64,000 bases of DNA, from positions 960,001 to 1,024,000 of the forward strand of contig OZ244048.1 in NCBI GenBank assembly GCA_965215265.1. The letters run 5' to 3'. The notes beneath the pieces were generated by a model. It ran no database searches and was not told where the DNA came from. It saw only the letters and a program-made list of their open reading frames with translations. A program made the translations under genes and the position numbers. The first letter of the stretch is position 1. Each line of letters opens with the position of its first letter. The stretch is from Candidatus Poribacteria bacterium. GTDB lineage: Bacteria; Poribacteria; WGA-4E; WGA-3G. Shown here piece after piece: positions 1-64,000 of the stretch.

Positions 1-2806
1 CTTCTCTAATACAAGTTGCCAAGATGTTCCGGTCTCTTAATCTCGGCATGTAGACATGTGTCGCGAGGAGTTCCCAGAGTTTGTCTATCTGAATGTGGTT
101 TTGGTAGATGTCACTACTCCAGACGTATTGTTGCAGTTTTTCGTCAAATATGGCAGTGGTTATCCTGGTGATAATTGCTTCGTCGTAGATGAATTTATCC
201 CGTGCGCGTTGGATTATCCTACCGTCTTCAGCAGGTTCTATTGCGTCTGCCGAGAAGCCGTAGTCGTCTTTCTGCGGGTCGGCTTGGGTAGGGGCAACTG
301 TCCACCGGTATGCTTTGAACAGGGCAGTTGTCACTCTCTCGTCAGCGGATTCAAGTTTGTCCGTGGCCTGATCGAGCCGTGTGCCTGTGAGATTGGTGAT
401 TGCACTATGTAGTTCATCGCCATTCATAATGGCGTTCCAAGCGAGATAGTTTTTGATAAGATTTTTCAGTTCGCGTAGCTCGTCCCGTCGTGCTGCGATG
501 AAAAGGAGGGTGTTCCTGAAGGTGCGCTGCGCTTGCCCATCGCTGCAGTATATCAGCATGTTGTGTGCGGCGGCGTGTGCAGTGTTTTGCTCTTTTTCGC
601 GGCTTGGCAAGGATGCCTGCGGCGGCAGGATGACGTACTGAACCGTTTCGGAATCCTTCACCTCAGTTGGTGATGCCGGACAGACTATCACGTTCGGGTC
701 GCGTCCGATGACTTTTTTTAACCGTGAAATGATCTCCCGGTAGATATCATCTTCTGTGTACTGCTCTGCACGATCGTTTGCGACTTTATTGAGGTTCTCT
801 TGCGTATGGAAATAGTGTCTGTCGTCTAGATTATAGAGAAAGTAGAGGTTGCCGGTCATTCTGCGGAGTGCGTCGTTGTAAATTGAGACGGTTTGTCCCG
901 GTTCAACCACACCGAGGTGAATCTGGCGCTCAGAGATGCCCCTGACGGCCCCGGTATTTGTGCTGCCGAGGAAAATCGCACGTGCGAGGCGACGCGCTGC
1001 ACTGCCAACCTCTATGAACGTTTTAGAGGTCTTATCGATCTGGTCTGTGCGTGACCCGTGGCTGTCGACCTCTTTTACGACTGGGTCCCAATTCCCACCG
1101 GATCTGCTGAGCAGCCTAGTGAATTCATCAGCGAGTGCTGGATCGTCTAAGGTGAGATTGCCCGGCATTATCAAAGGCGAGGCGTCCTGTTGTTGATAGA
1201 GACGAGAAATACAACTCGCCATGATGCGTAGTACCCCGCGGGTGCGCTGAAACCCGGGGATGACTACCCAATCCTGAGAGAGGCGGTCGAATATCTCCGG
1301 ATGGATTGGGTAACACGCTTTCATGCGCTGGAAATAATTAGCCTCGCTGGCTTCATCCGGGTACTCGCGCCGTGAATTCTGGTACATTTTCCGGAAGGCA
1401 TCACAGGTCAGATCTCGTTCAGTCTCATCCTTAATGCCGCGGAAGAGTCGCCGACGCACCACTTGAAAAGCGTTGTCAACCTCTAACGGTATAGAGACGG
1501 CATCAACCCGTTCAAGTATCGACTCAAGACCATCCATCACACTCATGCCGCCTTCGCCACCTGCCTGGACGTGCCCTTCCGGTAACGTTGCGACAAGCGT
1601 GACATCGTTAGTTCTTTTAACAGATTCTGTGAGCGTCTGGAAAAAAGTGTAGATACTTTCTTGGGTGACACCTTGTACGTTGCGAACGTAAGCGACAAGT
1701 TCATCTATTAAGATAACGGAGGGCCCAACGTATTCAAAAAGTTCATCCAGCTGCTTGCCACCGGGGGATATGCCTTCTCGCGCAGCGTCCGCGATGAATT
1801 CGTAAGCATCCTGCCCCCCGAGCTGATCTGCCATTCTGCCCCAGAGCGTGTTCAGCGGATCTCCACGTGTCGTTTTATCCGCATCCGTTGTAGACAGATA
1901 GGTACCGACAAGCACGGAGACGTTGGCACTGAGCGCTGTATCTGCTTCCCATTCTGCTTCCTGCATGATCTTGTGAACGTCTGCGTGCAATTGTGCGTAT
2001 TCCTCATCCGGGGGCGGCTGCGTGAGTGCGTCTGCTCCGGTCACGAGATGGTAGAGTGCGATGAGACTATGCGTTTTTCCACCGCCGAACCCGGTTTTGA
2101 GTTGAATAACGGGGTCTCCGCCCTTGCTGCCCAGTCGACTCAAGGTATTAAGCAACAGTTGTCGAAGCCCAGGTGTAATGTATGTCTGACTGAAAAAGAG
2201 CCCGGCTTCTCCGTATTCAGCAGCTTTCGCTTTTCCCTCAAATACCTCTTGGAGATCTGCCGCGAATTCGGATTTCCGGAAGGTGCCTTCAATGACATCG
2301 TTGTTTGGCGATATCACCTGGTGCCATGGCGTGAGCTCAGTCGGCTTTCTACGTGGCAGCTTGGGTTTTACTTCCGTGGCCGGAACTGCACTCGTGAATA
2401 ATTTATCTCGGATCGCTTCTACCTGCTGCTTCTGTTCTGGAGCATTGATTTGTCCAAGTACCTCTGCTATGTCATGAAGGCGCGCGAGGGCGTATTCCCT
2501 AGAGAGGTCTTCAGCACCGGGGTGGGAAACTCTATTTCTTGCTTCTGTTATGAGACCTATTGCACTGCGAATATCCCGGTCAGGGTCAAAACGGTGTGCG
2601 AAGGCATTCTGCCAGTACCTCCTGAAAAGCGGCGGGAAATGGTTAATATCTATATCCACGCTGTTTTCGAAACGATCTTCTGTCGCGAGTGTGTGTACCG
2701 TTTTCAAGTTTCGAAAAACAAATGGACGCATCGCATCACGGTAGAGGTTGAGTGCATTATAGAGTGCATCTTGGTTAGGGCGGTTTGCGTCTGGCACGTC
2801 TGTCAT
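1..2806 (-). CDS. Swt1-like HEPN + DUF499 AAA-like ATPase (3' end runs off the window; absent from the ORF track)
   Basis: Manual translation from ATG 2806 (RBS AGGAG): MTDVPDANRPNQDAL...EARNRVSH (HEPN RxxxxH)...PWHQVISPNNDVIEGTFRKSEFAADLQEV...GGDPVIQLKTGFGGGKTHSLIALYHL (DUF499 Walker A). The same frame reads HVYMPRLRDRNILATCIRE at the window edge; the middle was not checked codon by codon. Confidence 0.85.
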   Translation of the reverse strand, partial: MTDVPDANRPNQDALYNALNLYRDAMRPFVFRNLKTVHTLATEDRFENSVDIDINHFPPLFRRYWQNAFAHRFDPDRDIRSAIGLITEARNRVSHPGAEDLSREYALARLHDIAEVLGQINAPEQKQQVEAIRDKLFTSAVPATEVKPKLPRRKPTELTPWHQVISPNNDVIEGTFRKSEFAADLQEVFEGKAKAAEYGEAGLFFSQTYITPGLRQLLLNTLSRLGSKGGDPVIQLKTGFGGGKTHSLIALYHLVTGADALTQPPPDEEYAQLHADVHKIMQEAEWEADTALSANVSVLVGTYLSTTDADKTTRGDPLNTLWGRMADQLGGQDAYEFIADAAREGISPGGKQLDELFEYVGPSVILIDELVAYVRNVQGVTQESIYTFFQTLTESVKRTNDVTLVATLPEGHVQAGGEGGMSVMDGLESILERVDAVSIPLEVDNAFQVVRRRLFRGIKDETERDLTCDAFRKMYQNSRREYPDEASEANYFQRMKACYPIHPEIFDRLSQDWVVIPGFQRTRGVLRIMASCISRLYQQQDASPLIMPGNLTLDDPALADEFTRLLSRSGGNWDPVVKEVDSHGSRTDQIDKTSKTFIEVGSAARRLARAIFLGSTNTGAVRGISERQIHLGVVEPGQTVSIYNDALRRMTGNLYFLYNLDDRHYFHTQENLNKVANDRAEQYTEDDIYREIISRLKKVIGRDPNVIVCPASPTEVKDSETVQYVILPPQASLPSREKEQNTAHAAAHNMLIYCSDGQAQRTFRNTLLFIAARRDELRELKNLIKNYLAWNAIMNGDELHSAITNLTGTRLDQATDKLESADERVTTALFKAYRWTVAPTQADPQKDDYGFSADAIEPAEDGRIIQRARDKFIYDEAIITRITTAIFDEKLQQYVWSSDIYQNHIQIDKLWELLATHVYMPRLRDRNILATCIRE

Positions 2807-2926
2807 TCTCCTAAATGGGCTTTTTTTCATCATAGCAGCAATTGCAAGTTTTGTCAATCAAAAAATGGGCATCAGCACGAGCGTCCGCTAAAATCGGAAT
2901 GATGTGAGGGCATGAGGTTTTGCAGG

Positions 2927-2992
2927 CAGTGGCAGGATAGGTAGAGTCTCGTATCCTTTAGGATACGATGTCTCTACCTTTTACCTGCCACC
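2927..2992. repeat. Long imperfect inverted repeat downstream of proA (terminator or REP-like hairpin)
   Basis: ggcagg..aggtagag..tcgtatcct-tt-aggatacga..ctctacct..cctgcc. Confidence 0.5.
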
Positions 2993-3070
2993 CACTGGGC
3001 TTGAGTCTCTCCGTTACGCGGCAGCATAGCGGGCAGGACTTGCAGCATAGGTGCTGTCAAACCGCTGCGT

Positions 3071-4333
3071 CTACTCACGTACTTGTCCATCGCCGTAGAT
3101 AATATATTTGTAACTCGTCAGTCCTTCCAATCCCATAGGACCGCGCGAGTGGAGTTTCTGGGTACTGATGCCGACTTCCGCGCCGAGTCCAAATTCGTAT
3201 CCGTCGGTGAAGACGGTGCTGGCGTTGACATAGACAGCTGCAGAGTCAACTTCCTTAAGGAACCGTTGGGCGGCGGTGTAACTTTCCGTGATAATAGCAT
3301 CCGAATGATGCGAACCGTAGGTTTCAATGTGCTCCATCGCCTGCGCTAGGCTGTCAACGATCCGGATGGATAAAATGTAATCGAGGTATTCGGCGCGCCA
3401 ATCGACTTCGGTTGCGTTTTTCGCTTGTGGGTAGTGCTGGCGCGTCCGTTCGCAGCCGCGTACCTCTACGTTTGCATCGCCTAGCTGCTGCACGATGACA
3501 GGAAGGAACTCTTCCGCGACGGCTTCATGGACGAGTAACGTCTCTAACGCGTTGCAGACAGCCACTTTATACCCGACTTTGGCGTTCATACAGATTTTGG
3601 ATGCCATCTTGAGGTCTGCGGCCGCGTCAACGTAGATATGACATATTCCATCCGCGTGCCCCAGGACAGGGATTTCTGATGCTTTCATCAGGAACTGGAC
3701 GAACTCATTGCTGCCGCGCGGGATGATTAAGTCGATATATTCGGGCAGACGGATAAGCTCATAGACTGCTTGTCTATCCGTAGTTTCAACGAATTGGATG
3801 GGGCCCGGAATCCCCATATCGGCTGCTGTTTCGCTGAGGATGCGTGCAAGCGTCGTATTGGAATGAATTGCTTCTGAGCCGCCACGGAGGATGACACCGT
3901 TCCCGGATTTGATACAGAGCGCGGAGACTTCGACCGTCACGTCAGGACGAGATTCATATACAACGCCGACAACGCCGATGGGTACGCGGACAGTGCCGAT
4001 TTTTAAGCCGTTGGGTCGCTCTGCCATGTGAATGACTTCTCCGATAGGATCCGGAAGTGCAGCCACTTGTCGGAGATTGTCTACCATCCGGTCCATTTTT
4101 TTATCGTCGATCAGGAGACGTTGCATCAGTGGCGCAGCGAGCCCCGTTTTCTCACCGTTGTCGAGGTCTATACGGTTCGCGTCTTGGATTTTGTCTTTAG
4201 CGTTAGCGAGGTTCTCTGCCATTGCCAAAAGCGTGTTATCTCGAAGATCTGCGGAGCTGCGTGATAAGACACGCATCGCTGCTTTTGCTTGTTTTGCTTT
4301 TGCTTGAATGCTATGTTGAATGGTTTTGCTCAT
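3071..4333 (-). CDS. proA: Gamma-glutamyl phosphate reductase
   Basis: Motifs YESRPDVT, LRGGSEA, CNALETLL, ISTQKLHSRGPMGL. Confidence 0.97.
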   Translation of the reverse strand: MSKTIQHSIQAKAKQAKAAMRVLSRSSADLRDNTLLAMAENLANAKDKIQDANRIDLDNGEKTGLAAPLMQRLLIDDKKMDRMVDNLRQVAALPDPIGEVIHMAERPNGLKIGTVRVPIGVVGVVYESRPDVTVEVSALCIKSGNGVILRGGSEAIHSNTTLARILSETAADMGIPGPIQFVETTDRQAVYELIRLPEYIDLIIPRGSNEFVQFLMKASEIPVLGHADGICHIYVDAAADLKMASKICMNAKVGYKVAVCNALETLLVHEAVAEEFLPVIVQQLGDANVEVRGCERTRQHYPQAKNATEVDWRAEYLDYILSIRIVDSLAQAMEHIETYGSHHSDAIITESYTAAQRFLKEVDSAAVYVNASTVFTDGYEFGLGAEVGISTQKLHSRGPMGLEGLTSYKYIIYGDGQVRE

Positions 4334-5583
4334 TTGATGCCTTCCTTTGTGTTGTTATTTGTCAATCCATCGTCAATTAGAACTAAGTTATCCCGATGGA
4401 TAATTTCATCGTAATCCCGGTATCCGATGAGTTTCTCAATATCGCATGTCTGCTTTCCTACTAGTTGTGCCGTTTCGGTTGCGTTATAGTTGACAAGTCC
4501 CCTTGCGAACTCAATTCCGTTTTGAGCGATGCATGAGACGGTATCGCTATAGACGAAGTCCCCTTCGACTCGGTGTATGCCTGCTGGTAGCAAACTCTTG
4601 CCGCGTTGCACGAGGGCATCACGTGCCCCGTTGTCAACGAAGAGCTTACCTTTTGGCGGGCGAGAATAGGCTATCCACCGTTTGCGTCCGGATATGCGGC
4701 TTTGCGGTAAGAAGAGGGTTCCGAGGGGTGCCTCGTTGAGCAAGCGCGTTACGACCAGCGGTTCTCCACCGTGTACGATGGCGACCATTTCTCCGGAACC
4801 AGTCACAATTTCGGCCGCACGGAGTTTTGTCACCATGCCACCGGTGCCTGCCGTTGTGCCGGCATCGCCTGCGGCATCCCACATCGCGTCTGAAATAGAA
4901 GGTACGGTATCAATCAGTTGTGGGTTTTGATGCTGCCTCGGATCTGCCGTATAAAAGCCAGCTTGATCAGAGAGAATGACGAGCAGTTGCGCCTCGGCGA
5001 GGTTCGTCACATAGGCAGAAAGGGTGTCGTTATCGCCCACTTTAATTTCCTCTACAGCGACGGTGTCGTTTTCATTAATAATTGGAATTGCCCCCAATTG
5101 GAGGAGAGTGCGGAGGGTGTCGCTCATGTGAATGTAACGCTGCCGGTCGGTGAAGTCATCCTGTGTGAGTAACATCATCGCGGTCCGCTGTCCATAGTCC
5201 CGAAATCGCTGTTCATAGGCAGCCATTAACTGAATTTGGCCAGCGGCTGCAGCAGCTTGGAGACCGGGGAGTGTATGTGGACGTTGCTTCAAACCGAGTC
5301 TTGGCCAGCCTGCAGCGATCGCCCCCGATGTGACGAGGATCACCTCAATGCCAGTCTGTTTCACTATCGCGAGGTCATGCACAAGTCTATCGAGCGCGGC
5401 TTCGCTGAGATGTGTCCGGTCGGTTAGCGTGCTGCTGCCTACCTTGACGACGATGCGTTTCACGTCAGAGAAGTTTCGGGTGGCCGGCCTGTGTGTGCGG
5501 CTATTGTTAATATCTATACTCTCATCTGTTGCTGTTACGTTCTGTTTGCAGCGTTCTTGGACTGTAGTCGAATTCAAATTCAT
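4330..5583 (-). CDS. proB: Glutamate 5-kinase with PUA domain (start uncertain)
   Basis: RIVVKVGSS, NENDTV, GDNDTLSA, GTGGMVTKL, C-terminal PUA domain; adjacent to proA. Confidence 0.95.
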   Translation of the reverse strand: MNLNSTTVQERCKQNVTATDESIDINNSRTHRPATRNFSDVKRIVVKVGSSTLTDRTHLSEAALDRLVHDLAIVKQTGIEVILVTSGAIAAGWPRLGLKQRPHTLPGLQAAAAAGQIQLMAAYEQRFRDYGQRTAMMLLTQDDFTDRQRYIHMSDTLRTLLQLGAIPIINENDTVAVEEIKVGDNDTLSAYVTNLAEAQLLVILSDQAGFYTADPRQHQNPQLIDTVPSISDAMWDAAGDAGTTAGTGGMVTKLRAAEIVTGSGEMVAIVHGGEPLVVTRLLNEAPLGTLFLPQSRISGRKRWIAYSRPPKGKLFVDNGARDALVQRGKSLLPAGIHRVEGDFVYSDTVSCIAQNGIEFARGLVNYNATETAQLVGKQTCDIEKLIGYRDYDEIIHRDNLVLIDDGLTNNNTKEGIK

Positions 5584-6826
5584 CAATCTGAACTGTTTCT
5601 CCTTCGCTTGCGCCGGCACGTTCCAAGGCGTTAATAACGCCCATTTTTTTGAGTTTCCGGTAGAGCAGGATTAAAGCCTGCTCGTTTTCCATATCAGTCA
5701 TGAGTACAGCGCGCCGGGGTTCTGCGCCGCTGATAACGAACCCACGTTTAGTTTTGCGGAGGGTAAACCGTTGTCGCCGTTCGGGTTCAACTTGAGGTTC
5801 AAAGGTGATATCGGTTTGGGCTTGTTCGCGTTCGCGCACCTCCAGTTTCTGTAATAAGCGGTATGCGGTGTGCATAAGATGGTTCACGCCCTTGCCGGTA
5901 ATTGCTGATATCGGAAAAACAGGTCTGCGCCCGAAATATGCTTGTAAGCGGGCCAGATTCGCTTCTGCTTCTGGCATATCTATTTTGTTCAAGGCGATAA
6001 TTTGCGGCAGTTCGGTTAATCTGTCGTTGTAGTGTGCAAGTTCACCGTTCAGTTTCTCGTAGTCTGCAACTGGATCTCTGCCATCTGTTGCCCCGAGGTC
6101 TATGACGTGGATGAGCATTTTTGTGCGTTCAATATGTCTTAAGAATTGGTGTCCTAGGCCTGCGCCTTTGTGTGCGCCTTCTATAAGTCCGGGGATGTCT
6201 GCGAGGACGAAGTTCTGCTCTCGACTGATTCGGACGACACCGAGGTTCGGTTTCAGGGTTGTAAACGGATAGGACGCGATTTTGGGGGTAGCGGCAGAGG
6301 TTCGTGCCAAAAGTGTGGATTTCCCCGCGTTGGGATAGCCGACTAGCCCGATGTCCGCGATGATTTTGACCTCCAATCCGATGTCGCGTTCTTCGCCAGG
6401 CTCCCCTTTTTCTGCAACGCGCGGCGCTTGGAAAGTACTGCTTTTAAACCGTGCATTCCCCTTTCCGCCGAGCCCACCATGCGCAGCGATGACCTGCTGG
6501 CCAGGCACCGTCAAATCCGCGAGGAGCTCTTCGGTATCCAAGCTTCTGACAATAGTGCCGACTGGGACGTTGATGATGCGGTCCGCGCCGTCTGCACCTG
6601 TTCGCTGCTTTCCGGTGCCGTGTGCACCGTTGTCAGCGACTTGATGGGGGTTGTGGTGCAGATCTATGAGGGTGCTCATACCCTGTTTTGCTTTGAAGAT
6701 GATATTGCCACCGTTGCCGCCGTCACCCCCATCAGGACCGCCACGCGGGACGTATTTTTCACGCCGGAAGCTGATGCACCCGTTACCACCTCGCCCGCCT
6801 TTGACGTAAATTTTGGCTGTATCCAT
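5522..6826 (-). CDS. obgE: GTPase ObgE
   Basis: Gly-rich Obg domain FRREKYVPRGGPDGGDGG, GYPNAGKST, YPFTT, DIPG, NKID. Confidence 0.97.
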   Translation of the reverse strand: MDTAKIYVKGGRGGNGCISFRREKYVPRGGPDGGDGGNGGNIIFKAKQGMSTLIDLHHNPHQVADNGAHGTGKQRTGADGADRIINVPVGTIVRSLDTEELLADLTVPGQQVIAAHGGLGGKGNARFKSSTFQAPRVAEKGEPGEERDIGLEVKIIADIGLVGYPNAGKSTLLARTSAATPKIASYPFTTLKPNLGVVRISREQNFVLADIPGLIEGAHKGAGLGHQFLRHIERTKMLIHVIDLGATDGRDPVADYEKLNGELAHYNDRLTELPQIIALNKIDMPEAEANLARLQAYFGRRPVFPISAITGKGVNHLMHTAYRLLQKLEVREREQAQTDITFEPQVEPERRQRFTLRKTKRGFVISGAEPRRAVLMTDMENEQALILLYRKLKKMGVINALERAGASEGETVQIDEFEFDYSPRTLQTERNSNR

Positions 6827-6915
6827 GGCTCACCTGCACTTTAGTGTTGTATGATAGCGAATTGAGCAATCTTGTCTACAATTCTACAATGTTGAACAAC
6901 ACCGCACGTCCGTAG

Positions 6916-7128
6916 TTACGCTCGCAAATGCTCAAAACCTGCATCTGTGACTGCCTGTATGAGGTGTGCCAACGTAATTCGCGATTCGTCGTAACGGACA
7001 ACCGCTTCGCCTTTTCTGAGATTGACTTTCGCACGTGTCACCCCTTCAAGCTGCGTCAAGGCCTCTGTCACAGTTTTGACGCAATGCTGGCATGACATGC
7101 CGCCAATTTTTAATTTTGTTTTTTTCAT
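6916..7128 (-). CDS. copZ: Heavy-metal-associated (HMA) copper chaperone, CopZ-like
   Basis: GMSCQHC metal-binding motif, 70 aa. Confidence 0.85.
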   Translation of the reverse strand: MKKTKLKIGGMSCQHCVKTVTEALTQLEGVTRAKVNLRKGEAVVRYDESRITLAHLIQAVTDAGFEHLRA

Positions 7129-7168
7129 TTTTGTCTGCTACAGCTCCGGTGCCTCCTATGATTCATAA

Positions 7169-7354
7169 TTATCGTTTGGTCTCCGATGGAAAATTACGTT
7201 GGCACGCTGGGCACGTCGGCGTATCCGTTCGGATTGCTAATCCGCAGTCAGGGCAGATGCGCTTTGTCTGCAACCGAGTGATAATTCGAGATATAAGAAT
7301 GACTCCTAAAAAGAGGATAATAAGTAACGCAACTTCCCAAAAACCGATACTCAC
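7169..7354 (-). CDS. Small membrane protein with C-terminal zinc ribbon
   Basis: N-terminal hydrophobic helix, CPDC...CPAC; tightly packed between nfo and copZ. Confidence 0.6.
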   Translation of the reverse strand: MSIGFWEVALLIILFLGVILISRIITRLQTKRICPDCGLAIRTDTPTCPACQRNFPSETKR

Positions 7355-7357
7355 TGC

Positions 7358-8209
7358 TTATGCTCCGTCAGTTTCTGCTAATTCTCGCAAAATGGCGAGG
7401 TTCTCCTTGTGCATCGTTTTCATCTGTGGTGTTTCAATAATCAGCGGTACTGCTGCAAAACGTGCATCCTTAACGATAAACGTGAAAGCAGCATCACCGA
7501 TATTGCCTTTGCCGATGTGCTCGTGTCTATCAACCCGGCTTTGGTATTCCGATTTTGCGTCGTTGAGGTGAAACGCGCCCAACCGTTGTAACCCGATAAC
7601 ATCGTCAAACTGCTTGAAGGCAGCTTCACAATCTGCTTCGGTGCGTATATCGTAGCCGGCGGCGAAGACATGACACGTATCAAAACAGACACCGAACCGT
7701 TCGGGATATTTGGACATCGCGATAACATCGCGGAGATGTTCAAAGCGGTAGCCGAGATTTGTTCCTTGTCCTGCGGTGGTTTCTAACAGGACTGTTACAT
7801 CCGGGGCTTCGGTAGTTTCAAATAACAGGTCAAAACTCTCACTGAGCATCTTCAATCCGACGTTTTCGCCTTCGCCGAGGTGTGCACCGAGGTGCGTGAC
7901 GATAGAACGGAGTCCGAGTTCGGTAGCGAGTTCCATCTGTGCTTTGAACCGTTCACGCGACTTCGCGAGGACCTCCGGTTTAGGTGATGCTAAATTGCTG
8001 AGGTGTATATCATGCGCGACGACATCGTGAATTGGAGAGTTATTCCATGCGTCCTTAAACTTTTCCACGACATCTGGTGCCAGGGGTTTCCCTTGCCATC
8101 GGTTAGGGTTTTGCATAAAAATTTGTATGGCATCACAGTTGAGTTCGTCGCCATTATTAATGGCGTTATGCAAGCCGCCAGCTGTTGAGACATGTGCTCC
8201 GAGAATCAT
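7358..8209 (-). CDS. nfo: Endonuclease IV
   Basis: GAHVS, LLETTAGQG, DTCHVFAAGYD, HLND, DRHEHIG, ETP. Confidence 0.95.
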   Translation of the reverse strand: MILGAHVSTAGGLHNAINNGDELNCDAIQIFMQNPNRWQGKPLAPDVVEKFKDAWNNSPIHDVVAHDIHLSNLASPKPEVLAKSRERFKAQMELATELGLRSIVTHLGAHLGEGENVGLKMLSESFDLLFETTEAPDVTVLLETTAGQGTNLGYRFEHLRDVIAMSKYPERFGVCFDTCHVFAAGYDIRTEADCEAAFKQFDDVIGLQRLGAFHLNDAKSEYQSRVDRHEHIGKGNIGDAAFTFIVKDARFAAVPLIIETPQMKTMHKENLAILRELAETDGA

Positions 8210-8350
8210 ATTTTCTTCCTATCTCTTTTTTTCCCGTCATTATGGAAAGTTATCACGATGGAATTTAGGTTAAACTTCGTGGCTTGTCGATTTTTCAATT
8301 TCTGGTACCGGTTGCGGGTTCGCAAAATGTCAACGTGCACGACTAAAGTG

Positions 8351-9376
8351 TTAACGAGAGTCACCGATAAGCACAGTTTTGACACCGTTGTGTGCCGCCG
8401 CGTTTTCAAACGCCGCGATGCCCGCCGCAATGGGGAACCGAGCTGTCAACAACGCATCGAAGTTAATCGCTTTCTCTATCAGGAGCTGCCGGGATTCTTC
8501 TAGGCTTGCGCGCGAAAACGCCCAGGATGCCATCAGTTTATGGCCATCGTAGTGAAACTGCTCCAAGTTAACTCGGAGTTCTTCCCCTTCGGGCGCGAGC
8601 CCGAAAAAATTGATGCTCCCGCCCCGCCGCACCACTTGAAAAGCGAGTGCGACGGCTTGCGCATCATTCGTGGTTGCAGAGATGACGGTATCCACGCCGC
8701 CATTCGTAATCTGACAGAGTCTCTCCACATCGTCGCTGGAAGTGCCGAAAGTCGCATCCGCCCCAACAGCATCTGCAACATCTCTGCGGTGCTGAAGTGG
8801 TTCAAAGACGTAGGTTGCTAAGCCGCACCGTTTCGCTAACTGCGTAAACATCAACCCGATCGGTCCCGCACCGAGGATGGCAACTGAGTTTTGGAAAGGG
8901 GTTTCGTCCATTGCGTTGAGGCAGCATCCGAGGGGCTCAAGGAACAGGAGTTCTTCTGGTGGGATGCTATCTGGTACGCTGATGAGTTTACCGGTATCAA
9001 CGCCGTGTTGTGGCATGCGTATGTACTCCGCGTATCCGCCATCAATATCGTGTCCGATGCCTTCAATTGCGTTGCAGTACTTATCATGGTCATTTTGGCA
9101 GTCCGTGCAAACGCCGCACGATAGCATCGGATTGACGGTAACCCGTTCGCCGAGTTTGACATCGGGGTGGCGGCTTTCAACGATGACACCAGCCAACTCA
9201 TGCCCCATGACAACAGGGGGCGCATAATCGGACACATCGCCTCTGAGTGCGGCAAGGTCGGAGGCACAGATGCCGCAGAGTTCCATTTGGATAAGCACAT
9301 CCCCGGGCTCCAGCGTCGGAATCGGCTTCTCTTGTATGCGTAATTGCTGAATTTTTTCAAAGACAACAGTTTTCAT
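8351..9376 (-). CDS. Zinc-binding alcohol/sugar dehydrogenase (MDR family)
   Basis: CGICASD, GHE, CxxCxxC-x7-C, GAGPIG. Confidence 0.9.
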   Translation of the reverse strand: MKTVVFEKIQQLRIQEKPIPTLEPGDVLIQMELCGICASDLAALRGDVSDYAPPVVMGHELAGVIVESRHPDVKLGERVTVNPMLSCGVCTDCQNDHDKYCNAIEGIGHDIDGGYAEYIRMPQHGVDTGKLISVPDSIPPEELLFLEPLGCCLNAMDETPFQNSVAILGAGPIGLMFTQLAKRCGLATYVFEPLQHRRDVADAVGADATFGTSSDDVERLCQITNGGVDTVISATTNDAQAVALAFQVVRRGGSINFFGLAPEGEELRVNLEQFHYDGHKLMASWAFSRASLEESRQLLIEKAINFDALLTARFPIAAGIAAFENAAAHNGVKTVLIGDSR

Positions 9377-9499
9377 ATTTTTGGTGGCCTTGGGTCAGAG
9401 ACATCTGACGGAAAAAAGTGCAGCTTTGTTTCCTGTGACAACGTCTCTGACGTATTTAGCGCTTAGCGAATCGGCACACGATTTTTTATCCGGAGCCTG

Positions 9500-10513
9500 T
9501 TACGCTTCAAATTCATAAGGCACTGTTTCTGCCTGATGTGTCTTAGAGGATTTTTCTGCTAGGTCCATGACGGCGATAACACGACGAGCGGATTCCGGTG
9601 TTACCAGTAACGCCTCGCCTTCGTTTAGATGTGCTACGATGTTTTGATAGTAATTGGGGCCCGGCCGCCCATGGAATCCTACCATCTGCTCTTTGGGGTG
9701 CCCTTCAACTTCGGATAAGACTTTAAATTGCCCGTCGCCGGAGATGATTGCACCGTGCGAACCGAGCAGTTTCCAACGGGGTCCGCCGATTTTAGCAATG
9801 TTGGACATCTGGATATTTGCCATGCAGCCATCGGCGAATCGGATGATTGCTTGTACGTGGTCTTCGTTGGTAATGTCTTGCCAGACAAGATTGGGTTGGT
9901 AGAAACCGGTGATGTTCACCATCGGTGCCTCAATGATGTTGAGGAGCCAATCGAGATAGTGCGCACCCCAGTCGTAGAATTGCCCGCCGGAGATGGCTTT
10001 GACGCTCCGCCACCAATTCGGATTCGGGCTGCCGTATCCACCGCCCCACATCTCCACATTGAATACCTTGCCGATAACCCCCGAGTGCACCAGCTCACGG
10101 AGTGTCCAAAAATCGGCATCCCAACGACGGTTGTGGTGAACAGACAACATCACGTCGTTTTCTTCGGCTGTGCTAATCATCTCTGTTGCTTCAGCGATGG
10201 TAACGCACATCGGTTTTTCTACGACAACATGCTTGCCTGCCTTGAGACTTGCTACTGTCGGTTCACAGTGCAGGCTGTGCGGTAGCACATTTGCGATGAG
10301 CTGGACATCGTCGTCTGCGTTGAGCGCCTCGACGCTGTTATAGGTGCGGATGCCCGGAAAATCCTGCCTCGCGGCCGCAGTCCGCTCCTCATCAATGTCG
10401 CACACAGCTATACATTGAATCCCCTCGGTGCGTTCCATCATATTTGCGTGGGCTTTGCCCATATTAAAGGCTGCACCGTAACCGAGGACGGCACCTCTGA
10501 TTGTATCTGCCAT
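9500..10513 (-). CDS. Gfo/Idh/MocA oxidoreductase
   Basis: Rossmann start, HVVVEKP, HNRRWD, GGQFYDWGAH. Confidence 0.9.
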   Translation of the reverse strand: MADTIRGAVLGYGAAFNMGKAHANMMERTEGIQCIAVCDIDEERTAAARQDFPGIRTYNSVEALNADDDVQLIANVLPHSLHCEPTVASLKAGKHVVVEKPMCVTIAEATEMISTAEENDVMLSVHHNRRWDADFWTLRELVHSGVIGKVFNVEMWGGGYGSPNPNWWRSVKAISGGQFYDWGAHYLDWLLNIIEAPMVNITGFYQPNLVWQDITNEDHVQAIIRFADGCMANIQMSNIAKIGGPRWKLLGSHGAIISGDGQFKVLSEVEGHPKEQMVGFHGRPGPNYYQNIVAHLNEGEALLVTPESARRVIAVMDLAEKSSKTHQAETVPYEFEA

Positions 10514-10619
10514 TTAATGTGGCTCCTTTTTTTATCTATAAATATCTTATTATAGCACAGATACAAGAATATATCAAAAATAAAGATGCCGATATCGGGT
10601 CTTTCTTAAAGAAGGGAGC

Positions 10620-10900
10620 AGTTAACGAAGCAGTTGAAAATTCATTATTGCGAACCAGAGGAGCACCGTTAAAAGCACAGATTTTCGCATATTTAGTTAG
10701 CGTGGTGACAACCGCTTCAAGCATTTGGAAACGTGAATCAAGCTGAATTGAAAAAGGCAAAACGACCCCAGGCGATGCCAATCGTCGCAAAAGCGATAAT
10801 GACGAAAACGATAACCCAATTCGGTTTTTTCGCCAATTCTGTAAACGCTTTTTCGCGGTTTGATAAAAATACCTATGATAATCTCTAATGCCCGATTCAT
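10620..10900 (-). pseudogene. Frameshifted fragment of a Yip1-like membrane protein
   Basis: Joining frames across an A run and a G run gives IGIFIKPRKAFTELAKKPNWVIVFVIIAFATIGIAW...VVLPFSIQL. Confidence 0.35.
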
Positions 10901-10963
10901 GAAACCCACCTTTTTCATCTCTCCAAATGAACTTGACTTTTTCTAACCGGTAATCGAGCTATT

Positions 10964-12421
10964 TCAGACTAAGTGCCGCTGTCGAATCTCGTGCCAGGGC
11001 CCGGTAATAGCAAGCGTGATGCCCGGATTCTGAATGTTCACAAATAACGTCGTACCATCAGGTGAGAATGTTGAACCGGCAAATTCAGACATATTGCCGG
11101 CATTCCGCGCGAATTTATAGACGTGCCCTTCCGGGGTTACACCGACTAGGAACTCCTCTTTAGGACCGTCTTCACAGACAATCAGATCTCCCCAGGGTGC
11201 CACCGTTAGGTTATCCGCATTCTCAAGTAGATTGCTATCGTTCGGCTCAATGAAAAGCTCAAGGGTGCCGGGCTGTTTTTCTTCTCGGTTTGTGCCTTCA
11301 TGAGGGCTCGGGGTATATCGCCAGATTTGCCCTTTTTTGTTGAGTCCGCCATTTGTGCAGGCAAAATAGATGTCCGTACCGCTGGACCACATGCCTTCGC
11401 CGCGTGCAAACTTTGCTGCGTCTTTGCCTTCAACACCCTGTTTCCGCAGATCATCTTTAGGCGACTCGACGTTGTCAATATCAACCCATTCCACGTCCAT
11501 CACTTGTCCCACTGGCATGGGCTCGTACGTCCACGGGAAGAGTGTTTGGAGTCGGCTTTTCCAATTTCGGGTATCAGCGCCCTTGATGTTTCGGATTTTG
11601 AGTGCCTGCAGGCGGCCGCCTTTGGCAAGTTCACCGGGCGTTTCAGGGATAAACCGGTAGATTAATCCATCTCCTCTATCTTCGGTTTGGTAGACGATGC
11701 CGCTTCGTGCATCCACGGCAATAGCTTCATGATTAAAGCGCCCCATTGCTTTAAGAGGTGCGGAAGTTGTTAACCCAACGGTAGCAGAGACAGGTACTTC
11801 AAAATTGTAACCGTGGTCCTGCTGATACGGCTTTGTTGCCTTTTGGACGGTTTCCTCACAGGTTACCCAGGTATTCCAGGGTGTCGGTCCGCCGGCGCAA
11901 TTCCGGAGGGTGCCTGCGAGGCTCAAGAAATGCTTTTCCATCATGCCCGTCCGCGTGTCATAGACAATTGTTGTGGTGCCGCCAAGGCCGGGCAGCTCTC
12001 CAGACCCTATCTCGTAGAATTTATCAATTTCGGCACGCTCAATTTTCTCGTTATTCCATCCAAACGCTCCGACGGTTTTATCGGTAGCGTTTAGTTCATG
12101 ATTTCGAATCAAGATCGTCTTTCCATTGGGGCCAGGAAACGCCGCCATACCGTCGTGTTTCCCTGGTACCCACAGTCCGTCGTCCATCACTTCCCCTATC
12201 CTTGAAATACCGACGGCGGTAAACCTCTCCGGCAAATCGAGGAGCTCGTTTGGAGTCGGCATAAATTGGTACGGCGGCTCAGGTCTGAAGCCAGGGACAT
12301 GGTTTATGAGGGCACGACTACACCCTAAAAATCCCATGCTGACTGCAACGGACGCGCTGGCGAGCACGCCAGAACGAAGAAACTGTCGTCGAGATAATTT
12401 GCTTTTCATGGTTTTCCTCAT
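10964..12421 (-). CDS. phoX: PhoX-family (DUF839) alkaline phosphatase, Tat-exported
   Basis: SRRQFL Tat motif; NHE, NCAGGPTPWNTWVTCEE, GRFNHEA, EFAGSTFSPDG..LFVNIQNPG. Confidence 0.88.
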   Translation of the reverse strand: MRKTMKSKLSRRQFLRSGVLASASVAVSMGFLGCSRALINHVPGFRPEPPYQFMPTPNELLDLPERFTAVGISRIGEVMDDGLWVPGKHDGMAAFPGPNGKTILIRNHELNATDKTVGAFGWNNEKIERAEIDKFYEIGSGELPGLGGTTTIVYDTRTGMMEKHFLSLAGTLRNCAGGPTPWNTWVTCEETVQKATKPYQQDHGYNFEVPVSATVGLTTSAPLKAMGRFNHEAIAVDARSGIVYQTEDRGDGLIYRFIPETPGELAKGGRLQALKIRNIKGADTRNWKSRLQTLFPWTYEPMPVGQVMDVEWVDIDNVESPKDDLRKQGVEGKDAAKFARGEGMWSSGTDIYFACTNGGLNKKGQIWRYTPSPHEGTNREEKQPGTLELFIEPNDSNLLENADNLTVAPWGDLIVCEDGPKEEFLVGVTPEGHVYKFARNAGNMSEFAGSTFSPDGTTLFVNIQNPGITLAITGPWHEIRQRHLV

Positions 12422-12469
12422 CTAGTGTTAACTCGTGTGGTAGCAGTAATTGAACTATACTTTTGGTAA

Positions 12470-12525
12470 AGTTTAGCATTTAAATGTTACAATCATTTTG
12501 AGATTTTTGTAAAATTTTATGACAA
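12470..12525 (-). promoter_or_regulatory. Pho-box-like 11-bp repeats and -10 element upstream of phoX
   Basis: Minus strand TTGTCATAAAA-TTTTACAAAAA-TCTCAAAATGA-TTGTAAC, then 10 nt, then TAAACT. Confidence 0.5.
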
Positions 12526-12728
12526 TTTTTCGTCAATGAAAGTCGTAAGGGCAATCTGTTGTGAACGTGCGCGTGCCCATCTCGCTAGCGCCGTTCTTTC
12601 GTAGAGTAAAGCGAGAATGTGTCCTTAGTGAGGTTCACACCAATAACACCTTCTCGCTTCAATACGATAAGAAGCTGCTGTGCCGCGTTCGAGGTGCTGA
12701 TTGATACCCTTTTTTTCAGGTTGTCTCT

Positions 12729-13814
12729 CTAAGTGTGCAAGGCTTGTATGAACGCTTCAAAACTGGGTGTCTCAACGGCGATGAGATGCAGCTGCTTGAG
12801 CCGCACCAGGTCTGGTATCGCTTCAAGGTGCGGTTGAGTCGTCTGCATGTCGCTCTGCGGGAACCGTGCGGTGAGCACCGTGATGACGTTTTCTATCGCC
12901 GTCCGGCGTGCACCTTGTTCAATGCCTTGTTTGAGTCCTTGTTGCACGAGGACTTCTGCCATGGTTTCTGCCATCTGTTTTACCTCCATCTTATCTTCTG
13001 CGAGTTGCTCCACTAATGCTACTAAGCCACTTTGTTCTGATAGCGGCCGACGATGCAAGATGAGTAGCAAGAAATAGACTATCGCCTCACGCCGCTGTTC
13101 GGCACCAACCGTATCAAACTCATCAAGGTGCGCTATCGCCGTGCGTAACGCACCCCGAATCCCCGCCTCGTCTGCTCTCTCTTTTTGCAGCACCGTCAAC
13201 AGCCACCCGAACGGATGATCTGTTTGAGTCAGCGTGGCGACATCGGTTTGCTTCACGCTCAAAAACAACGTCTCAAAAGCCGGAACGAACCGGGCGAGTT
13301 CAGCAGGGATGTCTATCAGTGCCTCAAGTGTCAGCGGGGTTTTCCACTGCTGCTCGCCGGTATAAAACACTACCGGCAATATCGGGGGCAACCGTCGTGC
13401 CTGTTTGGGCACCTTGTCGTGTTCCCATTGCCTGCGATGTGCGTCCCAAATCAGCATCATATAAAACAGCACCCGAAACCCCATCGTCGTATCCACCGTC
13501 GATTGATGTTCGACGAGCAGATAGATGAGCAGCGCCTCCGTGGCTGTCTCGGTTCTAAACGGGACGCGGAACACGCTATCCGCTTCTTGCTCCCGCAGCA
13601 CTTCTGGCAGCAGGCTTCTCGGAAGTGGAACGAGTTGGCTAAAATCTATGCGTTCTGCGATGTCAGCGGCGACGATTTCTAGCACGCCTCGGACGTTTTC
13701 GCCGTTTTGTAGCAAGCGCCGCACACTTCTGTCGGCGAAGTGTTCAACGCGTCCATCAAGCAGCGCACGGATATGCTGCATCTGCGTGTCCACGGCTTTG
13801 GTTTCTTGCGTCAT
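12729..13814 (-). CDS. Rpn/YhgA-like PD-(D/E)XK recombination-promoting nuclease (putative transposase)
   Basis: EADSVFRV, IYLLVEHQS, RVLFYM, LPPILPVVFYTG, C-terminal MAEVLVQQGLKQGIEQG. Confidence 0.85.
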   Translation of the reverse strand: MTQETKAVDTQMQHIRALLDGRVEHFADRSVRRLLQNGENVRGVLEIVAADIAERIDFSQLVPLPRSLLPEVLREQEADSVFRVPFRTETATEALLIYLLVEHQSTVDTTMGFRVLFYMMLIWDAHRRQWEHDKVPKQARRLPPILPVVFYTGEQQWKTPLTLEALIDIPAELARFVPAFETLFLSVKQTDVATLTQTDHPFGWLLTVLQKERADEAGIRGALRTAIAHLDEFDTVGAEQRREAIVYFLLLILHRRPLSEQSGLVALVEQLAEDKMEVKQMAETMAEVLVQQGLKQGIEQGARRTAIENVITVLTARFPQSDMQTTQPHLEAIPDLVRLKQLHLIAVETPSFEAFIQALHT

Positions 13815-13944
13815 TTCTCTCCTCTATGCCGGCGGACTGTCGTTTGGCAGCCCGCCGGTGAAAAGCGGTGAAGACTTAACTCAAATTATACCACTTTTGG
13901 CAGTAAAGATGCCACCCTTTTTTTTAGGTTGTGTTCAGCCAAAC

Positions 13945-14237
13945 CTCTAAAAAAAAGTTTGACTTTTTTATCGCACTGTGGTATACTTCTTTGAAACGAT
14001 GAAAAAGAACTTTACTTTATGCTGTTTTTTTAGGGCTCATTGTGGCACTTTCCAGCATACCTCTAAAAAAAAGTTTGACTTTTTTTACAATCTGTGGTAT
14101 ACTTCTTTATGAGCCAAGTGGAAAACTCGAAAAAAAACGAGCAGCTTGAATCAGAAGTGAAAAAAAGTTTGACTTTTTTTACAATCTGTGGTATACTTCT
14201 TTATGAGCCAAGTGGAAAACTCGAAAAAAAGAGCAGC
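13945..14237 (+). promoter_or_regulatory. Three tandem consensus sigma70 promoters in direct repeats
   Basis: TTGACT at 13959, 14075 and 14169, each with a 17-nt spacer to TATACT (13982, 14098, 14192); TG extended -10 and upstream A tracts. Confidence 0.8.
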
Positions 14238-14279
14238 GTGCACCCATGCAGGCAAACAAAAATGACTGGAGGAAGTCAA

Positions 14280-16190
14280 ATGAAAAAGAGGTTAACGGTA
14301 TTCGGTTTATTAACTCTTCTGGTAACGAGCGTTTTTCTCCCTGTTGCGTCGGGTCAGTATCCGGAGGAGACACAGTTGGGTTTACCCGATGGGGCGATTA
14401 CGCGCCTCGGCAGAGGCTCGGTAGGTGAGGTAGCATATTCGCCGGATGGTTCTCAGCTTGCAGTAGCAAGTGGCATCGGTATTTGGCTGTATGATGCGGA
14501 GACGGGTGAGCCGCTCGACCTACTCACAGGGCATACGGGGGTTGTCATAAGCGTAGCGTTCAGCGTAGATGGTAGCACGCTCGCAACTGGGAGTCAGGAC
14601 AGAACCATTCGGCTGTGGGATGTCAACACAAGCAAAACCGTCAAAACTCTCACCGGGCATACAGATATCGTCATGAGCGTAGCGTTCAGCGTAGATGGGC
14701 GCACGCTCGCTAGTGGGAGTTGGGACGAAACCGTTCGGCTGTGGGATGTCAACACAGGCGAGACGCTCAAAACTCTCACAGGGCATACACATTTTGTCTA
14801 TAGCGTAGCGTTCAGTCCAGATGGTAGCACACTCGCTAGTGGGAGTTTGGACTCCACTATTCGTCTGTGGGATGTCAACACAGGCGATACTCTCAAAACG
14901 CTCACGGGGCATACGGATGCTGTCTATAGCGTAGCGTTCAGCGTAGATGGGCGCACGCTCGCTAGTGGGAGTTTCGACAAGACCGTTCGTCTCTGGAATG
15001 TCAACACAGGCGATACTCTCAAAACGCTCACGGGGCATACGGATGCTGTCTATAGCGTAGCGTTCAGCGTAGATGGGCGCACGCTCGCTAGTGGGAGTGA
15101 TGACAGAACCATTCGGCTCTGGGATGTCAACACAGGCGAGACGCTCAAAACACTCACGGGGCATACGTATGCTGTCTCTAGCATAGCGTTCAGTCCAGAT
15201 GGTAGCACACTCGCTAGTGGGAGTTTGGACTCCACTATTCGTCTGTGGGATGTCAACACAGGCAAAACCGTCAAAACTCTCACAGGGCATACACATTTTG
15301 TCTATAGCGTAGCGTTCAGCGTAGATGGGCGCACGCTCGCTAGTGGGAGTGATGACAGAACCATTCGGCTCTGGGATGTCAACACAAGCAAAACCGTCAA
15401 AACACTCACGGGGCATAAGTGGGCTGTCTTAAGCGTAGCGTTCAGCGTAGATGGCAGAACGCTCGCAAGTGGGAGTTTCGACAAGACCGTTCGGCTCTGG
15501 GATGTGAACACAGGCAAAACCGTCAAAACACTCACTAGGCATACGGATTATGTCTGGAGCGTGGCGTTCAGCGTAGATGGGCGCACGCTCGCAACTGGGA
15601 GTTCGGACAAAACCATTCGGCTCTGGGATGTCAACACAAGCGATACCATCCAAACACTCACAGGGCATACGGATGCTGTCTTGAGCGTAGCGTTCAGCGG
15701 AGATGGTAGCACGCTCGCAACTGGGAGTGAGGACAAAACCGTTCGGCTCTGGAATGTCAACACAGGCGATACTCTCAAAACGCTCACGGGGCATACGTAT
15801 GCTGTCTATAGCGTAGCGTTCAGCGTAGATGGGCGCACGCTCGCAACTGGGAGTGAGGACAAAACCATTCGGCTCTGGAATGTCAACACAAGCAAAACCG
15901 TCAAAACACTCATAGGGCATACGGGGTGGGTTAATACCGTAGCGTTCAGCGTAGATGGGCGCACGCTCGCAACTGGGAGTCAGGACAAAACCATTCGGCT
16001 CTGGGATGTCAACACAGGCGAGACTCTCAAAACACTCATAGGGCATACGCATTATGTCTTGAGCGTAGCGTTCAGCGGAGATGGGCGCACGCTCGCTAGT
16101 GGGAGTGCGGACGGCACCGTGATGCTCTGGGACCTCCGTCCTCCTACTGCCCCTGCTGCAGCGGAGGACATCAACGGCGATGGGCTGTGA
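14280..16190 (+). CDS. Secreted WD40-repeat protein, N-terminal part (frameshifted from 16187-16765)
   Basis: RBS GGAGG, signal peptide MKKRLTVFGLLTLLV..., 13 GH...WD repeats plus one divergent blade. Confidence 0.9.
   Translation: MKKRLTVFGLLTLLVTSVFLPVASGQYPEETQLGLPDGAITRLGRGSVGEVAYSPDGSQLAVASGIGIWLYDAETGEPLDLLTGHTGVVISVAFSVDGSTLATGSQDRTIRLWDVNTSKTVKTLTGHTDIVMSVAFSVDGRTLASGSWDETVRLWDVNTGETLKTLTGHTHFVYSVAFSPDGSTLASGSLDSTIRLWDVNTGDTLKTLTGHTDAVYSVAFSVDGRTLASGSFDKTVRLWNVNTGDTLKTLTGHTDAVYSVAFSVDGRTLASGSDDRTIRLWDVNTGETLKTLTGHTYAVSSIAFSPDGSTLASGSLDSTIRLWDVNTGKTVKTLTGHTHFVYSVAFSVDGRTLASGSDDRTIRLWDVNTSKTVKTLTGHKWAVLSVAFSVDGRTLASGSFDKTVRLWDVNTGKTVKTLTRHTDYVWSVAFSVDGRTLATGSSDKTIRLWDVNTSDTIQTLTGHTDAVLSVAFSGDGSTLATGSEDKTVRLWNVNTGDTLKTLTGHTYAVYSVAFSVDGRTLATGSEDKTIRLWNVNTSKTVKTLIGHTGWVNTVAFSVDGRTLATGSQDKTIRLWDVNTGETLKTLIGHTHYVLSVAFSGDGRTLASGSADGTVMLWDLRPPTAPAAAEDINGDGL
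14523..16133 (+). repeat. 13 near-identical 126-bp WD40-coding tandem repeats
   Basis: CTCAC(A/G/C)GGGCAT-type units recur with a 126-nt period. Confidence 0.95.
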
Positions 16191-16765
16191 ACATTCAAGA
16201 CCTCGTCTTCGTCGCCGCAGCGTTTGGGGAGACAAGGGAGAACCGTGCAGATGTCAACGCCGATGGCACCGTCAATATCCTGGATCTGACGCTCGTGGCG
16301 GCGGCATTCGGGAAAGCCCCGGCAGCACCGGCAGCAGGACAGCAGGGCCAGACGCTGATGCGCGCAGAGGTGCAGCAGTGGCTGCAGGCAGCGCGGCAGC
16401 TGAATCTCACTGACGCGGGTGTCCAGCGTGGGCTTGTGGTCCTCGAGCAGCTCCTCGCCGCACTCACACCGCAAGAGAGCCGCCTTTTGCTGAACTTCCC
16501 TAACCCGTTCAACCCCGAGACGTGGATACCTTATCAATTGGCAAAACCGGCAGACGTGACCGTGCAGCTCTATTCCGCCCACGGCACGCTCGTCCGAACA
16601 CTGTCGCTTGGGCATCAGCAGGCAGGGTTTTACCGAGCTCGTGCACGCGCAGCGTATTGGGATGGCAGAAACGCCGTCGGTGAGCCGGTAGCGAGCGGTG
16701 TCTACTTCTACACGCTCACCGCAGGGGACTTCGCCGCTACACGCAAAATGTTGATTCGCAAGTAA
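16187..16765 (+). CDS. Dockerin-like EF loops + FlgD-Ig/T9SS-like C-terminal sorting domain (C-terminal part of the WD40 protein)
   Basis: DVNADGTVNILDL; LLNFPNPFNPETWIPYQL...YWDGRNAVGEPVASGVYFY...ATRKMLIRK. One extra G at 16182-16184 restores DINGDGAVNIQDL. Confidence 0.85.
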   Translation: MNIQDLVFVAAAFGETRENRADVNADGTVNILDLTLVAAAFGKAPAAPAAGQQGQTLMRAEVQQWLQAARQLNLTDAGVQRGLVVLEQLLAALTPQESRLLLNFPNPFNPETWIPYQLAKPADVTVQLYSAHGTLVRTLSLGHQQAGFYRARARAAYWDGRNAVGEPVASGVYFYTLTAGDFAATRKMLIRK

Positions 16766-16775
16766 CTTTTCCTTG

Positions 16776-16825
16776 AACGGGTCTGGTGGGAACTTGGCAC
16801 GTGCCCATTTCGCCAGATCCGTTTT
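16776..16825 (+). terminator. Probable intrinsic terminator
   Basis: aacgggtctgg...ccagatccgtt stem ending in a short T tract, after the WD40 gene. Confidence 0.5.
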
Positions 16826-17240
16826 GGCTATTAAATTAATTGACTCAAAATCTTATAGACAAATCCAGAAAATTTGGCAGCTGTAGGAATCATCCTCGCA
16901 GTAGCTGCAAGACTCTAGATGATCATCATTAAGGAAAGGCCAGACCTCACCACGACAACGACAACACCGCAACCGGCACCTCACCGCACACGATACTCAT
17001 CAGAAGCGATTTATACTTGTCAACGAGTGCCACGAGGGCAGCATCGCCCCATTTTTGGATGCGTTCAAGCAAGAAAGCGTCTAAACCCATTTTTTCACCT
17101 CTCGCGATTTTCCGCGCGTATTTTTCTGCACCTTTCGTTTTGCAGGCCTATCCGCTTTTTTGTCCCCTTAAAAATGTCTTGCATAAAAATAGAAGAATAT
17201 GTTTTAATATGAAAACTAACGCGTGAGGAGGAAGAGATAA

Positions 17241-19799
17241 ATGGAGAACCACAGTTATGCACCAGCGGAAATAGAACCGCATTGGCAAGCTATCTGGCGG
17301 GAAAAAGAAGCCTTCAAAGTTCCAAACGACATTAATAGACTTAAGCAGAAACCAAAATTTTATCTGCTCGGAATGCTACCCTATACCTCGGGTAGCGGGC
17401 TCCACATGGGACATGCAAAAAACTATGTGCCGACAGATGTGCTTGCCAATTTTCGACGCATGCAGGGTTACCACGTTATGCATCCGATGGGCTGGGATGC
17501 GTTCGGGCTGCCTACAGAACGCACGGCAGTCAATGAAGATAGACATCCTGCAAGCATTGCAAAGCGAAACGCCGACATGTTTCGTGAACAGATACAACGC
17601 CTCGGTTTTTCTTACGACTGGTCGCGTGAGATTGACACCTCTCTGCCCGAATACTATAAATGGACGCAGTGGATCTTTCTCCGGCTCTATGAAAAAGGGC
17701 TCGCCTACCTCGCTGATGTCCCCGTAAACTGGTGCCCTGCCTTAGGCACCGTCCTCTCAAATGAGGAAGTCAAGGAGGGAAAATACGTTGAGACCGGCGA
17801 CCCGGTTGAGCGCCGCCTGATGCAGCAGTGGATGCTTAAAATTACCGAGTACGCAGAACGGCTCCTCGAAGACATAGAACTCTTGGATTGGCCAGACGGA
17901 CTCAAAGAGATGCAACGCCACTGGATCGGCAAATCAGAAGGCGCTGAGATTACCTTTACTGTGAAACAGAGCACCAGCACGTTCACCGTTTTTACCACAC
18001 GTCCCGATACGCTTTTTGGTGCCACCTATTGTGTCCTCGCACCGGAGCACCCGCTCGTCGCAGAAATAACACACCCGGATGCCGAAGAGGCTGTCAACGC
18101 TTATGTGAAGGATGCTATTAACAAAACAGATCTGCAGCGCACAGACCTGGCGACAGAGAAGACAGGGGTTTTCACAGGCACCTATGCCATCAATCCAGCG
18201 AACAACGAGCCCATTCCTATCTGGGTGGCTGACTACGTACTCATTACCTACGGGACAGGCGCGATTATGGCGGTTCCCGGGCACGACGAACGCGACCACG
18301 AGTTCGCAACACAATTCGGAATTCCAATTGTTGAGGTTATCCGCGGCGGAGAAAAACCGATTGAAACCGCGCCTTTTGTCGGGGATGGTGTATGTGTGAA
18401 TAGCGACTTCCTTAACGGACTACGTGTGGATGCCGCGAAACAGAAAATGATTGACTGGTTGGAAAATCAGAAAAAAGGAACCCGCCACATCCAGTACCGG
18501 CTCCGAGATTGGCTCTTCTCACGCCAACGTTACTGGGGCGAACCCTTTCCATTAGTACACCTCGAAGATGGAAGTATAGTACCCCTACCCGACTCAGAAC
18601 TACCAGTTGAACTCCCAACCGTTGATGCCTATAAACCGACCGAAGACGGAAAACCACCCCTCGCTCGCGCAACAGAGGAGTGGCTGAACGTGACGCTCCC
18701 AGATGGCAGACGGGCACACCGGGAGACGAACACCATGCCGCAATGGGCTGGTTCCTGTTGGTATTATCTGCGTTATCTTGACGCACACAACGCCGCTGCA
18801 CCTTGGGACAGTGAAATCGAACGCTACTGGATGCCTGTAGATCTGTATATGGGCGGAGCAGAACACGCCGTTTTACATCTACTTTACGCACGATTCTGGC
18901 ACAAAGTCCTCTACGATTGCGGACTCGTTTCTACCAAGGAGCCGTTCCACGCACTCGTGAATCAAGGGACAATTTTGGCGGAATCCTATCAAGACGAAGA
19001 CGGAAAATACTATTACCCTGAAGAGGTGGTTTTCCAAGCTGATGGAAAATACGTTACGAAGGCCTCAGGGATACAGATTCACGCGCAAATGGAGAAAATG
19101 TCTAAATCGAAACTTAACGGTATTAACCCGACTGATGTGATTGATACGTACGGGGCCGATGCAGTGCGGCTCTATCTTGTGTTCATCGGGCCCGTGACAG
19201 CGAGCACACCGTGGCAGACAGCCGGAGTTGAGGGCGTATACCGGTTCCTACAACGCATCTGGCGACTCATTGTCGATGAACAGAGTGGAGAACTCAGCCC
19301 AAAACTCACCGATGCCCCCGGCCATACAGAACCAGAACTCTGGCGGAGCATCCATCAAACCATCAAACAGGTAACCGAGGATACCGAATCGATCGACAAA
19401 ATGAACACAGCCGTGAGTGCGATGATGATTTTTGTCAACAATGCCACCCAAGCTACCGAAATTCCGAAAGAGACGTTGAAGTTGTTCCTACGGCTGCTTG
19501 CGCCGTATGCACCGCACCTCGCACAAGAATTGTGGCACCGGCTGGATGAAACCGAACTCATCGCGCACGCCTCATGGCCCGTCCACGACGAACAGATTCT
19601 CGTTAGCGCCACCGTAACAATTATTGTACAAGTGAACGGGAAACTCCGCAGCCGGCTCGAACTGCCCGCGGAGGCAACCGACAAACAGATCGAAGAAGCA
19701 GCACTCGCCGACGCACGCGTCCAGCGGTTCATTCAAGAGAAACCGATACGGAAAGTCATCGTCGTGCCGAAGCGCGGGTTAATCAATATCGTTGTGTGA
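17241..19799 (+). CDS. leuS: Leucine--tRNA ligase
   Basis: HMGH, MGWDAFGLP, GTGAIMAVPGHD, SRQRYWG, KMSKS. Confidence 0.98.
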   Translation: MENHSYAPAEIEPHWQAIWREKEAFKVPNDINRLKQKPKFYLLGMLPYTSGSGLHMGHAKNYVPTDVLANFRRMQGYHVMHPMGWDAFGLPTERTAVNEDRHPASIAKRNADMFREQIQRLGFSYDWSREIDTSLPEYYKWTQWIFLRLYEKGLAYLADVPVNWCPALGTVLSNEEVKEGKYVETGDPVERRLMQQWMLKITEYAERLLEDIELLDWPDGLKEMQRHWIGKSEGAEITFTVKQSTSTFTVFTTRPDTLFGATYCVLAPEHPLVAEITHPDAEEAVNAYVKDAINKTDLQRTDLATEKTGVFTGTYAINPANNEPIPIWVADYVLITYGTGAIMAVPGHDERDHEFATQFGIPIVEVIRGGEKPIETAPFVGDGVCVNSDFLNGLRVDAAKQKMIDWLENQKKGTRHIQYRLRDWLFSRQRYWGEPFPLVHLEDGSIVPLPDSELPVELPTVDAYKPTEDGKPPLARATEEWLNVTLPDGRRAHRETNTMPQWAGSCWYYLRYLDAHNAAAPWDSEIERYWMPVDLYMGGAEHAVLHLLYARFWHKVLYDCGLVSTKEPFHALVNQGTILAESYQDEDGKYYYPEEVVFQADGKYVTKASGIQIHAQMEKMSKSKLNGINPTDVIDTYGADAVRLYLVFIGPVTASTPWQTAGVEGVYRFLQRIWRLIVDEQSGELSPKLTDAPGHTEPELWRSIHQTIKQVTEDTESIDKMNTAVSAMMIFVNNATQATEIPKETLKLFLRLLAPYAPHLAQELWHRLDETELIAHASWPVHDEQILVSATVTIIVQVNGKLRSRLELPAEATDKQIEEAALADARVQRFIQEKPIRKVIVVPKRGLINIVV

Positions 19800-20000
19800 G
19801 GCACGTTCACGCACCTGCCAATCAACAAAAATGTCTATCTATAACAATAGCAGGTCAAAAGCAATTTCTTTTCACAAAATTTTAGGCACGGCGTACTAAC
19901 GTCATCAACCGGTGGAATGCAATATCGGTGTCCCATCTTGATTCAAGGTCTTTGCAGACAGACACAAAATACGCCTGAACGTTTCCAATAACAAAAAAAT

Positions 20001-21671
20001 ATGAAACAAAAATTTGAAGAGGTTTCCATTATACCCTTGGGCGGTTTAGGCGAATTTGGGTTGAACATGATGGTATATGAAACTGAAACTGACTTGATTG
20101 TCATCGATACAGGTTTTATGCTACCAAATTCTGACATGCCCGGCGTAGATCTGATTTTTCCGGATATCAGTTACATCGTTAAACGGCAGGAAAAGGTGCG
20201 TGGGATTTTGCTAACGCACGGACACGAAGACCACATCGGCGCTTTGGCATACGTACTACAGCAGCTAGAGGTACCCGTTTATGGAACGCAATTGACACTG
20301 GCAATCGCAAGTGGACGCTTGCGAGAATACGGCGTATTCGCAAAAGCCCAACTCAACCCGATCGTGCCGGGGGATACGATAAACTTAGGCGCTTTTTCTG
20401 CTGAATTCATTCATGTTACACATAGCATACCCGATGCAGTTGCTATTGCACTCCGCACACCAGCGGGGGTTATCCTTCACACCGGGGATTTCAAATTTGA
20501 TGCAACACCCGTTGATGGAAAACTTACCGATATTCACACCTTGGCTCGCCTCGGGACGGAAGGCGTTCAACTCCTTATATCTGACAGCACCAACGCTAAC
20601 TGGCCAGGACAGACACCCTCCGAACGGAGCATCTATGATACGATAGACAACATCTTTCAGAAAACAGAGCAGCGACTGTTTTTGTGCACGTTTTCGTCGA
20701 GTATCCATCGCATCCAGCAATTCATCGATTTGGCAGCTAAACACCGGCGACTTGTCGCCGTTACCGGCCGTTCTCTCATCAACAACGTCCGGACCGCCTC
20801 TGAACTCGGTTACCTCGATGTTAATCCAGACTACCTGATCGATGCCCGCGATGCACAGATGTTCAAACCCCATGAACTAGTGATTCTATCTACGGGGAGC
20901 CAAGGCGAACCGCGCTCTGCGATGGCTTTGATGGCGCTTGACAATCACCCCTTTTTAAAGATTGAACCCAACGATACTGTTGTCATCTCCGCACGAATGA
21001 TTCCCGGCAATGAAAAGTCTATCGGACACGTCATCAACCATCTCCTAAAGCGCGGTGCCAAGATATTCCATCAACAGAATGCCGATGTACATGTCTCCGG
21101 ACACGGCGCAAGCGAAGATCTCAAATTGATGATTAACCTACTGCATCCCAAGTTTTTTATCCCGATGCACGGTGAGTATCAAAACCTCATACGGCACGCC
21201 GAACTTGCCGAATCCGTCGGAATCCCACACGAAAACATTAAGGTTGCTGAGGACGGCGAATTAATTAAACTCACACCTGAATCGTGTGAAGTGTTCGGGC
21301 GGAAAGGACGCTCAGGGCGCGTACTAGTCGATGGAAAGCCAGAAATCGAACTAGAAGACATCGTACTACGCGACCGGATTACACTTTCTCAAGATGGAAT
21401 GGTTATACCAATTATTGTCATGCACAGCGACGCAGGCGCACTCGCAACAGAACCTGAGATTGTCTCACGCGGGTTTGTCTACATGGACAAAGCCGAGGAA
21501 TTGATCGACGAGGCGAAGCAGATCGCACGCAACGTCATTGAAAATCTCAGTGACGAACAGAAAACGGAAACGGAAACCGTCCAAGATGAAATCCGTAGTG
21601 CACTACGCCGTTTTTTCGCGAAGCAGATGCAACGAAGTCCTTTAGTGCTTCCGGTGGTGATGCGGGTATAG
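20001..21671 (+). CDS. rnj: Ribonuclease J
   Basis: PLGGLGEFG, THGHEDHIG, HTGDFK, TGSQGEP, HVSGH. Confidence 0.96.
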   Translation: MKQKFEEVSIIPLGGLGEFGLNMMVYETETDLIVIDTGFMLPNSDMPGVDLIFPDISYIVKRQEKVRGILLTHGHEDHIGALAYVLQQLEVPVYGTQLTLAIASGRLREYGVFAKAQLNPIVPGDTINLGAFSAEFIHVTHSIPDAVAIALRTPAGVILHTGDFKFDATPVDGKLTDIHTLARLGTEGVQLLISDSTNANWPGQTPSERSIYDTIDNIFQKTEQRLFLCTFSSSIHRIQQFIDLAAKHRRLVAVTGRSLINNVRTASELGYLDVNPDYLIDARDAQMFKPHELVILSTGSQGEPRSAMALMALDNHPFLKIEPNDTVVISARMIPGNEKSIGHVINHLLKRGAKIFHQQNADVHVSGHGASEDLKLMINLLHPKFFIPMHGEYQNLIRHAELAESVGIPHENIKVAEDGELIKLTPESCEVFGRKGRSGRVLVDGKPEIELEDIVLRDRITLSQDGMVIPIIVMHSDAGALATEPEIVSRGFVYMDKAEELIDEAKQIARNVIENLSDEQKTETETVQDEIRSALRRFFAKQMQRSPLVLPVVMRV

Positions 21672-21706
21672 AACACATATTTTTTAGACACAACGAAAAA
21701 ATCACT

Positions 21707-21866
21707 ATGATAACAAAAACCAACTTTAAAAATCTGCTTCAAACGCTCGGCTTTAAGGCTGAAGGCAACATATTCCACAAATCAATTAATTGGTGAAGCC
21801 AACTTAAAAGTTGATTTCAACGCAAAAGAAATAATTTACCCCGAAGGGATTAAAGTATGCACTTGA
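21707..21866 (+). pseudogene. N-terminal remnant of a type IIG restriction-modification (N-6 DNA methylase) protein
   Basis: MITKTNFKNLLQTLGF..., then frameshift to ANLKVDFNAKEIIYPEGIKV; recalled resemblance to N-termini of CjeI-like enzymes. Confidence 0.4.
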
Positions 21867-22019
21867 GACTGTTTATGCAGAAATTCTAAGAATCCTATAA
21901 ATCCTGTTTTAATTTCTCTCGCATTCACAAAAGAGGACGTGTATAATAAAAGAGGCATCTCCGATAACCGTTACAAGTTGGCTCAGTACCGATGATACAC
22001 CGGGCAATCAAGCCTTCCT

Positions 22020-22341
22020 CCAGAATTATAGCGCGACTTTCGGCACGGAGCCAAACGCCTTTGCAACGATGTCATATACTGCCCTCTATATTCTATTCGA
22101 GGCAATTAGGGAGGTCAAATCAACAGATTCAACCGCGATTCGAGACACACCGGCAAATATCAGAGATTTTGACACAGTTCTAGGCAAGTTCGCTTTCGAT
22201 GCCAACGGAGACGCTATTTATGAACCGAAGGCACTCATAGTAAAAAATGGCACATTGCAACTTTTGGAGTCATCCTATCTGATCGCTTGTACGGGCGGGG
22301 CCCCGTGCCTACCCGCTATCTTGGCTGCCGCCCTATCATAG
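22020..22341 (+). pseudogene. C-terminal fragment of an ABC branched-chain amino acid substrate-binding protein
   Basis: SYTALYILFEAI...AIRD...FDTVLGKFAFDANGDA; no N-terminus present. Confidence 0.6.
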
Positions 22342-22387
22342 GCATAACATTAAACCGCTTTAATTTATTCAAAAGAGTAGAAAAAAG

Positions 22388-23791
22388 ATGAAAACGCAAA
22401 CGATATACGAAAAAATATGGGCCGCACACCTTGTCCGCGCCGCCTCAGGCGATGTTCCAATTCTTTATATTGACACGCACCTTGTCCACGAAGTCACCTC
22501 ACCCCAAGCGTTTGAAGGGTTGCGGCTTAATAACCGAACGGTACGCCGTCCAGACTTGACCTTCGCCACCATGGATCATAACGTACCCACAACGGACAGA
22601 AATTTGCCGATTAGAGACCAGATCGCAGCCAAACAGATGCAAACGTTGTCCCAAAATTGTGAAGAATTTGACATCCCGCTCTACGATATCAATAGCCCAG
22701 ATCAAGGAATTGTGCATGTCATTGGGCCCGAACTCGGTATCACGCAGCCCGGGAAAACCATTGTGTGTGGTGATAGTCACACCTCAACGCACGGTGCGTT
22801 GGGGGCCCTCGCGTTCGGCATCGGCACGAGCGAAATAGAGCACGTGTTGGCAACGCAGTGTCTATTGCAACACAAATCGGAAACGTTTGAAATTCGGATT
22901 AATGGAATGCTGCCCTACGGTGTCACAGCGAAAGACATTATCCTCTCCATCATTGGGCATATAGGCATAGATGGCGGCAACGGCGCAGTCGTTGAATACA
23001 CCGGTTCTGCCATCCGCGCGCTTAGTATCGAGGAGCGCATGACCGTTTGCAATATGTCTATTGAGGCAGGCGCACGGGCAGGCATGATAGCACCCGATGA
23101 TACGACTTACGAATATCTTGCCGGTAGACGTTTTGCACCCAAAGGAGCAGACTTCGATCAAGCCATCGAACGGTGGAAGCAACTTCCGACTGACGAAGGA
23201 GCAACCTATGACCGAACGCTGCAACTAGAAGCCGCAGACATCGCCCCACAGGTTACATGGGGAACAAACCCCGGCATGGTAACCGACGTGACCGGCTGTG
23301 TACCGGATCCCGCAGACATGGCCACAACCGACGAAAAACGTGCCGCCCAACACGCATTGGAATATATGGCACTTCAACCCGGCACTCCCATCAGTAACAT
23401 CCGTGTCGATAGAGTCTTCATCGGTAGCTGCACCAACTCTCGGATCAGCGATTTGCGTGCTGCCGCCGCCGTCGCAAAAGGAAGACACGTGGCGGACACT
23501 GTCAGTGCAATGGTTGTCCCCGGTTCACAAGCGGTTAAACGACAAGCCGAGGCAGAAGGACTTGATCGCATCTTCCAAGCTGCAGGGTTTGAGTGGCGTG
23601 AAGCCGGATGTAGTATGTGCCTCGGAATGAATCCAGATATACTTAGCCCCGGCCAGCGCTGTGCCAGTACATCCAACCGAAATTTTGAAGGACGGCAGGG
23701 CAAGGGCGGACGCACGCACCTTGTCAGCCCACAGATGGCAGCCGCTACAGCCATTGCTGGACATTTTGTTGACATTCGCAACTTCTCTTAG
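22388..23791 (+). CDS. leuC: 3-isopropylmalate dehydratase large subunit
   Basis: [45 protein letters not shown]. Confidence 0.98.
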
Positions 23792-23859
23792 TAACGAAAC
23801 GGAACCCAATAAACCCATTCTACCACTGTTCATCTTTATAGGAGAACCAATACAGAAAT

Positions 23860-24471
23860 ATGGAAGCATTCAAAGAACACGTCGGCCTAGTAGTCCCGCT
23901 TGACAGGATTAATATTGACACAGACCAGATTATACCCAAGCAATTTTTGAAACGGATTGAGCGGACAGGCTTTGGAGAATTTCTCTTTTACGATTGGCGT
24001 TACCTTGAAAATGGAGAGCCGGACCCCGCGTTTGTATTAAATTCCGCACGTTACAAAGGCGCGAGTATCCTGATTGCAGGCGCAAATTTCGGCTGCGGTA
24101 GCTCTCGTGAGCACGCACCATGGGCACTCCAACAGTACGGATTCAAGGCGATCCTCGCACCCTCTTTCGCAGACATCTTCCGGAACAATTGCTATAAGAA
24201 CGGCATCTTACCGATAGCTTTGCCTGCTGACGTTATTACCACTTTGAGCGAAGCCACACAGATGACCCAAGGATACCGACTGATGGTGGAACTGGCAGAA
24301 CAAGCCGTCATCTGTCCTGATGGGACAGCATACGCGTTTGAAATCGGTGGTTTTGAGAAGCACTGCCTACTCAACGGACTTGATGAAATCGGCTGGACGC
24401 TTCAGTTTGAAGCAGATATCACCGCATTCGAAAATGTGTCCTCCCCTATCCGGAGCAGTGAGGCACCGTAG
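23860..24471 (+). CDS. leuD: 3-isopropylmalate dehydratase small subunit
   Basis: [26 protein letters not shown]. Confidence 0.98.
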
Positions 24472-24579
24472 GGAATTATTGTCCCAGCTCGCTCGCTGCA
24501 ATGAATGGGCGAACTTACATCACGTCGCATTTTTCAGCAGAAGAATACACAGCCCTTATTTTTCAGGCTATACTCTCTT

Positions 24580-26046
24580 TTATTCACCTGCTACTTCTTC
24601 TTTGTGCATAATCTCTTGTAGCCCGGTTGCAATCCGAAACGCAATCAGGCAGAGGCCAATTGTGATAGCAAATAGCCACCGATACCCGATGTACGGCGCG
24701 AGTATCCCACCTATCACAGGCGCGAAACTCACCGGTAAGAGGATCGTGTTCATAAACCCGATGTAACTTGGGCGACTGCGCGGCGGAGCTATATTCAGCA
24801 TATATGCCATGAAGCCTACCATCATCCCGTTCGCCAAAATACCACCAACCGTAAAAATTAGGAAATACGCAGGCACCTGTAACGCCGGCGGCAATACACC
24901 CGAACAAAAGGCAAGTGTCGGAGGAATTGCCATCAGCGCACCGGTGATAATCAGGAGCCACCGCACACCGTAGTTGTCACCGATATAGCCCCACAACGTA
25001 TTTGATACCACACCGCTTAACGCTGAACAGACGATGAAAAAACCGATGGTCGCCTCCGAAACGTTCAACTCATCAAGCGCATAAGGGATATAGAATGGCG
25101 AGGCCATCCCTGAAAAATGGCCCGCAACCCGGAACAGGATGAACCGCCGATAATTTCTATCCATGCGGAGGAAACCGAGCCCTTGCTTTAAATGTTGCCA
25201 CAGCGGCTGACGCACCGGTTGAACCGCATGAATCGGTTCACGCACCCCCAAAAAACTGATAAAGGAAAGGAACGCTGCACTCACCGAACAGATAAATAGA
25301 AACGCGTAATTATATGGAAACCCCAGATCTGTGTCAACGTGGCATATAGAACATATAACATACATCGTGAATGCTTTGAACTGCCCGGTAATCCAGCCCA
25401 GTACGCCTGTAAATTCTGCCTCATCCCCGAGCACCGCACGCACCAAAAAACCCACCCATATTGCAAAAAAACCACCGTACAGTTGTCGTAAACTAAAAAA
25501 ACGCGCACGACGATGCGGCGCTATCGACTTAGAAACGATGTCCATGTACGGCAACGTTGAAACGCCCATCGCCGAGGAAGATAAAAAATAGAAACCCAGA
25601 AAGCACGCCGCAAGAAGCATCGGATTCTGCTCGCCGATGAGGATAGTACAGAAGAAGACAGCCAGCCAAGCTAACACACGAATGCTCATGCCGAGCACAT
25701 AGAACGGCATTTTGCGCGGACGATGTTCCAGCAAATTTGACATCAGCAGCTGCGGCCACATCCACCCCGCCGTCATCATTGAACCCGTCAAACCCACGAG
25801 AACACCAGAACCGCTCAGCTTATGGATGAAAGCCGGAAGCACCGTTGATGAATCCGCAAAAGCCAGGTTGATGCGCATAAACGCACCTTGCAGCAACGCG
25901 AACCGGAAGTTTCGCTGCGCAAGCCGTTTTTGAACTATTTCACGCTGAATTGCACCCGACCGCTGCCCTGATTCAGGCCCAACTCTATATGTGTCACCCG
26001 CGGCTTCATCCTGAATCGGATCGAGATGCCCGCTTTTTTTAGGCAT
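24580..26046 (-). CDS. MFS-type transporter
   Basis: Multiple hydrophobic helices, WGYIGDNYG loop; RBS AGGAGG before ATG 26046. Confidence 0.8.
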   Translation of the reverse strand: MPKKSGHLDPIQDEAAGDTYRVGPESGQRSGAIQREIVQKRLAQRNFRFALLQGAFMRINLAFADSSTVLPAFIHKLSGSGVLVGLTGSMMTAGWMWPQLLMSNLLEHRPRKMPFYVLGMSIRVLAWLAVFFCTILIGEQNPMLLAACFLGFYFLSSSAMGVSTLPYMDIVSKSIAPHRRARFFSLRQLYGGFFAIWVGFLVRAVLGDEAEFTGVLGWITGQFKAFTMYVICSICHVDTDLGFPYNYAFLFICSVSAAFLSFISFLGVREPIHAVQPVRQPLWQHLKQGLGFLRMDRNYRRFILFRVAGHFSGMASPFYIPYALDELNVSEATIGFFIVCSALSGVVSNTLWGYIGDNYGVRWLLIITGALMAIPPTLAFCSGVLPPALQVPAYFLIFTVGGILANGMMVGFMAYMLNIAPPRSRPSYIGFMNTILLPVSFAPVIGGILAPYIGYRWLFAITIGLCLIAFRIATGLQEIMHKEEVAGE

Positions 26047-26441
26047 ATCTGTTTTGTCCCCTCCTATTTCGGCACAGAAGAACCAAAACGAGTTTGACGC
26101 AGTTGGGACAAGAAACTTCTTGCCGCCCAAACGCTATAAGCACATTCCATCTTGATTCCACCGTTTCTATTTTATAAAAAAATAAGACTTATCCTTTGAC
26201 GTGATTTTGACAATTAGGTTGAATGCAATTACCCAATCCCTTCCGCACTCACGGAGAATCAATCGCCCGACTCTCAACTGACACTCACTTTGCTAAAAAA
26301 CTAAAAATCTTTACAAATGGTGGATGTTGTGCTAAATTACTTCTATTCCGGGCATCCGGAATTGGCTAAAAAGATACTCTGGCATGGATGTTTCATGCCG
26401 AACCGTTGATAAGAAACGTGTAAAGATAGAAAGGAAAAGAT

Positions 26442-27395
26442 ATGGAACCTCTTCGGATTGGCTTCTTGGGTGCCGGCGGTTTTGCACGGCACACGATTTA
26501 CCCCGCACTGCATCTCGCGCCCGTCGCATTGCAAGCTATCTGCGATGCTGATGAAAATCGAGCCAAAGATGCCGCTGCCAAATTTGGCACCGGTCGTTAC
26601 TATACCGACCGGCATGAGATGTTTGAGAAAGAAGACCTGGAAGCAGTTATCATCTGCATGGGCCCGCAGCCGCGACAACCGCTTGTACTTGAAACGTTGG
26701 AGGCAGGCTACCATGTCTTCGTGCCTAAACCCCCAGCACCCTCGCTCGCAGAAACGCTTACGCTGGCAGAAGCCGCAGACAAACACCACAAAACATTGAT
26801 GGTGAACTTCCAACGCCGGTTTAGCCTCGGCGTACGAGGCGCACGAGAAATCATGCAGACCGAAGCCTTTGGCAAACTCACACAACTCTTCTGTTCTTTC
26901 TGTAGCGGGGCATACCCTACAGTCAAAAGTTACCTCCTCGATTTTGCAATACATCATTTTGATCTGGCACGTCACATTGCCGGCGCAGATGCCAAGGAGA
27001 TTAGCGTTTTCCACAACGAAGTCGATAGTCAAGGCGCATTCGCCGTCGCATTAGAATATACCAACGGCGCAGTCGGAAACTTACAATTAACCAGTCAACG
27101 TCTCTGGCGACGCAACTACGACCATATCGAGATTACAGGACAGCACCAATACATCGTTTTAGATGGATTATGGGGCATCCAGCATTTCACGGAATCCGGC
27201 AACACGTTTACCTCTAACTTCTCCGATGAACGCAACGGCGAACTTACCGGCGACGGTTTCAGTTTAACGGAATTTGTCAATGCAATTCGTGAAAACCGAG
27301 AACCGATAGCCAGCATCCGAGATTGCATCGGCACGATGCGCTTGTACGACGCTGTCTTGCAACGGAGAAAAGGAGTCATCTCGCTTGTTGATTAA
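26442..27395 (+). CDS. Gfo/Idh/MocA oxidoreductase
   Basis: RIGFLGAG, HVFVPKP, NFQRRF, DFAIHHFD. Confidence 0.88.
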   Translation: MEPLRIGFLGAGGFARHTIYPALHLAPVALQAICDADENRAKDAAAKFGTGRYYTDRHEMFEKEDLEAVIICMGPQPRQPLVLETLEAGYHVFVPKPPAPSLAETLTLAEAADKHHKTLMVNFQRRFSLGVRGAREIMQTEAFGKLTQLFCSFCSGAYPTVKSYLLDFAIHHFDLARHIAGADAKEISVFHNEVDSQGAFAVALEYTNGAVGNLQLTSQRLWRRNYDHIEITGQHQYIVLDGLWGIQHFTESGNTFTSNFSDERNGELTGDGFSLTEFVNAIRENREPIASIRDCIGTMRLYDAVLQRRKGVISLVD

Positions 27396-28839
27396 GCAAT
27401 TCTAAAACCTCGAGGCATGTCTTGCCATTAACTAATTGATGGTAGTAGCGAACGGCTTGCTGACTAAAATCTCTATTTTGGCTCAGCGGTCGCTGCGGGG
27501 CTGCCCCGGGGGCAGTCCAAAGTGTCAGGTCTGAGAAGATAGTCGTAAGTCGTCTTTCTACGTCGCTGTGACTAGCCCCAAAAGCCCCGTTCAAAATTTC
27601 CTGTATGGTTGGGTTCGCGTCGCGGATATCATATTCGGTGCCGGTATCAGTTATACCAATATAGGCATCACCTTTCCGAGCGTGCGGCGTAAGAAAACGG
27701 AGCACCGTTGCAAACGCATACGCGAAATCCATTTTGAACTGCTGAGTTGCCGAGGCATAGCTCGGCGACCGGACGATATCGGCCGCACGTTCGCGAAGTT
27801 TGACTGTCTCAATGATATTAATGCGTGCATTATCGTCCTTGACACGGCGGATGCGTTCAATAAACTCGCGTGTGTACGCGTATGCACTCTGCCCTGCGAT
27901 GGGGATGTCTGCTCCTACAATCTCAGCGTATCCGTCCATCAGACGTTCCAGATGCGGTGCGAATATCGGATGAACTGCTGCTTCATTGACATATTCAATG
28001 CCAGAGAGCATGCCTTTGTGCGTAATCCCCGGGACATGCACAGAATTGACGAGAAGCAATTTCCAATCGTGATACGGCTCTATGCTCTCTTCCGTGACAA
28101 TAACCCCTAAATCAGTGAGTGCACTGAACGGAACGCGGAGCATGTTGCCCGCATCTTCAAGAATAAACGATTTTGCAGGCAGCTTCTCTGCATAAGTTAT
28201 CAAATCATCCGGGACACCGATGCGCGAACGTGCCGCTGCCTTAATCGCGTCAGGCACCGCGTAGGTTTGCGGCACGAGCCGGTCGCCCATTTCATTGAGG
28301 AATCCGACTTTCGTTTGCAGCCAGTTAGAATAAGCACCGTTGCGTTCCGGATACTGACCGCAGAGGATTTCGCGGATGACATCTCCGTTGTTTCGGAGGT
28401 TATCCGTATTGATAACGCAGAGCGTTGCTTCTCCCCCATGCTGTGAGAAATAGCGATAGAGCGTTTCATCGAGGACATCCATGGCGAGTTCGCCCTTAGC
28501 AATTCCGGCCTCAGTCACACCGATGAGGATAAGATCCAGCGGATTTTGGGTTTGCGCATAGAATTGCTCGCGTCCGGACACGGTTGAGAGCGAGGCTGCA
28601 CCCACAACGCTCGAAACTTGACGGATGTCATGGATGCCCTCTAAGTCAGCTGTGACCACGTGATACACACCGCGTTGTCTATTGAAGGCCTCTGCCTTTT
28701 CAGTACCTCGCGGTTGCCCGACAAAAATGCCGCTATCGTAAAGATTACGCTGGTTGAGAATATGAACAAATTCGTGGGTTAAAGCACGTTGAAGTCCGCC
28801 CGCACCGATGGCAAGAATTTTGACCCGGCGTGTTTTCAT
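27376..28839 (-). CDS. Mannitol dehydrogenase family (tagaturonate/fructuronate reductase-like) protein
   Basis: IGAGGLQRA, TEAGI, DNLRNNG, NEMGDRLVP, KLLLVNSVH. Confidence 0.7.
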   Translation of the reverse strand: MKTRRVKILAIGAGGLQRALTHEFVHILNQRNLYDSGIFVGQPRGTEKAEAFNRQRGVYHVVTADLEGIHDIRQVSSVVGAASLSTVSGREQFYAQTQNPLDLILIGVTEAGIAKGELAMDVLDETLYRYFSQHGGEATLCVINTDNLRNNGDVIREILCGQYPERNGAYSNWLQTKVGFLNEMGDRLVPQTYAVPDAIKAAARSRIGVPDDLITYAEKLPAKSFILEDAGNMLRVPFSALTDLGVIVTEESIEPYHDWKLLLVNSVHVPGITHKGMLSGIEYVNEAAVHPIFAPHLERLMDGYAEIVGADIPIAGQSAYAYTREFIERIRRVKDDNARINIIETVKLRERAADIVRSPSYASATQQFKMDFAYAFATVLRFLTPHARKGDAYIGITDTGTEYDIRDANPTIQEILNGAFGASHSDVERRLTTIFSDLTLWTAPGAAPQRPLSQNRDFSQQAVRYYHQLVNGKTCLEVLELLNQQAR

Positions 28840-28886
28840 TTTTTATACCCTCACTCGGTTTGTCGTCCATGAATCGCAACGATTCC

Positions 28887-30050
28887 TCAGGGCCGTTCCG
28901 TTTTGGAAGTGATTTCGTCATAGTTTGCCAAATACGCATCAGCGATGTGTTTCCAATCGTAAGGTCTAACGCGTTCAACGCTGACTCTCCCCATCTCAAT
29001 GCGATGCTGCCCAGCATTGATGAGTTTCGCGAGACATTCCGCAAGACTCGCCACATCGCCCGGGGCAAACACTTCGCCGTTCACACCGCCCTTGACAAGC
29101 TCATCTATGCCTTGCACCCGGCTTGCCACAATTGGGAGCCCTGTTCCCATCGCTTCTAGGACAACAAGGGGCATCCCCTCCGCAAGCGAAGGCAGCACAA
29201 AGATGTCTGCGTTTCTATACTTTTGGGGCAATTCGGAATATTGAACCGAACCCGCAAAGGTAATGTAAGATGCTACGCCCAGGCCCTCGGCTAATCTTAC
29301 CAATTCCCGCTGATATGGCCCATCGCCCACAATTTCAATCTCAAATTTGTGTTGGGTGTTTTCAAGAATTTGCGGTACCGCACGAATCAGAAACTGAAAT
29401 CCTTTACGCGGAATGAGCCGCCCAATCGTTAGCACCCGCACGAGAGGAGGGCAGGCCTCTCGATGCACTGGGGCAAAACGTCCCAGATCCAAGCCGTCAG
29501 GAATAACCTGAATGTCGATGTCTGCATCGGTTTCACGTGCTAGTTCGCGCAAGCCTTCACTACAAGCCACGAGAACCGAGGCGTTGCCCCAAATTCCCCG
29601 GATAATAGGTTTCAGCAGGAGGTACAGCCACCGGTAATAGGGCGGATGCGGATTGCGACTCGGCACGTCGCGCCCACCTAAAAAAACACAATACGGCACC
29701 TTCCGAATCCTTTTCAGTAGATACGCACCGCCACCTGCAGGAATCCCGAAAAACACTTGCACAATATCCGGTCGAAACCGCTTAGCGAAGTTCAACCCGT
29801 AGACGCTCGAACTCACAGCATAAGTTAACATTTCGTGAACCGCACACACATTTGCGTTTTTCCGAAGTGCAGGTACACGATGCACGTCAAATCCCTCCAC
29901 ATTTTCATCACGCGGCAAGTCGCGGAATCGGGAAGTAATCAGGTGGACCTGATGCCCCGCAGCAGCGAAGTGTTTCCCTAAAAAATAACTCACCCATCCC
30001 CCACCGCCCCCAATTGGCGGGAATTCGTGATTGAACATCAGAATTTTCAT
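28887..30050 (-). CDS. Glycosyltransferase family 4
   Basis: FPPIGGG, GRLIPRKG, EGMPLVVLEAMG. Confidence 0.92.
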   Translation of the reverse strand: MKILMFNHEFPPIGGGGGWVSYFLGKHFAAAGHQVHLITSRFRDLPRDENVEGFDVHRVPALRKNANVCAVHEMLTYAVSSSVYGLNFAKRFRPDIVQVFFGIPAGGGAYLLKRIRKVPYCVFLGGRDVPSRNPHPPYYRWLYLLLKPIIRGIWGNASVLVACSEGLRELARETDADIDIQVIPDGLDLGRFAPVHREACPPLVRVLTIGRLIPRKGFQFLIRAVPQILENTQHKFEIEIVGDGPYQRELVRLAEGLGVASYITFAGSVQYSELPQKYRNADIFVLPSLAEGMPLVVLEAMGTGLPIVASRVQGIDELVKGGVNGEVFAPGDVASLAECLAKLINAGQHRIEMGRVSVERVRPYDWKHIADAYLANYDEITSKTERP

Positions 30051-30130
30051 ATTACCTTTTTTTGTCCATTAAAGCCCACTGCAAGGTCAGCTCCCTATCT
30101 CGCCAGAGGCGTTGGCGGTTCTGGCAGAAA

Positions 30131-31021
30131 CTAAAAATTAACCTTATCCTGAGCCATCTCAACAGCAAAACTGATGATTACCTCTGCAATGTCTATACCG
30201 GTAACAGATTCTAGCTCCTCAAAACCCGGCGACGGATTCACTTCAAGGATGACAGGTCCCCCCGCCGTTTGAAGCACATCTACGCCTGCGATTTCTAATT
30301 CTAGTGCGGCAGCTGCTTCAGTCGCTATACGACTGTACTCATCAGTGAGAGTGAATGCTTCGCCTGATGCCCCTCGATGGATATTTGCCCGGAACTCACC
30401 GGGCGGCGCGCTCCGTTTCATCGCCGCAATCGCTTGATGTCCCGCAACGAGGATACGGATATCCACGCCATCCGATTCTCGGATAAACGGCTGGATAATG
30501 TAATCTTGATGTAAGTCGCAGAGCGCATCCACTGTAGAGGCAAGTGACGTTTCGGTATCGATTAACATAACGCCTCTGCCGTGGGTACCGTAAAACGGTT
30601 TTAAAATAAACGGATAACCGCCAAGCTGCGTTACGGATACTTCTAAGAAGTTAGCAGAACCGACAGTAAGGCTGGGTGGGACAGGGAGGTTATGTTCCGC
30701 CAGTACTCGCAAGGAGCGAAATTTATGGCGGGCTGTGCCGATAGCGTCGGCCCCGTTAACGACTGGAATGCCCAGCCACTCAAAGTGCGCGACTACTTCC
30801 TCTCCATAGTTTGCCGTTGTACGGCTAAGGCGCGGGATAACCACATCAAAATCTTCAGCCGGATTGCCATCATAATACATGCGTTTACCGGGACCGCCGA
30901 TGTGAAGATAGAAACCGAACGGGTCGAGAACTTCAGCACGATGGCCAGCATTCTCGGCAGCTTCACAGAGACGGCGCGTTGAATGGTTTTGGGGACCTCG
31001 GGAGAGGATTGCAATTTTCAT
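30131..31021 (-). CDS. rimK: RimK-family ATP-grasp alpha-L-glutamate ligase
   Basis: MKIAILSR, HSTRRL, GEFRANIHRG, EVNPSPG. Confidence 0.85.
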   Translation of the reverse strand: MKIAILSRGPQNHSTRRLCEAAENAGHRAEVLDPFGFYLHIGGPGKRMYYDGNPAEDFDVVIPRLSRTTANYGEEVVAHFEWLGIPVVNGADAIGTARHKFRSLRVLAEHNLPVPPSLTVGSANFLEVSVTQLGGYPFILKPFYGTHGRGVMLIDTETSLASTVDALCDLHQDYIIQPFIRESDGVDIRILVAGHQAIAAMKRSAPPGEFRANIHRGASGEAFTLTDEYSRIATEAAAALELEIAGVDVLQTAGGPVILEVNPSPGFEELESVTGIDIAEVIISFAVEMAQDKVNF

Positions 31022-31293
31022 ACCTTCGGCGCAGCGTTAAATTCAAAAGCAAAAGAGAGTCGTTTGTAAAGTTGTTTTTTTTATAGAGTCTTTAAACGCC
31101 GTTGAGCATTTTAGACCTCTATATCCATCCGGAAATTTGGAAAACATTATACCATATTTTGCATCAAACGGCAAAAATTATTCGGAATAAGTCGTTTTCG
31201 GATTAAGAAGTTTAGATTTTTCATGTCATGCACTGCTTTGCGGAATCTACCATAGTTTAACCTAAATACAGGCTTTTTCGTTTTTTTTACCTG

Positions 31294-31326
31294 AAATTGT
31301 GACAAAATTGTGACAAAATTGTTGCA
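31294..31326. promoter_or_regulatory. Three 11-bp direct repeats (AAATTGTGACA x2, AAATTGTTGCA), candidate regulator site
   Basis: Located in the divergent rimK/sigma intergenic region. Confidence 0.45.
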
Positions 31327-31506
31327 TTTCTATGAATTTTTACATGCGTTCGACCCGGTCCGCCTTTATTTTACGTCTATATAGTATATCGGCGGGAGAT
31401 AAAAAACGGTGATTTCCTGTCGATTCGATAAACTTAATTAAGTGCGGTAGGAACGTTTACACCTTAATTTCCATGCCTTGATAACATCAATAGGGGGTGA
31501 GTAATA

Positions 31507-32082
31507 TTGGAAGATTCAATGCCGATTACGGCCTCAGATTCAGATGATTGCTTGCTTAAAGGCATCCAAAACGGTGATGAGACCGCCCTCGTGGCACTCT
31601 TTGAGAAGTATGAATGTCTGATGATGGGGTTAGTCAAAAAAGAGTTGTTGCCTCATGCCGCTTATGCCGTAGAGGATGTCTACGCAGAGGCCCGTGCCGC
31701 TATTATAATACGTCTTAATAAGAATTCTCACGGCATCCACAACTTGAAAGCGTGGATCGGGACGGTGACGTGGAGCAAGTGCAAAGATTTTTGGCGCAAC
31801 ACTCAGAGATATCACGACTTAAAGCAAATCATGGCGGATATTTCTAAGGCAATAGCCGATGAGCAGTCGCCAGATGAGTGTGAGTATGAGGAAATAGTGT
31901 GGGAGCTAGTCAAAAAGTTGGGGCCCAAGTACATAAAAGTAGCAAAATTGCGTACGCAGGGTCTGTGGCTTTCAGATATAGCCATAGTTCTAGAGATACC
32001 GGAAAACACGGCGAAGTCTCGGTGGTACAAGATTCGCCGGACTATCTTAGAACGTTTTCCAAAAGATCCCACAACATCTTAA
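31507..32082 (+). CDS. ECF-type sigma-70 factor
   Basis: GDETALVALFEKY, EDV, LKAWI...CKDFWR (region 2); DIAIVLEIPENTAKSR (region 4). Confidence 0.82.
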   Translation: MEDSMPITASDSDDCLLKGIQNGDETALVALFEKYECLMMGLVKKELLPHAAYAVEDVYAEARAAIIIRLNKNSHGIHNLKAWIGTVTWSKCKDFWRNTQRYHDLKQIMADISKAIADEQSPDECEYEEIVWELVKKLGPKYIKVAKLRTQGLWLSDIAIVLEIPENTAKSRWYKIRRTILERFPKDPTTS

Positions 32083-32137
32083 CGATTAATAAGAATTTTC
32101 GGGAAGACTAATAAGTAAGTTAAGTGAGGTTTTGTCA

Positions 32138-32323
32138 ATGAATGAAAGCAAAAATCCCAACGAAACTCGAGATTCAGCCGACGAAACTCGAGATTCGGCC
32201 AAACTCAATGGTTCACTAGTCAGCGGCGTAATTCCCTCACCGGTGGATCCTATGAATATAGTGAAATTGATCTTGAAAGGATTAATAAGAGTTTTCGGAA
32301 AGACTAAAAAGACTAATAAGTAA
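32138..32323 (+). CDS. Small protein ending in a cationic amphipathic helix
   Basis: RBS GAGG; ...PVDPMNIVKLILKGLIRVFGKTKKTNK; diverged second copy at 44707-44877. Confidence 0.5.
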   Translation: MNESKNPNETRDSADETRDSAKLNGSLVSGVIPSPVDPMNIVKLILKGLIRVFGKTKKTNK

Positions 32324-32411
32324 GTAACGATAAGTAAGCTCGATACTGCCTTTGAGGACAAACACAAGGAGGCAGTTACGGAACTACTGCGGCTAAAAAC
32401 CATCTCGTCTA

Positions 32412-32570
32412 CGACAAGACGTGATGGACAAGCCCAAATTGATAAAGAAGTGTCACGGGTAGAAACGATTGACACCCTTCCTCACCAAGCAATTTGAGGA
32501 AATCAGTGACGTTGTAGGTGAGGAATAAATTCTGATGGAACATTACCGAGCGGTGGTGTGTGGAGCTTAG
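32412..32570 (+). pseudogene. Remnant copy of the 3' end of the dynamin-like gene
   Basis: Near-identical to 36054-36210 (gacaagacgtgatgg...gaataaattctga...gtgtgtggagctt). Confidence 0.8.
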
Positions 32571-32797
32571 GAAACACGCAATATCGCATGTTAACTTTAT
32601 TTTAACCTAATACCGCATAATGCCTCTAATCGGGGTTATACGGATATAAGAAAGGAAATCAATTGTGAATATGAAAATTACTGACCAGCTTTTGACAAAG
32701 CCATTGACGACATCAACCCAGACGATGCCAAAAGGGAGTTTAGCTGATTTCTTCCGTTTTGCCTCGCCTGAAACCTCGCCACCTTAAGGAGATTAAA

Positions 32798-33913
32798 ATG
32801 TCACAAGAACGAATTGATAAACTTGCAAACGTGCTCACGACTCACTCCACTAAAGTCCAAACCGGTGAATTTGTGCTTATCGAAGGTATTGACATCCCGC
32901 AAGAAATGGTCATTGCCCTTATCCGTGCGGTGCGGAAAGCCGGAGGAATTCCGCTCGTTGAACTGAAGCAAAACCGTATCCAACGTGAAATCATCCTCGG
33001 GGGTGATGACGCAGGAATAAAACGGGTTGGTGAATATGAAAGGTATCGTATGGAACGCGTGCAGGCTTACATCGGCATACGCGGCAGCCATAACATTACA
33101 GAGATGTCCGACGTGCCGGCGACAGCAATGCAGCGTTATGAAAAACTGTGGTTCATGCCTGTTCACATTGATATCCGCGTGCCAAAGACAAAATGGGTTG
33201 TCCTCCGGTGGCCCCTGCCGTCAATGGCACAACAGGCAAATATGAGCACAGAGGCGTTTGAGGATTTCTATTTTAAAGTTTGCACGCTTGACTACAGCCG
33301 AATGGCACGTGCCATGTCACCCCTCAAAGCGCTCATGGAGGCGACAGACGAAGTCCATATAGTCGGCAAAGGCACTGATTTGCGATTCAGCATCAAGGAT
33401 ATTCCCGTTATTCCATGTGCTGGTGAGAAAAATATCCCTGACGGTGAGTGCTTTACTGCGCCAGTGCGGGATTCTGTCAACGGCACGATCCATTTCAATA
33501 CACCCACAATCTATCAAGGGACCCCCTTTACTGACATCCGGCTCCGCTTTGAAAAGGGTAAAATCGTGGAGGCATCAGCGAACAATAGCGACAGGCTGAA
33601 TCAGATCCTCAATACGGACGAAGGTGCACGTTATATCGGCGAGTTTTCTATTGCGTTCAACCCTTACATCACCAATCCGATGCTTGATATTCTGTTTGAC
33701 GAAAAGATTGCCGGTTCATTTCATTTCACCCCCGGGCAGGCTTACGAGGAAGCAGATAACGGAGTCCATTCCGCTGTGCATTGGGATATGGTAATGATTC
33801 AAACGCCGGCACATGGGGGCGGGGAAATGTATTTCGACGGAAATCTCATTCGGAAGGACGGACGATTTGTCCATTCAGAATTGGAAGCGTTAAATCCGGA
33901 GCACTTGAAATGA
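32798..33913 (+). CDS. Aminopeptidase, M29 (AmpS/PepS-like)
   Basis: [37 protein letters not shown]. Confidence 0.93.
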
Positions 33914-34057
33914 GCAGGAAACAACATAGGGTATACGGAGATCTGCGGCGGTTTGAAGTTTCTGAATATAGATGTAAAAGATTAGACCAATCATGCCGTT
34001 ACAGACGCGTAGATGAACACATTAATCTAAGCTACTCCCCAGTTGAGGAGGATTAAA

Positions 34058-36169
34058 ATGTCACAAGAACGAACAGAGAAAGCCATCCAGGCACTCCAAA
34101 ACACGGCGGTATTGATTGGTAAATCTCAATCGCATCCGGTTGTCATTGCTGATGAGGAAGTCATCCCCGGTTTAGGATTAGACAATGATGCCGGTCTGTT
34201 GTTGGACAGTGTGGATTCGCTAAGAACATCCCAGCTACAAATTGCTTGTATAGGCAGGGCAAATAGCGGCAAGAGCACCCTAATTGAGGCGTTCGTAAAC
34301 AAGGAGATAGTTCAGGTACGGATAGTGCCCACCACTGGTGTGATTACCCGCATTGTTGGCGGCCCTGATTCTGATAAAGTCCGGCTCGTTGAAGGCGGGC
34401 GCGAGCGCGTTATTAGTCTAGAAGAATTCAATGATAAGTATTACCTCACAGAGAAAGAAGTCAATTCCATAGATGCCGGAGATCCTTTCCCTTTGCCCGA
34501 ACACATGGCAAAAGTTGATCACGCAACGCTGCAAATAGACTCGCCTTTCTTGAGACAAGGTATTTCGTTGGTTGATACACTCGGTTTTCAGGCGGGTGCT
34601 AAAGCTAAGATAATTACCAACAATTTTATTGACCGCGCAGATGTTATCTTTCTGGTACTCAATACCCGTGCTCTGCTTGATGCCTCCGAATTAGAATTAG
34701 TGAAAGAGATAGTAGGCAAGTGCACTGGTGATTCTACAAAGATGAGAAATATTTTCTTTGTTGCCAACAATTTCGCACTTGACGATGCAGAGAAACTATC
34801 TGTGGAAGAGACGTTGTTACGCCGTTTGAAACCTTACTTCACCGACGCGTCCGGGCAGTTTGATAAATCCCTCTACGATCGTCGTGTGTTTATAGTAGAC
34901 GCTAAGGCTGCCAGAGCCGTTAGACTCACGGGAGAATCATCAGGCGATGTGCTGGAAAAAACGGGCTTCTCGGCACTGAATAACGAAGTTCAGCAACTGT
35001 TTCGCGATAACGAAAATATCTCCCTCATCTTAGCAGGTGCAAGTCGGCGTGCAGCGTCCGCCGTTCAGAACGCACGAGGCACCATTGAAACTAAGAAAGT
35101 AGCCATCTTTCTAACCGAAGAAGATTGGAAAACAGCCGAAGCAGGTTTTAAAGAGCAACTGGATATAGCGCAAAAGAAAAGAGACGACACCGAAGCCACC
35201 ATTGTCAAATTCTTGAATGGGGCGAAAGAGAAATGCACCTTTCATTTTGAGCGCTATGCTACGGATTACTTTTTTGATGATCCGACTAGGGCTCGTACGG
35301 AGGAAAAGTGGCGTGCCCGATGGACAGAAGCATACACATCTACCGGAGTAGTCGGATTATTCGATATTGTAAAGGCCTCCTTTTCCAAAAACAGCCGGGC
35401 AGAATTGGAGGAAAAATTAGGTGTCGCAATCAAGAAAGTCTTTGATAACCTGTTTACCGGGTGGCAAAAAGCGTTTACGACATATCTAGAGGAGGATGAG
35501 GAACTGAAGACTTTGACAGGCGAACTTGAAGTGGAGCTCAAGGACTTCTCGGTAAAGGTCAATGAACTTCAGCGAACGATCACGAACAAGCCCACTGAGC
35601 CCGTTACGGATTTAGGCGAAAATAGAGAAAAAAAATTGCTACAGGCTTGCATAAGTATTCTGACACTTGATCTCAACCAGACAGTAGGACCGCTCATGCA
35701 GAGCAGCTGGAAGGCTACCCTAATACGTACATTGGCTCACGCTATAGGCCCAATCGTGGCAACACTAATAGCTGGGTTATTCGCTACGGGTCCTATAGCA
35801 GTCGCGGTAGGAATTGCCGTGTTAATAGCTGAAACCATTGCTGTGCTTTTGTGGGACCACTCTGTATTTGAGGCAAAACTCGCCAACCGCGTCGGTGAAG
35901 AATTAAGAAAGAAGATAATGCTAGCCATGCCTGATATAAAGTACGCGTTACATAACAAAATAGATGAAACCTTCAAGGACCGTTTGGCTAAGGTCTCACA
36001 ACGCCTGACTGCAGAAATTGATGAAGTAAAGCGTATATACGACACTTCAGTTGAGACAAGACGTGATGGGCAAGCCCAAATTGATAAAGAGGTGTCACGG
36101 TTAGAAGCTATTGACACCCTTCTCACCAAGCAATTTGAGGAAATCAGTGAGGTCGTGGGTGACGAATAA
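34058..36169 (+). CDS. Bacterial dynamin-like protein (DLP1), full length
   Basis: G1 GRANSGKST, G2 PTT, G3 DTLG, helical stalk, hydrophobic paddle (GPIVATLIAGLFATGPIAVAVGIAVLIA). Confidence 0.88.
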   Translation: MSQERTEKAIQALQNTAVLIGKSQSHPVVIADEEVIPGLGLDNDAGLLLDSVDSLRTSQLQIACIGRANSGKSTLIEAFVNKEIVQVRIVPTTGVITRIVGGPDSDKVRLVEGGRERVISLEEFNDKYYLTEKEVNSIDAGDPFPLPEHMAKVDHATLQIDSPFLRQGISLVDTLGFQAGAKAKIITNNFIDRADVIFLVLNTRALLDASELELVKEIVGKCTGDSTKMRNIFFVANNFALDDAEKLSVEETLLRRLKPYFTDASGQFDKSLYDRRVFIVDAKAARAVRLTGESSGDVLEKTGFSALNNEVQQLFRDNENISLILAGASRRAASAVQNARGTIETKKVAIFLTEEDWKTAEAGFKEQLDIAQKKRDDTEATIVKFLNGAKEKCTFHFERYATDYFFDDPTRARTEEKWRARWTEAYTSTGVVGLFDIVKASFSKNSRAELEEKLGVAIKKVFDNLFTGWQKAFTTYLEEDEELKTLTGELEVELKDFSVKVNELQRTITNKPTEPVTDLGENREKKLLQACISILTLDLNQTVGPLMQSSWKATLIRTLAHAIGPIVATLIAGLFATGPIAVAVGIAVLIAETIAVLLWDHSVFEAKLANRVGEELRKKIMLAMPDIKYALHNKIDETFKDRLAKVSQRLTAEIDEVKRIYDTSVETRRDGQAQIDKEVSRLEAIDTLLTKQFEEISEVVGDE

Positions 36170-36262
36170 ATTCTGAGCGATTAGAACATTACCGAGGTGT
36201 GTGGAGCTTCTCTTCGCGGACGGGCGAAGCACGCCTTGCTTAAATTTAAGGAGCTAACTGCA

Positions 36263-36535
36263 ATGAAAAACATGTTTAGAACCTTAGCTTTACTGATGGT
36301 AAGCTTACTTGCCGTTTGCATGATTGGCTGTGACATGGAAGAGTACTCAAAGGGTATAGAGGTGAAGACGAAGTTCTCAAGATGGTCTATTTTATACTTT
36401 GCAGCAGTCGGCGGCTACCTCCTCTTCAAAGTAATTACCTCTCTGCATAAGTTTACAAAATCGAGCAAGACAAGGAGAGTGGAATTGTCAACGACCCGAA
36501 TGGCCAAACGGCAGTATCCGCCTCCTGAAGTCTAA
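36263..36535 (+). CDS. Small putative lipoprotein/membrane protein
   Basis: RBS AAGGAG; signal peptide with lipobox MIGC, then a second hydrophobic segment. Confidence 0.6.
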   Translation: MKNMFRTLALLMVSLLAVCMIGCDMEEYSKGIEVKTKFSRWSILYFAAVGGYLLFKVITSLHKFTKSSKTRRVELSTTRMAKRQYPPPEV

Positions 36536-36881
36536 CAGCATCATTATTTTACTGATTGTCGTGAAACTTAGTAGAATTCACACAAGTAAGTCGCCTTTCG
36601 GTGATTGAGCTAGCAAGGCAAGGGGGAGGCACTCGAGCACTGCGTGCCGGTGCAGCCGCCTTCAACAGAATAAGGAGATTGAACTACACACACGCGATGT
36701 CGTGGAGAGACCTGGATTGGGCTTGTCAACCTATTAGCTCTTCAATTCCTTGTAAACAAGGGGGGGCAAGCGTTCGAGTGTTTAATACTTAACACCCGTT
36801 ATATTACTGGTTTGGATGCTCCGGGTGTTAAACTACTGGCGGTTCGAAATACAAAGAGGTCAATTAAGGGGGTGATTATTT

Positions 36882-37007
36882 ATGGTTCCTGATGGTGGTC
36901 TTCCTGGTAATGCTGGTGGTGAGGGTTTTGGTTGTCTGGGCACTTTCTTGTTTGTTGTTGGTGTGATTCTTTTGATTGTCTTGCTTACGGTCTTAGGTGT
37001 GTCTTGA
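36882..37007 (+). CDS. 41-aa single-pass membrane peptide (below the ORF-track cutoff)
   Basis: RBS AAGGGGGTG; MVPDGGLPGNAGGEGFGCLGTFLFVVGVILLIVLLTVLGVS. Confidence 0.5.
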   Translation: MVPDGGLPGNAGGEGFGCLGTFLFVVGVILLIVLLTVLGVS

Positions 37008-37280
37008 TACCCTTTCTCGTTTCGATGGCTCACGTGGGCTTTTTGACGCTTTGTTAACGCTCTTTCTTGCATTTCCCTTTTTTGTTGGTGGCTCACGTGG
37101 GCACCCTGCTGGCTCATGTGGCATCTTAAGGTGTCTCATTTCATGCTCTCTTGGCTGTGCGGTCGCATCGCGACCGTTCATTATGGGAAGCGATGAGTCA
37201 GTGCGTCTACAGGAAAGTGCTGACAGATGCAGAGATACAAGCACGTTTAGACCGTTGCTTAAGGAGAAGGCGAACGCACC

Positions 37281-37511
37281 ACTCGACTGTGCTGGAGCAG
37301 ACTGCAAAGCGATGGCAAGAAGGTATCACTGCGACTGAGGACTTGTCCCGAGAGTAGTTCTACGTCTCTCGGGTTCGTGCACGGACGCATTGGGGGTTGC
37401 GGACGCGTCTGAACAATAAGTTTGGAGCGTGTCTTCTCCGCGCGTTCCTGAATCAATGTTTAGGACACCCCTTAGAAGCCAGGAGATGAAAGGAAAACAT
37501 GATGAACATTA
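37281..37511 (+). repeat. 231-bp module duplicated at 45048-45278 (DLP2 fragment + structured spacer + RBS/start)
   Basis: Direct comparison, offset 7767, few mismatches. Confidence 0.9.
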
Positions 37512-38301
37512 GAATTGTCCCAGAAGGAATGGTGCTCATCCCCGGCGGCACCTTCCAGATGGGCAGCAACGATAACGATGCTGAGGCCTGGGATGAAGAA
37601 CAGCCTGTGCATACGGTGCATGTGGACGCGTTCTACATGGACACGCACGAAGTGACGAACGCCGAGTATCAAAGTTTTCTGCTGGCGAATCCCGAGTGGC
37701 AGAAGGGCATCTTCCGGATTTCCTCCACATTGATTATTACCTAGTGGATTGGAACTGGGACGGTAATAACTATCGTCCGGGTAAGGGGGACCATCCTGTG
37801 GAGAGTATGTCGTGGTATGGTGCGATGGCGTATGCTGCGTGGGCAGGTAAGCGTCTTCCAACGGAGGCGGAGTGGGAGTATGCGGCACGCGGTGGGTTAG
37901 TTGGTAAGAAATACCCGTGGGGAGACACGATTACGCCGAACGATGCGAACTACGGTAAGAATGTAGGCGGTACAAAGGCTGTGGGGAGTTATGCTGCGAA
38001 CGGGTATGGGCTGTTCGACATGGCAGGCAACGTGCCAGAGTGGTGTCTGGATGCGTATAATGTGGATTTCTATTCTCAGTCTCCGTCTCGGAATCCGCTG
38101 AGTGGTGTGTCTGGCAGTACGCTCGCGAATCTGGATGAGATTGTAGATAACTATATAATTATTAGGTCTGATCGCGTGTTGCGCGGCGGTAGCTGGGCCA
38201 CTAATTCACGCTACCTGCGCGCCGCGGCTCGCGGCGGGAATGCCCCGACGTTCACGGACTACGACATCGGGTTCCGGTGTGCGAGGGCTGTAACCCCTTA
38301 A
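37499..38301 (+). CDS. FGE-sulfatase/CLec-fold protein, DGR-type target copy 1 (1-nt frameshift at 37705-37707)
   Basis: GMVLIPGGTFQMG, HEVTN, RLPTEAEWEYAARGG, RVLRGGSW...GFRCARAVTP; split across ORFs 37499-37744 and 37696-38301. Confidence 0.88.
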
Positions 38302-38383
38302 ATCTTTAACCCTTTACCCCTTCCGAGCTGCGCGCAGCTCGAGTCGCGACACGAAGAATTTGAACAAAGGAGAATTTATCGTA

Positions 38384-39208
38384 ATGATTCGTACCGAAAC
38401 GCAGACACCAATTGTCCCAGAAGGAATGGTGCCCATCCCCGGCGGCATCTTCCAGATGGGCAGCAACGATGCTGATGCCTGGGATGACGAGCAGTGGGAT
38501 GACGAGCAGCCTGCGCATCCGGTGTTTATGGACACGTTCTACATGGACACGCACGAGGTGACGAATCTGGAATACAAACGTTTTGTGCTGGCGAACCCAC
38601 AGTGGCAGAAGACGCTGATTCCGGATGCACTCCAAAGTGTTTTTTACCTAAAACATTGGAGCGGTAATAACTATCCTTCGGGTGAGGCGAACCATCCGGT
38701 GGTATATGTGTCGTGGTATGCGGCGATGGCATATTCCGCGTGGGCAGGTAAACGTCTTCCGACGGAGGCAGAGTGGGAGAAAGCGGCACGGGCACGCGGT
38801 GGACGATCAGGGTTAAAGTATCCGTGGGGGAATACAATCTCCTCTGCGCGTGCGAACTACGATGATAATGTAGGGGATACGCGTCCTGTGGGGAGTTATG
38901 CGTCGAACGGGTATGGGCTGTATGATATGGCGGGGAACGTGTGGGAGTGGTGCCTGGATGAGTATGATGCGGATTTTTATTCTGCGTCTCCGTCTAGTAA
39001 TCCGCTGAGTGGTGTGTCTGGCAGTATGCTCGCGAATCTGGATGAGATTGTAGATGACTATACAAATATTAAGTCTCGTCGCGTGCTGCGTGGCGGGGGT
39101 TGGCTCGATTTTTCACGCGACCTGCGTGTCGCCGCTCGCTCCAAGAATACGCCAACGCTCACGAGCTCCGGCGTCGGGTTCCGGTGTGCGAGGGCTGTAA
39201 CCCCTTAA
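38384..39208 (+). CDS. FGE-sulfatase/CLec-fold protein, DGR-type target copy 2
   Basis: Same motifs; variable region 39080-39208. Confidence 0.92.
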   Translation: MIRTETQTPIVPEGMVPIPGGIFQMGSNDADAWDDEQWDDEQPAHPVFMDTFYMDTHEVTNLEYKRFVLANPQWQKTLIPDALQSVFYLKHWSGNNYPSGEANHPVVYVSWYAAMAYSAWAGKRLPTEAEWEKAARARGGRSGLKYPWGNTISSARANYDDNVGDTRPVGSYASNGYGLYDMAGNVWEWCLDEYDADFYSASPSSNPLSGVSGSMLANLDEIVDDYTNIKSRRVLRGGGWLDFSRDLRVAARSKNTPTLTSSGVGFRCARAVTP

Positions 39209-39290
39209 ATCTTTAACCCTTTACCCCTTCCGAGCTGCGCGCAGCTCGAGTCGCGACACGAAAAATTTGAACAAAGGAGAATTTATCGTA

Positions 39291-40139
39291 ATGATTCGTA
39301 CCGAAACTCATATTGACATCGCGACTCGATTAGACGATATCGCGGTTTTGATTGGAGCAGAACAAGATAAACCCATTACGCTACACACAGGCGACACCGT
39401 GGAGAGACCTGGACTGGGCCTGTCAACCCACTCGACCGTGCTGGAGCAGACTGCAAAGCGATGGCAAAAAGGTATCACCAACATCCCCGTCGTCGGCTCC
39501 GTTTCTGTCGGTAAATCGACGCTCCTGAATGGCTTGTTGGACACGGACTTACCTGCAGGGAAAGGTGCCGTGACGGGGATAATCCTGGAACTCACGGCTG
39601 AAGCGTTTGACGACTTTAGAGTCTTTTATACGGATGGGACGGAAAAGACGATGACTGCCGAAGCATATCGAGACTTTAGTTGCGTATACACAAGAGACCC
39701 TTTCGTAGGCGGTGGGCCGTTTAGGCTCCCGGCGCGTTTGCAAACTGTTCAGTATGCGCGTTTAGGCAGGCTGCGCGGTTTACCGGAAAAAGGGCTCGTG
39801 TTCATTGATACCCTCGGTTTCAATGCGGGAGGTGCCGCCGCGGCGGTGACGCGCGGCTATCTCAGCAATGCGGATATCGTGATAATGGTTCTCAACAGTA
39901 ACCAACTCTTTACAGAGACAGATGTTGAGATGCTCCGGGATATCGTTGCCGGTGGCATTGAAAGAGAGGGCGTGGAAGACGCGTCGATTTTCTTCGTTAT
40001 CAACACTTTCGCTCAGGATACCGATGCGGATAAAGAGGAAGCGCTGAAGCAGGTGTCAGCGAAACTGGAAGGGCTCGTTCCTCCTGAAAAGAGAGACAAT
40101 CGCATTTTCTTGGTAGATGCGTGGACAGCCAGGAGATGA
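39291..40139 (+). CDS. Dynamin-like protein DLP2, GTPase domain only (truncated)
   Basis: PGLGL N-terminus homologous to DLP1, GSVSVGKST, DTLGF; ends at RIFLVDAWTARR. Confidence 0.8.
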   Translation: MIRTETHIDIATRLDDIAVLIGAEQDKPITLHTGDTVERPGLGLSTHSTVLEQTAKRWQKGITNIPVVGSVSVGKSTLLNGLLDTDLPAGKGAVTGIILELTAEAFDDFRVFYTDGTEKTMTAEAYRDFSCVYTRDPFVGGGPFRLPARLQTVQYARLGRLRGLPEKGLVFIDTLGFNAGGAAAAVTRGYLSNADIVIMVLNSNQLFTETDVEMLRDIVAGGIEREGVEDASIFFVINTFAQDTDADKEEALKQVSAKLEGLVPPEKRDNRIFLVDAWTARR

Positions 40140-40148
40140 AAGGAAAAC

Positions 40149-40988
40149 ATGATGAACATTAGAATTGTCCCAGAAGGAATGGTGCTCATCCCCGGCGGCA
40201 CCTTCCAGATGGGCAGCAAGGATGCCGAGGCCTTAAATGACGAGCAGCCTACGCATACGGTGTATGTGGACGCGTTCTACGACGAGCAGCCTGTGCATAC
40301 GGTGTATGTGGACGCGTTCTACATGGACACGCACGAAGTGACGAACGCCGAGTATAAAAGTTTTCTGCTGGCAAACCCGCAGTGGCAGAAGACGCAGATT
40401 CCGGATGCCCTCCATAATGGTCGTTATCTAAGCCATTGGGACGGTAATAACTATCCAGTGGGTGAGGCGGACCATCCCGTGACGTATGTGTCGTGGTATG
40501 GTGCGATGGCGTATGCTGCGTGGGCGGGTAAGCGTCTTCCAACGGAGGCGGAGTGGGAGAAAGCGGCACGCGGGGGGTTAGTTGATAAGAGATATCCGTG
40601 GGGGGACACGATTACGCCGAACGATGCGAACTACGGTAAGAATGTAGGCGGTACAACGGCTGTGGGGAGTTATGCTGCGAACGGGTATGGGCTGTTCGAC
40701 ATGGCAGGCAACGTGTCAGAGTGGTGTCTGGATGAGTGGGATGCGGATTTTTATTCTCAGTCTCCGTCTCGGAATCCGCTGAGTGGTGTGTCTGGCAGTA
40801 CACTCGCGAATCTGGCTGAGATTGTAGATAACTATACAAATATTGAGTCTGATCGCGTGTTGCGTGGCGGTAGTTGGTACTGTGCTTCACGACTCCTGCG
40901 TGTCACCTTTCGCCCCGAGATTACACCAACGTTCACGCTCTACCCCGCCGGCCTCGGGTTCCGGTGTGCGAGGGCTGTAACCCCTTAA
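40149..40988 (+). CDS. FGE-sulfatase/CLec-fold protein, DGR-type target copy 3
   Basis: Same motifs; 42-nt internal duplication at 40239-40322; variable region 40854-40988. Confidence 0.92.
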   Translation: MMNIRIVPEGMVLIPGGTFQMGSKDAEALNDEQPTHTVYVDAFYDEQPVHTVYVDAFYMDTHEVTNAEYKSFLLANPQWQKTQIPDALHNGRYLSHWDGNNYPVGEADHPVTYVSWYGAMAYAAWAGKRLPTEAEWEKAARGGLVDKRYPWGDTITPNDANYGKNVGGTTAVGSYAANGYGLFDMAGNVSEWCLDEWDADFYSQSPSRNPLSGVSGSTLANLAEIVDNYTNIESDRVLRGGSWYCASRLLRVTFRPEITPTFTLYPAGLGFRCARAVTP

Positions 40989-41080
40989 ATCTTTACCCCT
41001 TTACCCCTTCCGAGCCGTATCCGGAGCGAATGGCACATAGAAGAATTTGAACGATGACTTAAAAAGGAGATTTTATCATA

Positions 41081-41857
41081 ATGAACAGTGCCGAAACTCA
41101 TATTGACAGAGAAGAAACAACCGAACCGCAGACACCAATTGTCCCAGAAGGAATGGTGCTCATCCCCGCAGGCGAGTTCCAGATGGGCAACGACGATCCT
41201 GTGCATACAGTGTATGTAGACGCGTTCTATATGGACACGCACGAAGTGACGAACGCTGAGTATCAAACTTTTGTGCTGGCGAACCCGCAGTGGCAGAAGA
41301 CGCTGATTCCGGATGTTCTCCACAATGGTGATTACCTAAACCATTGGGACGGTAATAACTATCCAGTGGGTATGGGGGACCATCCTGTGACGTATGTGTC
41401 GTGGTATGCGGCGATGGCATATTCCGCGTGGGCAGGGAAGCGTCTTCCAACGGAGGCAGAGTGGAAGAAAGCGGCCGGTGATCTGGCAGTCCCACGTCTG
41501 GGCGATGCGAACTATGCAGCCGGTACAACGGCTGTGGGGAGTTATGCTGCGAACGGGTATGGGCTATATGATATGGCAGGCAACGTGTGGGAGTGGTGTC
41601 TGGATGAGTGGGATGCAGATTTTTATTCTCAGTCTCCGTCTAGTAATCCGCTGAGTGGTGTGTCTGGCAGTATGCTCGCGAATCTGGATGAGATTGTAGA
41701 TGACTATACAAATATTAAGTCTCGTCGCGTGTCGTGTGGCGGGCCTTTGTACGCTGCTCCGTGGGGCCTGCGTGTCGCCAATCTCGGCAGGTATTCTCCA
41801 CCGGCGTTCACGCTCGACTGCTTCGGGTTCCGGTGTGCGCGGGCTGTTACTCCTTAA
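41081..41857 (+). CDS. FGE-sulfatase/CLec-fold protein, DGR-type target copy 4 (somewhat degenerate)
   Basis: Same motifs, but RGGSW is replaced by CGGPL; variable region 41726-41857. Confidence 0.88.
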   Translation: MNSAETHIDREETTEPQTPIVPEGMVLIPAGEFQMGNDDPVHTVYVDAFYMDTHEVTNAEYQTFVLANPQWQKTLIPDVLHNGDYLNHWDGNNYPVGMGDHPVTYVSWYAAMAYSAWAGKRLPTEAEWKKAAGDLAVPRLGDANYAAGTTAVGSYAANGYGLYDMAGNVWEWCLDEWDADFYSQSPSSNPLSGVSGSMLANLDEIVDDYTNIKSRRVSCGGPLYAAPWGLRVANLGRYSPPAFTLDCFGFRCARAVTP

Positions 41858-41925
41858 ATCTTCAACCCTTTACCCCTTCCGAGCTGCATGCAGATGGGCT
41901 TGCGACCTAAGGAGAATTTATCGTA

Positions 41926-43605
41926 ATGAATAGGGCAAAAACTTATATTGATATCGCGTATCTATTCAACGATATCAGGGATGCCCAAAGTGCTCTCGCT
42001 GAAGTACGTGCGACAGTGCCGGATGTGCTGAACACGTTTGACAGCCTCGTAGAAAAGATAGCCAGCCATACCTCTACGCTCTTTCAAAACGAATTCGCCC
42101 TAAAACTGGGAGACGGAGCGTTTTGGCGTGAAAAATGGACAAAAGGTGTATGGTCCCCCATCCGTTGGGCTAGTCTTTGGGCTAGTCTTGTGGGATTTGG
42201 TGTTACTAAGGGAGACGTAAACTTAATGATTCAACTGGCCCTAGAACAGGTGGTTCAGTTTAAACTAGATGCGTGGGTGGCAGCACTTCCCGACAAATTA
42301 ACGGAGCACCTCGATGCCCCTAAGGCACAGCTCCTCGTTAGAGATTTGGACTTGGCATTTGATGAGTTCCAGGTGCGTTTGAAGCGGATCGATTTACACG
42401 TGAAAGGCATTGGCAAGATCAATGCCGTCCAGAGTGATGAGATTGCGAATATAAAGCAGCTCATCTCCGACACTATAGGCTGCGGTTTTGCTATACCCGT
42501 AAGTTCTGCTATAGTTGCTGACTCGATTGTGGAGAATACTGTGTACATGCCTACGGCCCGCCTCATGGCCAATCACATCGCGGATGAAGCCAGGAAACAT
42601 TTCAACGCTACGGGTGCTTATATCGGTGCAGAAATTGAGAGAATAATGGTTGAGAATTTCGCTGTGCCTCGTCAAAAGCTAGCGGCGGTGCTTGAGGATG
42701 AAGTAACTAGGACAGAGCACCGTTTGGAGACGCTGGCGAATATCGTCCACGGCGAACTGATAAAAAAGGCGCGATTAGATTTAGAACCAGAAAAACCAAC
42801 CGAGCAGGAGATACGAGCACATCCGCCGGAGACACTAGTTGTTCCGAAAGGGATGGTGCTGATTCCCGCCGGCGAATTCCTGATGGGCAGCGATGCCGAG
42901 AATGACGAACAGCCTGTGCATCCGGTGTATGTAGACGCGTTCTATATGGATACGCACGAAGTGACGAACGCGGAGTATCAAACTTTTGTGCTGGCAAACC
43001 CGCAGTGGCAGAAGACGCAGATTCCGGATGCCCTCCATAATGGTCGTTATCTAAGCCATTGGGACGGTAATAACTATCCAGTGGGTGAGGCGGACCATCC
43101 CGTGACGTATGTGTCGTGGTATGGTGCAATGGCGTATGCCGCGTGGGCGGGTAAGCGTCTTCCAACGGAGGCGGAGTGGGAGAAAGCGGCACGCGGGGGG
43201 TTAGTTGATAAGAGATATCCGTGGGGGGACACGATTACGCCGAACGATGCGAACTACGGTAAGAATGTAGGCGGTACGACTTCTGTGTGCAGTTATGCTG
43301 CAAACGGGTATGGGCTGTCCGACATGGCAGGCAACGCTTGGGAATGGTGTCTGGATGAGTGGGATGCGGATTTTTATTCTCAGTCTCCGTCTCGGAATCC
43401 GCTGAGTGGTGTGTCTGGCAGTACACTCGCGAATCTGGATGAGATTGTAGATAAATATATAAATATTAAGTCTTCTCGCGTGTTGCACGGCGGTAGTTGG
43501 CTCAATCTTCCACGGGTCGTGCGTGTCGCCAATCGCTTCGGGTATACCCCGTCGTTCGCGCTCACCAACGTCGGTTTCCGGTGCGCGAGGGCTGTAACCC
43601 CTTAA
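41926..43605 (+). CDS. Dynamin-stalk-like helical domain fused to FGE-sulfatase/CLec domain, DGR-type target copy 5
   Basis: N-terminal half aligns with 46847-48061 (VPDVLNTFDSL/VPAVLEAFDNL; DLDLAFDEF/DLDRALDEF); variable region 43477-43605. Confidence 0.88.
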   Translation: MNRAKTYIDIAYLFNDIRDAQSALAEVRATVPDVLNTFDSLVEKIASHTSTLFQNEFALKLGDGAFWREKWTKGVWSPIRWASLWASLVGFGVTKGDVNLMIQLALEQVVQFKLDAWVAALPDKLTEHLDAPKAQLLVRDLDLAFDEFQVRLKRIDLHVKGIGKINAVQSDEIANIKQLISDTIGCGFAIPVSSAIVADSIVENTVYMPTARLMANHIADEARKHFNATGAYIGAEIERIMVENFAVPRQKLAAVLEDEVTRTEHRLETLANIVHGELIKKARLDLEPEKPTEQEIRAHPPETLVVPKGMVLIPAGEFLMGSDAENDEQPVHPVYVDAFYMDTHEVTNAEYQTFVLANPQWQKTQIPDALHNGRYLSHWDGNNYPVGEADHPVTYVSWYGAMAYAAWAGKRLPTEAEWEKAARGGLVDKRYPWGDTITPNDANYGKNVGGTTSVCSYAANGYGLSDMAGNAWEWCLDEWDADFYSQSPSRNPLSGVSGSTLANLDEIVDKYINIKSSRVLHGGSWLNLPRVVRVANRFGYTPSFALTNVGFRCARAVTP

Positions 43606-43696
43606 ATCTTTAACCCTTTATCCCTTCCGAGCCGTATCCGGAGCGAATGGCACATAGAAGAATTTGAACGATGACTTAAAAAGGAGATTTATCAGA

Positions 43697-44653
43697 ATGA
43701 GTCGTACCGAAACTCATATTGACAGAGAAGAACCAACCGAACCGCAGACACCAATTGTCCCAGAAGGAATGGTGCTCATCCCCGCGGGCGACTTCCAGAT
43801 GGGCAGCAACGATTATGATAACGAGCAGCCTGTGCATACGGTGTATGTGGACGCGTTCTATATGGATACGCACGAGGTGACGAACGCCGAGTATAAAACT
43901 TTTGTGCTGGCGAACCCGCAGTGGCAGAAGACGCGGATTCCGGATGTCTTCCACAATCGTTATTACCTATTCTATTGGGACTGGGACGGTAATAACTATC
44001 CAGTGGGTGAGGCGGACCATCCTGTGACGTGGGTGTCGTGGTATGCGGCGATGGCATATTCCGCGTGGGTAGGTAAGCGTCTCCCAACGGAGGCGGAATG
44101 GGAGAAAGCGGCGCGCGGTGGTAATGTAGGGGATACCCGTCCTGTCGGGAGTTATGCTGCGAACGGGTATGGGCTTGATATGGCCGGCAACGTGTGGGAG
44201 TGGTGTCTGGATGCGTATGATTGGGTGTCGTGGTATGCGGCGATGGCATATTCCGCGTGGGTAGGTAAGCGTCTCCCAACGGAGGCGGAATGGGAGAAAG
44301 CGGCGCGCGGTGGTAATGTAGGGGATACCCGTCCTGTCGGGAGTTATGCTGCGAACGGGTATGGGCTTGATATGGCCGGCAACGTGTGGGAGTGGTGTCT
44401 GGATGCGTATGATGCGGATTTTTATTCTGCGTCTCCGTCTAGTAATCCGCTGAGTGGTGTGTCTGGCAGTATGCTCGCGAATCTGGATGAGATTGTATCG
44501 GACTATACAAATATTAAGTCTAGTCGCGCGCTGCGTGGCGGGAGTTGGAACACTGATACCCGTCCCCTGCGCGCCGCTGATCGCACCGGGTGTACGCCGA
44601 TGTTCACGAGCAACGGCCTCGGGTTCCGGTGTGCGAGGGCTGTAACCCCTTAA
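43697..44653 (+). CDS. FGE-sulfatase/CLec-fold protein, DGR-type target copy 6
   Basis: Same motifs; exact 192-nt tandem duplication 44030-44221/44222-44413; variable region 44525-44653. Confidence 0.9.
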   Translation: MSRTETHIDREEPTEPQTPIVPEGMVLIPAGDFQMGSNDYDNEQPVHTVYVDAFYMDTHEVTNAEYKTFVLANPQWQKTRIPDVFHNRYYLFYWDWDGNNYPVGEADHPVTWVSWYAAMAYSAWVGKRLPTEAEWEKAARGGNVGDTRPVGSYAANGYGLDMAGNVWEWCLDAYDWVSWYAAMAYSAWVGKRLPTEAEWEKAARGGNVGDTRPVGSYAANGYGLDMAGNVWEWCLDAYDADFYSASPSSNPLSGVSGSMLANLDEIVSDYTNIKSSRALRGGSWNTDTRPLRAADRTGCTPMFTSNGLGFRCARAVTP

Positions 44654-44706
44654 ATCTTTAACCCTTTACCCCTTCCGAGCTGCAGGCAGCTCGGACCGAG
44701 AATGCA

Positions 44707-44877
44707 ATGAAAAGTCCCGAGAAGAAAACACGGAAAAATCCCTAGAAAACTCGAGATTCGACCAAACTCAATGGCTCACTAGGCAGCGGCGCAATCGCCT
44801 CACCGGTGAGTCCTCTGACTATACTGAAATTGATCGTGAAAGGATTAATAAGAGTTTTCGGAAAGACTAATAAGTAA
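44707..44877 (+). pseudogene. Second copy of the amphipathic peptide gene with an in-frame TAG
   Basis: MKSPEKKTRKNP*KTRDSTKLNGSLGSGAIASPVSPLTILKLIVKGLIRVFGKTNK. Confidence 0.5.
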
Positions 44878-44896
44878 GTTAAGTGAGGTTTTGTCA

Positions 44897-45124
44897 ATGA
44901 ATGAAAGCAAAAATCCCTCTGAAACGCATATTGACATCGCGACTCGATTAGACGATATCGCGGTTTTGATTGGAGCAGAACAGGATAAAGCCATTACGCT
45001 ACACACAGGCGACATCGTGGAGAGACCTGGACTGGGCTTGTTAACCTACTCGACTGTGCTGGAGCAGACTGCAAAGCGATGGCAAGAAGGTATCACTGCG
45101 ACTGAGGACTTGTCCCGAGAGTAG
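44897..45124 (+). pseudogene. Chimeric DLP2 N-terminal fragment
   Basis: MNESKNP start (as at 32138) joined to ETHIDIATRLDDIAVLIG...RWQEGITA. Confidence 0.7.
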
Positions 45125-45265
45125 TTCTACGTCTCTCGGGTTCGTGCGCGGACGCATTGGGGGTTGCGGACGCGTCTGAACAATAAGTTTGGAGCGTGTC
45201 TTCTCTGCGCGTGCCTGAATCAATGTTTAGGACACCCCTTAGAAGACAGGAGATGAAAGGAAAAC

Positions 45266-45706
45266 ATGATGAACATTATAGCAGAGCATCACAAAGTCAT
45301 TGCAGAGTGTGACAAAGTCATTGCCACGGCAGACGGCCATCGTGGCGAGCTTAACAAAGCACTTGCCCTGGTACACTACGGGCGCGGCAGAGCGAAGTTA
45401 ATCTTGCATAAAACCAAAGACGCGATATGGAATTCTGACCCAGACATTAAATACGCGATAGCCGCATTGGATTTTGACGCAGGCATTAAATACGCGATAG
45501 CCGATTTTGACACAGCCATTCACATCAACCCAAACGCGGCCGAGGCATACTACTATCGCGGCAAGGCGCGTTTAGCCTTGGATCACCTCGACTCCGCGAT
45601 AGCCGATTTTGACACAGCCATTCACATCAACCCAAAATATGTCGAGGCCCACCACTTGCGCGCAGAGGCGAAGTTAATGAGGGAGCGGGTTCCGGCGATG
45701 GTGTAG
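45266..45706 (+). CDS. Tetratricopeptide repeat protein
   Basis: AIADFDTAIHINP twice, AEAYYYRG. Confidence 0.82.
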   Translation: MMNIIAEHHKVIAECDKVIATADGHRGELNKALALVHYGRGRAKLILHKTKDAIWNSDPDIKYAIAALDFDAGIKYAIADFDTAIHINPNAAEAYYYRGKARLALDHLDSAIADFDTAIHINPKYVEAHHLRAEAKLMRERVPAMV

Positions 45707-45921
45707 AAAAGACGCGATTAGCCCGCATAGAATCTACGCTCCGTTCGCAATTCGAGGTGCTGAGTGTGCACGTCTACGGGCGAGTACTGACGGATGCCGA
45801 GATACGAACGCGTATAGAACCGGATCAAAGCAGCAGCGGCGAAAGCAGCGCTGGCTAAGACGAGGATGGCTGCGCAGGTGCGAGCGTGCCGGCGCAGCGG
45901 CTTTCAAGGAGATTTATCAGA

Positions 45922-46764
45922 ATGAGTCGTGTAGAAACTCATATTGACAGAGAAGAAACAACCCAACCGCAGACACCAATTGTCCCAAAAGGAATGGTGC
46001 TCATCCCTGCAGGCAACTTCCAGATGGGCAGCGATGCTGCTGATGCGTGGGATAACGAGCAGCCTGTGCATACGGTGCATGTGGACGCGTTCTATATGGA
46101 TACGCACGAAGTAACGAACGCCGAGTATAAAATTTTTGTGCTGGAGAACCCCAAGTGGCAGCATGTTGCGGATGCACCCGGTGATGATGTTCATCTGGCC
46201 GATTGGATTGGTAAAAATGACTATCCTTGGGGTGAGAGAGACCATCCTGTGACATATGTGTCATGGTATGGTGCAATGGCGTATGCGGCGTGGGCAGGTA
46301 AGCGTCTTCCGACGGAGGCAGAGTGGGAGAAAGCGGCACGCGGGGGGTTAGTTGGTAAGAAATACCCATGGGGGGACACGATAATGCCGAACGATGCGAA
46401 CTATTGGAGCGGCGGCACGGATAAGGATTATGTAGACGGTACAACGGCTGTGGGGAGTTATCCCCCGAACGGATATGGGTTATATGACATGGTCGGCAAC
46501 GTGTCAGAGTGGTGCCTGGATGAGTATAATGAGGATTTCTATTCTGCGTCTCCGTCTAGTAATCCGCTGAGTGGTGTGTCTGGCAGTATGCTCGCGAATC
46601 TGGATGAGATTGTAGATGACTATACAAATATTAAGTCTCGTCGCGTGTCGCGCGGCGGTGGCTGGTGCCTTAATTCATGGTACCTGCGCGCCGCGGAGCG
46701 CGAAGGGACTGCACCGAGTAGGGCCCTCAGCGGTTTCCGGTGTGCACGGGCTGTTACTCCTTAA
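45922..46764 (+). CDS. FGE-sulfatase/CLec-fold protein, DGR-type target copy 7
   Basis: Same motifs; variable region 46642-46764. Confidence 0.92.
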   Translation: MSRVETHIDREETTQPQTPIVPKGMVLIPAGNFQMGSDAADAWDNEQPVHTVHVDAFYMDTHEVTNAEYKIFVLENPKWQHVADAPGDDVHLADWIGKNDYPWGERDHPVTYVSWYGAMAYAAWAGKRLPTEAEWEKAARGGLVGKKYPWGDTIMPNDANYWSGGTDKDYVDGTTAVGSYPPNGYGLYDMVGNVSEWCLDEYNEDFYSASPSSNPLSGVSGSMLANLDEIVDDYTNIKSRRVSRGGGWCLNSWYLRAAEREGTAPSRALSGFRCARAVTP

Positions 46765-46846
46765 ATCTTCAACCCTTTACCCCTTCCGAGCTGCATGCAG
46801 ATGGGCTTGCGACACGAAGAATTTGAACAAAGGAGAATTTATCATA

Positions 46847-48061
46847 ATGATTCGTACCGAAACTCATATTGACATCGCGACTCGATTAGACGATATCGCG
46901 GTTTTGATTGGATTAGAACAAGATAAAGCCATTACGCTACACACAGGCGACATCGTGGAGAGACCTGGACTGGGCTTGTCAACCCACTCGACCGTGCTGG
47001 AGCAGACTGCAAAGCGATGGCGAGAAGGTATCACTGCGATTGGGGCCTTGGAACATGCGATGGATAACGGTGTCCTCCGGGCAATAGATGCGGCTTCGCA
47101 GGAGATTGCGCTGAGAAGAAAGGTGCTCGAGATGGGGGCGGCGGCGCGTGAAAGGGCTATCGCGGCCTCGCAAATTTATCTCGCGAAAGCGCGTGCGAAA
47201 GTGCCGGCTGTGCTGGAAGCGTTTGACAACCTCGCAGAAGAGGTGGCGGCACGTGCCGAGACGCGCTTTCAAACGGAAGTGCCGGCTGTGCTGGGAAGAG
47301 CGTATTTGCGTGAAGAGCTGGAAAGAAGGTGGCGTGAAGTAGGGGAAATACTAAAAGCCAGCGTTGAAGAATCTGACGCACGGCACCTCGTCGGCGATTT
47401 GGATCGGGCCCTTGATGAGTTCTGGGCGGTTTTGAAGCGGGGCGATTTACACCTCAAACGCATTCGCCGGATTTATGTCGGCCCGAGTGATGCGACCGCG
47501 AATTGGAAGTGGCTCATCTTCGAAGCTATAGGCCTGGGTCTAGAGGATATCAGTGCTATCAACTTAGGCTATACTGCGGATATCAGTGCTATCAACTTAG
47601 GCTATACTGCGGACTTCCGCTCTTTTCTCAGAGGCGTATTTTTCCTTTGGCCTGAACAGGCATTTTTTTATAGATACGGCGCACAGAGTTTCGCTGCGCA
47701 TCGTGAAAAACTGGAGGCGGCACTTGATGACGAGATAAGTGGCAGAGAGAAACGCTTGCAGACGCTGCGTCAGGCAAACCGTGATGAGACTAACACTCAG
47801 GAAACACAAGCGAGATTAGAGGGCATAGCGTCCGCGCTGCGTTCGCAATGGGAAGCGATGAGTCAGCGCGTCTACGGAAAAGTGCTGACAGATGCAAAGA
47901 TACAAGCACGTTTAGAACCGTTGCTTAAGGAGAAGGCGAACGCATGGCAACGAGAAAAGAGTCGTTCCAGATGGGCGAAACAGAGCGTGAGTAGGCGAGC
48001 GCAGCTGCCCAACGTCCTCTCTATCAAGCACGGACGAAAAAACAGGATGTGGCGATATTGA
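46847..48061 (+). CDS. DLP2 derivative lacking the GTPase domain (N-terminal helix joined in frame to the stalk)
   Basis: Start near-identical to 39291 up to RW.EGIT, then a helical region ending RLEGIASALRSQWEAMS (compare DLP1 RLEAIDTLLTKQFEEIS). Confidence 0.72.
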   Translation: MIRTETHIDIATRLDDIAVLIGLEQDKAITLHTGDIVERPGLGLSTHSTVLEQTAKRWREGITAIGALEHAMDNGVLRAIDAASQEIALRRKVLEMGAAARERAIAASQIYLAKARAKVPAVLEAFDNLAEEVAARAETRFQTEVPAVLGRAYLREELERRWREVGEILKASVEESDARHLVGDLDRALDEFWAVLKRGDLHLKRIRRIYVGPSDATANWKWLIFEAIGLGLEDISAINLGYTADISAINLGYTADFRSFLRGVFFLWPEQAFFYRYGAQSFAAHREKLEAALDDEISGREKRLQTLRQANRDETNTQETQARLEGIASALRSQWEAMSQRVYGKVLTDAKIQARLEPLLKEKANAWQREKSRSRWAKQSVSRRAQLPNVLSIKHGRKNRMWRY

Positions 48062-48420
48062 TGGCATCCAGGCTGATACAATGAATCTCAACAATGTACA
48101 CGTAGTCTACACTTGGGCAAGACGAGAGGAGGGCAGACAACTGTGAAACTAGTTGGCTGGTTCTTGATAGTACTTGGGTCCGCAGGAGCGTTGGCAGTGC
48201 TGATATGAGGATTTTACAATGATCATGGAATTAGAGTTTTTGCGAAGTTAATATTGCCTAGAGCGTTTTTAGCAGGCTTCTGAAAAAAGTTGAAAAAAAA
48301 AGATTGTGCGAGACTGCAAAACAACGCAATTCCGGCAGTTTACGTTTGAAGAGCCAAACCGTGTAAACTCATTGTGAGCGGAGAGTTCCGTTTTCATAAA
48401 AGTGTTTCAATGATGCCAAA

Positions 48421-48762
48421 ACTCATATTGACATCGCGACTCGATTAGACGATATCGCGGCTTTGATTAGAGCAGAACAAGATAAACCCATTACGCTACA
48501 CACAGGCGACACCGTGGAGAGACCTGGACTGGGCCTATCAACCTACTCGGCCGTGCTAGAGGCGAGTGCACAGCGATGGCGAAAAGGTATCACCACCATA
48601 CCCGTCATCGGCTCGGTTTCTGTCGGTAAATCGACGTTCCTGAATGGCTTGTTGGGGACGGACTTACCAACAAATGGAGGTACAAGGAATCCGCCCTGCT
48701 TTGCAGGGGAAGGGAAGTTCTCCCCGCTTGCGGGGATGAATTCCCATCCTTCTCAAAGATGA
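48421..48762 (+). pseudogene. DLP2 N-terminal fragment including the G1 motif
   Basis: THIDIATRLDDIA...VIGSVSVGKSTFLNGLL, truncated; original start lost. Confidence 0.75.
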
Positions 48763-48846
48763 CAAATGCTCCTTGAACTCACGACTAAACCATTTGATGG
48801 TTCTCAAGTCTTTTTTCTGCAATGAAAAAACCAGAAGAGACGATAG

Positions 48847-50259
48847 GTGAGGTTCCGAATGAAGAAATGGATGAGCAGTGTGCTATTAGCAAGTTGGTTA
48901 GTAGGAGGAATTGGATTTGCACTGTCTGGCAACGCCCAAGGGCAGTCTCCCGTAATAAACGGAGACGCAGAAATACTGTGGACCGGCAAGGCAGATATGG
49001 ATGAAATCCTCAAGGATATCGGTTATCGGGCGACGCGCCACATCGCCGAAGTGCCTGAGGTAGACGTGGTGTTTGTGGTTGACGGCTCGCTGCAGATGGT
49101 AGGATCGATTGGAATAGTTGAGAGAAACTTCGTTACGCTGCTAGACGCGCTTGAGAAGAAGACTTTAGATTACCGGTTTGCGATGCTCGCGTTTCGGTTG
49201 GTCAAAGGGCAACCGAATGTTAAGTTACTCCCATGGACTTTTGACCGTGCAGCGGTTGAAAAGCAATTGAGCTACATACGGCGTGTTTGGAGAGGCGACT
49301 TTGAGACAGGACACGGGCTAGATGCGCTGATGCAAGGATTAAATGAATTCAGGTTTAAGGCAGACGCAATCACGCAGTTCGTTATCATCACCAATTCGCC
49401 ACTTACAACCATCCGTCCTGAGGATGAAGCCCGAAAGAGAATGATCGAACAAATTATCAACAGTTGCTACCGGGATAAGGTTCAGCTCAACTTTATCGGC
49501 ATCCAGGACAGCGTGCAGATTGAACTGGCCGGCAAGACGGGCGGCAAATGGTATCCTATTATCCACGGGACATCACCGCCCCTAGATCCTGTCCAAATCC
49601 TGGGCATTCCTGATAGGCTAAAGCAACTGCGAGGGCATCCTGATAGGCTAAACAAGACGGTCGATAAAATTTTCGAACAAATCGCAGAATTTCTGATTGA
49701 CGGTGCCCCTAACAAATTGGATATTGTCTTCCTTTTTGATTGCAGTCGAAGCATGAGAAACAGGGTTGATGCCGTGTGTGATGGACTGGATGAGATGGTG
49801 ACGGTGTTGAACGCTGCACGGCTCGACTATCGGTTTGGGGTAATCCGTTTTTGGGCTAAACCGGGGCTCTCTGGACAAAGTACTGTCCTGGTTAGCAAGC
49901 CGCCGCTAAAAGTAGCGTCGGTGAAGAAGCTATTCCGCAGACCGAAAGCCGGAACAGAGCGTTTATTGGATGCCATTGTGGAAGGAGTGCCGAAATTGCG
50001 GACACCGGCAGAGCGTTCGCTGGTCTTGATTATCGTCACCGATGAACCCACGAATAAAGACGACCCAAATATGTGGACGGTAAATAAGGCAATTGAGGTT
50101 TGCCAGGGAGCACAGGCTCGCGTTTATGTCCTCGGAGGTCTTAGCTTTGCAAACGGAATTTTGAGGAGAGATCCATTCCAACGTAGAATCGCCGTATTAA
50201 CCAAAGGGGCGTACTACACGATGCGGGGGGCACCGATGTTCGATTTGCGTCTAGAGTGA
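48847..50259 (+). CDS. Secreted protein with two von Willebrand factor A domains
   Basis: Signal peptide; DVVFVVDGSLQM and DIVFLFDCSRSM MIDAS-like motifs; IIVTDEP. Confidence 0.8.
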   Translation: MRFRMKKWMSSVLLASWLVGGIGFALSGNAQGQSPVINGDAEILWTGKADMDEILKDIGYRATRHIAEVPEVDVVFVVDGSLQMVGSIGIVERNFVTLLDALEKKTLDYRFAMLAFRLVKGQPNVKLLPWTFDRAAVEKQLSYIRRVWRGDFETGHGLDALMQGLNEFRFKADAITQFVIITNSPLTTIRPEDEARKRMIEQIINSCYRDKVQLNFIGIQDSVQIELAGKTGGKWYPIIHGTSPPLDPVQILGIPDRLKQLRGHPDRLNKTVDKIFEQIAEFLIDGAPNKLDIVFLFDCSRSMRNRVDAVCDGLDEMVTVLNAARLDYRFGVIRFWAKPGLSGQSTVLVSKPPLKVASVKKLFRRPKAGTERLLDAIVEGVPKLRTPAERSLVLIIVTDEPTNKDDPNMWTVNKAIEVCQGAQARVYVLGGLSFANGILRRDPFQRRIAVLTKGAYYTMRGAPMFDLRLE

Positions 50260-50449
50260 ATTTGTGCTGACATAAACTCCAAAACAATTCCGGAGACCCT
50301 ATAGGGAAAGTAAATCTTGATTTAGATAAGATACGCCTTCATGCATTGCGTTTATCCCTACTTTAGTTTACATCAAAAATTGTTTCGATTAAGAAAAAAA
50401 CCCGGAACTACGGCTGCACGTTAAGCAAGATGAACATGAAGAAAACGAG

Positions 50450-50752
50450 GTGAAGAGTGTTGTTAAGGATTGGAAAGCCCAAGAACATCACCATATCATC
50501 GGAACATGGGGTGAAGCAGGACTGCATCTATACATAGATGGTGAGCACGTCGGTGTGAACACTAACTTTAAAAGGAGCCCCGAAAACCTTCATGGAGAAT
50601 TTGTGATTAACAATCAAGCTGCAGATCCAAAAGAAAAAGATGCATTTGACAAGCCAACGGGTTGGATTGTCAACAACGTTCGCATTTCTAACTATCAGTG
50701 GGACGCAGCAAAAGTGAAAGCACGTTTTGAGGAACTCCATCCGACTGAATAA
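50450..50752 (+). pseudogene. C-terminal fragment of a LamG-like jelly-roll domain
   Basis: HHIIGTW..GLHLYIDGEHV...VNNVRISN. Confidence 0.5.
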
Positions 50753-51191
50753 GTGCTTCGCAGGTCGTCTCTTGCTTGCTCCTGTTTCTAGCACTTTTCG
50801 TTGGGGCACCTCATAGCTGCCTATTCCCTTCTGATCCTATCAATCTTAGAATTCCGCAATTATTTACGGAACACAGTAGATATTGTAACAGCACTTTTTC
50901 AAATAGGAGTCCAGTTTCACGAAAGAAACGGATTTTGGATTGTATGAACGCACTGGTAGTCTACTCCCACGAAAACCTCTCGTGAAACTCTTCGTGAATT
51001 GCATCGCATCCAGACACGGCACCCGTGTCTCCAATTCCGGCCGCATCTCGCTAAAAAACATAAAAAACTTGTGTCGCTTAGCAAACGAGGAATTATCTTA
51101 CACAAAATCTAAAATTCTGGTATAATGTAGCGAACAGACCTCAATCAAAAGCCAGAGGTGTTTTAACGAAGCAGGAGAAAGGATAGAAAAT

Positions 51192-52028
51192 ATGAAATTT
51201 AAACGCGAAGAAATTTTACCTCGATTGCGGGCAAATATTGATGCAGGTAAACCGATCCTCGGTGCCGGGGCCGGGACCGGTATCTCTGCTAAATGCGAAG
51301 AAGCCGGCGGTATCGACCTGATTATTATCTACAACTCCGGCAGATTCCGGATGGCAGGGAGAGGCTCCCTCGCCGGCATGATGCCCTACGGAGATGCAAA
51401 CCACATCGTGGTTGAGATGGCAAGCGAAGTACTACCTGTTGTCCAAAATACACCTGTGCTTGCCGGAGTCTGTGGCACAGATCCGTTTCGACTCATGGAT
51501 GTCTTCCTCCAGCAGATAGATGCAATCGGGTTTTCCGGCGTGCAGAACTTCCCCACGGTCGGGTTGATTGATGGCACATTCCGCCAACTGCTTGAAGAGA
51601 CGGATATGGGCTACGGTCCGGAAGTGGAGATGATTCGTCTTGCACACGCGATGGGTCTGCTCACAACACCGTACGCGTTTAACGAATCAGAAGCAGAGCA
51701 GATGGCAGATGCAGGCGCGGATATCCTGGTTGCACACATGGGCTTGACAACAAAAGGCTCTATTGGCGCGAAGACCTCTCTTACGCTTGAGGACGCAGCA
51801 AAAAGGGTGCAAGCCATACACGATGCCGCGACAGGCGTTAACCCGGAGATCCTTGTAATTTGCCACGGAGGACCCATCGCAGAACCTGAAGATGCAAAAT
51901 ACGTCTTGGAAAATACGCACGGCATCGTTGGATTCTATGGCGCATCCAGTGCTGAACGTTTGCCGACAGAGCACGCAATTACAGCCCAAATTGAAGCGTT
52001 CAGGGAACAACTCAAACTGTCACAATAA
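51192..52028 (+). CDS. Phosphoenolpyruvate hydrolase-like TIM-barrel protein
   Basis: [44 protein letters not shown]. Confidence 0.9.
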
Positions 52029-52062
52029 GAAAAGTCCAACCGGTTTGTATGCCATGCTCCCA

Positions 52063-52097
52063 ACGACATCGCAAGCCGGTCTGCCTTGCGATGTCGC
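52063..52097 (+). terminator. Hairpin after the TIM-barrel gene
   Basis: cgacatcgcaag...cttgcgatgtcg followed shortly by a T tract. Confidence 0.5.
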
Positions 52098-52342
52098 CCG
52101 TATTTTTAACGTAGAACTCAATCGCCCAGGCTCCTGCGTGAAAGAAGTTGACCTAAAAACATTTAACTGATACAATTGATACAATCAAATTTGAAAAGTA
52201 TTCACAGACACCGTAATCAATTCCAGTCTGCAGTAGCAGTGGGACACTCATGAAAAAGACGGTAGGTGCGTTCTCCAAACCGCGGCACTCCCCCCTCGGA
52301 ACTGCCGCTTCTGAACGCAATTTAATATTAGGAGTTAAAAAA

Positions 52343-52810
52343 ATGGGTACAAAGCAGATTGCTACGAACATTAACGGCAAAGACTACGTGCACGAAGTTG
52401 AACCACGACTCCTTCTAATTCATTACCTGCGTGATGTTGTGGGATTAACGGGTTCACATGTGGGTTGTGAGACGAGTTTGTGCGGTGCCTGCACAGCCAT
52501 CGTCGATGGGCAAGCAGTCAAAACATGCACGATGCTGGCAGTGCAAGCAGATGGTGCGGAAATCACAACGATTGAAGGGCTAGCACAAACTGGAGAATTA
52601 CATCCGGTCCAAGAAGGATTCTGGGAACGTCACGGTTTACAGTGCGGTTTTTGCACACCCGGGATGATTATCGCGGCACATCAGCTGCTCGAACGAAATC
52701 CAAATCCGAGTGAAAGTGAAATCCGGCACGGCTTGGAAGGGAATCTCTGTCGATGTACAGGTTACCAACATATCATTGAGGCTGTGCAATACGCTGCCGA
52801 AAAAATGTAG
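52343..52810 (+). CDS. coxS: (2Fe-2S) small subunit, CoxS/CutS family
   Basis: [28 protein letters not shown]. Confidence 0.9.
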
Positions 52811-52882
52811 CAGTTGTGGAAGCGAGGAGTAGCACTCGAATTTTTCAACGTACACACTTGAAGTTAAAAGGAGAAGCAGATT

Positions 52883-55231
52883 ATGGCAACCATCGCCGCT
52901 CCAACCCGGATGATTGGCGCACCGATCAAACGGCGCGAAGATCCGCGGCTCATCCAAGGGTTAGCACACTACGTTGATGATATTAAACGCGTCGGCACCC
53001 TGCATTGTGCTTTTTTGCGGAGTGATTACGCGCATGCAGAGATAAAAAGTATTGATACCGCGGCGGCGACGGCACACCCGAGTGTTGTAACCGTCGTCAC
53101 AGCAGAAGACTTGACAGATGTCGGCGGTGTCCCCTGCGGCGCAGAGATAGAGGGCTTGAAAATTCCAGACCATCCGCCCTTGGCGAAGGAACGCGTGCGT
53201 TTTGTCGGTGAACCGATCGTCGCAGTTGTCGCTACCGACGCATATACCGCCCGCGACGCACTTGACTTAATTGAGATTGATTATGAGGAGCTGCCGGCCA
53301 TCGTGGATATGGACGAGGCACTGAAACCAGAATCCCCACTGATTTATGAAGATTTTGGTGATAATGTCGCCTTCGTTAGTCCACTAGAAGCCGGCGATAT
53401 AGAAAAGGCAATGGACGAGGCAGATCAGGTCGTCTCGCAGCGTTTTGTGAATCAACGTTTGATTCCGAATGCGATGGAGCCCCGCGGCGTATTAGCCGAG
53501 TACCTGCCGGGAGAAGGCACGCTTACCGTCTGGTCCTCGACACAGGTGCCGCACATTCTGAAAACACAATTGGCAATTGCCGTCAATGTTCCTGAACAGA
53601 AGGTCCGCGTCATCGCACCTGAAGTTGGTGGCGGATTCGGCAGTAAATTGAATGTATACCCTGAAGAAATCGTCGTATCCCATCTTGCGACCTGCTTGCA
53701 TCAACCGATTAAGTGGATTGAAAAGCGGAGTGAAAATTTCACAACCACCATTCATGGACGCGATCAGATCAACGAAATTGAACTGGCCCTCAAAGATGAC
53801 GGTACAATTACCGGCATCCGGGCACGCATCCTCGCCGATATGGGGGCCTCCTATCAACTACTCACCCCGATTATCCCAGGATTAACCAACCTGATGGTCT
53901 TAGGATGCTATCAAATTCCGAACGTCAAAGTAGAATTAATCGGCGTACTCACGAACAAAATGGCGACAGATGCATATCGCGGCGCAGGACGCCCAGAGGC
54001 AACACACTTAATAGAACGGATCGTTGATATAGCAGCACGGGCTATCGGCATGGACGCACGAGATATCCGATTCAAAAATTTCCCACAACCGGAAGACTTC
54101 CCACTCGAAATTGCGACGGGGATTATCTACGATAGTGGAAACTATCAGCAAAGCTTCAACAAGGCGTTGGACGCAGTGGATTATGACAGCCTACGCCAAC
54201 GACAAGCTGAATTCCGGAAACAGGGGCGCTACATCGGCATCGGTATCTCTACGTACGCAGAAATCTGTGGTATGGGGCCCTCTATAGCGATGCCCGCAGG
54301 CGGTTGGGAAAGCAGCACGGTCAGAATTGAGCCGACGGGTAAGGTGACTGTCATGTCTGGCGTATCGCCGCACGGACAAGGACAAGAGACGACCTTCGCT
54401 CAGATTATCGCTGATGAATTCGGCGTTGATATTGACGATGTTGTGATTATTCACGGTGATACAGGGCGCCAACCGTACGGCATTGGGACCTTCGGCAGCA
54501 GGGCAACGGCTGTCGGCGGAACCGCAATGGTGAAAGCCGCCGGAATCGTGAAAGAGAAAGCTGCCAGAATCGCGGCACATCTCTTGGAAGCGAATCCCGA
54601 AGATCTGGTCTTTCAAAACGGCGACATCTTTGTTGAAGGTTCACCTACGCAGGCAGTTCCATTGGCCACAGTGGCATTAGAAGCGCACGTGGCAAAAAAC
54701 TTGCCACCAGATACAGACCCGGGGCTCGAAGCAACCCACTTCTTTGAGCCACCAAACTTCACCTATCCTTTCGGCGCACATATCTCCGTCGTTGAGGTGG
54801 ATGTGGAAACAGGCACCATAGACATCCAGCGCTACGTCGCTATTGACGACTGCGGAAACATTATCAATCCGATGCTTGTTGCCGGACAAGTGCACGGCGG
54901 CATTGCGCAAGGGCTCGGCCAGGCGTTATACGAAGGGGCTGTTTACGACGAAAACGGGCAGCTGCTCACTGGGTCCTTTATGGATTATGCCGTACCTAAA
55001 GTGACACAACTGCCGCATTTCGAAACAGGACATACCGTGACACCGTCGCCTGTTAACCCGATGGGGGTTAAAGGCGTTGGAGAAGCCGGAACCATCGGCT
55101 CCACACCTTGCATTGTCAATGCCGTTGTTGACGCACTCGCTCCCTTTGGCATTACAGATATTGACATGCCGATGACCCCTTACCGGGTTTGGCAGACACT
55201 CCAAGCGGCTAAAGAAGGAGGTAACGCATGA
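52883..55231 (+). CDS. coxL: Molybdopterin large subunit, form-II CoxL/xanthine dehydrogenase family
   Basis: VGGGFGSK, AYRGAGR (form II), GQVHGGIAQG, KGVGEAG. Confidence 0.88.
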   Translation: MATIAAPTRMIGAPIKRREDPRLIQGLAHYVDDIKRVGTLHCAFLRSDYAHAEIKSIDTAAATAHPSVVTVVTAEDLTDVGGVPCGAEIEGLKIPDHPPLAKERVRFVGEPIVAVVATDAYTARDALDLIEIDYEELPAIVDMDEALKPESPLIYEDFGDNVAFVSPLEAGDIEKAMDEADQVVSQRFVNQRLIPNAMEPRGVLAEYLPGEGTLTVWSSTQVPHILKTQLAIAVNVPEQKVRVIAPEVGGGFGSKLNVYPEEIVVSHLATCLHQPIKWIEKRSENFTTTIHGRDQINEIELALKDDGTITGIRARILADMGASYQLLTPIIPGLTNLMVLGCYQIPNVKVELIGVLTNKMATDAYRGAGRPEATHLIERIVDIAARAIGMDARDIRFKNFPQPEDFPLEIATGIIYDSGNYQQSFNKALDAVDYDSLRQRQAEFRKQGRYIGIGISTYAEICGMGPSIAMPAGGWESSTVRIEPTGKVTVMSGVSPHGQGQETTFAQIIADEFGVDIDDVVIIHGDTGRQPYGIGTFGSRATAVGGTAMVKAAGIVKEKAARIAAHLLEANPEDLVFQNGDIFVEGSPTQAVPLATVALEAHVAKNLPPDTDPGLEATHFFEPPNFTYPFGAHISVVEVDVETGTIDIQRYVAIDDCGNIINPMLVAGQVHGGIAQGLGQALYEGAVYDENGQLLTGSFMDYAVPKVTQLPHFETGHTVTPSPVNPMGVKGVGEAGTIGSTPCIVNAVVDALAPFGITDIDMPMTPYRVWQTLQAAKEGGNA

Positions 55232-56088
55232 TCCCCAGTACTTTTGAATACTTTGCCCCGACCACGGTCGCGGAAGCGGTATCGCTTTTACAGGAACACG
55301 GAGACGATGCACAACTTCTCGCCGGCGGCCATAGCCTGATTCCGGCAATGAAGTTGCGACTCGCTGAACCGGGCTGCCTTGTGGACATCAACAAAATCGC
55401 AGAGCTCACCGGCATTTCAGTAGAAAATAACGTCCTTGTTATCGGGGCGATGACCACACATTATCAATTGGAGAGTTCCCCGTTGGTTGCAGAAAACGTC
55501 CCGATTTTGACGCAAACCGCTGGTGAAATCGGGGACGTGCAAGTCCGGAACAGAGGCACGCTTGGCGGAAGTCTCGCCCATGCAGATCCAGCCGCTGATT
55601 GGCCCGCTACGATTTTAGCACTGGATGCTACCATAAAAACGGTCGGCCCGAATGCAGAACGCAGCATTGCCGCAACCGATTTCTTCCAAGGGCTCTACGA
55701 AACCGCATTAGAACCAGAGGAAATTGTAACCCAAATTCACATACCAATCCCGGATGCTGATACGCACGGCACCTATCTCAAAATGTGTCAAGTTGCTTCC
55801 GGATTCGCGCTCACCGGAGTCGCAGCCATGTTAAAAAGCACTTCTGACAACCGCTGTGAACAAATCGCCATCGGTATCACCGGAGTCGCAGATGTTGCCT
55901 ACCGTGCAACAGCAGTTGAAACAGCAATCACAGGCGGGCTCTTGACTGCCGACAACATCGCCGCGGCTGCTGAAAAAGCAGTTGAGGATGTGGAATTCAT
56001 GGCAGACCTTCATGCCGATGAAGCTTATCGGGCGAACCTCGCTAAGATCTATACACGCAGGGCGATTGAGACTCTGGCCGGCGTATAA
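55228..56088 (+). CDS. coxM: FAD-binding medium subunit, CoxM family
   Basis: AGGHSLIPAMKLR, QVRNRGTLGGS, ADPAAD. Confidence 0.9.
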   Translation: MIPSTFEYFAPTTVAEAVSLLQEHGDDAQLLAGGHSLIPAMKLRLAEPGCLVDINKIAELTGISVENNVLVIGAMTTHYQLESSPLVAENVPILTQTAGEIGDVQVRNRGTLGGSLAHADPAADWPATILALDATIKTVGPNAERSIAATDFFQGLYETALEPEEIVTQIHIPIPDADTHGTYLKMCQVASGFALTGVAAMLKSTSDNRCEQIAIGITGVADVAYRATAVETAITGGLLTADNIAAAAEKAVEDVEFMADLHADEAYRANLAKIYTRRAIETLAGV

Positions 56089-56099
56089 TTTTTATATAC

Positions 56100-56143
56100 G
56101 GACGGTTCGGGTGGATATTGTTGAATATCCACCCGAACCGTCC
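56100..56143. repeat. Perfect 20-bp-stem inverted repeat between coxM and the PhyH gene
   Basis: ggacggttcgggtggatatt-gttg-aatatccacccgaaccgtcc. Confidence 0.8.
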
Positions 56144-56155
56144 CTATAGGAGAAC

Positions 56156-56959
56156 ATGATGACAGACGAAGAAAAATTTCGTTTTGACCTGACAGGCTTC
56201 CTTGTCCGACCGGCAATACTGAACCGCGCCGAAGTCGACGCAATCGTCGACCAGATTGACAGGATTCATCATAACCAAGAATCGCTACCGCCAGAGCACC
56301 GGGCGGTACCTGGGGGACCGGCGAGTGTCCTCATCGACCATCCGAAGGTTATCGAGGTTTTGCATGAGATTATCGGTCCGGATGTGCGGTTAGAGAGCAG
56401 CTCTGCGGTCTGGCGAAAGAAGGGCCAGGAGCACGGTGGGCTTCATGGCGGAGGTCCGCAACAAGGCGACCCGATTTTCGGATACCGCGTTCACAATGGA
56501 CGCATCCATGCCGGCATGGTACGAGTGGTTTTTGAACTCACAGATGTCACGAAAAACGACGGTGCAACGCATTTCATTGCCGGCAGTCACAAATCAAATT
56601 TTCCGATGCATCCAGAGCACATGTCGTTAGAGAACGGCAAACGGAGCCCCTTCCTAACAACTTATGAATGCCCAGCAGGGAGTGCTATTTTCTTTACAGA
56701 AAACCTGTGCCACGCCGGCCCGGTTTGGCAACGGGAAACCCCACGTGTAGCCGTTTTAAATGCTTACGCGCACCTCGCAACGCATTGGCACAGGCTCCGT
56801 ATTCCACCGGCTGTGATTTCAGCCTTGCCTCGCGAAAAGCAGGCGTATTTCCGCGAACCTTGGGTCGCCGATTTCCGCACGCGCCCAGCCACCATCAACA
56901 CAATTGAGCGGTTCGTCCAAAACGATGAACAGCCTATCAATACAGAACATCAACCGTAA
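56156..56959 (+). CDS. Phytanoyl-CoA dioxygenase (PhyH) family protein
   Basis: EKFRFDLTGFL, GLHGG, GATHFIAGSHK, AGSAIFFTENLCH. Confidence 0.82.
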   Translation: MMTDEEKFRFDLTGFLVRPAILNRAEVDAIVDQIDRIHHNQESLPPEHRAVPGGPASVLIDHPKVIEVLHEIIGPDVRLESSSAVWRKKGQEHGGLHGGGPQQGDPIFGYRVHNGRIHAGMVRVVFELTDVTKNDGATHFIAGSHKSNFPMHPEHMSLENGKRSPFLTTYECPAGSAIFFTENLCHAGPVWQRETPRVAVLNAYAHLATHWHRLRIPPAVISALPREKQAYFREPWVADFRTRPATINTIERFVQNDEQPINTEHQP

Positions 56960-57011
56960 ATATGAGATTTTCATTTTAACCTCACATATCGAGTTTCTGC
57001 CTCCAACGTTA

Positions 57012-58106
57012 TCACTCCGCGGAAGGCATTGGTTCAGTCGGTACAACAATCTCACCGGAAATTATTTTTCTCTTCAGGGATTCAACTATTTCGATCGTCT
57101 CGTCAGAAAGCTGCTCATCAAGTGCGTATCCGACACCGTCTTCAGCCAGACCGAGGGAGTAGATACCTGCTGGCATCCACTGGCCAGCGACGAATGCCCG
57201 GATGACGTTATAGGCACTCTGATCTATCCGTATCAATAGAGAGGTTAAAGCAATCTGAGATGCAACGTCGTTGATATTAATATAGGTCCAAATCACATAT
57301 CGGTTTGGTGCTATCTTTGCCGCCTCAACGGCTCCGAACCCCGACCGGTCTGCCATAGAGTAAATGACATCAACACCGTTTTCATACTGTGTTGTGGCAA
57401 TTTCTATCGCCTTTTCAGGCTGATAGAATCCTTGCTCATCATCAGCGACATAACTTTTGAAGATTTGGGCATCTGGATTGACAGCCTTGGCCCCGGCGAT
57501 GTAGCCAGCCTCAAATTGGTGCAGTAACGGTACATCGGCACCGCCGAGGTATCCAACTTTGCCGGTTTGTGATTTTAGTGCAGCAATAGCACCGACAAGG
57601 AACGCCCCTTCGTTTGCCCTATGGCTAAACGCGACAACATTAGGCAAGTCAACTTCAGCGTCAAAAATAACAAACTTAACATCTCGGAATTCCGGGGCAA
57701 CGCGTGAAATAGGTTCACGCATTTGGAACCCCGCCGTTATCACTAAGCCTGATTGCTTTGCTGCCTCTCGTAACTGCATCTCCCATGTATCCGCGCCGCT
57801 TTCCACTTCCGCAATCTCAACGCCGAGTTCTGTTTTCGCTCTTTGCACACCGTTATAGAGAATATCACAGTAAGATGAATCCCCAAGGCAATCCCCAGGA
57901 TATATAATGCTCACCAGCATTGCATCTGGGCTGCTCTCTTCCTCCTGAATTCGTTCAGAAAGAATGCTGCGCTGAATCCGCTCACAGCCACAGATACTGA
58001 TTAAAAGCAGCGCTACTGCTAACAAAATGGATGTAGCGCGTGCTTTATTCGGTTCAACATTTTCTGACACGCTTGTGTGCCGCATCTTCGAGCAATTCGA
58101 TTTCAA
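57012..58106 (-). CDS. BMP-family ABC substrate-binding lipoprotein
   Basis: Lipobox ICGC, EGAFLVGAIAA, GVDVIY, GLAEDGVG; start uncertain. Confidence 0.85.
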   Translation of the reverse strand: MKSNCSKMRHTSVSENVEPNKARATSILLAVALLLISICGCERIQRSILSERIQEEESSPDAMLVSIIYPGDCLGDSSYCDILYNGVQRAKTELGVEIAEVESGADTWEMQLREAAKQSGLVITAGFQMREPISRVAPEFRDVKFVIFDAEVDLPNVVAFSHRANEGAFLVGAIAALKSQTGKVGYLGGADVPLLHQFEAGYIAGAKAVNPDAQIFKSYVADDEQGFYQPEKAIEIATTQYENGVDVIYSMADRSGFGAVEAAKIAPNRYVIWTYININDVASQIALTSLLIRIDQSAYNVIRAFVAGQWMPAGIYSLGLAEDGVGYALDEQLSDETIEIVESLKRKIISGEIVVPTEPMPSAE

Positions 58107-58275
58107 CTTTGTCCTCCCATGTTAAGTTAAAAGTTACAGGGCGCAACGCATTTCATTGCCCGGAGTCACAAATCAAATTTTCCGGTGCATCCAGAGCACA
58201 TTGCGAAAGATATGCAAGACTTCCGTACTTAGATTCCCAAGCGTGAGCACAACGTTTGAATCACTGAATTCAATC

Positions 58276-59508
58276 TCAGTCTGTATTCATATCTGGATTG
58301 GAAACTGGATCCGCTGGCTGCAATCCAGGGCGTTTTCCCGCTAACGCTTCAACCAGAAACCTATGATAATTCTCGGCGAGCGAAAAATAGTCTTGCGATA
58401 AAAGTTCATTCACCGGTTGCCGCCCCAGGAGCTCAAGCTCAGACGAGATCACCAGACAATCTACTGGAGAGTATTGTTTCCACCCTGAGATGATAGTCCC
58501 GGCCAATCGCGGAATACCATCCATCCCCTTGGCATCCCGGAGACGTTTCATATCCCTATTCAGAACCCACGTATTGACGAAATTTTCGTTCAAAAATTTG
58601 ATGTTTTGCTCGTTGGAGAGGACAACTGCCCTCAAAGTCTTTCCACTCCCTCAGCACGACTCGTCAGTGAGCGGACCGTCTATCGAAACCACATGAATCG
58701 GTTTTTGGTGCGTTTGGGCTAATGCCAACGCCTGCTCCATTGCCACCCAATGAATTTGCTGCGACTTATAAAACTGAGCCGTCAATTTCCGTGAAGCTGC
58801 TTCTTGCGTGATACTCACATCAAACCTTGTATCGTTATTCTCTGTCCCTGCGAGGAGCTCCATTCTCGGTAAAAATCCGCTGTCTGTACCATAACTGTTG
58901 CTGTTCTTGTGCATTCTCTTGGCATCAAAATTCACTGTTCCTTTAGGAACATGCATCCGGAAGAAAACAACTTTCCCATCGCCACGCGAAATAACCAATT
59001 TGCCTGCGAATTGCGACGGCGTTAATGAACCGCCTTCCAGCACAAATTCCGCATGGACGCGAAATGCAATCTCAGCGATTTTGGCATTGTACCCGCGCAG
59101 ACAGGCCCAACCACCTGGGACATCTACCCCACCCATATCCAGATCCGGCTTAGGATGCAGTTGTTTGAGGAGTTCAAAGATTCCGTCTTGTTGTTTCATC
59201 CGCCAGATTTCACCAACCGCAACGGCCTTGTCGGGCAGAACTGCCCCGAGGAATACACGTTTGGCGGGCAGAAAGTCTTGGAAAACCGATGCCGGATACT
59301 GTTTTTCTGGCTCGGCAGCTTTCAGATTCGACAAAGGTGCCCATTCCAGATGGAAATTGCTGCCGCTATCCGCAATCGGATCGATAAAGGCTTTGACTAA
59401 CACCTCTGATGAAGTGTCAAGTGTAAGAGCAATTTTGTTACCATCATCAGCACTTACGGCACCACTTATTAAAATAAAAATGAGACATCCAATCTGTAAA
59501 GTTTTCAT
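58276..59508 (-). CDS. Selenoprotein N (SELENON)-like protein with selenocysteine UGA at 58653-58651
   Basis: ORFs 58651-59508 and 58276-58635 are one frame: DGPLTDESC-UGA-GSGKTLRAVVL...FLNENFVNTW, matching animal SelN DDQSCUGSGRTLRETVL...LNESFISTW; N-terminal signal peptide. Confidence 0.88.
58614..58650 (-). promoter_or_regulatory. Candidate bacterial SECIS hairpin
   Basis: 17 nt after the UGA: GAGGGC-AGUU-GUCCUC, extended by UGGA/UCCA; G-containing apical loop about 23 nt from the UGA. Confidence 0.55.
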
Positions 59509-59512
59509 TTCT

Positions 59513-59914
59513 CTATCTCCTATGAAATATGAACGTATCGATCGTTTGCCAGACTACCTCACCAACATCTTTTAACTCACTGCCTATGGTTTTCTTAACG
59601 TCAGCGAAATCGAAGTCATCACATATCCCTTCTTTGAGATACGCGGTGACCTGATGGCAAGTAAAATAAATATCACCAAAAGTGGTGCCTGCCTCTAAGG
59701 GTTCGAACAGTCCCCCCGGGAGAGCATCCAGTTCGATTAAATGAGTTAGCGCGTTGTTGAACTACCGGGCACATCGTGCCCCGCCTTCTACCTTTGCGCT
59801 ATCGTTATCAAAGGTCTTGCCGACTATGGATGAGGTTTCTACGGTGTTGGCTGCAGCTTCTAGGAGTCGTAGAATTCGCCGGATTTCCTTCTGAGTTTCA
59901 TGTTCAGTAAACAC
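59513..59914 (-). pseudogene. Hypothetical protein interrupted by an in-frame TAG (59764-59762)
   Basis: VFTEHETQKEIRRILRLLE...GARCAR*FNNALTHLIELDALPGGLFEPLE...CHQVTAYLKEG; ends 4 nt before the SelN-like start. Confidence 0.45.
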
Positions 59915-60410
59915 TGTTTACTCCGTTTCCCTTTGAAGGGTTTGGTTATATAGAGGCTCTGAAATCTAAAAAGATAGTAAAAAACATCGTAATTGCCGCA
60001 GTGGCAAAAGTTCCGTCATGTCGTAAGACAGGCAAGCCTGCAAGAAGAGGAGAATCTCAGCCGGGTTATTATTATTCATTTTCTGACAGGCTTGTGTGCC
60101 GCATCTTCGAACAATTCGATTTTCAACCTATTCAAAATTTTCATTTTTGTCCTCCCATGTGAAGTTAAAAGTTACAGTTAGAGCTTGCTCCTATTGTGGT
60201 GTCTTGCGATTTAAAGCGTACTCTCAACCGCAGACTAAATAGCCCGGTTAGCCCTCAAAGTTACTTGTATTTTCTGAATAAAATAAGGTATACTATATAC
60301 ATAGGTGATTCTTGTTTATCGGAATTCCCGCGCTTGTTCATGTAAACATTATACCAGATACATCTTGTAAAATAATATACATTTTTCAAATAGAATCCAC
60401 GGAGGAAATC

Positions 60411-63400
60411 ATGGACATACTTCGTGAACTTAATAAAAAACAGAAACAGGCAGTAACCCATAAGGACGGTCCGCTGCTGGTCATCGCCGGGCCTGGGACA
60501 GGCAAAACAAAAGTCATTACACACCGAATCGCGTATCTAATTCGCCAATGTGCAGTCAAACCCGCGAATATTCTCGCCATTACGTTTACCAATAAAGCAG
60601 CACAGGAAATGCAGGAGCGAGTAAACTCAGAAATTGGTGAACCGCACGCCTCCAATGTGCAGGTTTGCACGTTCCACAGTTTTTGCGTAAGACTCCTACG
60701 CGAACATGCTTCTGAAATCAACCTCAGTGAAAACTTCACGATCTTCGACCAAGAAATACAAGATGAACTCTTAACTGAAGCCGTTCGAGAACTGAATCTC
60801 AGTGCTTACGACTACCCACCGTGGTTGCTACGGAACATCATCAGCGATGCCAAGGCAACCTTACAAGTGCCAACCGAAGTTACGAATATAGAACGAAGTT
60901 TGCAAGCCCAAATCGCTATAACAGACCGGTGGAACGGTGCCAGCCTTGATATGTCGACCCGGGTGACGGATATTAGCAGTGTAATTCAGATATATTGCGA
61001 TAAACTTGCCGTGCACAACGCACTTGATTTCGACGATCTGCTGGTGAAAACAGTTTTTCTCCTTGAGCGAGTTCCGGCTGTGCCGGAAATCTATCAGGAA
61101 GCCATCCGCTATATTCTTGTTGACGAATACCATGATGTGAACAGTGTCCAGTATAACCTGTTGGAATTGTTGTGTCCCCCACCAACCGGAAATTTGATGG
61201 TAGTTGCTGATGAAGACCAGGCAATCTATAGCTGGCGCGGTTCAAACCCACAGTATGTGGAACGTTTCAAACTAGCGTTCACGCCACAAATTGTCGAACT
61301 TGATGACCATTACCGATGCAGCGAAAAAATCTTGCGGGCAGCAGAGGAAGTCATAGCCAAGAACGCTGAGCGCGAGAATCGCCACACTCTCAAAACGCAC
61401 AAAGACACCGGACGTGACATATTCCATTACACTTTCCGGGATGCAACAGAGGAAGCACAGGGCATCATTCGGGTTATCCGCAAACTGATAACCCAGCGGA
61501 ACTACTCCTATCGCGATATTGCGGTTTTCTATAGAACACATCGACTCGCAGATGTGTTGGAGGAACAATTACGACAAGAGAAAATTGAATACCAACGCAT
61601 CCGGTCCAAGAACACATTTCAGAAAAAGGACAGCAGTGCAATCCTTTCTTACCTCAATTTTGTACAGTGGCAAATTGCCCGTGATCTGGAACTCGCAATC
61701 AATTTCCCAGAAAAACGGATTGATGACTTAACGTGGGTGCGGCTTAAGTGGCTTGCCCAGCGGAAAGAGATTGGGCTGATCCAACTCTTAGAGAACATTG
61801 AAGACTATCAGCAAGATGTCGGTCCTTTGACACGGAAGAATATCAGCCAATTCTGGTTAGATATAGGAGAACTGAGAACTTACGCACGTGCACAAGGCAG
61901 AGAAAACATCACAAAAATCGTCCGAAAACTGTTTGATATATTGGAACTTGGACGTTCACCCTATCGTAATGAGGAACTAGAACTAATTGAGAAGCAACCG
62001 GATGCCCCGCACTTGTCGATCGGACGTGATGTGCTTTATAGGGCAATTGACGGTAACGAGAAAATTCAGATTACCGCTTGTTACGGGATTGATGAGTATT
62101 GCGCAGCGCACATCATCCATCAAGCCCTAGAAACTTACCTGAATCGGACGGTTGATGTCCAATTTCTCCCAGAGGGTGGCGGTACACCGCAATCGATAGA
62201 ACACGGCGTACATATCCTGATTGGGGATTTTGCCGAATTGAATAAACCAGAAACAGCGTCACATGTTCTTCTCATTGGTACCGTCAATAGCCCTCTGCCC
62301 GAGCAATCTTCGAAAGCGGAAGCCGAGACTGCCCGGTTTGTGCAATTGAACGCAGTCTCTCAAATTAGGAGCCTGACCGCACTTAAACTATGTCAACGTC
62401 TCGTAGGCCGTTTTGAAACCCCTAATATGGCGGAGATGGTTATCTACGACTTGGAGACGACCGGCGTTAACCCGAAGAATGCGAACATCGTTGAACTTGC
62501 TGCACGGCGGCTCAGCGTCCTAGGCGATGAAGTCGAACGATTTTATCGTTTAGTGAAGCCGCCCGGAGGATATATCCCTAAGGCGAGTACCCGCATCCAC
62601 GGAATTGATGAGCACACAGTGAAAGATGCCCCAAGTATTGAGACGGTCCTCCCTGAGTTCTCTGGGTTCATCCAGGACCGGATTTTGATCGGACATAACG
62701 TGGCGGAATTTGATAATCTTATCCTTGATAGGACGCTGCAGACATACTTAAAACAGCGGCTCCAAAATCCGCATTACGATACCTTGGCCACTGCACGAAA
62801 ACTCTATCCGCGCCAACGGTGCAGCCTTGCAGCACTCGCAGAGAAATTTGGAATTGCGTGCAGCAGCTTTCATAATGCCCTACAAGATGTAGAAACCAAC
62901 CAAAAAATCTTTAAACAACTCATCGCGGTGGACTCTCAAAAACGGATGGTGAAATCTTTAACGGAATTTCTACCGTTTGTCGGGCTTGGGGCACTTTCAA
63001 AAGTGAATTTCCAAAACGATACCACCAGCAAGACGTTGACAGAAGTTGAGGCGTTTTTGAATGCAGCGAAACGTTTGGCACGAACGCACGATTCGCTAAA
63101 ACATGTCGCCGAACTGCTACCGTTGGAATCCACCGAAAAGGAACGCGTCTCTGCGTTTATCGAAGAATTGTCCAAGGAAGATGTGACATCGACGCATGAA
63201 GATACAGTCTGGCAACAGTTGCGTGCACAGTTCATGAATGCCGTCCTCCATTTTGAAAGCCAGAACGCTACACCCTTATCGCAACAAGCAGCAATAGATG
63301 AACATCGACTGATAAACTTCTTGGATTACCTAAAATTGATGACAAGCAGCGACGAAAAAGACGAGGGACGTGAGCAACTAACACTCATGACACTTCATGC

Positions 63401-63656
63401 AGCAAAAGGAACAGAGTTTCCCGTTGTCATCATCGTCGGTATGGAGGAGGGCAGTTTTCCCATGTGGAAACAGAACATGACAGCAGAGGAAATTGAGGAA
63501 GAGCGACGGCTATTCTACGTAGGCATGACGCGCGCACAACAGCAACTCTATCTTACCTCTACTGTGTATCGTTTTGATGACCGGGAACGTTTGTCGTCCA
63601 GGTTTATCCGTGAACTCCCTTCTAACTCTATTAACAAGTGGTCATCAATTATATAA
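60411..63656 (+). CDS. UvrD/PcrA superfamily I helicase with inserted DEDDh 3'-5' exonuclease domain
   Basis: IAGPGTGKT, LVDEYHD, DQAIYSWRG, TLHAAKGTEF, EERRLFYVGMTRA; inserted YDLETTG..IHGI..GHNVAEFD..HNALQD. Confidence 0.92.
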   Translation: MDILRELNKKQKQAVTHKDGPLLVIAGPGTGKTKVITHRIAYLIRQCAVKPANILAITFTNKAAQEMQERVNSEIGEPHASNVQVCTFHSFCVRLLREHASEINLSENFTIFDQEIQDELLTEAVRELNLSAYDYPPWLLRNIISDAKATLQVPTEVTNIERSLQAQIAITDRWNGASLDMSTRVTDISSVIQIYCDKLAVHNALDFDDLLVKTVFLLERVPAVPEIYQEAIRYILVDEYHDVNSVQYNLLELLCPPPTGNLMVVADEDQAIYSWRGSNPQYVERFKLAFTPQIVELDDHYRCSEKILRAAEEVIAKNAERENRHTLKTHKDTGRDIFHYTFRDATEEAQGIIRVIRKLITQRNYSYRDIAVFYRTHRLADVLEEQLRQEKIEYQRIRSKNTFQKKDSSAILSYLNFVQWQIARDLELAINFPEKRIDDLTWVRLKWLAQRKEIGLIQLLENIEDYQQDVGPLTRKNISQFWLDIGELRTYARAQGRENITKIVRKLFDILELGRSPYRNEELELIEKQPDAPHLSIGRDVLYRAIDGNEKIQITACYGIDEYCAAHIIHQALETYLNRTVDVQFLPEGGGTPQSIEHGVHILIGDFAELNKPETASHVLLIGTVNSPLPEQSSKAEAETARFVQLNAVSQIRSLTALKLCQRLVGRFETPNMAEMVIYDLETTGVNPKNANIVELAARRLSVLGDEVERFYRLVKPPGGYIPKASTRIHGIDEHTVKDAPSIETVLPEFSGFIQDRILIGHNVAEFDNLILDRTLQTYLKQRLQNPHYDTLATARKLYPRQRCSLAALAEKFGIACSSFHNALQDVETNQKIFKQLIAVDSQKRMVKSLTEFLPFVGLGALSKVNFQNDTTSKTLTEVEAFLNAAKRLARTHDSLKHVAELLPLESTEKERVSAFIEELSKEDVTSTHEDTVWQQLRAQFMNAVLHFESQNATPLSQQAAIDEHRLINFLDYLKLMTSSDEKDEGREQLTLMTLHAAKGTEFPVVIIVGMEEGSFPMWKQNMTAEEIEEERRLFYVGMTRAQQQLYLTSTVYRFDDRERLSSRFIRELPSNSINKWSSII

Positions 63657-63877
63657 TGAAGAACATTCATATTCTCATTATCTTCATCGTCTGCTGTGGG
63701 GGTTGCTAAAATTATATTCGCGAAAACGCGACATGAGTTCACAGACAATTTCATTGTCAATGCATATAAGGAAATTGCAACTACCTTCACTTTTACACAT
63801 CCGTCTTTTTTTCGAGAAAAATATAGGAAAATACGCCTTTAAACCTATACTATAACTGGGTTCTCAAGCATTTTAAA

Positions 63878-63929
63878 AAAGTTACCAAAAACAGAAAAAA
63901 GTTACCGTACGGTAACTTTTGGTAACTTT
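63878..63929. promoter_or_regulatory. Nested palindromes (AAAAGTTACCGTACGGTAACTTTT), candidate operator
   Basis: Perfect 24-bp palindrome at 63897-63920, plus outer AAAGTTACCAAAA/TTTTGGTAACTTT, just before an RBS. Confidence 0.5.
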
Positions 63930-63940
63930 ACTCGGAGGGA

Positions 63941-64000
63941 ATGACTCCTGAAATTACCAGCAAAACACAAACGATTCGCCGCTCCGATTCGTCCCTGCTT
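63941..64000 (+). CDS. Start of an unidentified CDS running off the window
   Basis: RBS GGAGGGG then MTPEITSKTQTIRRSDSSLL. Confidence 0.4.
   Translation, partial: MTPEITSKTQTIRRSDSSLL

Follow-up and report, generated by a model that had tools for sequence, protein, structure and literature searches.

Seven clustered lectin-fold genes as probable remote targets of a single diversity-generating retroelement in a Poribacteria-family genome

What has made the 3′ ends of seven neighboring lectin-fold genes so different from one another, and is it still at work? We analyzed a window of 64 kb (64,000 nt; C1:960001-1024000, with window coordinates equal to genome coordinates minus 960000) from a Poribacteria-family genome. 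The initial annotation had described seven lectin-fold genes whose C-termini resemble those of targets of a diversity-generating retroelement (DGR), with no reverse transcriptase (RT) or template in the window, and had proposed that one template diversifies these remote targets in trans. Our results indicate that the array genes are very probably paralogous, non-enzymatic genes of the FGE-sulfatase family with a C-type-lectin (CLec) fold, and that their C-terminal ∼113 nt are variable regions (VRs) of the genome's single DGR.

The array genes and the island around them

The array that had been described was recovered as seven FGE-sulfatase-type lectin-fold ORFs, all with adenine-biased last ∼113 nt and all matched by Pfam FGE-sulfatase (7 of 7 copies, E-values 1e-44 to 3e-74):

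37499..38301, + strand: copy 1, FGE-sulfatase/CLec gene (Pfam 1.1e-44 on a 201-aa part)
38360..39208, + strand: copy 2, stand-alone CLec gene, 282 aa (Pfam 1.3e-61)
40149..40988, + strand: copy 3, CLec gene, 279 aa (Pfam 2.6e-63)
41081..41857, + strand: copy 4, CLec gene, 258 aa, internally shortened (Pfam 1.3e-47)
41926..43605, + strand: copy 5, 559-aa dynamin-like/CLec chimera (Pfam FGE-sulfatase at residues 308-555)
43664..44653, + strand: copy 6, CLec gene, 329 aa (Pfam 3.1e-74 in 4 stretches)
45886..46764, + strand: copy 7, CLec gene, 292 aa (Pfam 1.5e-64)

The flanks of the VRs are 68-94% identical from copy to copy, and the VR is distinct in each of the seven. Copy 1 is frameshifted: aligned with copies 3 and 5, it shows a 1-nt gap next to a G run, which splits it into ORFs 37499-37744 and 37696-38301. 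Internal deletions or duplications occur in copies 4, 6, and 7, among them a 192-nt tandem duplication in copy 6 (44030-44221 and 44222-44413, 100% identical; repeat family D13). The PDB matches of copy 2, the sole copy aligned to solved structures, are FGEs at 5e-40 and Treponema denticola TvpA (2y3c) at 1.6e-9. In this alignment the catalytic LCHxSYC stretch of FGEs (6s07, 6muj), whose equivalent falls within the VR, is replaced by a 3-residue gap and D-F-S; copy 2 thus lacks the catalytic cysteine pair of a true FGE, as had been suggested for the array.

The array is interspersed with dynamin-like genes in an island between housekeeping genes:

32759-33913: M29 peptidase, flanking housekeeping gene
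34043..36169, + strand: full-length dynamin-like GTPase, 708 aa, island head (Pfam Dynamin_N 4.5e-15)
39267..40139, + strand: second dynamin-like gene, a 290-aa fragment (leader and GTPase domain) between copies 2 and 3 (Pfam Dynamin_N 1.5e-16)
46847..48061, + strand: dynamin-like leader and helical part without GTPase domain, a deletion derivative downstream of copy 7 (by sequence comparison)
48847..50259, + strand: vWA-domain protein, island end (Pfam)
51192-52028: PEP-hydrolase-like gene, flanking housekeeping gene

The first 65 aa of the 290-aa fragment are 91% identical to the product of 46847-48061, which lies in frame within a 481-aa ORF (46616-48061) that matched no Pfam family. Residues 1-300 of copy 5 share homology with the helical C-terminal region of dynamin-like GTPases: they are 37% identical to 46847-48061 and match the C-terminal regions of Dynamin_N proteins of 691 and 722 aa with E-values of 1e-53 and 1e-51. 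Five remnants of the dynamin leader were also found (repeat family D11). PADLOC scored the 708-aa protein as LeoBC (1.2e-15) and LeoA (2.2e-12) and the truncated 290-aa gene as LeoA (2.3e-14), although no curated cut-off exists for this library and bacterial dynamin-like proteins of any kind might give comparable scores. The array may have grown by unequal recombination between repeated modules, each made up of a CLec gene, a 3′ element, and the leader of the next gene, inside this dynamin-like-GTPase island.

The retroelement core and the adenine bias of the variable regions

In DGRs, the RT and Avd copy the RNA of a template (TR) to cDNA, misincorporating opposite template adenines, and the cDNA then replaces the VR. 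A profile search of the whole genome (4.83 Mb) gave exactly one RVT_1 match, at C1:1420096-1420737 (85 bits versus a cut-off of 29.6); its best NCBIfam match, a group II intron RT at 143.6, lies under that model's cut-off of 300. By eye, this RT contains IGNLTSQ and YVDD, motifs which we take to be the mark of DGR RTs. The adjoining accessory gene is bAvd (NCBIfam equivalog NF033474 DivGenRetAVD, 120.2 bits versus a cut-off of 80; Pfam bAvd 2.6e-23), and the cassette runs in the order cognate FGE-sulfatase target, bAvd, RT, TR, with RT, Avd, and TR all intact in sequence. A TR beside a DGR RT and avd, which the initial annotation had said to look for, is therefore present: it is 112 nt long, adenine-rich (35 A), and starts 87 nt past the RT stop codon. 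The cognate VR differs from it at 16 A sites and at 0 non-A sites.

This cassette lies 414-423 kb downstream of the seven genes on the same chromosome. Neither an RT nor a TR was found inside the 64-kb window by the profile search and by BLAST with the TR, in agreement with the initial reading, and whole-genome BLAST with the TR found no second adenine-rich copy, all other matches carrying at least 13 A-to-N changes. The 90-nt template that had been inferred from the array equals the real TR at 83 of 90 positions in a by-eye comparison; of the 7 mismatches, three reproduce the older haplotype of copies 2-5 described below, and one (ATC) agrees with a relative's TR. Adenines occupy codon positions 1/2/3 of the TR 19/12/4 times, no stop codon can be reached by mutation from any A-containing TR codon, and the sequence-diversity potential is about 10^17.6 peptides per VR. 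The closest relative of the RT is from one Poribacteria MAG (83%), followed by three uncultured MAGs (59-68%; one Nitrospirota) and then mostly by cyanobacteria at 53-60%, with a few other phyla interspersed.

BLAST with the TR placed the VRs as follows, each starting within 1-3 nt of where it had been put from the window and stopping 17 nt short of the stop codon of its FGE-sulfatase ORF (7 of 7):

38172-38284, + strand: copy 1 VR, 20 A-site and 1 non-A mismatch
39079-39191, + strand: copy 2 VR, 23 A-site and 8 non-A mismatches
40853-40971, + strand: copy 3 VR, 23 A-site and 7 non-A mismatches; longer than the TR by two codons (+6 nt) in the AAC tract
41725-41839, + strand: copy 4 VR, 27 A-site and 12 non-A mismatches
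43474-43588, + strand: copy 5 VR, 23 A-site and 8 non-A mismatches
44524-44636, + strand: copy 6 VR, 20 A-site and 6 non-A mismatches
46641-46747, + strand: copy 7 VR, 20 A-site and 10 non-A mismatches; 6 nt shorter than the TR

Pooled over the seven VRs, 156 of 241 A sites were changed relative to the TR compared with 52 of 537 non-A sites (65% versus 10%; odds ratio 17, Fisher p 9e-56), and the bias was present in every copy (p between 3e-7 and 9e-12), although these p-values assume independent sites and pairs, which are non-independent here. Between copies, identity was 0.19-0.49 at A sites and 0.77-0.96 at non-A sites. The excess of differences at codon positions 1 and 2 that had been noted was borne out: pairwise differences per site at positions 1/2/3 were 0.434/0.359/0.235 in the 90-nt VR core versus 0.108/0.127/0.189 in the 399 nt upstream of the VR (chi-square p 4e-19, a nominal value for 21 non-independent pairs), and the codons that had been quoted at positions 1, 2, 3, and 6 after the Trp codon, itself replaced by TTG in copy 4, are exact in the alignment. 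Copies 3 and 5, previously singled out as nearly identical upstream but divergent at their ends, are 93.5% identical in the 400 nt upstream and 95.6% in the 45 nt downstream, yet share 31% of template-adenine sites within the VR, compared with 91% of other sites. As judged from these alignments, the relation between TR and VRs is adenine-specific.

All seven genes show the arrangement of remote targets, with a VR at the 3′ end of a CLec-fold gene and the TR elsewhere in the genome. The available part of a published survey describes remote targets as differing from the TR only by A-to-N changes, with minor exceptions allowed (PMC5758913). Copy 1, with 1 non-A mismatch, has this pattern; copies 2-7 carry 6-12 non-A mismatches, which mostly belong to an older common haplotype.

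3′ elements, template haplotypes, and the timing of rewriting

Downstream of the VR, an IMH-like stretch (GGGCTGT.AC.CC) runs into the stop codon and is followed, after a spacer of ∼20 nt, by a GC-rich hairpin whose loop is 4 nt long. This stretch and the spacer are present in 7 of 7 copies, whereas a strong hairpin is found only in copies 1, 2, and 6, the others being weak or broken (-1.9 to -3.0 kcal/mol):

38172..38341, + strand: copy 1 VR and 3′ element; hairpin 38324-38341, DNA fold -7.1 kcal/mol
39079..39248, + strand: copy 2 VR and 3′ element; hairpin 39231-39248, -7.1 kcal/mol
40853..41030, + strand: copy 3 VR and 3′ element; degenerate hairpin, -3.0 kcal/mol
41725..41900, + strand: copy 4 VR and 3′ element; broken hairpin, -1.9 kcal/mol, with the left arm of one stem type and a mutated right arm
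43474..43650, + strand: copy 5 VR and 3′ element; degenerate hairpin as in copy 3, -3.0 kcal/mol
44524..44695, + strand: copy 6 VR and 3′ element; the strongest hairpin of the array, 44674-44695, -9.8 kcal/mol
46641..46810, + strand: copy 7 VR and 3′ element; broken hairpin as in copy 4, -1.9 kcal/mol

The hairpin of the cognate target folds at -7.7 kcal/mol. There are two stem types, GAGCTGC/GCAGCTC and GATCTGC/GCAGATC, with the change on both sides. In the DGR of Bordetella phage BPP-1 (Mtd), a cis-acting phage system with one target, mutagenesis acts on adenines, the VR has an IMH at its 3′ end, and homing depends on a GC-rich hairpin or cruciform farther downstream; here, in contrast, the remote targets are chromosomal and the hairpin lies ∼38 nt past the point where TR-VR homology ends. 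We propose that the TR of the distant core would diversify the VRs of the remote CLec genes in trans, with the cDNA anchored by the invariant VR 3′ end (GGGTTCCGGTGTGCGA) and by cis elements just downstream, for which the IMH-like stretch, spacer, and hairpin are candidates.

BLAST of the TR against the genome found 39 VR-like segments in 27 ORFs at 18 loci, 27 of them terminal and 12 internal, and the 3′ element and hairpin are conserved only downstream of terminal VRs. In four paralogs with three CLec domains, which serve as a natural control, 28-35 of 35 A sites are identical in the internal VR-like segments and 5-12 of 35 are in common in the C-terminal VRs; conservation at non-A sites is alike for both (65-76 of 77). 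The sequences show rewriting to be confined to VRs with a 3′ element.

Ordinary divergence of paralogs, with diversifying selection on the ligand-binding tip and without a retroelement, might also account for variable ends, since binding loops are often the most variable part of paralogous binding proteins. However, the variation follows the adenines of one distant non-coding sequence, that sequence adjoins an RT and Avd, and in proteins with several domains of this fold the internal ones do not vary at those sites, so that this explanation is scarcely credible. It is also very improbable that the array is a mis-assembled repeat collapse or expansion in a metagenome-derived chromosome. The perfect duplication in copy 6, the copy 1 frameshift next to a G run, and short-read contigs broken throughout the locus (those assembled from four runs of another study are fragmented over the array and cross-map among paralogs) are of the kind that such an error would leave, but the incomplete identity of the flanks and the distinct VR of each copy speak against it, as do the recovery of 69-73% of the stretch's sampled words in the same four runs and a 1087-nt contig that matches 41877-42963 exactly in all four.

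If the VRs were written by the DGR, when was each last written? Six linked non-A changes from the present TR (T12, G18, T21, T48, T50, and C54) define a class II haplotype, class I being the state of the present TR. Copies 2-5 carry class II (copy 5 at five of six linked sites), copy 4 with 6 private changes in addition. Copy 1 is class I at five of six linked sites, with a private G at site 54; copy 7 is likewise class I at five of six, with a private change at 54 and 10 private changes in all; and copy 6 is mosaic, with class II bases at TR sites 12, 18, and 21 and class I bases at 48, 50, and 54. Because copies 2-5 share the linked differences from the present TR, they were last written either from an older version of the template or from a second one that has been lost; had the present TR rewritten them completely, these differences would be gone. 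The proposal of remote targets diversified in trans is supported, with the refinement that four of the seven copies (2-5) show an older template state. Copies 3 and 5 are both class II, with the similar flanks and dissimilar A sites given above, so a class II template was active after their duplication; in other words, VR rewriting went on after paralogs duplicated. Copy 6 would be old at its 5′ end and new at its 3′ end, the outcome expected if the present TR had rewritten it in part, and the copies may thus differ in recency of writing.

These differences raise the possibility, which we consider real if on the unlikely side, that the DGR wrote the seven VRs at some earlier time and no longer rewrites any of them, the array being a decaying pile of duplicated modules. 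Such a fossil would account for the non-A mismatches (1, 8, 7, 12, 8, 6, and 10 in copies 1-7), the class II haplotype of copies 2-5, the weak or broken hairpins of copies 3, 4, 5, and 7, the frameshift in copy 1, and the truncated and chimeric dynamin-like genes with their leader remnants, but it sits poorly with the single non-A mismatch and intact hairpin of copy 1, with the strong hairpin and mosaic of copy 6, and with the intact RT, Avd, and TR. It is unlikely that copies 2-5 and the remaining class II VRs were written from a second TR of that class, one that may or may not have had an RT of its own and that has either been lost or survives only in other cells of this population, rather than from an earlier form of the present TR. 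The activity of a class II template after copies 3 and 5 duplicated and the spread of its haplotype (11 of 27 terminal VRs are class II at all or all but one of the linked sites, and 0 of these 11 are class I at 48, 50, or 54) are compatible with a separate TR, whereas the absence of a second adenine-rich copy in the whole-genome BLAST, the single RT, and the TR of a same-family relative, which has T21, T50, and C54 and so fits class II as the ancestral state, argue against it. Returning to the reading that we prefer, in which the distant DGR acts on the array, the haplotypes (copies 1 and 7 near the present TR, copy 6 mosaic, copies 2-5 older) together with hairpin strength suggest that at most a few of the seven copies are likely to be rewritten today.

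The target bank and related systems

The bank had been called unusual in number and density, and this holds, with 39 VR-like segments for one TR; in the available part of the survey, a DGR has at most 7 non-adjacent or 8 tandem targets (PMC5758913). The non-adjacent maximum is the Treponema denticola DGR (PMC5758913), which is likewise chromosomal and has FGE-sulfatase-type CLec targets, several far from the RT, TvpA among them. It differs from the system described here, in which one TR faces 27 terminal and 12 internal VR-like segments, the accessory gene is bAvd, the relatives of the RT are cyanobacterial-type rather than spirochaetal, and no lipoprotein or signal sequence was seen by eye in the window copies.

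In a cyanobacterial DGR clade, as far as the accessible text describes it, remote targets located near 3′ termini occur alongside stand-alone CLec genes and fusions of orthocaspase to CLec, with 121 DGR-diversified genes in 21 genomes, or roughly six per genome (Vallota-Eastman et al. 2020, PMC7517822). Dispersed CLec paralogs and a target joining Peptidase_C14 to three CLec domains are found here too, but in a Poribacteria-family genome with 27 such ORFs and with Dockerin_1, Cohesin, PA14, and Peptidase_C39 partner domains rather than the Ser/Thr kinases of that clade (PMC7517822). For Thiohalocapsa sp. PB-PSB1, the portion of the paper at hand infers trans action of one TR from perfect non-A matches at other loci and reports targets with three VRs of which the last is most often variable, expansion of targets by intragenomic duplication, and 15 targets with 21 VRs in all, served by nine loci that fall into four classes (Dore et al. 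2024, PMC10907252). Diversification of that system was measured in populations, and the word "dynamin" has 0 occurrences in that paper (PMC10907252). Here, a single RT and TR face all 39 VR-like segments. We conclude that this is a known kind of system that is distinctive in its number of targets, its dockerin-tagged targets, and its neighboring dynamin-like genes.

A broader interpretation, which we offer as speculative and quite doubtful, is that one retroelement maintains ∼27 hypervariable lectin genes, of which a dockerin-tagged set would sit on cohesin scaffolds, and a cytoplasmic array would be wired to dynamin-like (Eleos-type) GTPases as diversifiable sensors for a membrane-remodelling defence module. 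If true, this ∼27-gene repertoire would be the largest single-template DGR bank that we found described in the literature, with ∼10^17.6 possible tips for each gene, and the internal and terminal VRs, together with two template epochs, would provide a natural experiment in how a trans-acting DGR chooses and abandons its targets.

Variable regions of the array and their template

The seven lectin-fold genes are plus-strand ORFs ending at 38301, 39208, 40988, 41857, 43605, 44653 and 46764 (copies 1 to 7), and all seven match Pfam FGE-sulfatase (E-values 1e-44 to 3e-74). When their last ~260 nt are aligned, a variable block of ~80 nt, within the variable region (VR), lies between near-identical sequences on either side, and the codons listed in the initial annotation read exactly as it had given them. 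Its observation of seven VRs varying mainly at codon positions 1 and 2 is real: over 21 pairs, differences in the 90-nt VR core were 0.434, 0.359 and 0.235 at positions 1, 2 and 3, compared with 0.108, 0.127 and 0.189 in the 399 nt upstream (chi-square p-value 4e-19, which is nominal because the pairs are not independent). Copies 3 and 5, described there as nearly identical upstream, show 93.5% identity upstream and 95.6% downstream but have only 31% of template-adenine sites in common within the VR. The catalytic Cys pair is absent from copy 2, the one copy aligned.

The genome, a single contig of 4.83 Mb (95% complete), gave only one RVT_1 match when searched in full, C1:1420096-1420737, on the contig that holds the window (C1:960001-1024000). 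This locus is a textbook DGR cassette comprising, in order, an FGE-sulfatase target (the cognate target), a 118-aa bAvd (Pfam 2.6e-23; NCBIfam DivGenRetAVD 120 bits, cut-off 80), a 354-aa RT and a template repeat (TR). The TR is an adenine-rich repeat of the 3′ end of the cognate target, 87 nt past the RT stop codon, with a core of 112 nt that includes 35 adenines; 414-423 kb separate it from the seven VRs of the window. The TR that was expected beside an RT and avd exists at a single locus in the genome, on the window's own contig, and the 90-nt template inferred from the VRs equals the real TR at 83 of 90 positions (comparison by eye). The RVT_1 search and BLAST of the TR revealed no second RT or TR in the genome.

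VR-TR differences in the window, as adenine sites changed / adenine sites kept / non-adenine sites changed / non-adenine sites kept

Copy 1: 20 / 15 / 1 / 76
Copy 2: 23 / 12 / 8 / 69
Copy 3: 23 / 12 / 7 / 70
Copy 4: 27 / 8 / 12 / 65
Copy 5: 23 / 12 / 8 / 69
Copy 6: 20 / 15 / 6 / 71
Copy 7: 20 / 11 / 10 / 65
Seven VRs pooled: 156 / 85 / 52 / 485

Mismatches to the TR were strongly biased to adenines (pooled odds ratio 17, Fisher p-value 9e-56), and the proposal that these genes are DGR targets was right in detail. Of the TR adenines, 19, 12 and 4 fall at codon positions 1, 2 and 3, within 20 adenine-bearing codons, 18 of which can alter the residue and none of which can become a stop; the peptide capacity computed from these codons is ~10^17.6 per VR.

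Some VRs differ in length at the TR's (AAC)4 tract, in steps of whole codons, with an additional 3 nt in the cognate VR (~540-560 of L001, the locus with the cognate VR and TR) and several others, and 6 nt in copy 3 (window 40930-40960); these shifts suggest either that the RT slipped on the AAC repeat or that the TR has lost an AAC unit. A ~28-nt stretch, GGGGTTGCCAGAGTTGGT.TGCCTCCGA, lies 3′ of the TR (L001 2582-2610) and also 3′ of a TR-like adenine-rich repeat in the related genome G007 (locus L104, 3690-3720), and may be part of a structured DGR RNA. Among ORFs of at least 100 aa immediately upstream of the G007 repeat none had the length of an RT, and the RT query found a 29%-identical match on another contig of that genome.

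Remote targets and the 3′ element

BLAST of the TR identified 39 VR-like segments in the genome besides the TR itself, which by our own grouping of coordinates belong to 27 ORFs at 18 loci. C-terminal segments account for 27 of these, and the other 12 are inside proteins with two or three C-type-lectin-fold (CLec) domains. Four paralogs with three CLec domains provide an internal control. Between paralogs, the first and second VR-like segments have 28-35 of 35 adenine sites in common, whereas the C-terminal VRs have only 5-12 of 35, despite similar agreement at non-adenine sites in both kinds of segment (65-76 of 77). Terminal VRs are followed by a 3′ element, which internal ones lack. This difference between frozen internal and scrambled terminal segments argues that rewriting persisted after paralog duplication and was limited to VRs with a 3′ element behind them. 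The element consists of three parts:

IMH-like GGGCTGT.AC.CC, reaching into the stop codon
C/T-rich spacer of ~20 nt
Hairpin of 7-10 bp with a 4-nt loop

DNA folding covered 18 of 24 terminal-VR elements, and an exact-stem scan covered the others. Predicted folding energies (in kcal/mol) were −7.7 for the cognate VR, −7.1 for copies 1 and 2, −9.8 for copy 6, −3.0 for copies 3 and 5 and −1.9 for copies 4 and 7. Two versions of the stem, GAGCTGC/GCAGCTC and GATCTGC/GCAGATC, differ on both arms with pairing kept, and hybrids of the two fold weakly. All four VRs with zero non-adenine mismatches (genome 1419064, 1795832, 4150258 and 4795102) have the cognate-type hairpin. Two of them, C1:4150258-4150365 and C1:4795102-4795218, are out of frame through indels of −5 and +2 nt in adenine-derived tracts, which could reflect faulty homing or consensus errors in a heterogeneous population.

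Behind the hairpin of several target genes is a ~55-nt repeat, GGCTTATGA.CAGC.AAAGATAAAAC...GGTGTGATGGTGAGT.GGCCGTGTGCC, found near C1 212040, 762280, 1264590, 3264440 and 4143660 and partly at L001 2685-2700. At C1 1264590 it stands in place of the 3′ element, and its AAAGATAAAACC part is found downstream of the TR too.

Partner domains were scanned in 18 targets outside the window: Dockerin_1 was present in 9 of 18, and Cohesin plus Dockerin, PA14, Peptidase_C14 and Peptidase_C39 in one each. The dockerin and cohesin partners suggest hypervariable lectins displayed on a scaffold. Targets in the window are bare CLec domains. At a looser default threshold the genome has 58 FGE-sulfatase matches, 39 of which are VR-bearing lectin domains; as lectin domains of which the one aligned (copy 2) lacks the Cys pair, these 39 should not be counted as sulfatase-maturation capacity.

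Proposed template states and growth of the array

Non-adenine differences among VRs are nonrandom. A linked set of six changes, T12, G18, T21, T48, T50 and C54 (class II, with class I being the state of the present TR), was found in 10-14 of the 27 C-terminal VRs. Copies 2 to 5 carry the class II haplotype, and copies 1 and 7 agree with class I at five of these sites and have their own private changes at the sixth, site 54. A mosaic is seen in copy 6, with class II bases at sites 12-21 and class I bases at sites 48-54, as would arise if cDNA of the present TR had come in from the 3′ end and switched over partway. BLAST of the TR found no class II template in the genome; the TR of a same-family relative has T21, T50 and C54, so class II is probably an older state of the TR. 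We conclude that the window array was, in all likelihood, written by this DGR lineage; only copies 1 and 6, and less so copy 2, are plausible candidates for rewriting at present. Four sequencing runs of one study contain 69-73% of the sampled words of the stretch, but their contigs over it (200-1100 nt) match several paralogs, with 209-262 pieces per run fitting two places, and differences or joints, such as 38196 to 38264 in the copy 1 VR, are not assignable to a single copy.

Several copies have peculiarities. Compared with copies 3 and 5, copy 1 has a 1-nt gap next to a G run (~37700-37745) that breaks it into two overlapping ORFs, and nonetheless its VR fits the present TR better than any other VR of the array (one non-adenine mismatch). 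Copy 6 contains a perfect (100%) 192-nt tandem duplication (window 44030-44413) by which 64 aa of the CLec domain are doubled; either the event is very recent or the assembly is in error here. In copy 5, a chimera, residues 1-300 (window 41926-42825) match the C-terminal halves of two Dynamin_N proteins, of 691 and 722 aa (E-values 1e-53 and 1e-51); this helical half of a rare dynamin-like family is fused in frame to the CLec domain. We considered dynamin-CLec fusions as a natural protein type and rejected the idea for the length range searched: in a 5.8-billion-protein database, limited to lengths of 307-979 aa, these 300 aa had only three relatives, on one contig, none with an FGE-sulfatase domain.

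The array is held in an island of ~16 kb flanked by genes for an M29 peptidase and a PEP-hydrolase-like protein. The island also contains:

34043-36169, full-length dynamin-like GTPase, 708 aa (Dynamin_N 4.5e-15), opening the island
39267-40139, leader-plus-GTPase fragment, 290 aa (Dynamin_N)
Leader-plus-helical derivative lacking the GTPase domain
vWA protein (Pfam), closing the island

Deletion derivatives of the dynamin-like gene are strewn through the island. A 70-nt segment of its 5′ leader occurs in five copies, 77-100% identical (36664, 39361, 44979, 46917 and 48476), and its 3′ end in three (37175, 45742 and 47840). The "stop, hairpin, next start" junctions after copies 1 and 2 (repeat family D5) are 98% identical, which fits unequal recombination as the route by which the array would have grown. 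Elsewhere in the genome Dynamin_N occurs at three places only, none near a VR. Both GTPases (34043-36169 and 39267-40139) match the PADLOC models LeoBC/LeoA of the anti-phage system Eleos at E-values of 1e-12 to 1e-15; for the 708-aa protein the values were 1.2e-15 (LeoBC) and 2.2e-12 (LeoA). This library's thresholds are not curated, and we regard the match as a lead only. A CLec copy, copy 5, the vWA protein and the flanking genes had no match in PADLOC.

Relatives, published systems and significance

The closest RT (83% identity) is from a record titled uncultured Poribacteria, in the same family as this genome, followed by three uncultured MAGs (59-68%) and then mostly cyanobacteria (53-60%), with a few other phyla interspersed. 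The TR query matched in 7 of 21 genomes, its own included.

TR-query matches per genome

Own genome: 36
G005: 13
G003: 12
G008: 2
G011: 2
G007: 1
G021: 1
G002 (same genus): 0

With the TR and RT described here as queries, G002 had no TR or VR match and no DGR RT, and in G002 the two genes that flank the island lie ~2 Mb apart. G003 has its 12 VR-like matches yet no RT found with this RT query. FGE-sulfatase matches number 10 in G002 and 24-42 in G003, G005, G007 and G008, counts not strictly comparable with the 58 obtained here at the looser threshold. The DGR system is apparently gained and lost fast among kin. G005 has a dynamin-like gene of 723 aa (27% identity to that of the window) flanked by three CLec genes, two with dockerin, and the dynamin-CLec neighbourhood therefore recurs once, in kin.

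The system is recognizable as a known kind, a chromosomal DGR with remote CLec targets. The text of PMC5758913 gives up to eight tandem and up to seven non-adjacent targets per DGR, places remote targets in non-phage lineages only and describes three FGE domains in one gene. That of PMC10907252 describes 15 targets with 21 VRs at nine loci, for which trans action was inferred, and a three-VR target whose last VR was most often variable. In its main text, PMC7517822 lists 121 diversified genes in 21 cyanobacterial genomes, with orthocaspase fusions, and PMC8144416 states that its own approach was unable to detect remote targets. The number of targets per RT and TR here is ~4 times the largest per-DGR count in the text of PMC5758913 and PMC10907252; larger banks may appear in the supplementary per-genome target tables of PMC5758913 and PMC7517822. 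With one TR for 39 VR-like segments, the description as unusual in number and density was apt, and the system is at the extreme of the range in these texts for targets per template. Literature searches outside subscription journals, pairing DGR with Poribacteria, dockerin, sponge symbiont or dynamin, or Poribacteria with formylglycine or dockerin/cohesin, returned incidental co-mentions only.

Dozens of dispersed targets can be matched here to one RT and TR, and in the literature searched we did not find dockerin, cohesin and PA14 partners or adjoining dynamin-like genes in print for DGR targets. The genome also supplies its own controls on what VR rewriting needs, in frozen internal versus scrambled terminal VRs, intact versus broken hairpins, and old versus new template haplotypes.

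Follow-up and report, generated by a model that had tools for sequence, protein, structure and literature searches.

The 64,000-nucleotide stretch of Candidatus Poribacteria DNA analysed here, referred to as the window, carries a genuine, mis-annotated selenoprotein gene that encodes a bacterial variant of the selenoprotein N (SelN) family, an identity that is well supported and to which a mechanism can be proposed. Sequence comparison strongly supports homology of the predicted product, over almost its full length, to the luminal core of animal SelN, with the same S-C-U-G-S-G motif; equally strong is the support for an mRNA that would carry UGA at codon 286 in a genome equipped to decode UGA as selenocysteine (Sec) through SelA, SelB, SelD and a tRNA-Sec with anticodon UCA. 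As a whole, the locus is best explained as encoding an exported thiol/selenol oxidoreductase, a reading to which we assign a probability of about 0.8, the role being suggested by a fold model, a motif and one domain fusion.

One reading frame interrupted by UGA

The gene is read from the minus strand and starts with an ATG at 59508. Under translation table 11 it appears as two ORFs, 58651–59508 (285 aa, ending in ...LTDESC) and 58276–58635 (119 aa, TTG start). An earlier note on this DNA had taken the pair for one 410-codon frame interrupted by TGA, and translation re-derives exactly that: with TGA read as U, both ORFs fuse into a single frame of 410 residues, in which the only in-frame TGA is codon 286 (58651–58653), in the context ...LTDESC-U-GSGKTLR with Cys285 directly before it. 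The terminal stop of the gene is likewise TGA. The features of the locus are as follows.

58276–59508, minus strand: whole gene of the SelN-like selenoprotein, short form; 410 codons plus the TGA stop at 58276–58278, from frame reading and homology
59449–59508, minus strand: residues 1–20, signal-peptide-like N-terminus (MKT, hydrophobic core, AVSA), by inspection; pLDDT below 50 for residues 1–5 and 7–20
58834–59436, minus strand: predicted N-terminal beta-rich domain, residues ~25–225, common to animal SelN; no solved structural neighbour
58651–58656, minus strand: Cys285 (TGC) and Sec286 (TGA), the putative redox pair, from the frame; in the model, between strand 271–276 and helix 287–296
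58618–58633, minus strand: candidate bacterial SECIS hairpin, 17 nt past the UGA; 6-bp stem GAGGGC/GUCCUC with an AGUU loop
58339–58806, minus strand: predicted thioredoxin-like domain, residues ~235–390, from the model and its Foldseek neighbours
58058–58139, plus strand: direct repeat on either side of the gene, left copy (context only)
60077–60177, plus strand: right copy of the same repeat (context only)

The N-terminal signal peptide claimed by the earlier note corresponds to residues 1–20, which look signal-like when judged by eye alone (MKT, then a hydrophobic core, then AVSA before DD).

Homology to animal selenoprotein N

An exhaustive phmmer search of 1.84 billion (1.84e9) representative proteins with the read-through protein returned 367 matches at E <= 1e-3 and 210 at E <= 1e-10, among them three animal proteins: P0203 from Nematostella (E 1.8e-20), P0212 from wombat (8.2e-19) and P0270 (2.9e-14), the last named 'selenoprotein N-like [Schistocerca]' by NCBI. 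P0212 in turn shares 68% identity with primate and other entries that bear the name Selenoprotein N. BLASTP aligns bacterial residues 31–370 with the Nematostella protein (9e-35) and residues 64–398 with primate Selenoprotein N (2e-29), the latter alignment extending to the last residues of the primate protein. The homology to animal SelN proposed in the earlier note is thereby upheld at phmmer E-values of 1e-14 to 1e-20 and at the two BLASTP values, with bacterial and animal proteins sharing 24–29% identity. Because the alignment crosses the Sec position and runs on to the animal C-terminus, the core similarity is significant on both sides of the UGA, the point on which that note had made its claim depend.

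The same note had listed five motif pairs between this protein and human SELENON, and all five are seen aligned in the primate Selenoprotein N entry P0273: FRIHAEFQL, SP[AG]QFTG, DIGYIPQMEL and DDQSC..SGRTLR align with bacterial motifs, and YMQFLKEGLRRGLPLLQP pairs with YHRFLVEALAGKRPGLQP. In the human entry P0373 the alignment stops just past the Sec position at DDQSCCG (where C stands for U), and SGRTLR lies outside it. The arginine aligned with R293 is nearly invariant. The S-C-U-G redox motif, which the available part of a 2026 SelN review (PMC12839072) uses to define SelN, occurs here with an in-frame UGA as DESC-U-GSGK, and the longer pattern S-C-U-G-S-G-[KR]-x-L-R, with Sec encoded by UGA, is common to the animal and bacterial proteins. 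A thioredoxin-like domain bearing the motif is present in the predicted model. Homology covers residues ~31–398 and thus both the beta-rich and the thioredoxin-like domains.

The two forms differ at their ends and in their genetics. Animal SelN has an N-terminal membrane anchor and EF-hand region, in place of which the bacterial gene has a cleavable-looking signal peptide; the first ~150–230 animal residues are unmatched in the alignment. Pfam found nothing on the bacterial read-through protein, EF-hand included, and likewise gave no EF-hand for the animal rows P0212 and P0203, so that the absence of this region is read from the alignment and from the names in the sources. NCBIfam and PDB sequence searches with the read-through protein also gave no meaningful match. 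Animal SelN resides in the ER lumen according to the available part of the review (PMC12839072) and the bacterial gene has an export signal by inspection, making a non-cytoplasmic location likely in both. The animal SECIS element is in the 3′UTR, in contrast to the candidate Sec-insertion hairpin within the bacterial coding region. Unlike animal SelN, the bacterial family comes in multiple copies, frequently arrayed in tandem, and includes long forms as well as redoxin and sigma-factor fusions.

Selenocysteine machinery and the candidate SECIS hairpin

The genome holding the window is a single contig of 4.83 Mb, 95% complete. The earlier note had suggested looking there for the Sec genes, and all of them are found: selA (588.6 bits), selB (336.5 bits) and selD (359.6 bits) score above their curated cut-offs, and tRNA-Sec (80 bits, above cut-off) adjoins selB and is called by ARAGORN as tRNA-SeC with anticodon tca. 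The selD gene itself contains one TGA. As is usual for a bacterial selenoprotein, this machinery accompanies a UGA that is kept in homologs and replaced by Cys at the same position in others.

A bacterial SECIS element is a stem-loop that follows the UGA closely and has G/U in its apical loop. The hairpin that the earlier note placed downstream of the TGA exists, at 58618–58633, beginning 17 nt past the UGA. Its conservation was examined in an alignment of 35 distinct Sec sites, drawn from this genome's own paralogs and from 25 Poribacteria loci and chosen by the motif pattern C-*-G-S-G-K, which occurs at these 35 distinct sites; loci L046–L051, a class with 34–37% identity, do not match the pattern and thus lie outside the alignment, and the weak Planctomycetota matches L074, L075 and L077–L083 do not match it either. 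From the 35 sequences RNAalifold recovers exactly the GAGGGC/GUCCUC helix, with 96.7% of cells paired against 47–83% when the partner is slid, and with compensatory change in two of the six pairs. At 12 Planctomycetota sites a hairpin occupies the same place with a different sequence, formed through other synonymous codons for the L-R-A residues: seven have a GAGAG...CUCUC stem of 6–8 bp with a GGUC loop, and in the other five the stem is of CCCUC/GAGGG type and the loop CGUGC or CGUGA. A similar small hairpin, with a G/U-rich loop, follows the UGA in this genome's selD.

The statistics are weaker. Past the UGA the longest stem has a mean of 6.45 bp, compared with 4.98 bp for a control window, and its length stands out from synonymous shuffles at p <= 0.05 for just 5 of the 49 genes (median p 0.198; control 0.848). 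Minimum free energy does no better than the control when compared with synonymous-codon shuffles (p <= 0.05 in 7 of 49 genes; 6 of 49 in the control window), and the local 81-nt fold of the window gene is not unusual (z = -0.52). An Rfam scan around the UGA gave no family, just one chance hammerhead match. In paralogs with Gly in place of Sec (TGA to GGA or GGC), meant as a negative control, the 6-bp stem is kept in 8/8 distinct sequences, so that hairpin conservation within Poribacteria is inseparable from coding constraint or recent ancestry. Because conserved position and pairing stand against these statistics and the Gly forms, the hairpin is graded as a probable bacterial SECIS. The SECIS-like hairpin of the earlier note thus holds as regards a conserved stem found at the same place across phyla, and is weakened by the shuffles, the lack of an Rfam match and the stem kept in the Gly forms.

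Family distribution and variants

The family is widespread in the window's phylum, where its carriers are Candidatus Poribacteria. A search of 176 genomes at E <= 1e-10 matched 131, distributed by family as 109/111, 10/11 and 11/29, with 0/24 over eight other families. Many of these genomes have at least 10 matches each, and the phylum total is at least 769. Among the 150 matches listed, 141 contain one TGA and nine none; these nine are Gly forms with GGA or GGC for TGA. In a Planctomycetota sample, 16/401 genomes matched, mostly with one copy containing one TGA. Four metagenome proteins (P0123, P0124, P0127 and P0135) are Cys forms, S-C-C-G-S-G-K, with Cys at the Sec position; P0135 and a further protein, P0145, used as queries because the family has Cys and non-redox forms, found no relatives in a scan of the genome collection.

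Tandem arrays are frequent, an example being L038, with three complete copies and a fourth Sec site within 7 kb. Most paralogs are long forms of ~520–560 aa with a conserved C-terminal extension of ~150 residues. The copy in the window stands alone, a short form that has a signal-like N-terminus and lacks that extension. Many tandem-array paralogs begin without a signal peptide, so location outside the cytoplasm does not hold for the family in general. Most phmmer matches stop at query residue 285 or start at residue 292, from which it follows that public gene calls split the same gene at the same TGA; because each gene is cut in two in this way, the family as a whole is mis-annotated.

Predicted structure

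AlphaFold2, run on the read-through protein with a 50-row alignment, gave a full model with pLDDT 91.3 and pTM 0.87. In this model C285-U286 is predicted to fall where thioredoxins have their CxxC. The C-terminal domain finds thioredoxin-like neighbours by Foldseek: the DsbH-type folds 7tkv and 2ju5, thioredoxin 2lst, the disulfide isomerase 3fk8, and AGR3, ERp19 and AGR2. The proteins 7tkv, 2ju5, 2lst and 3fk8 are the best structural neighbours, at E 1.5e-4 to 2.7e-3 and a target-normalised TM of at most 0.62; they have no detectable sequence relationship to the SelN-like protein, and they carry CxxC and no extra N-terminal domain where the SelN-like protein has an adjacent Cys-Sec pair. AGR2, AGR3 and ERp19/TXNDC12 (9i3u, 3ph9, 1sen) are secretory-pathway proteins with a single thioredoxin-like domain of similar shape (target-normalised TM 0.49–0.61), lacking both Sec and the SelN N-domain, with 14–20% identity over aligned columns. 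With an adjacent C-U pair rather than CxxC at the N-terminus of helix 1, the protein is not a CxxC member of the thioredoxin-fold oxidoreductases; we infer from the model that the pair may nevertheless work like CxxC. An adjacent Cys-Sec dyad flanked by Gly is also found in the G-C-U-G centre of thioredoxin reductase, as the available part of PMC12839072 describes for SelN; that motif sits on the flexible C-terminal tail of a flavoenzyme, in contrast to the predicted helix N-terminus here, and the two are not homologous.

Modelled alone, the N-terminal domain reaches pLDDT 95.1 and has 0 matches in the PDB at E <= 0.001. Several of its low-probability structural matches are START or helix-grip proteins, which is a hint only. 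PDB sequence and Foldseek searches likewise found no solved structure of a sequence relative.

Genomic context and proposed mechanism

The window copy is neighboured by a Bmp/PnrA lipoprotein gene downstream, a PEP-hydrolase-like gene, a Mo-hydroxylase operon, a PhyH gene and a UvrD-RNase T fusion gene, none of which offers a functional clue, and a promoter and terminator scan gave counts at chance level. Clues come from the family instead. In the 813-aa paralog L024 of the same genome, a SelN-like domain with Sec is followed by an AhpC/TSA-Redoxin domain at the C-terminus, and other family members are fused to or accompanied by sigma factors. Taken as a whole, these clues speak for thiol/selenol redox chemistry, which the window copy probably carries out beyond the cytoplasm, with a sensing role in some paralogs. 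The secreted Sec redox protein envisaged by the earlier note fits the signal-like N-terminus and the thioredoxin-like model, and stays at the level of a suggestion.

A mechanism can be proposed on this basis. SelB carrying Sec-tRNA would bind the small hairpin 17 nt past the UGA and insert Sec. The N-terminal 20 residues would serve as an export signal, and the mature two-domain protein would act outside the cytoplasm. Cys285 and Sec286, placed at the N-terminus of the first helix of the thioredoxin-like domain where thioredoxins have CxxC, would switch from selenenylsulfide to reduced selenol/thiol and back, and in doing so would act on oxidised cysteines of clients in the envelope or among secreted proteins, reducing or reshuffling their disulfides and sulfenic acids. 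The conserved N-terminal beta-rich domain may hold the client, and a TlpA/redoxin-type partner may re-reduce the SelN-like protein.

Phylogeny

A quick, unrooted IQ-TREE phylogeny of 54 rows and 377 columns, built without a sponge sequence, recovers the animals as one clade (SH-aLRT 100, stem 1.42; 0.93–1.42 over both trees made), placed among Planctomycetota groups where the branching is unresolved. All 26 Poribacteria rows fall in a clade of their own (SH-aLRT 100), so the Poribacteria expansion appears to be lineage-specific, and this clade groups with the Cys forms P0123, P0124 and P0127 (SH-aLRT 97–98). An AU test under LG+G4, on 28 of the 54 rows (9/26 Poribacteria, 6/9 animals, 8/9 Planctomycetota and 5/10 metagenome) chosen without the long-branch rows P0145, P0157, P0230 and L073, did not reject a grouping of animals with Poribacteria (p = 0.262).

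Alternative explanations

Two alternatives concern the UGA itself. It could be a true stop, leaving a pseudogene or two separate genes, as the public calls that separate the halves imply: P0002 (285 aa) is 97% identical, many matches end at 285 or start at 292, and the gene does use TGA as its terminal stop. Yet the TGA is at the same codon in 141 among the 150 matches listed, with 131 positive genomes phylum-wide; protein conservation continues in frame past it to the C-terminus of animal SelN; the TTG start of the second ORF would cut off the conserved G-S-G-K-T-L; and homologs exist with Cys as well as Sec, all of which makes a true stop extremely improbable. Scarcely more credible is read-through in which suppression or a variant code places a standard residue such as Gly, Trp or Cys at the UGA. 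The GGA or GGC codons that replace TGA in nine among the 150 matches listed, with the hairpin kept, and the weak hairpin statistics would suit such decoding, which is hard to reconcile with complete Sec machinery including a selD with its own TGA, with termination of the same gene at TGA, and with a position that is Sec in animal SelN and Cys in bacterial forms, the usual Sec/Cys pattern.

Accepting a selenoprotein leaves its role and its origin to be weighed. The protein might be mainly a redox-sensing or signalling module in which the oxidation state of the C-U pair controls an ECF sigma factor pathway, rather than a general oxidoreductase. P0202 and P0124 carry Sigma70_r2 and Sigma70_r4 N-terminal to the SelN-like domain; at L027, L033 and L037, the gene immediately downstream of a SelN-like gene encodes an ECF sigma protein that shares its C-terminal extension motif with the long forms; L043 has a sigma r2 ORF on the upstream side, and a Sigma70_r4 ORF precedes the own-genome paralog L023. 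Animal SelN is also called a sensor-regulator in the available part of the review PMC12839072. The window copy, however, has no sigma factor gene near it and no C-terminal extension, and the link to sigma factors comes from a handful of loci rather than a systematic count, so that for this gene a mainly sensing role seems unlikely. As to origin, the earlier note had raised exchange between host and symbiont; if recent, this would mean a gene taken up from the sponge host or passed on to it. Candidatus Poribacteria carry the family, sponges have SelN (Amphimedon, as also Nematostella, in Jiang et al. 2012, PMC3473315), and the AU test leaves the joint grouping standing. Identity to the animal proteins is nevertheless only 24–29%; the animals stand apart as one clade on their long stem, and the 26 Poribacteria group with bacterial Cys forms; the family also occurs in the 16/401 Planctomycetota genomes; and the bacterial gene encodes no transmembrane and EF-hand N-terminus, while its in-frame hairpin is of bacterial type. 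Recent exchange is thus not borne out and is very unlikely. The exported oxidoreductase encoded by a bacterial SelN-family gene remains the preferred reading.

Significance of a bacterial SelN

SelN has been described as an animal ER protein, and ER localisation and redox activation of SERCA belong to its animal cell biology (both from the available part of PMC12839072); in that review, the strings 'bacteria' and 'prokaryot' occur 0 times. The available parts of a 2026 review of prokaryotic selenoproteomes and of the BSepDB paper list no SelN family, and SelN is mentioned 0 times in Peng et al. 2016 and in deep-Sep 2025, the latter treating bacterial Sec-SelO as noteworthy, being the first for a 'eukaryotic' family. 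The earlier note had cautioned that a Poribacteria homolog may already have been reported. A literature search, whose scope was the literature apart from supplements (e.g. S9 Table of PMC4807772, with planctomycete selenoprotein candidates), the content of BSepDB and Haft and Tolstoy 2025 (mSystems 10:e0141724), found no paper describing SelN from Poribacteria or other bacteria.

Bacterial selenoproteomes gain a large, mis-annotated selenoprotein family, one that shows unusually high selenium use in sponge symbionts. A bacterial SelN could be a simple model for a poorly understood human muscle-disease protein. The Sec, Cys and Gly forms of the bacterial branch provide natural active-site variants and proteins that may lend themselves to expression and crystallisation, and its redoxin and ECF sigma fusions point to partners and function. 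Tentatively, and with more doubt than confidence, SelN may be a bacterial extracytoplasmic redox module in origin, gained by the animal stem from Planctomycetota- or Poribacteria-like bacteria, its Cys-Sec domain being the sensor of ECF sigma circuits and sponge symbionts having multiplied the selenoprotein to at least 10 copies per genome against host-derived oxidative chemistry. If that were true, domestication of a bacterial redox sensor would have given rise to the human muscle-disease protein, which a bacterial system would open to study.

Selenocysteine codons and their apparent loss

The selD gene of this genome (locus L011) is itself a selenoprotein gene, with a TGA at position 1531 of the locus in the motif K-C-A-G-U-A-S-K. 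Its hairpin, a 5-bp stem closed by the loop CGGGU, begins 11 nt downstream of the UGA and occupies positions 15-29, the U of UGA being counted as 1.

Among the paralogs of the SelN-like family, Gly variants (L029, L036 and L084-L092) carry GGA or GGC at the Sec codon, and in one of them Cys285 is replaced by Ser as well. The downstream stem is kept in every Gly variant, and the loop G is gone in two (loop AACU). These paralogs look like recently de-selenated copies, which are perhaps non-catalytic. Two further members of the family carry additional stop codons:

C1:3291304-3291799 (L025/L026), fragmentary fourth copy in the same genome, with TAG and TGA
G069:C1:1368158-1369348, ortholog of the window gene with 70% identity, from the only other genome in the genus

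The fragment is probably a pseudogene remnant, and the ortholog may be broken, since it has a TAG besides the TGA.

Surroundings of the SelN-like gene

Within the window, a direct repeat brackets the SelN-like gene together with its 570-bp upstream region, in which a small interrupted frame is found:

58058-58139 and 60077-60177 (+), direct repeat of ~82-100 nt
59513-59917 (-), ~133-codon frame with an in-frame TAG at 59762-59764, immediately upstream of the SelN-like gene

The repeat copies are 92-96% identical in blocks of 46 and 39 nt and 78% identical across 82 nt. Because the genome has only these two, insertion or duplication of the ~2-kb segment as a single unit is possible. The interrupted frame, whose 82-aa part gave no Pfam match, may be a decayed small gene. 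Elsewhere in the window, 60312-63656 (+) encodes a 1114-aa protein with UvrD helicase domains and an inserted RNase T-type exonuclease domain (residues 710-867).

Domain architecture and sigma-factor neighbours

The model of the SelN N-terminal domain (m3f687bf19928; window 58813-59448, -) has a confident fold (pLDDT 95) and no significant neighbour in the PDB; its weak PDB matches include several START or helix-grip lipid-binding folds. In one paralog of the same genome, the Sec-bearing SelN-like domain is followed at the C-terminal end by an AhpC/TSA-Redoxin domain of TlpA-like type (residues 671-792), and at five loci the SelN-like gene adjoins a gene for an ECF sigma factor:

C1:1710213-1714112 (L024), gene 190-2628 (-), 813-aa fusion of SelN-like Sec domain and redoxin
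L023:973-1347, ECF sigma factor
L027:4981-6330, ECF sigma factor
L033:4641-6062, ECF sigma factor
L037:4774-6102, ECF sigma factor
L043:2526-2888, ECF sigma factor

Three of these five sigma factors end in '...NAF/NSF...IS...', resembling the extension of the long-form SelN-like proteins, and this likeness in sequence suggests an interaction domain common to the two groups.
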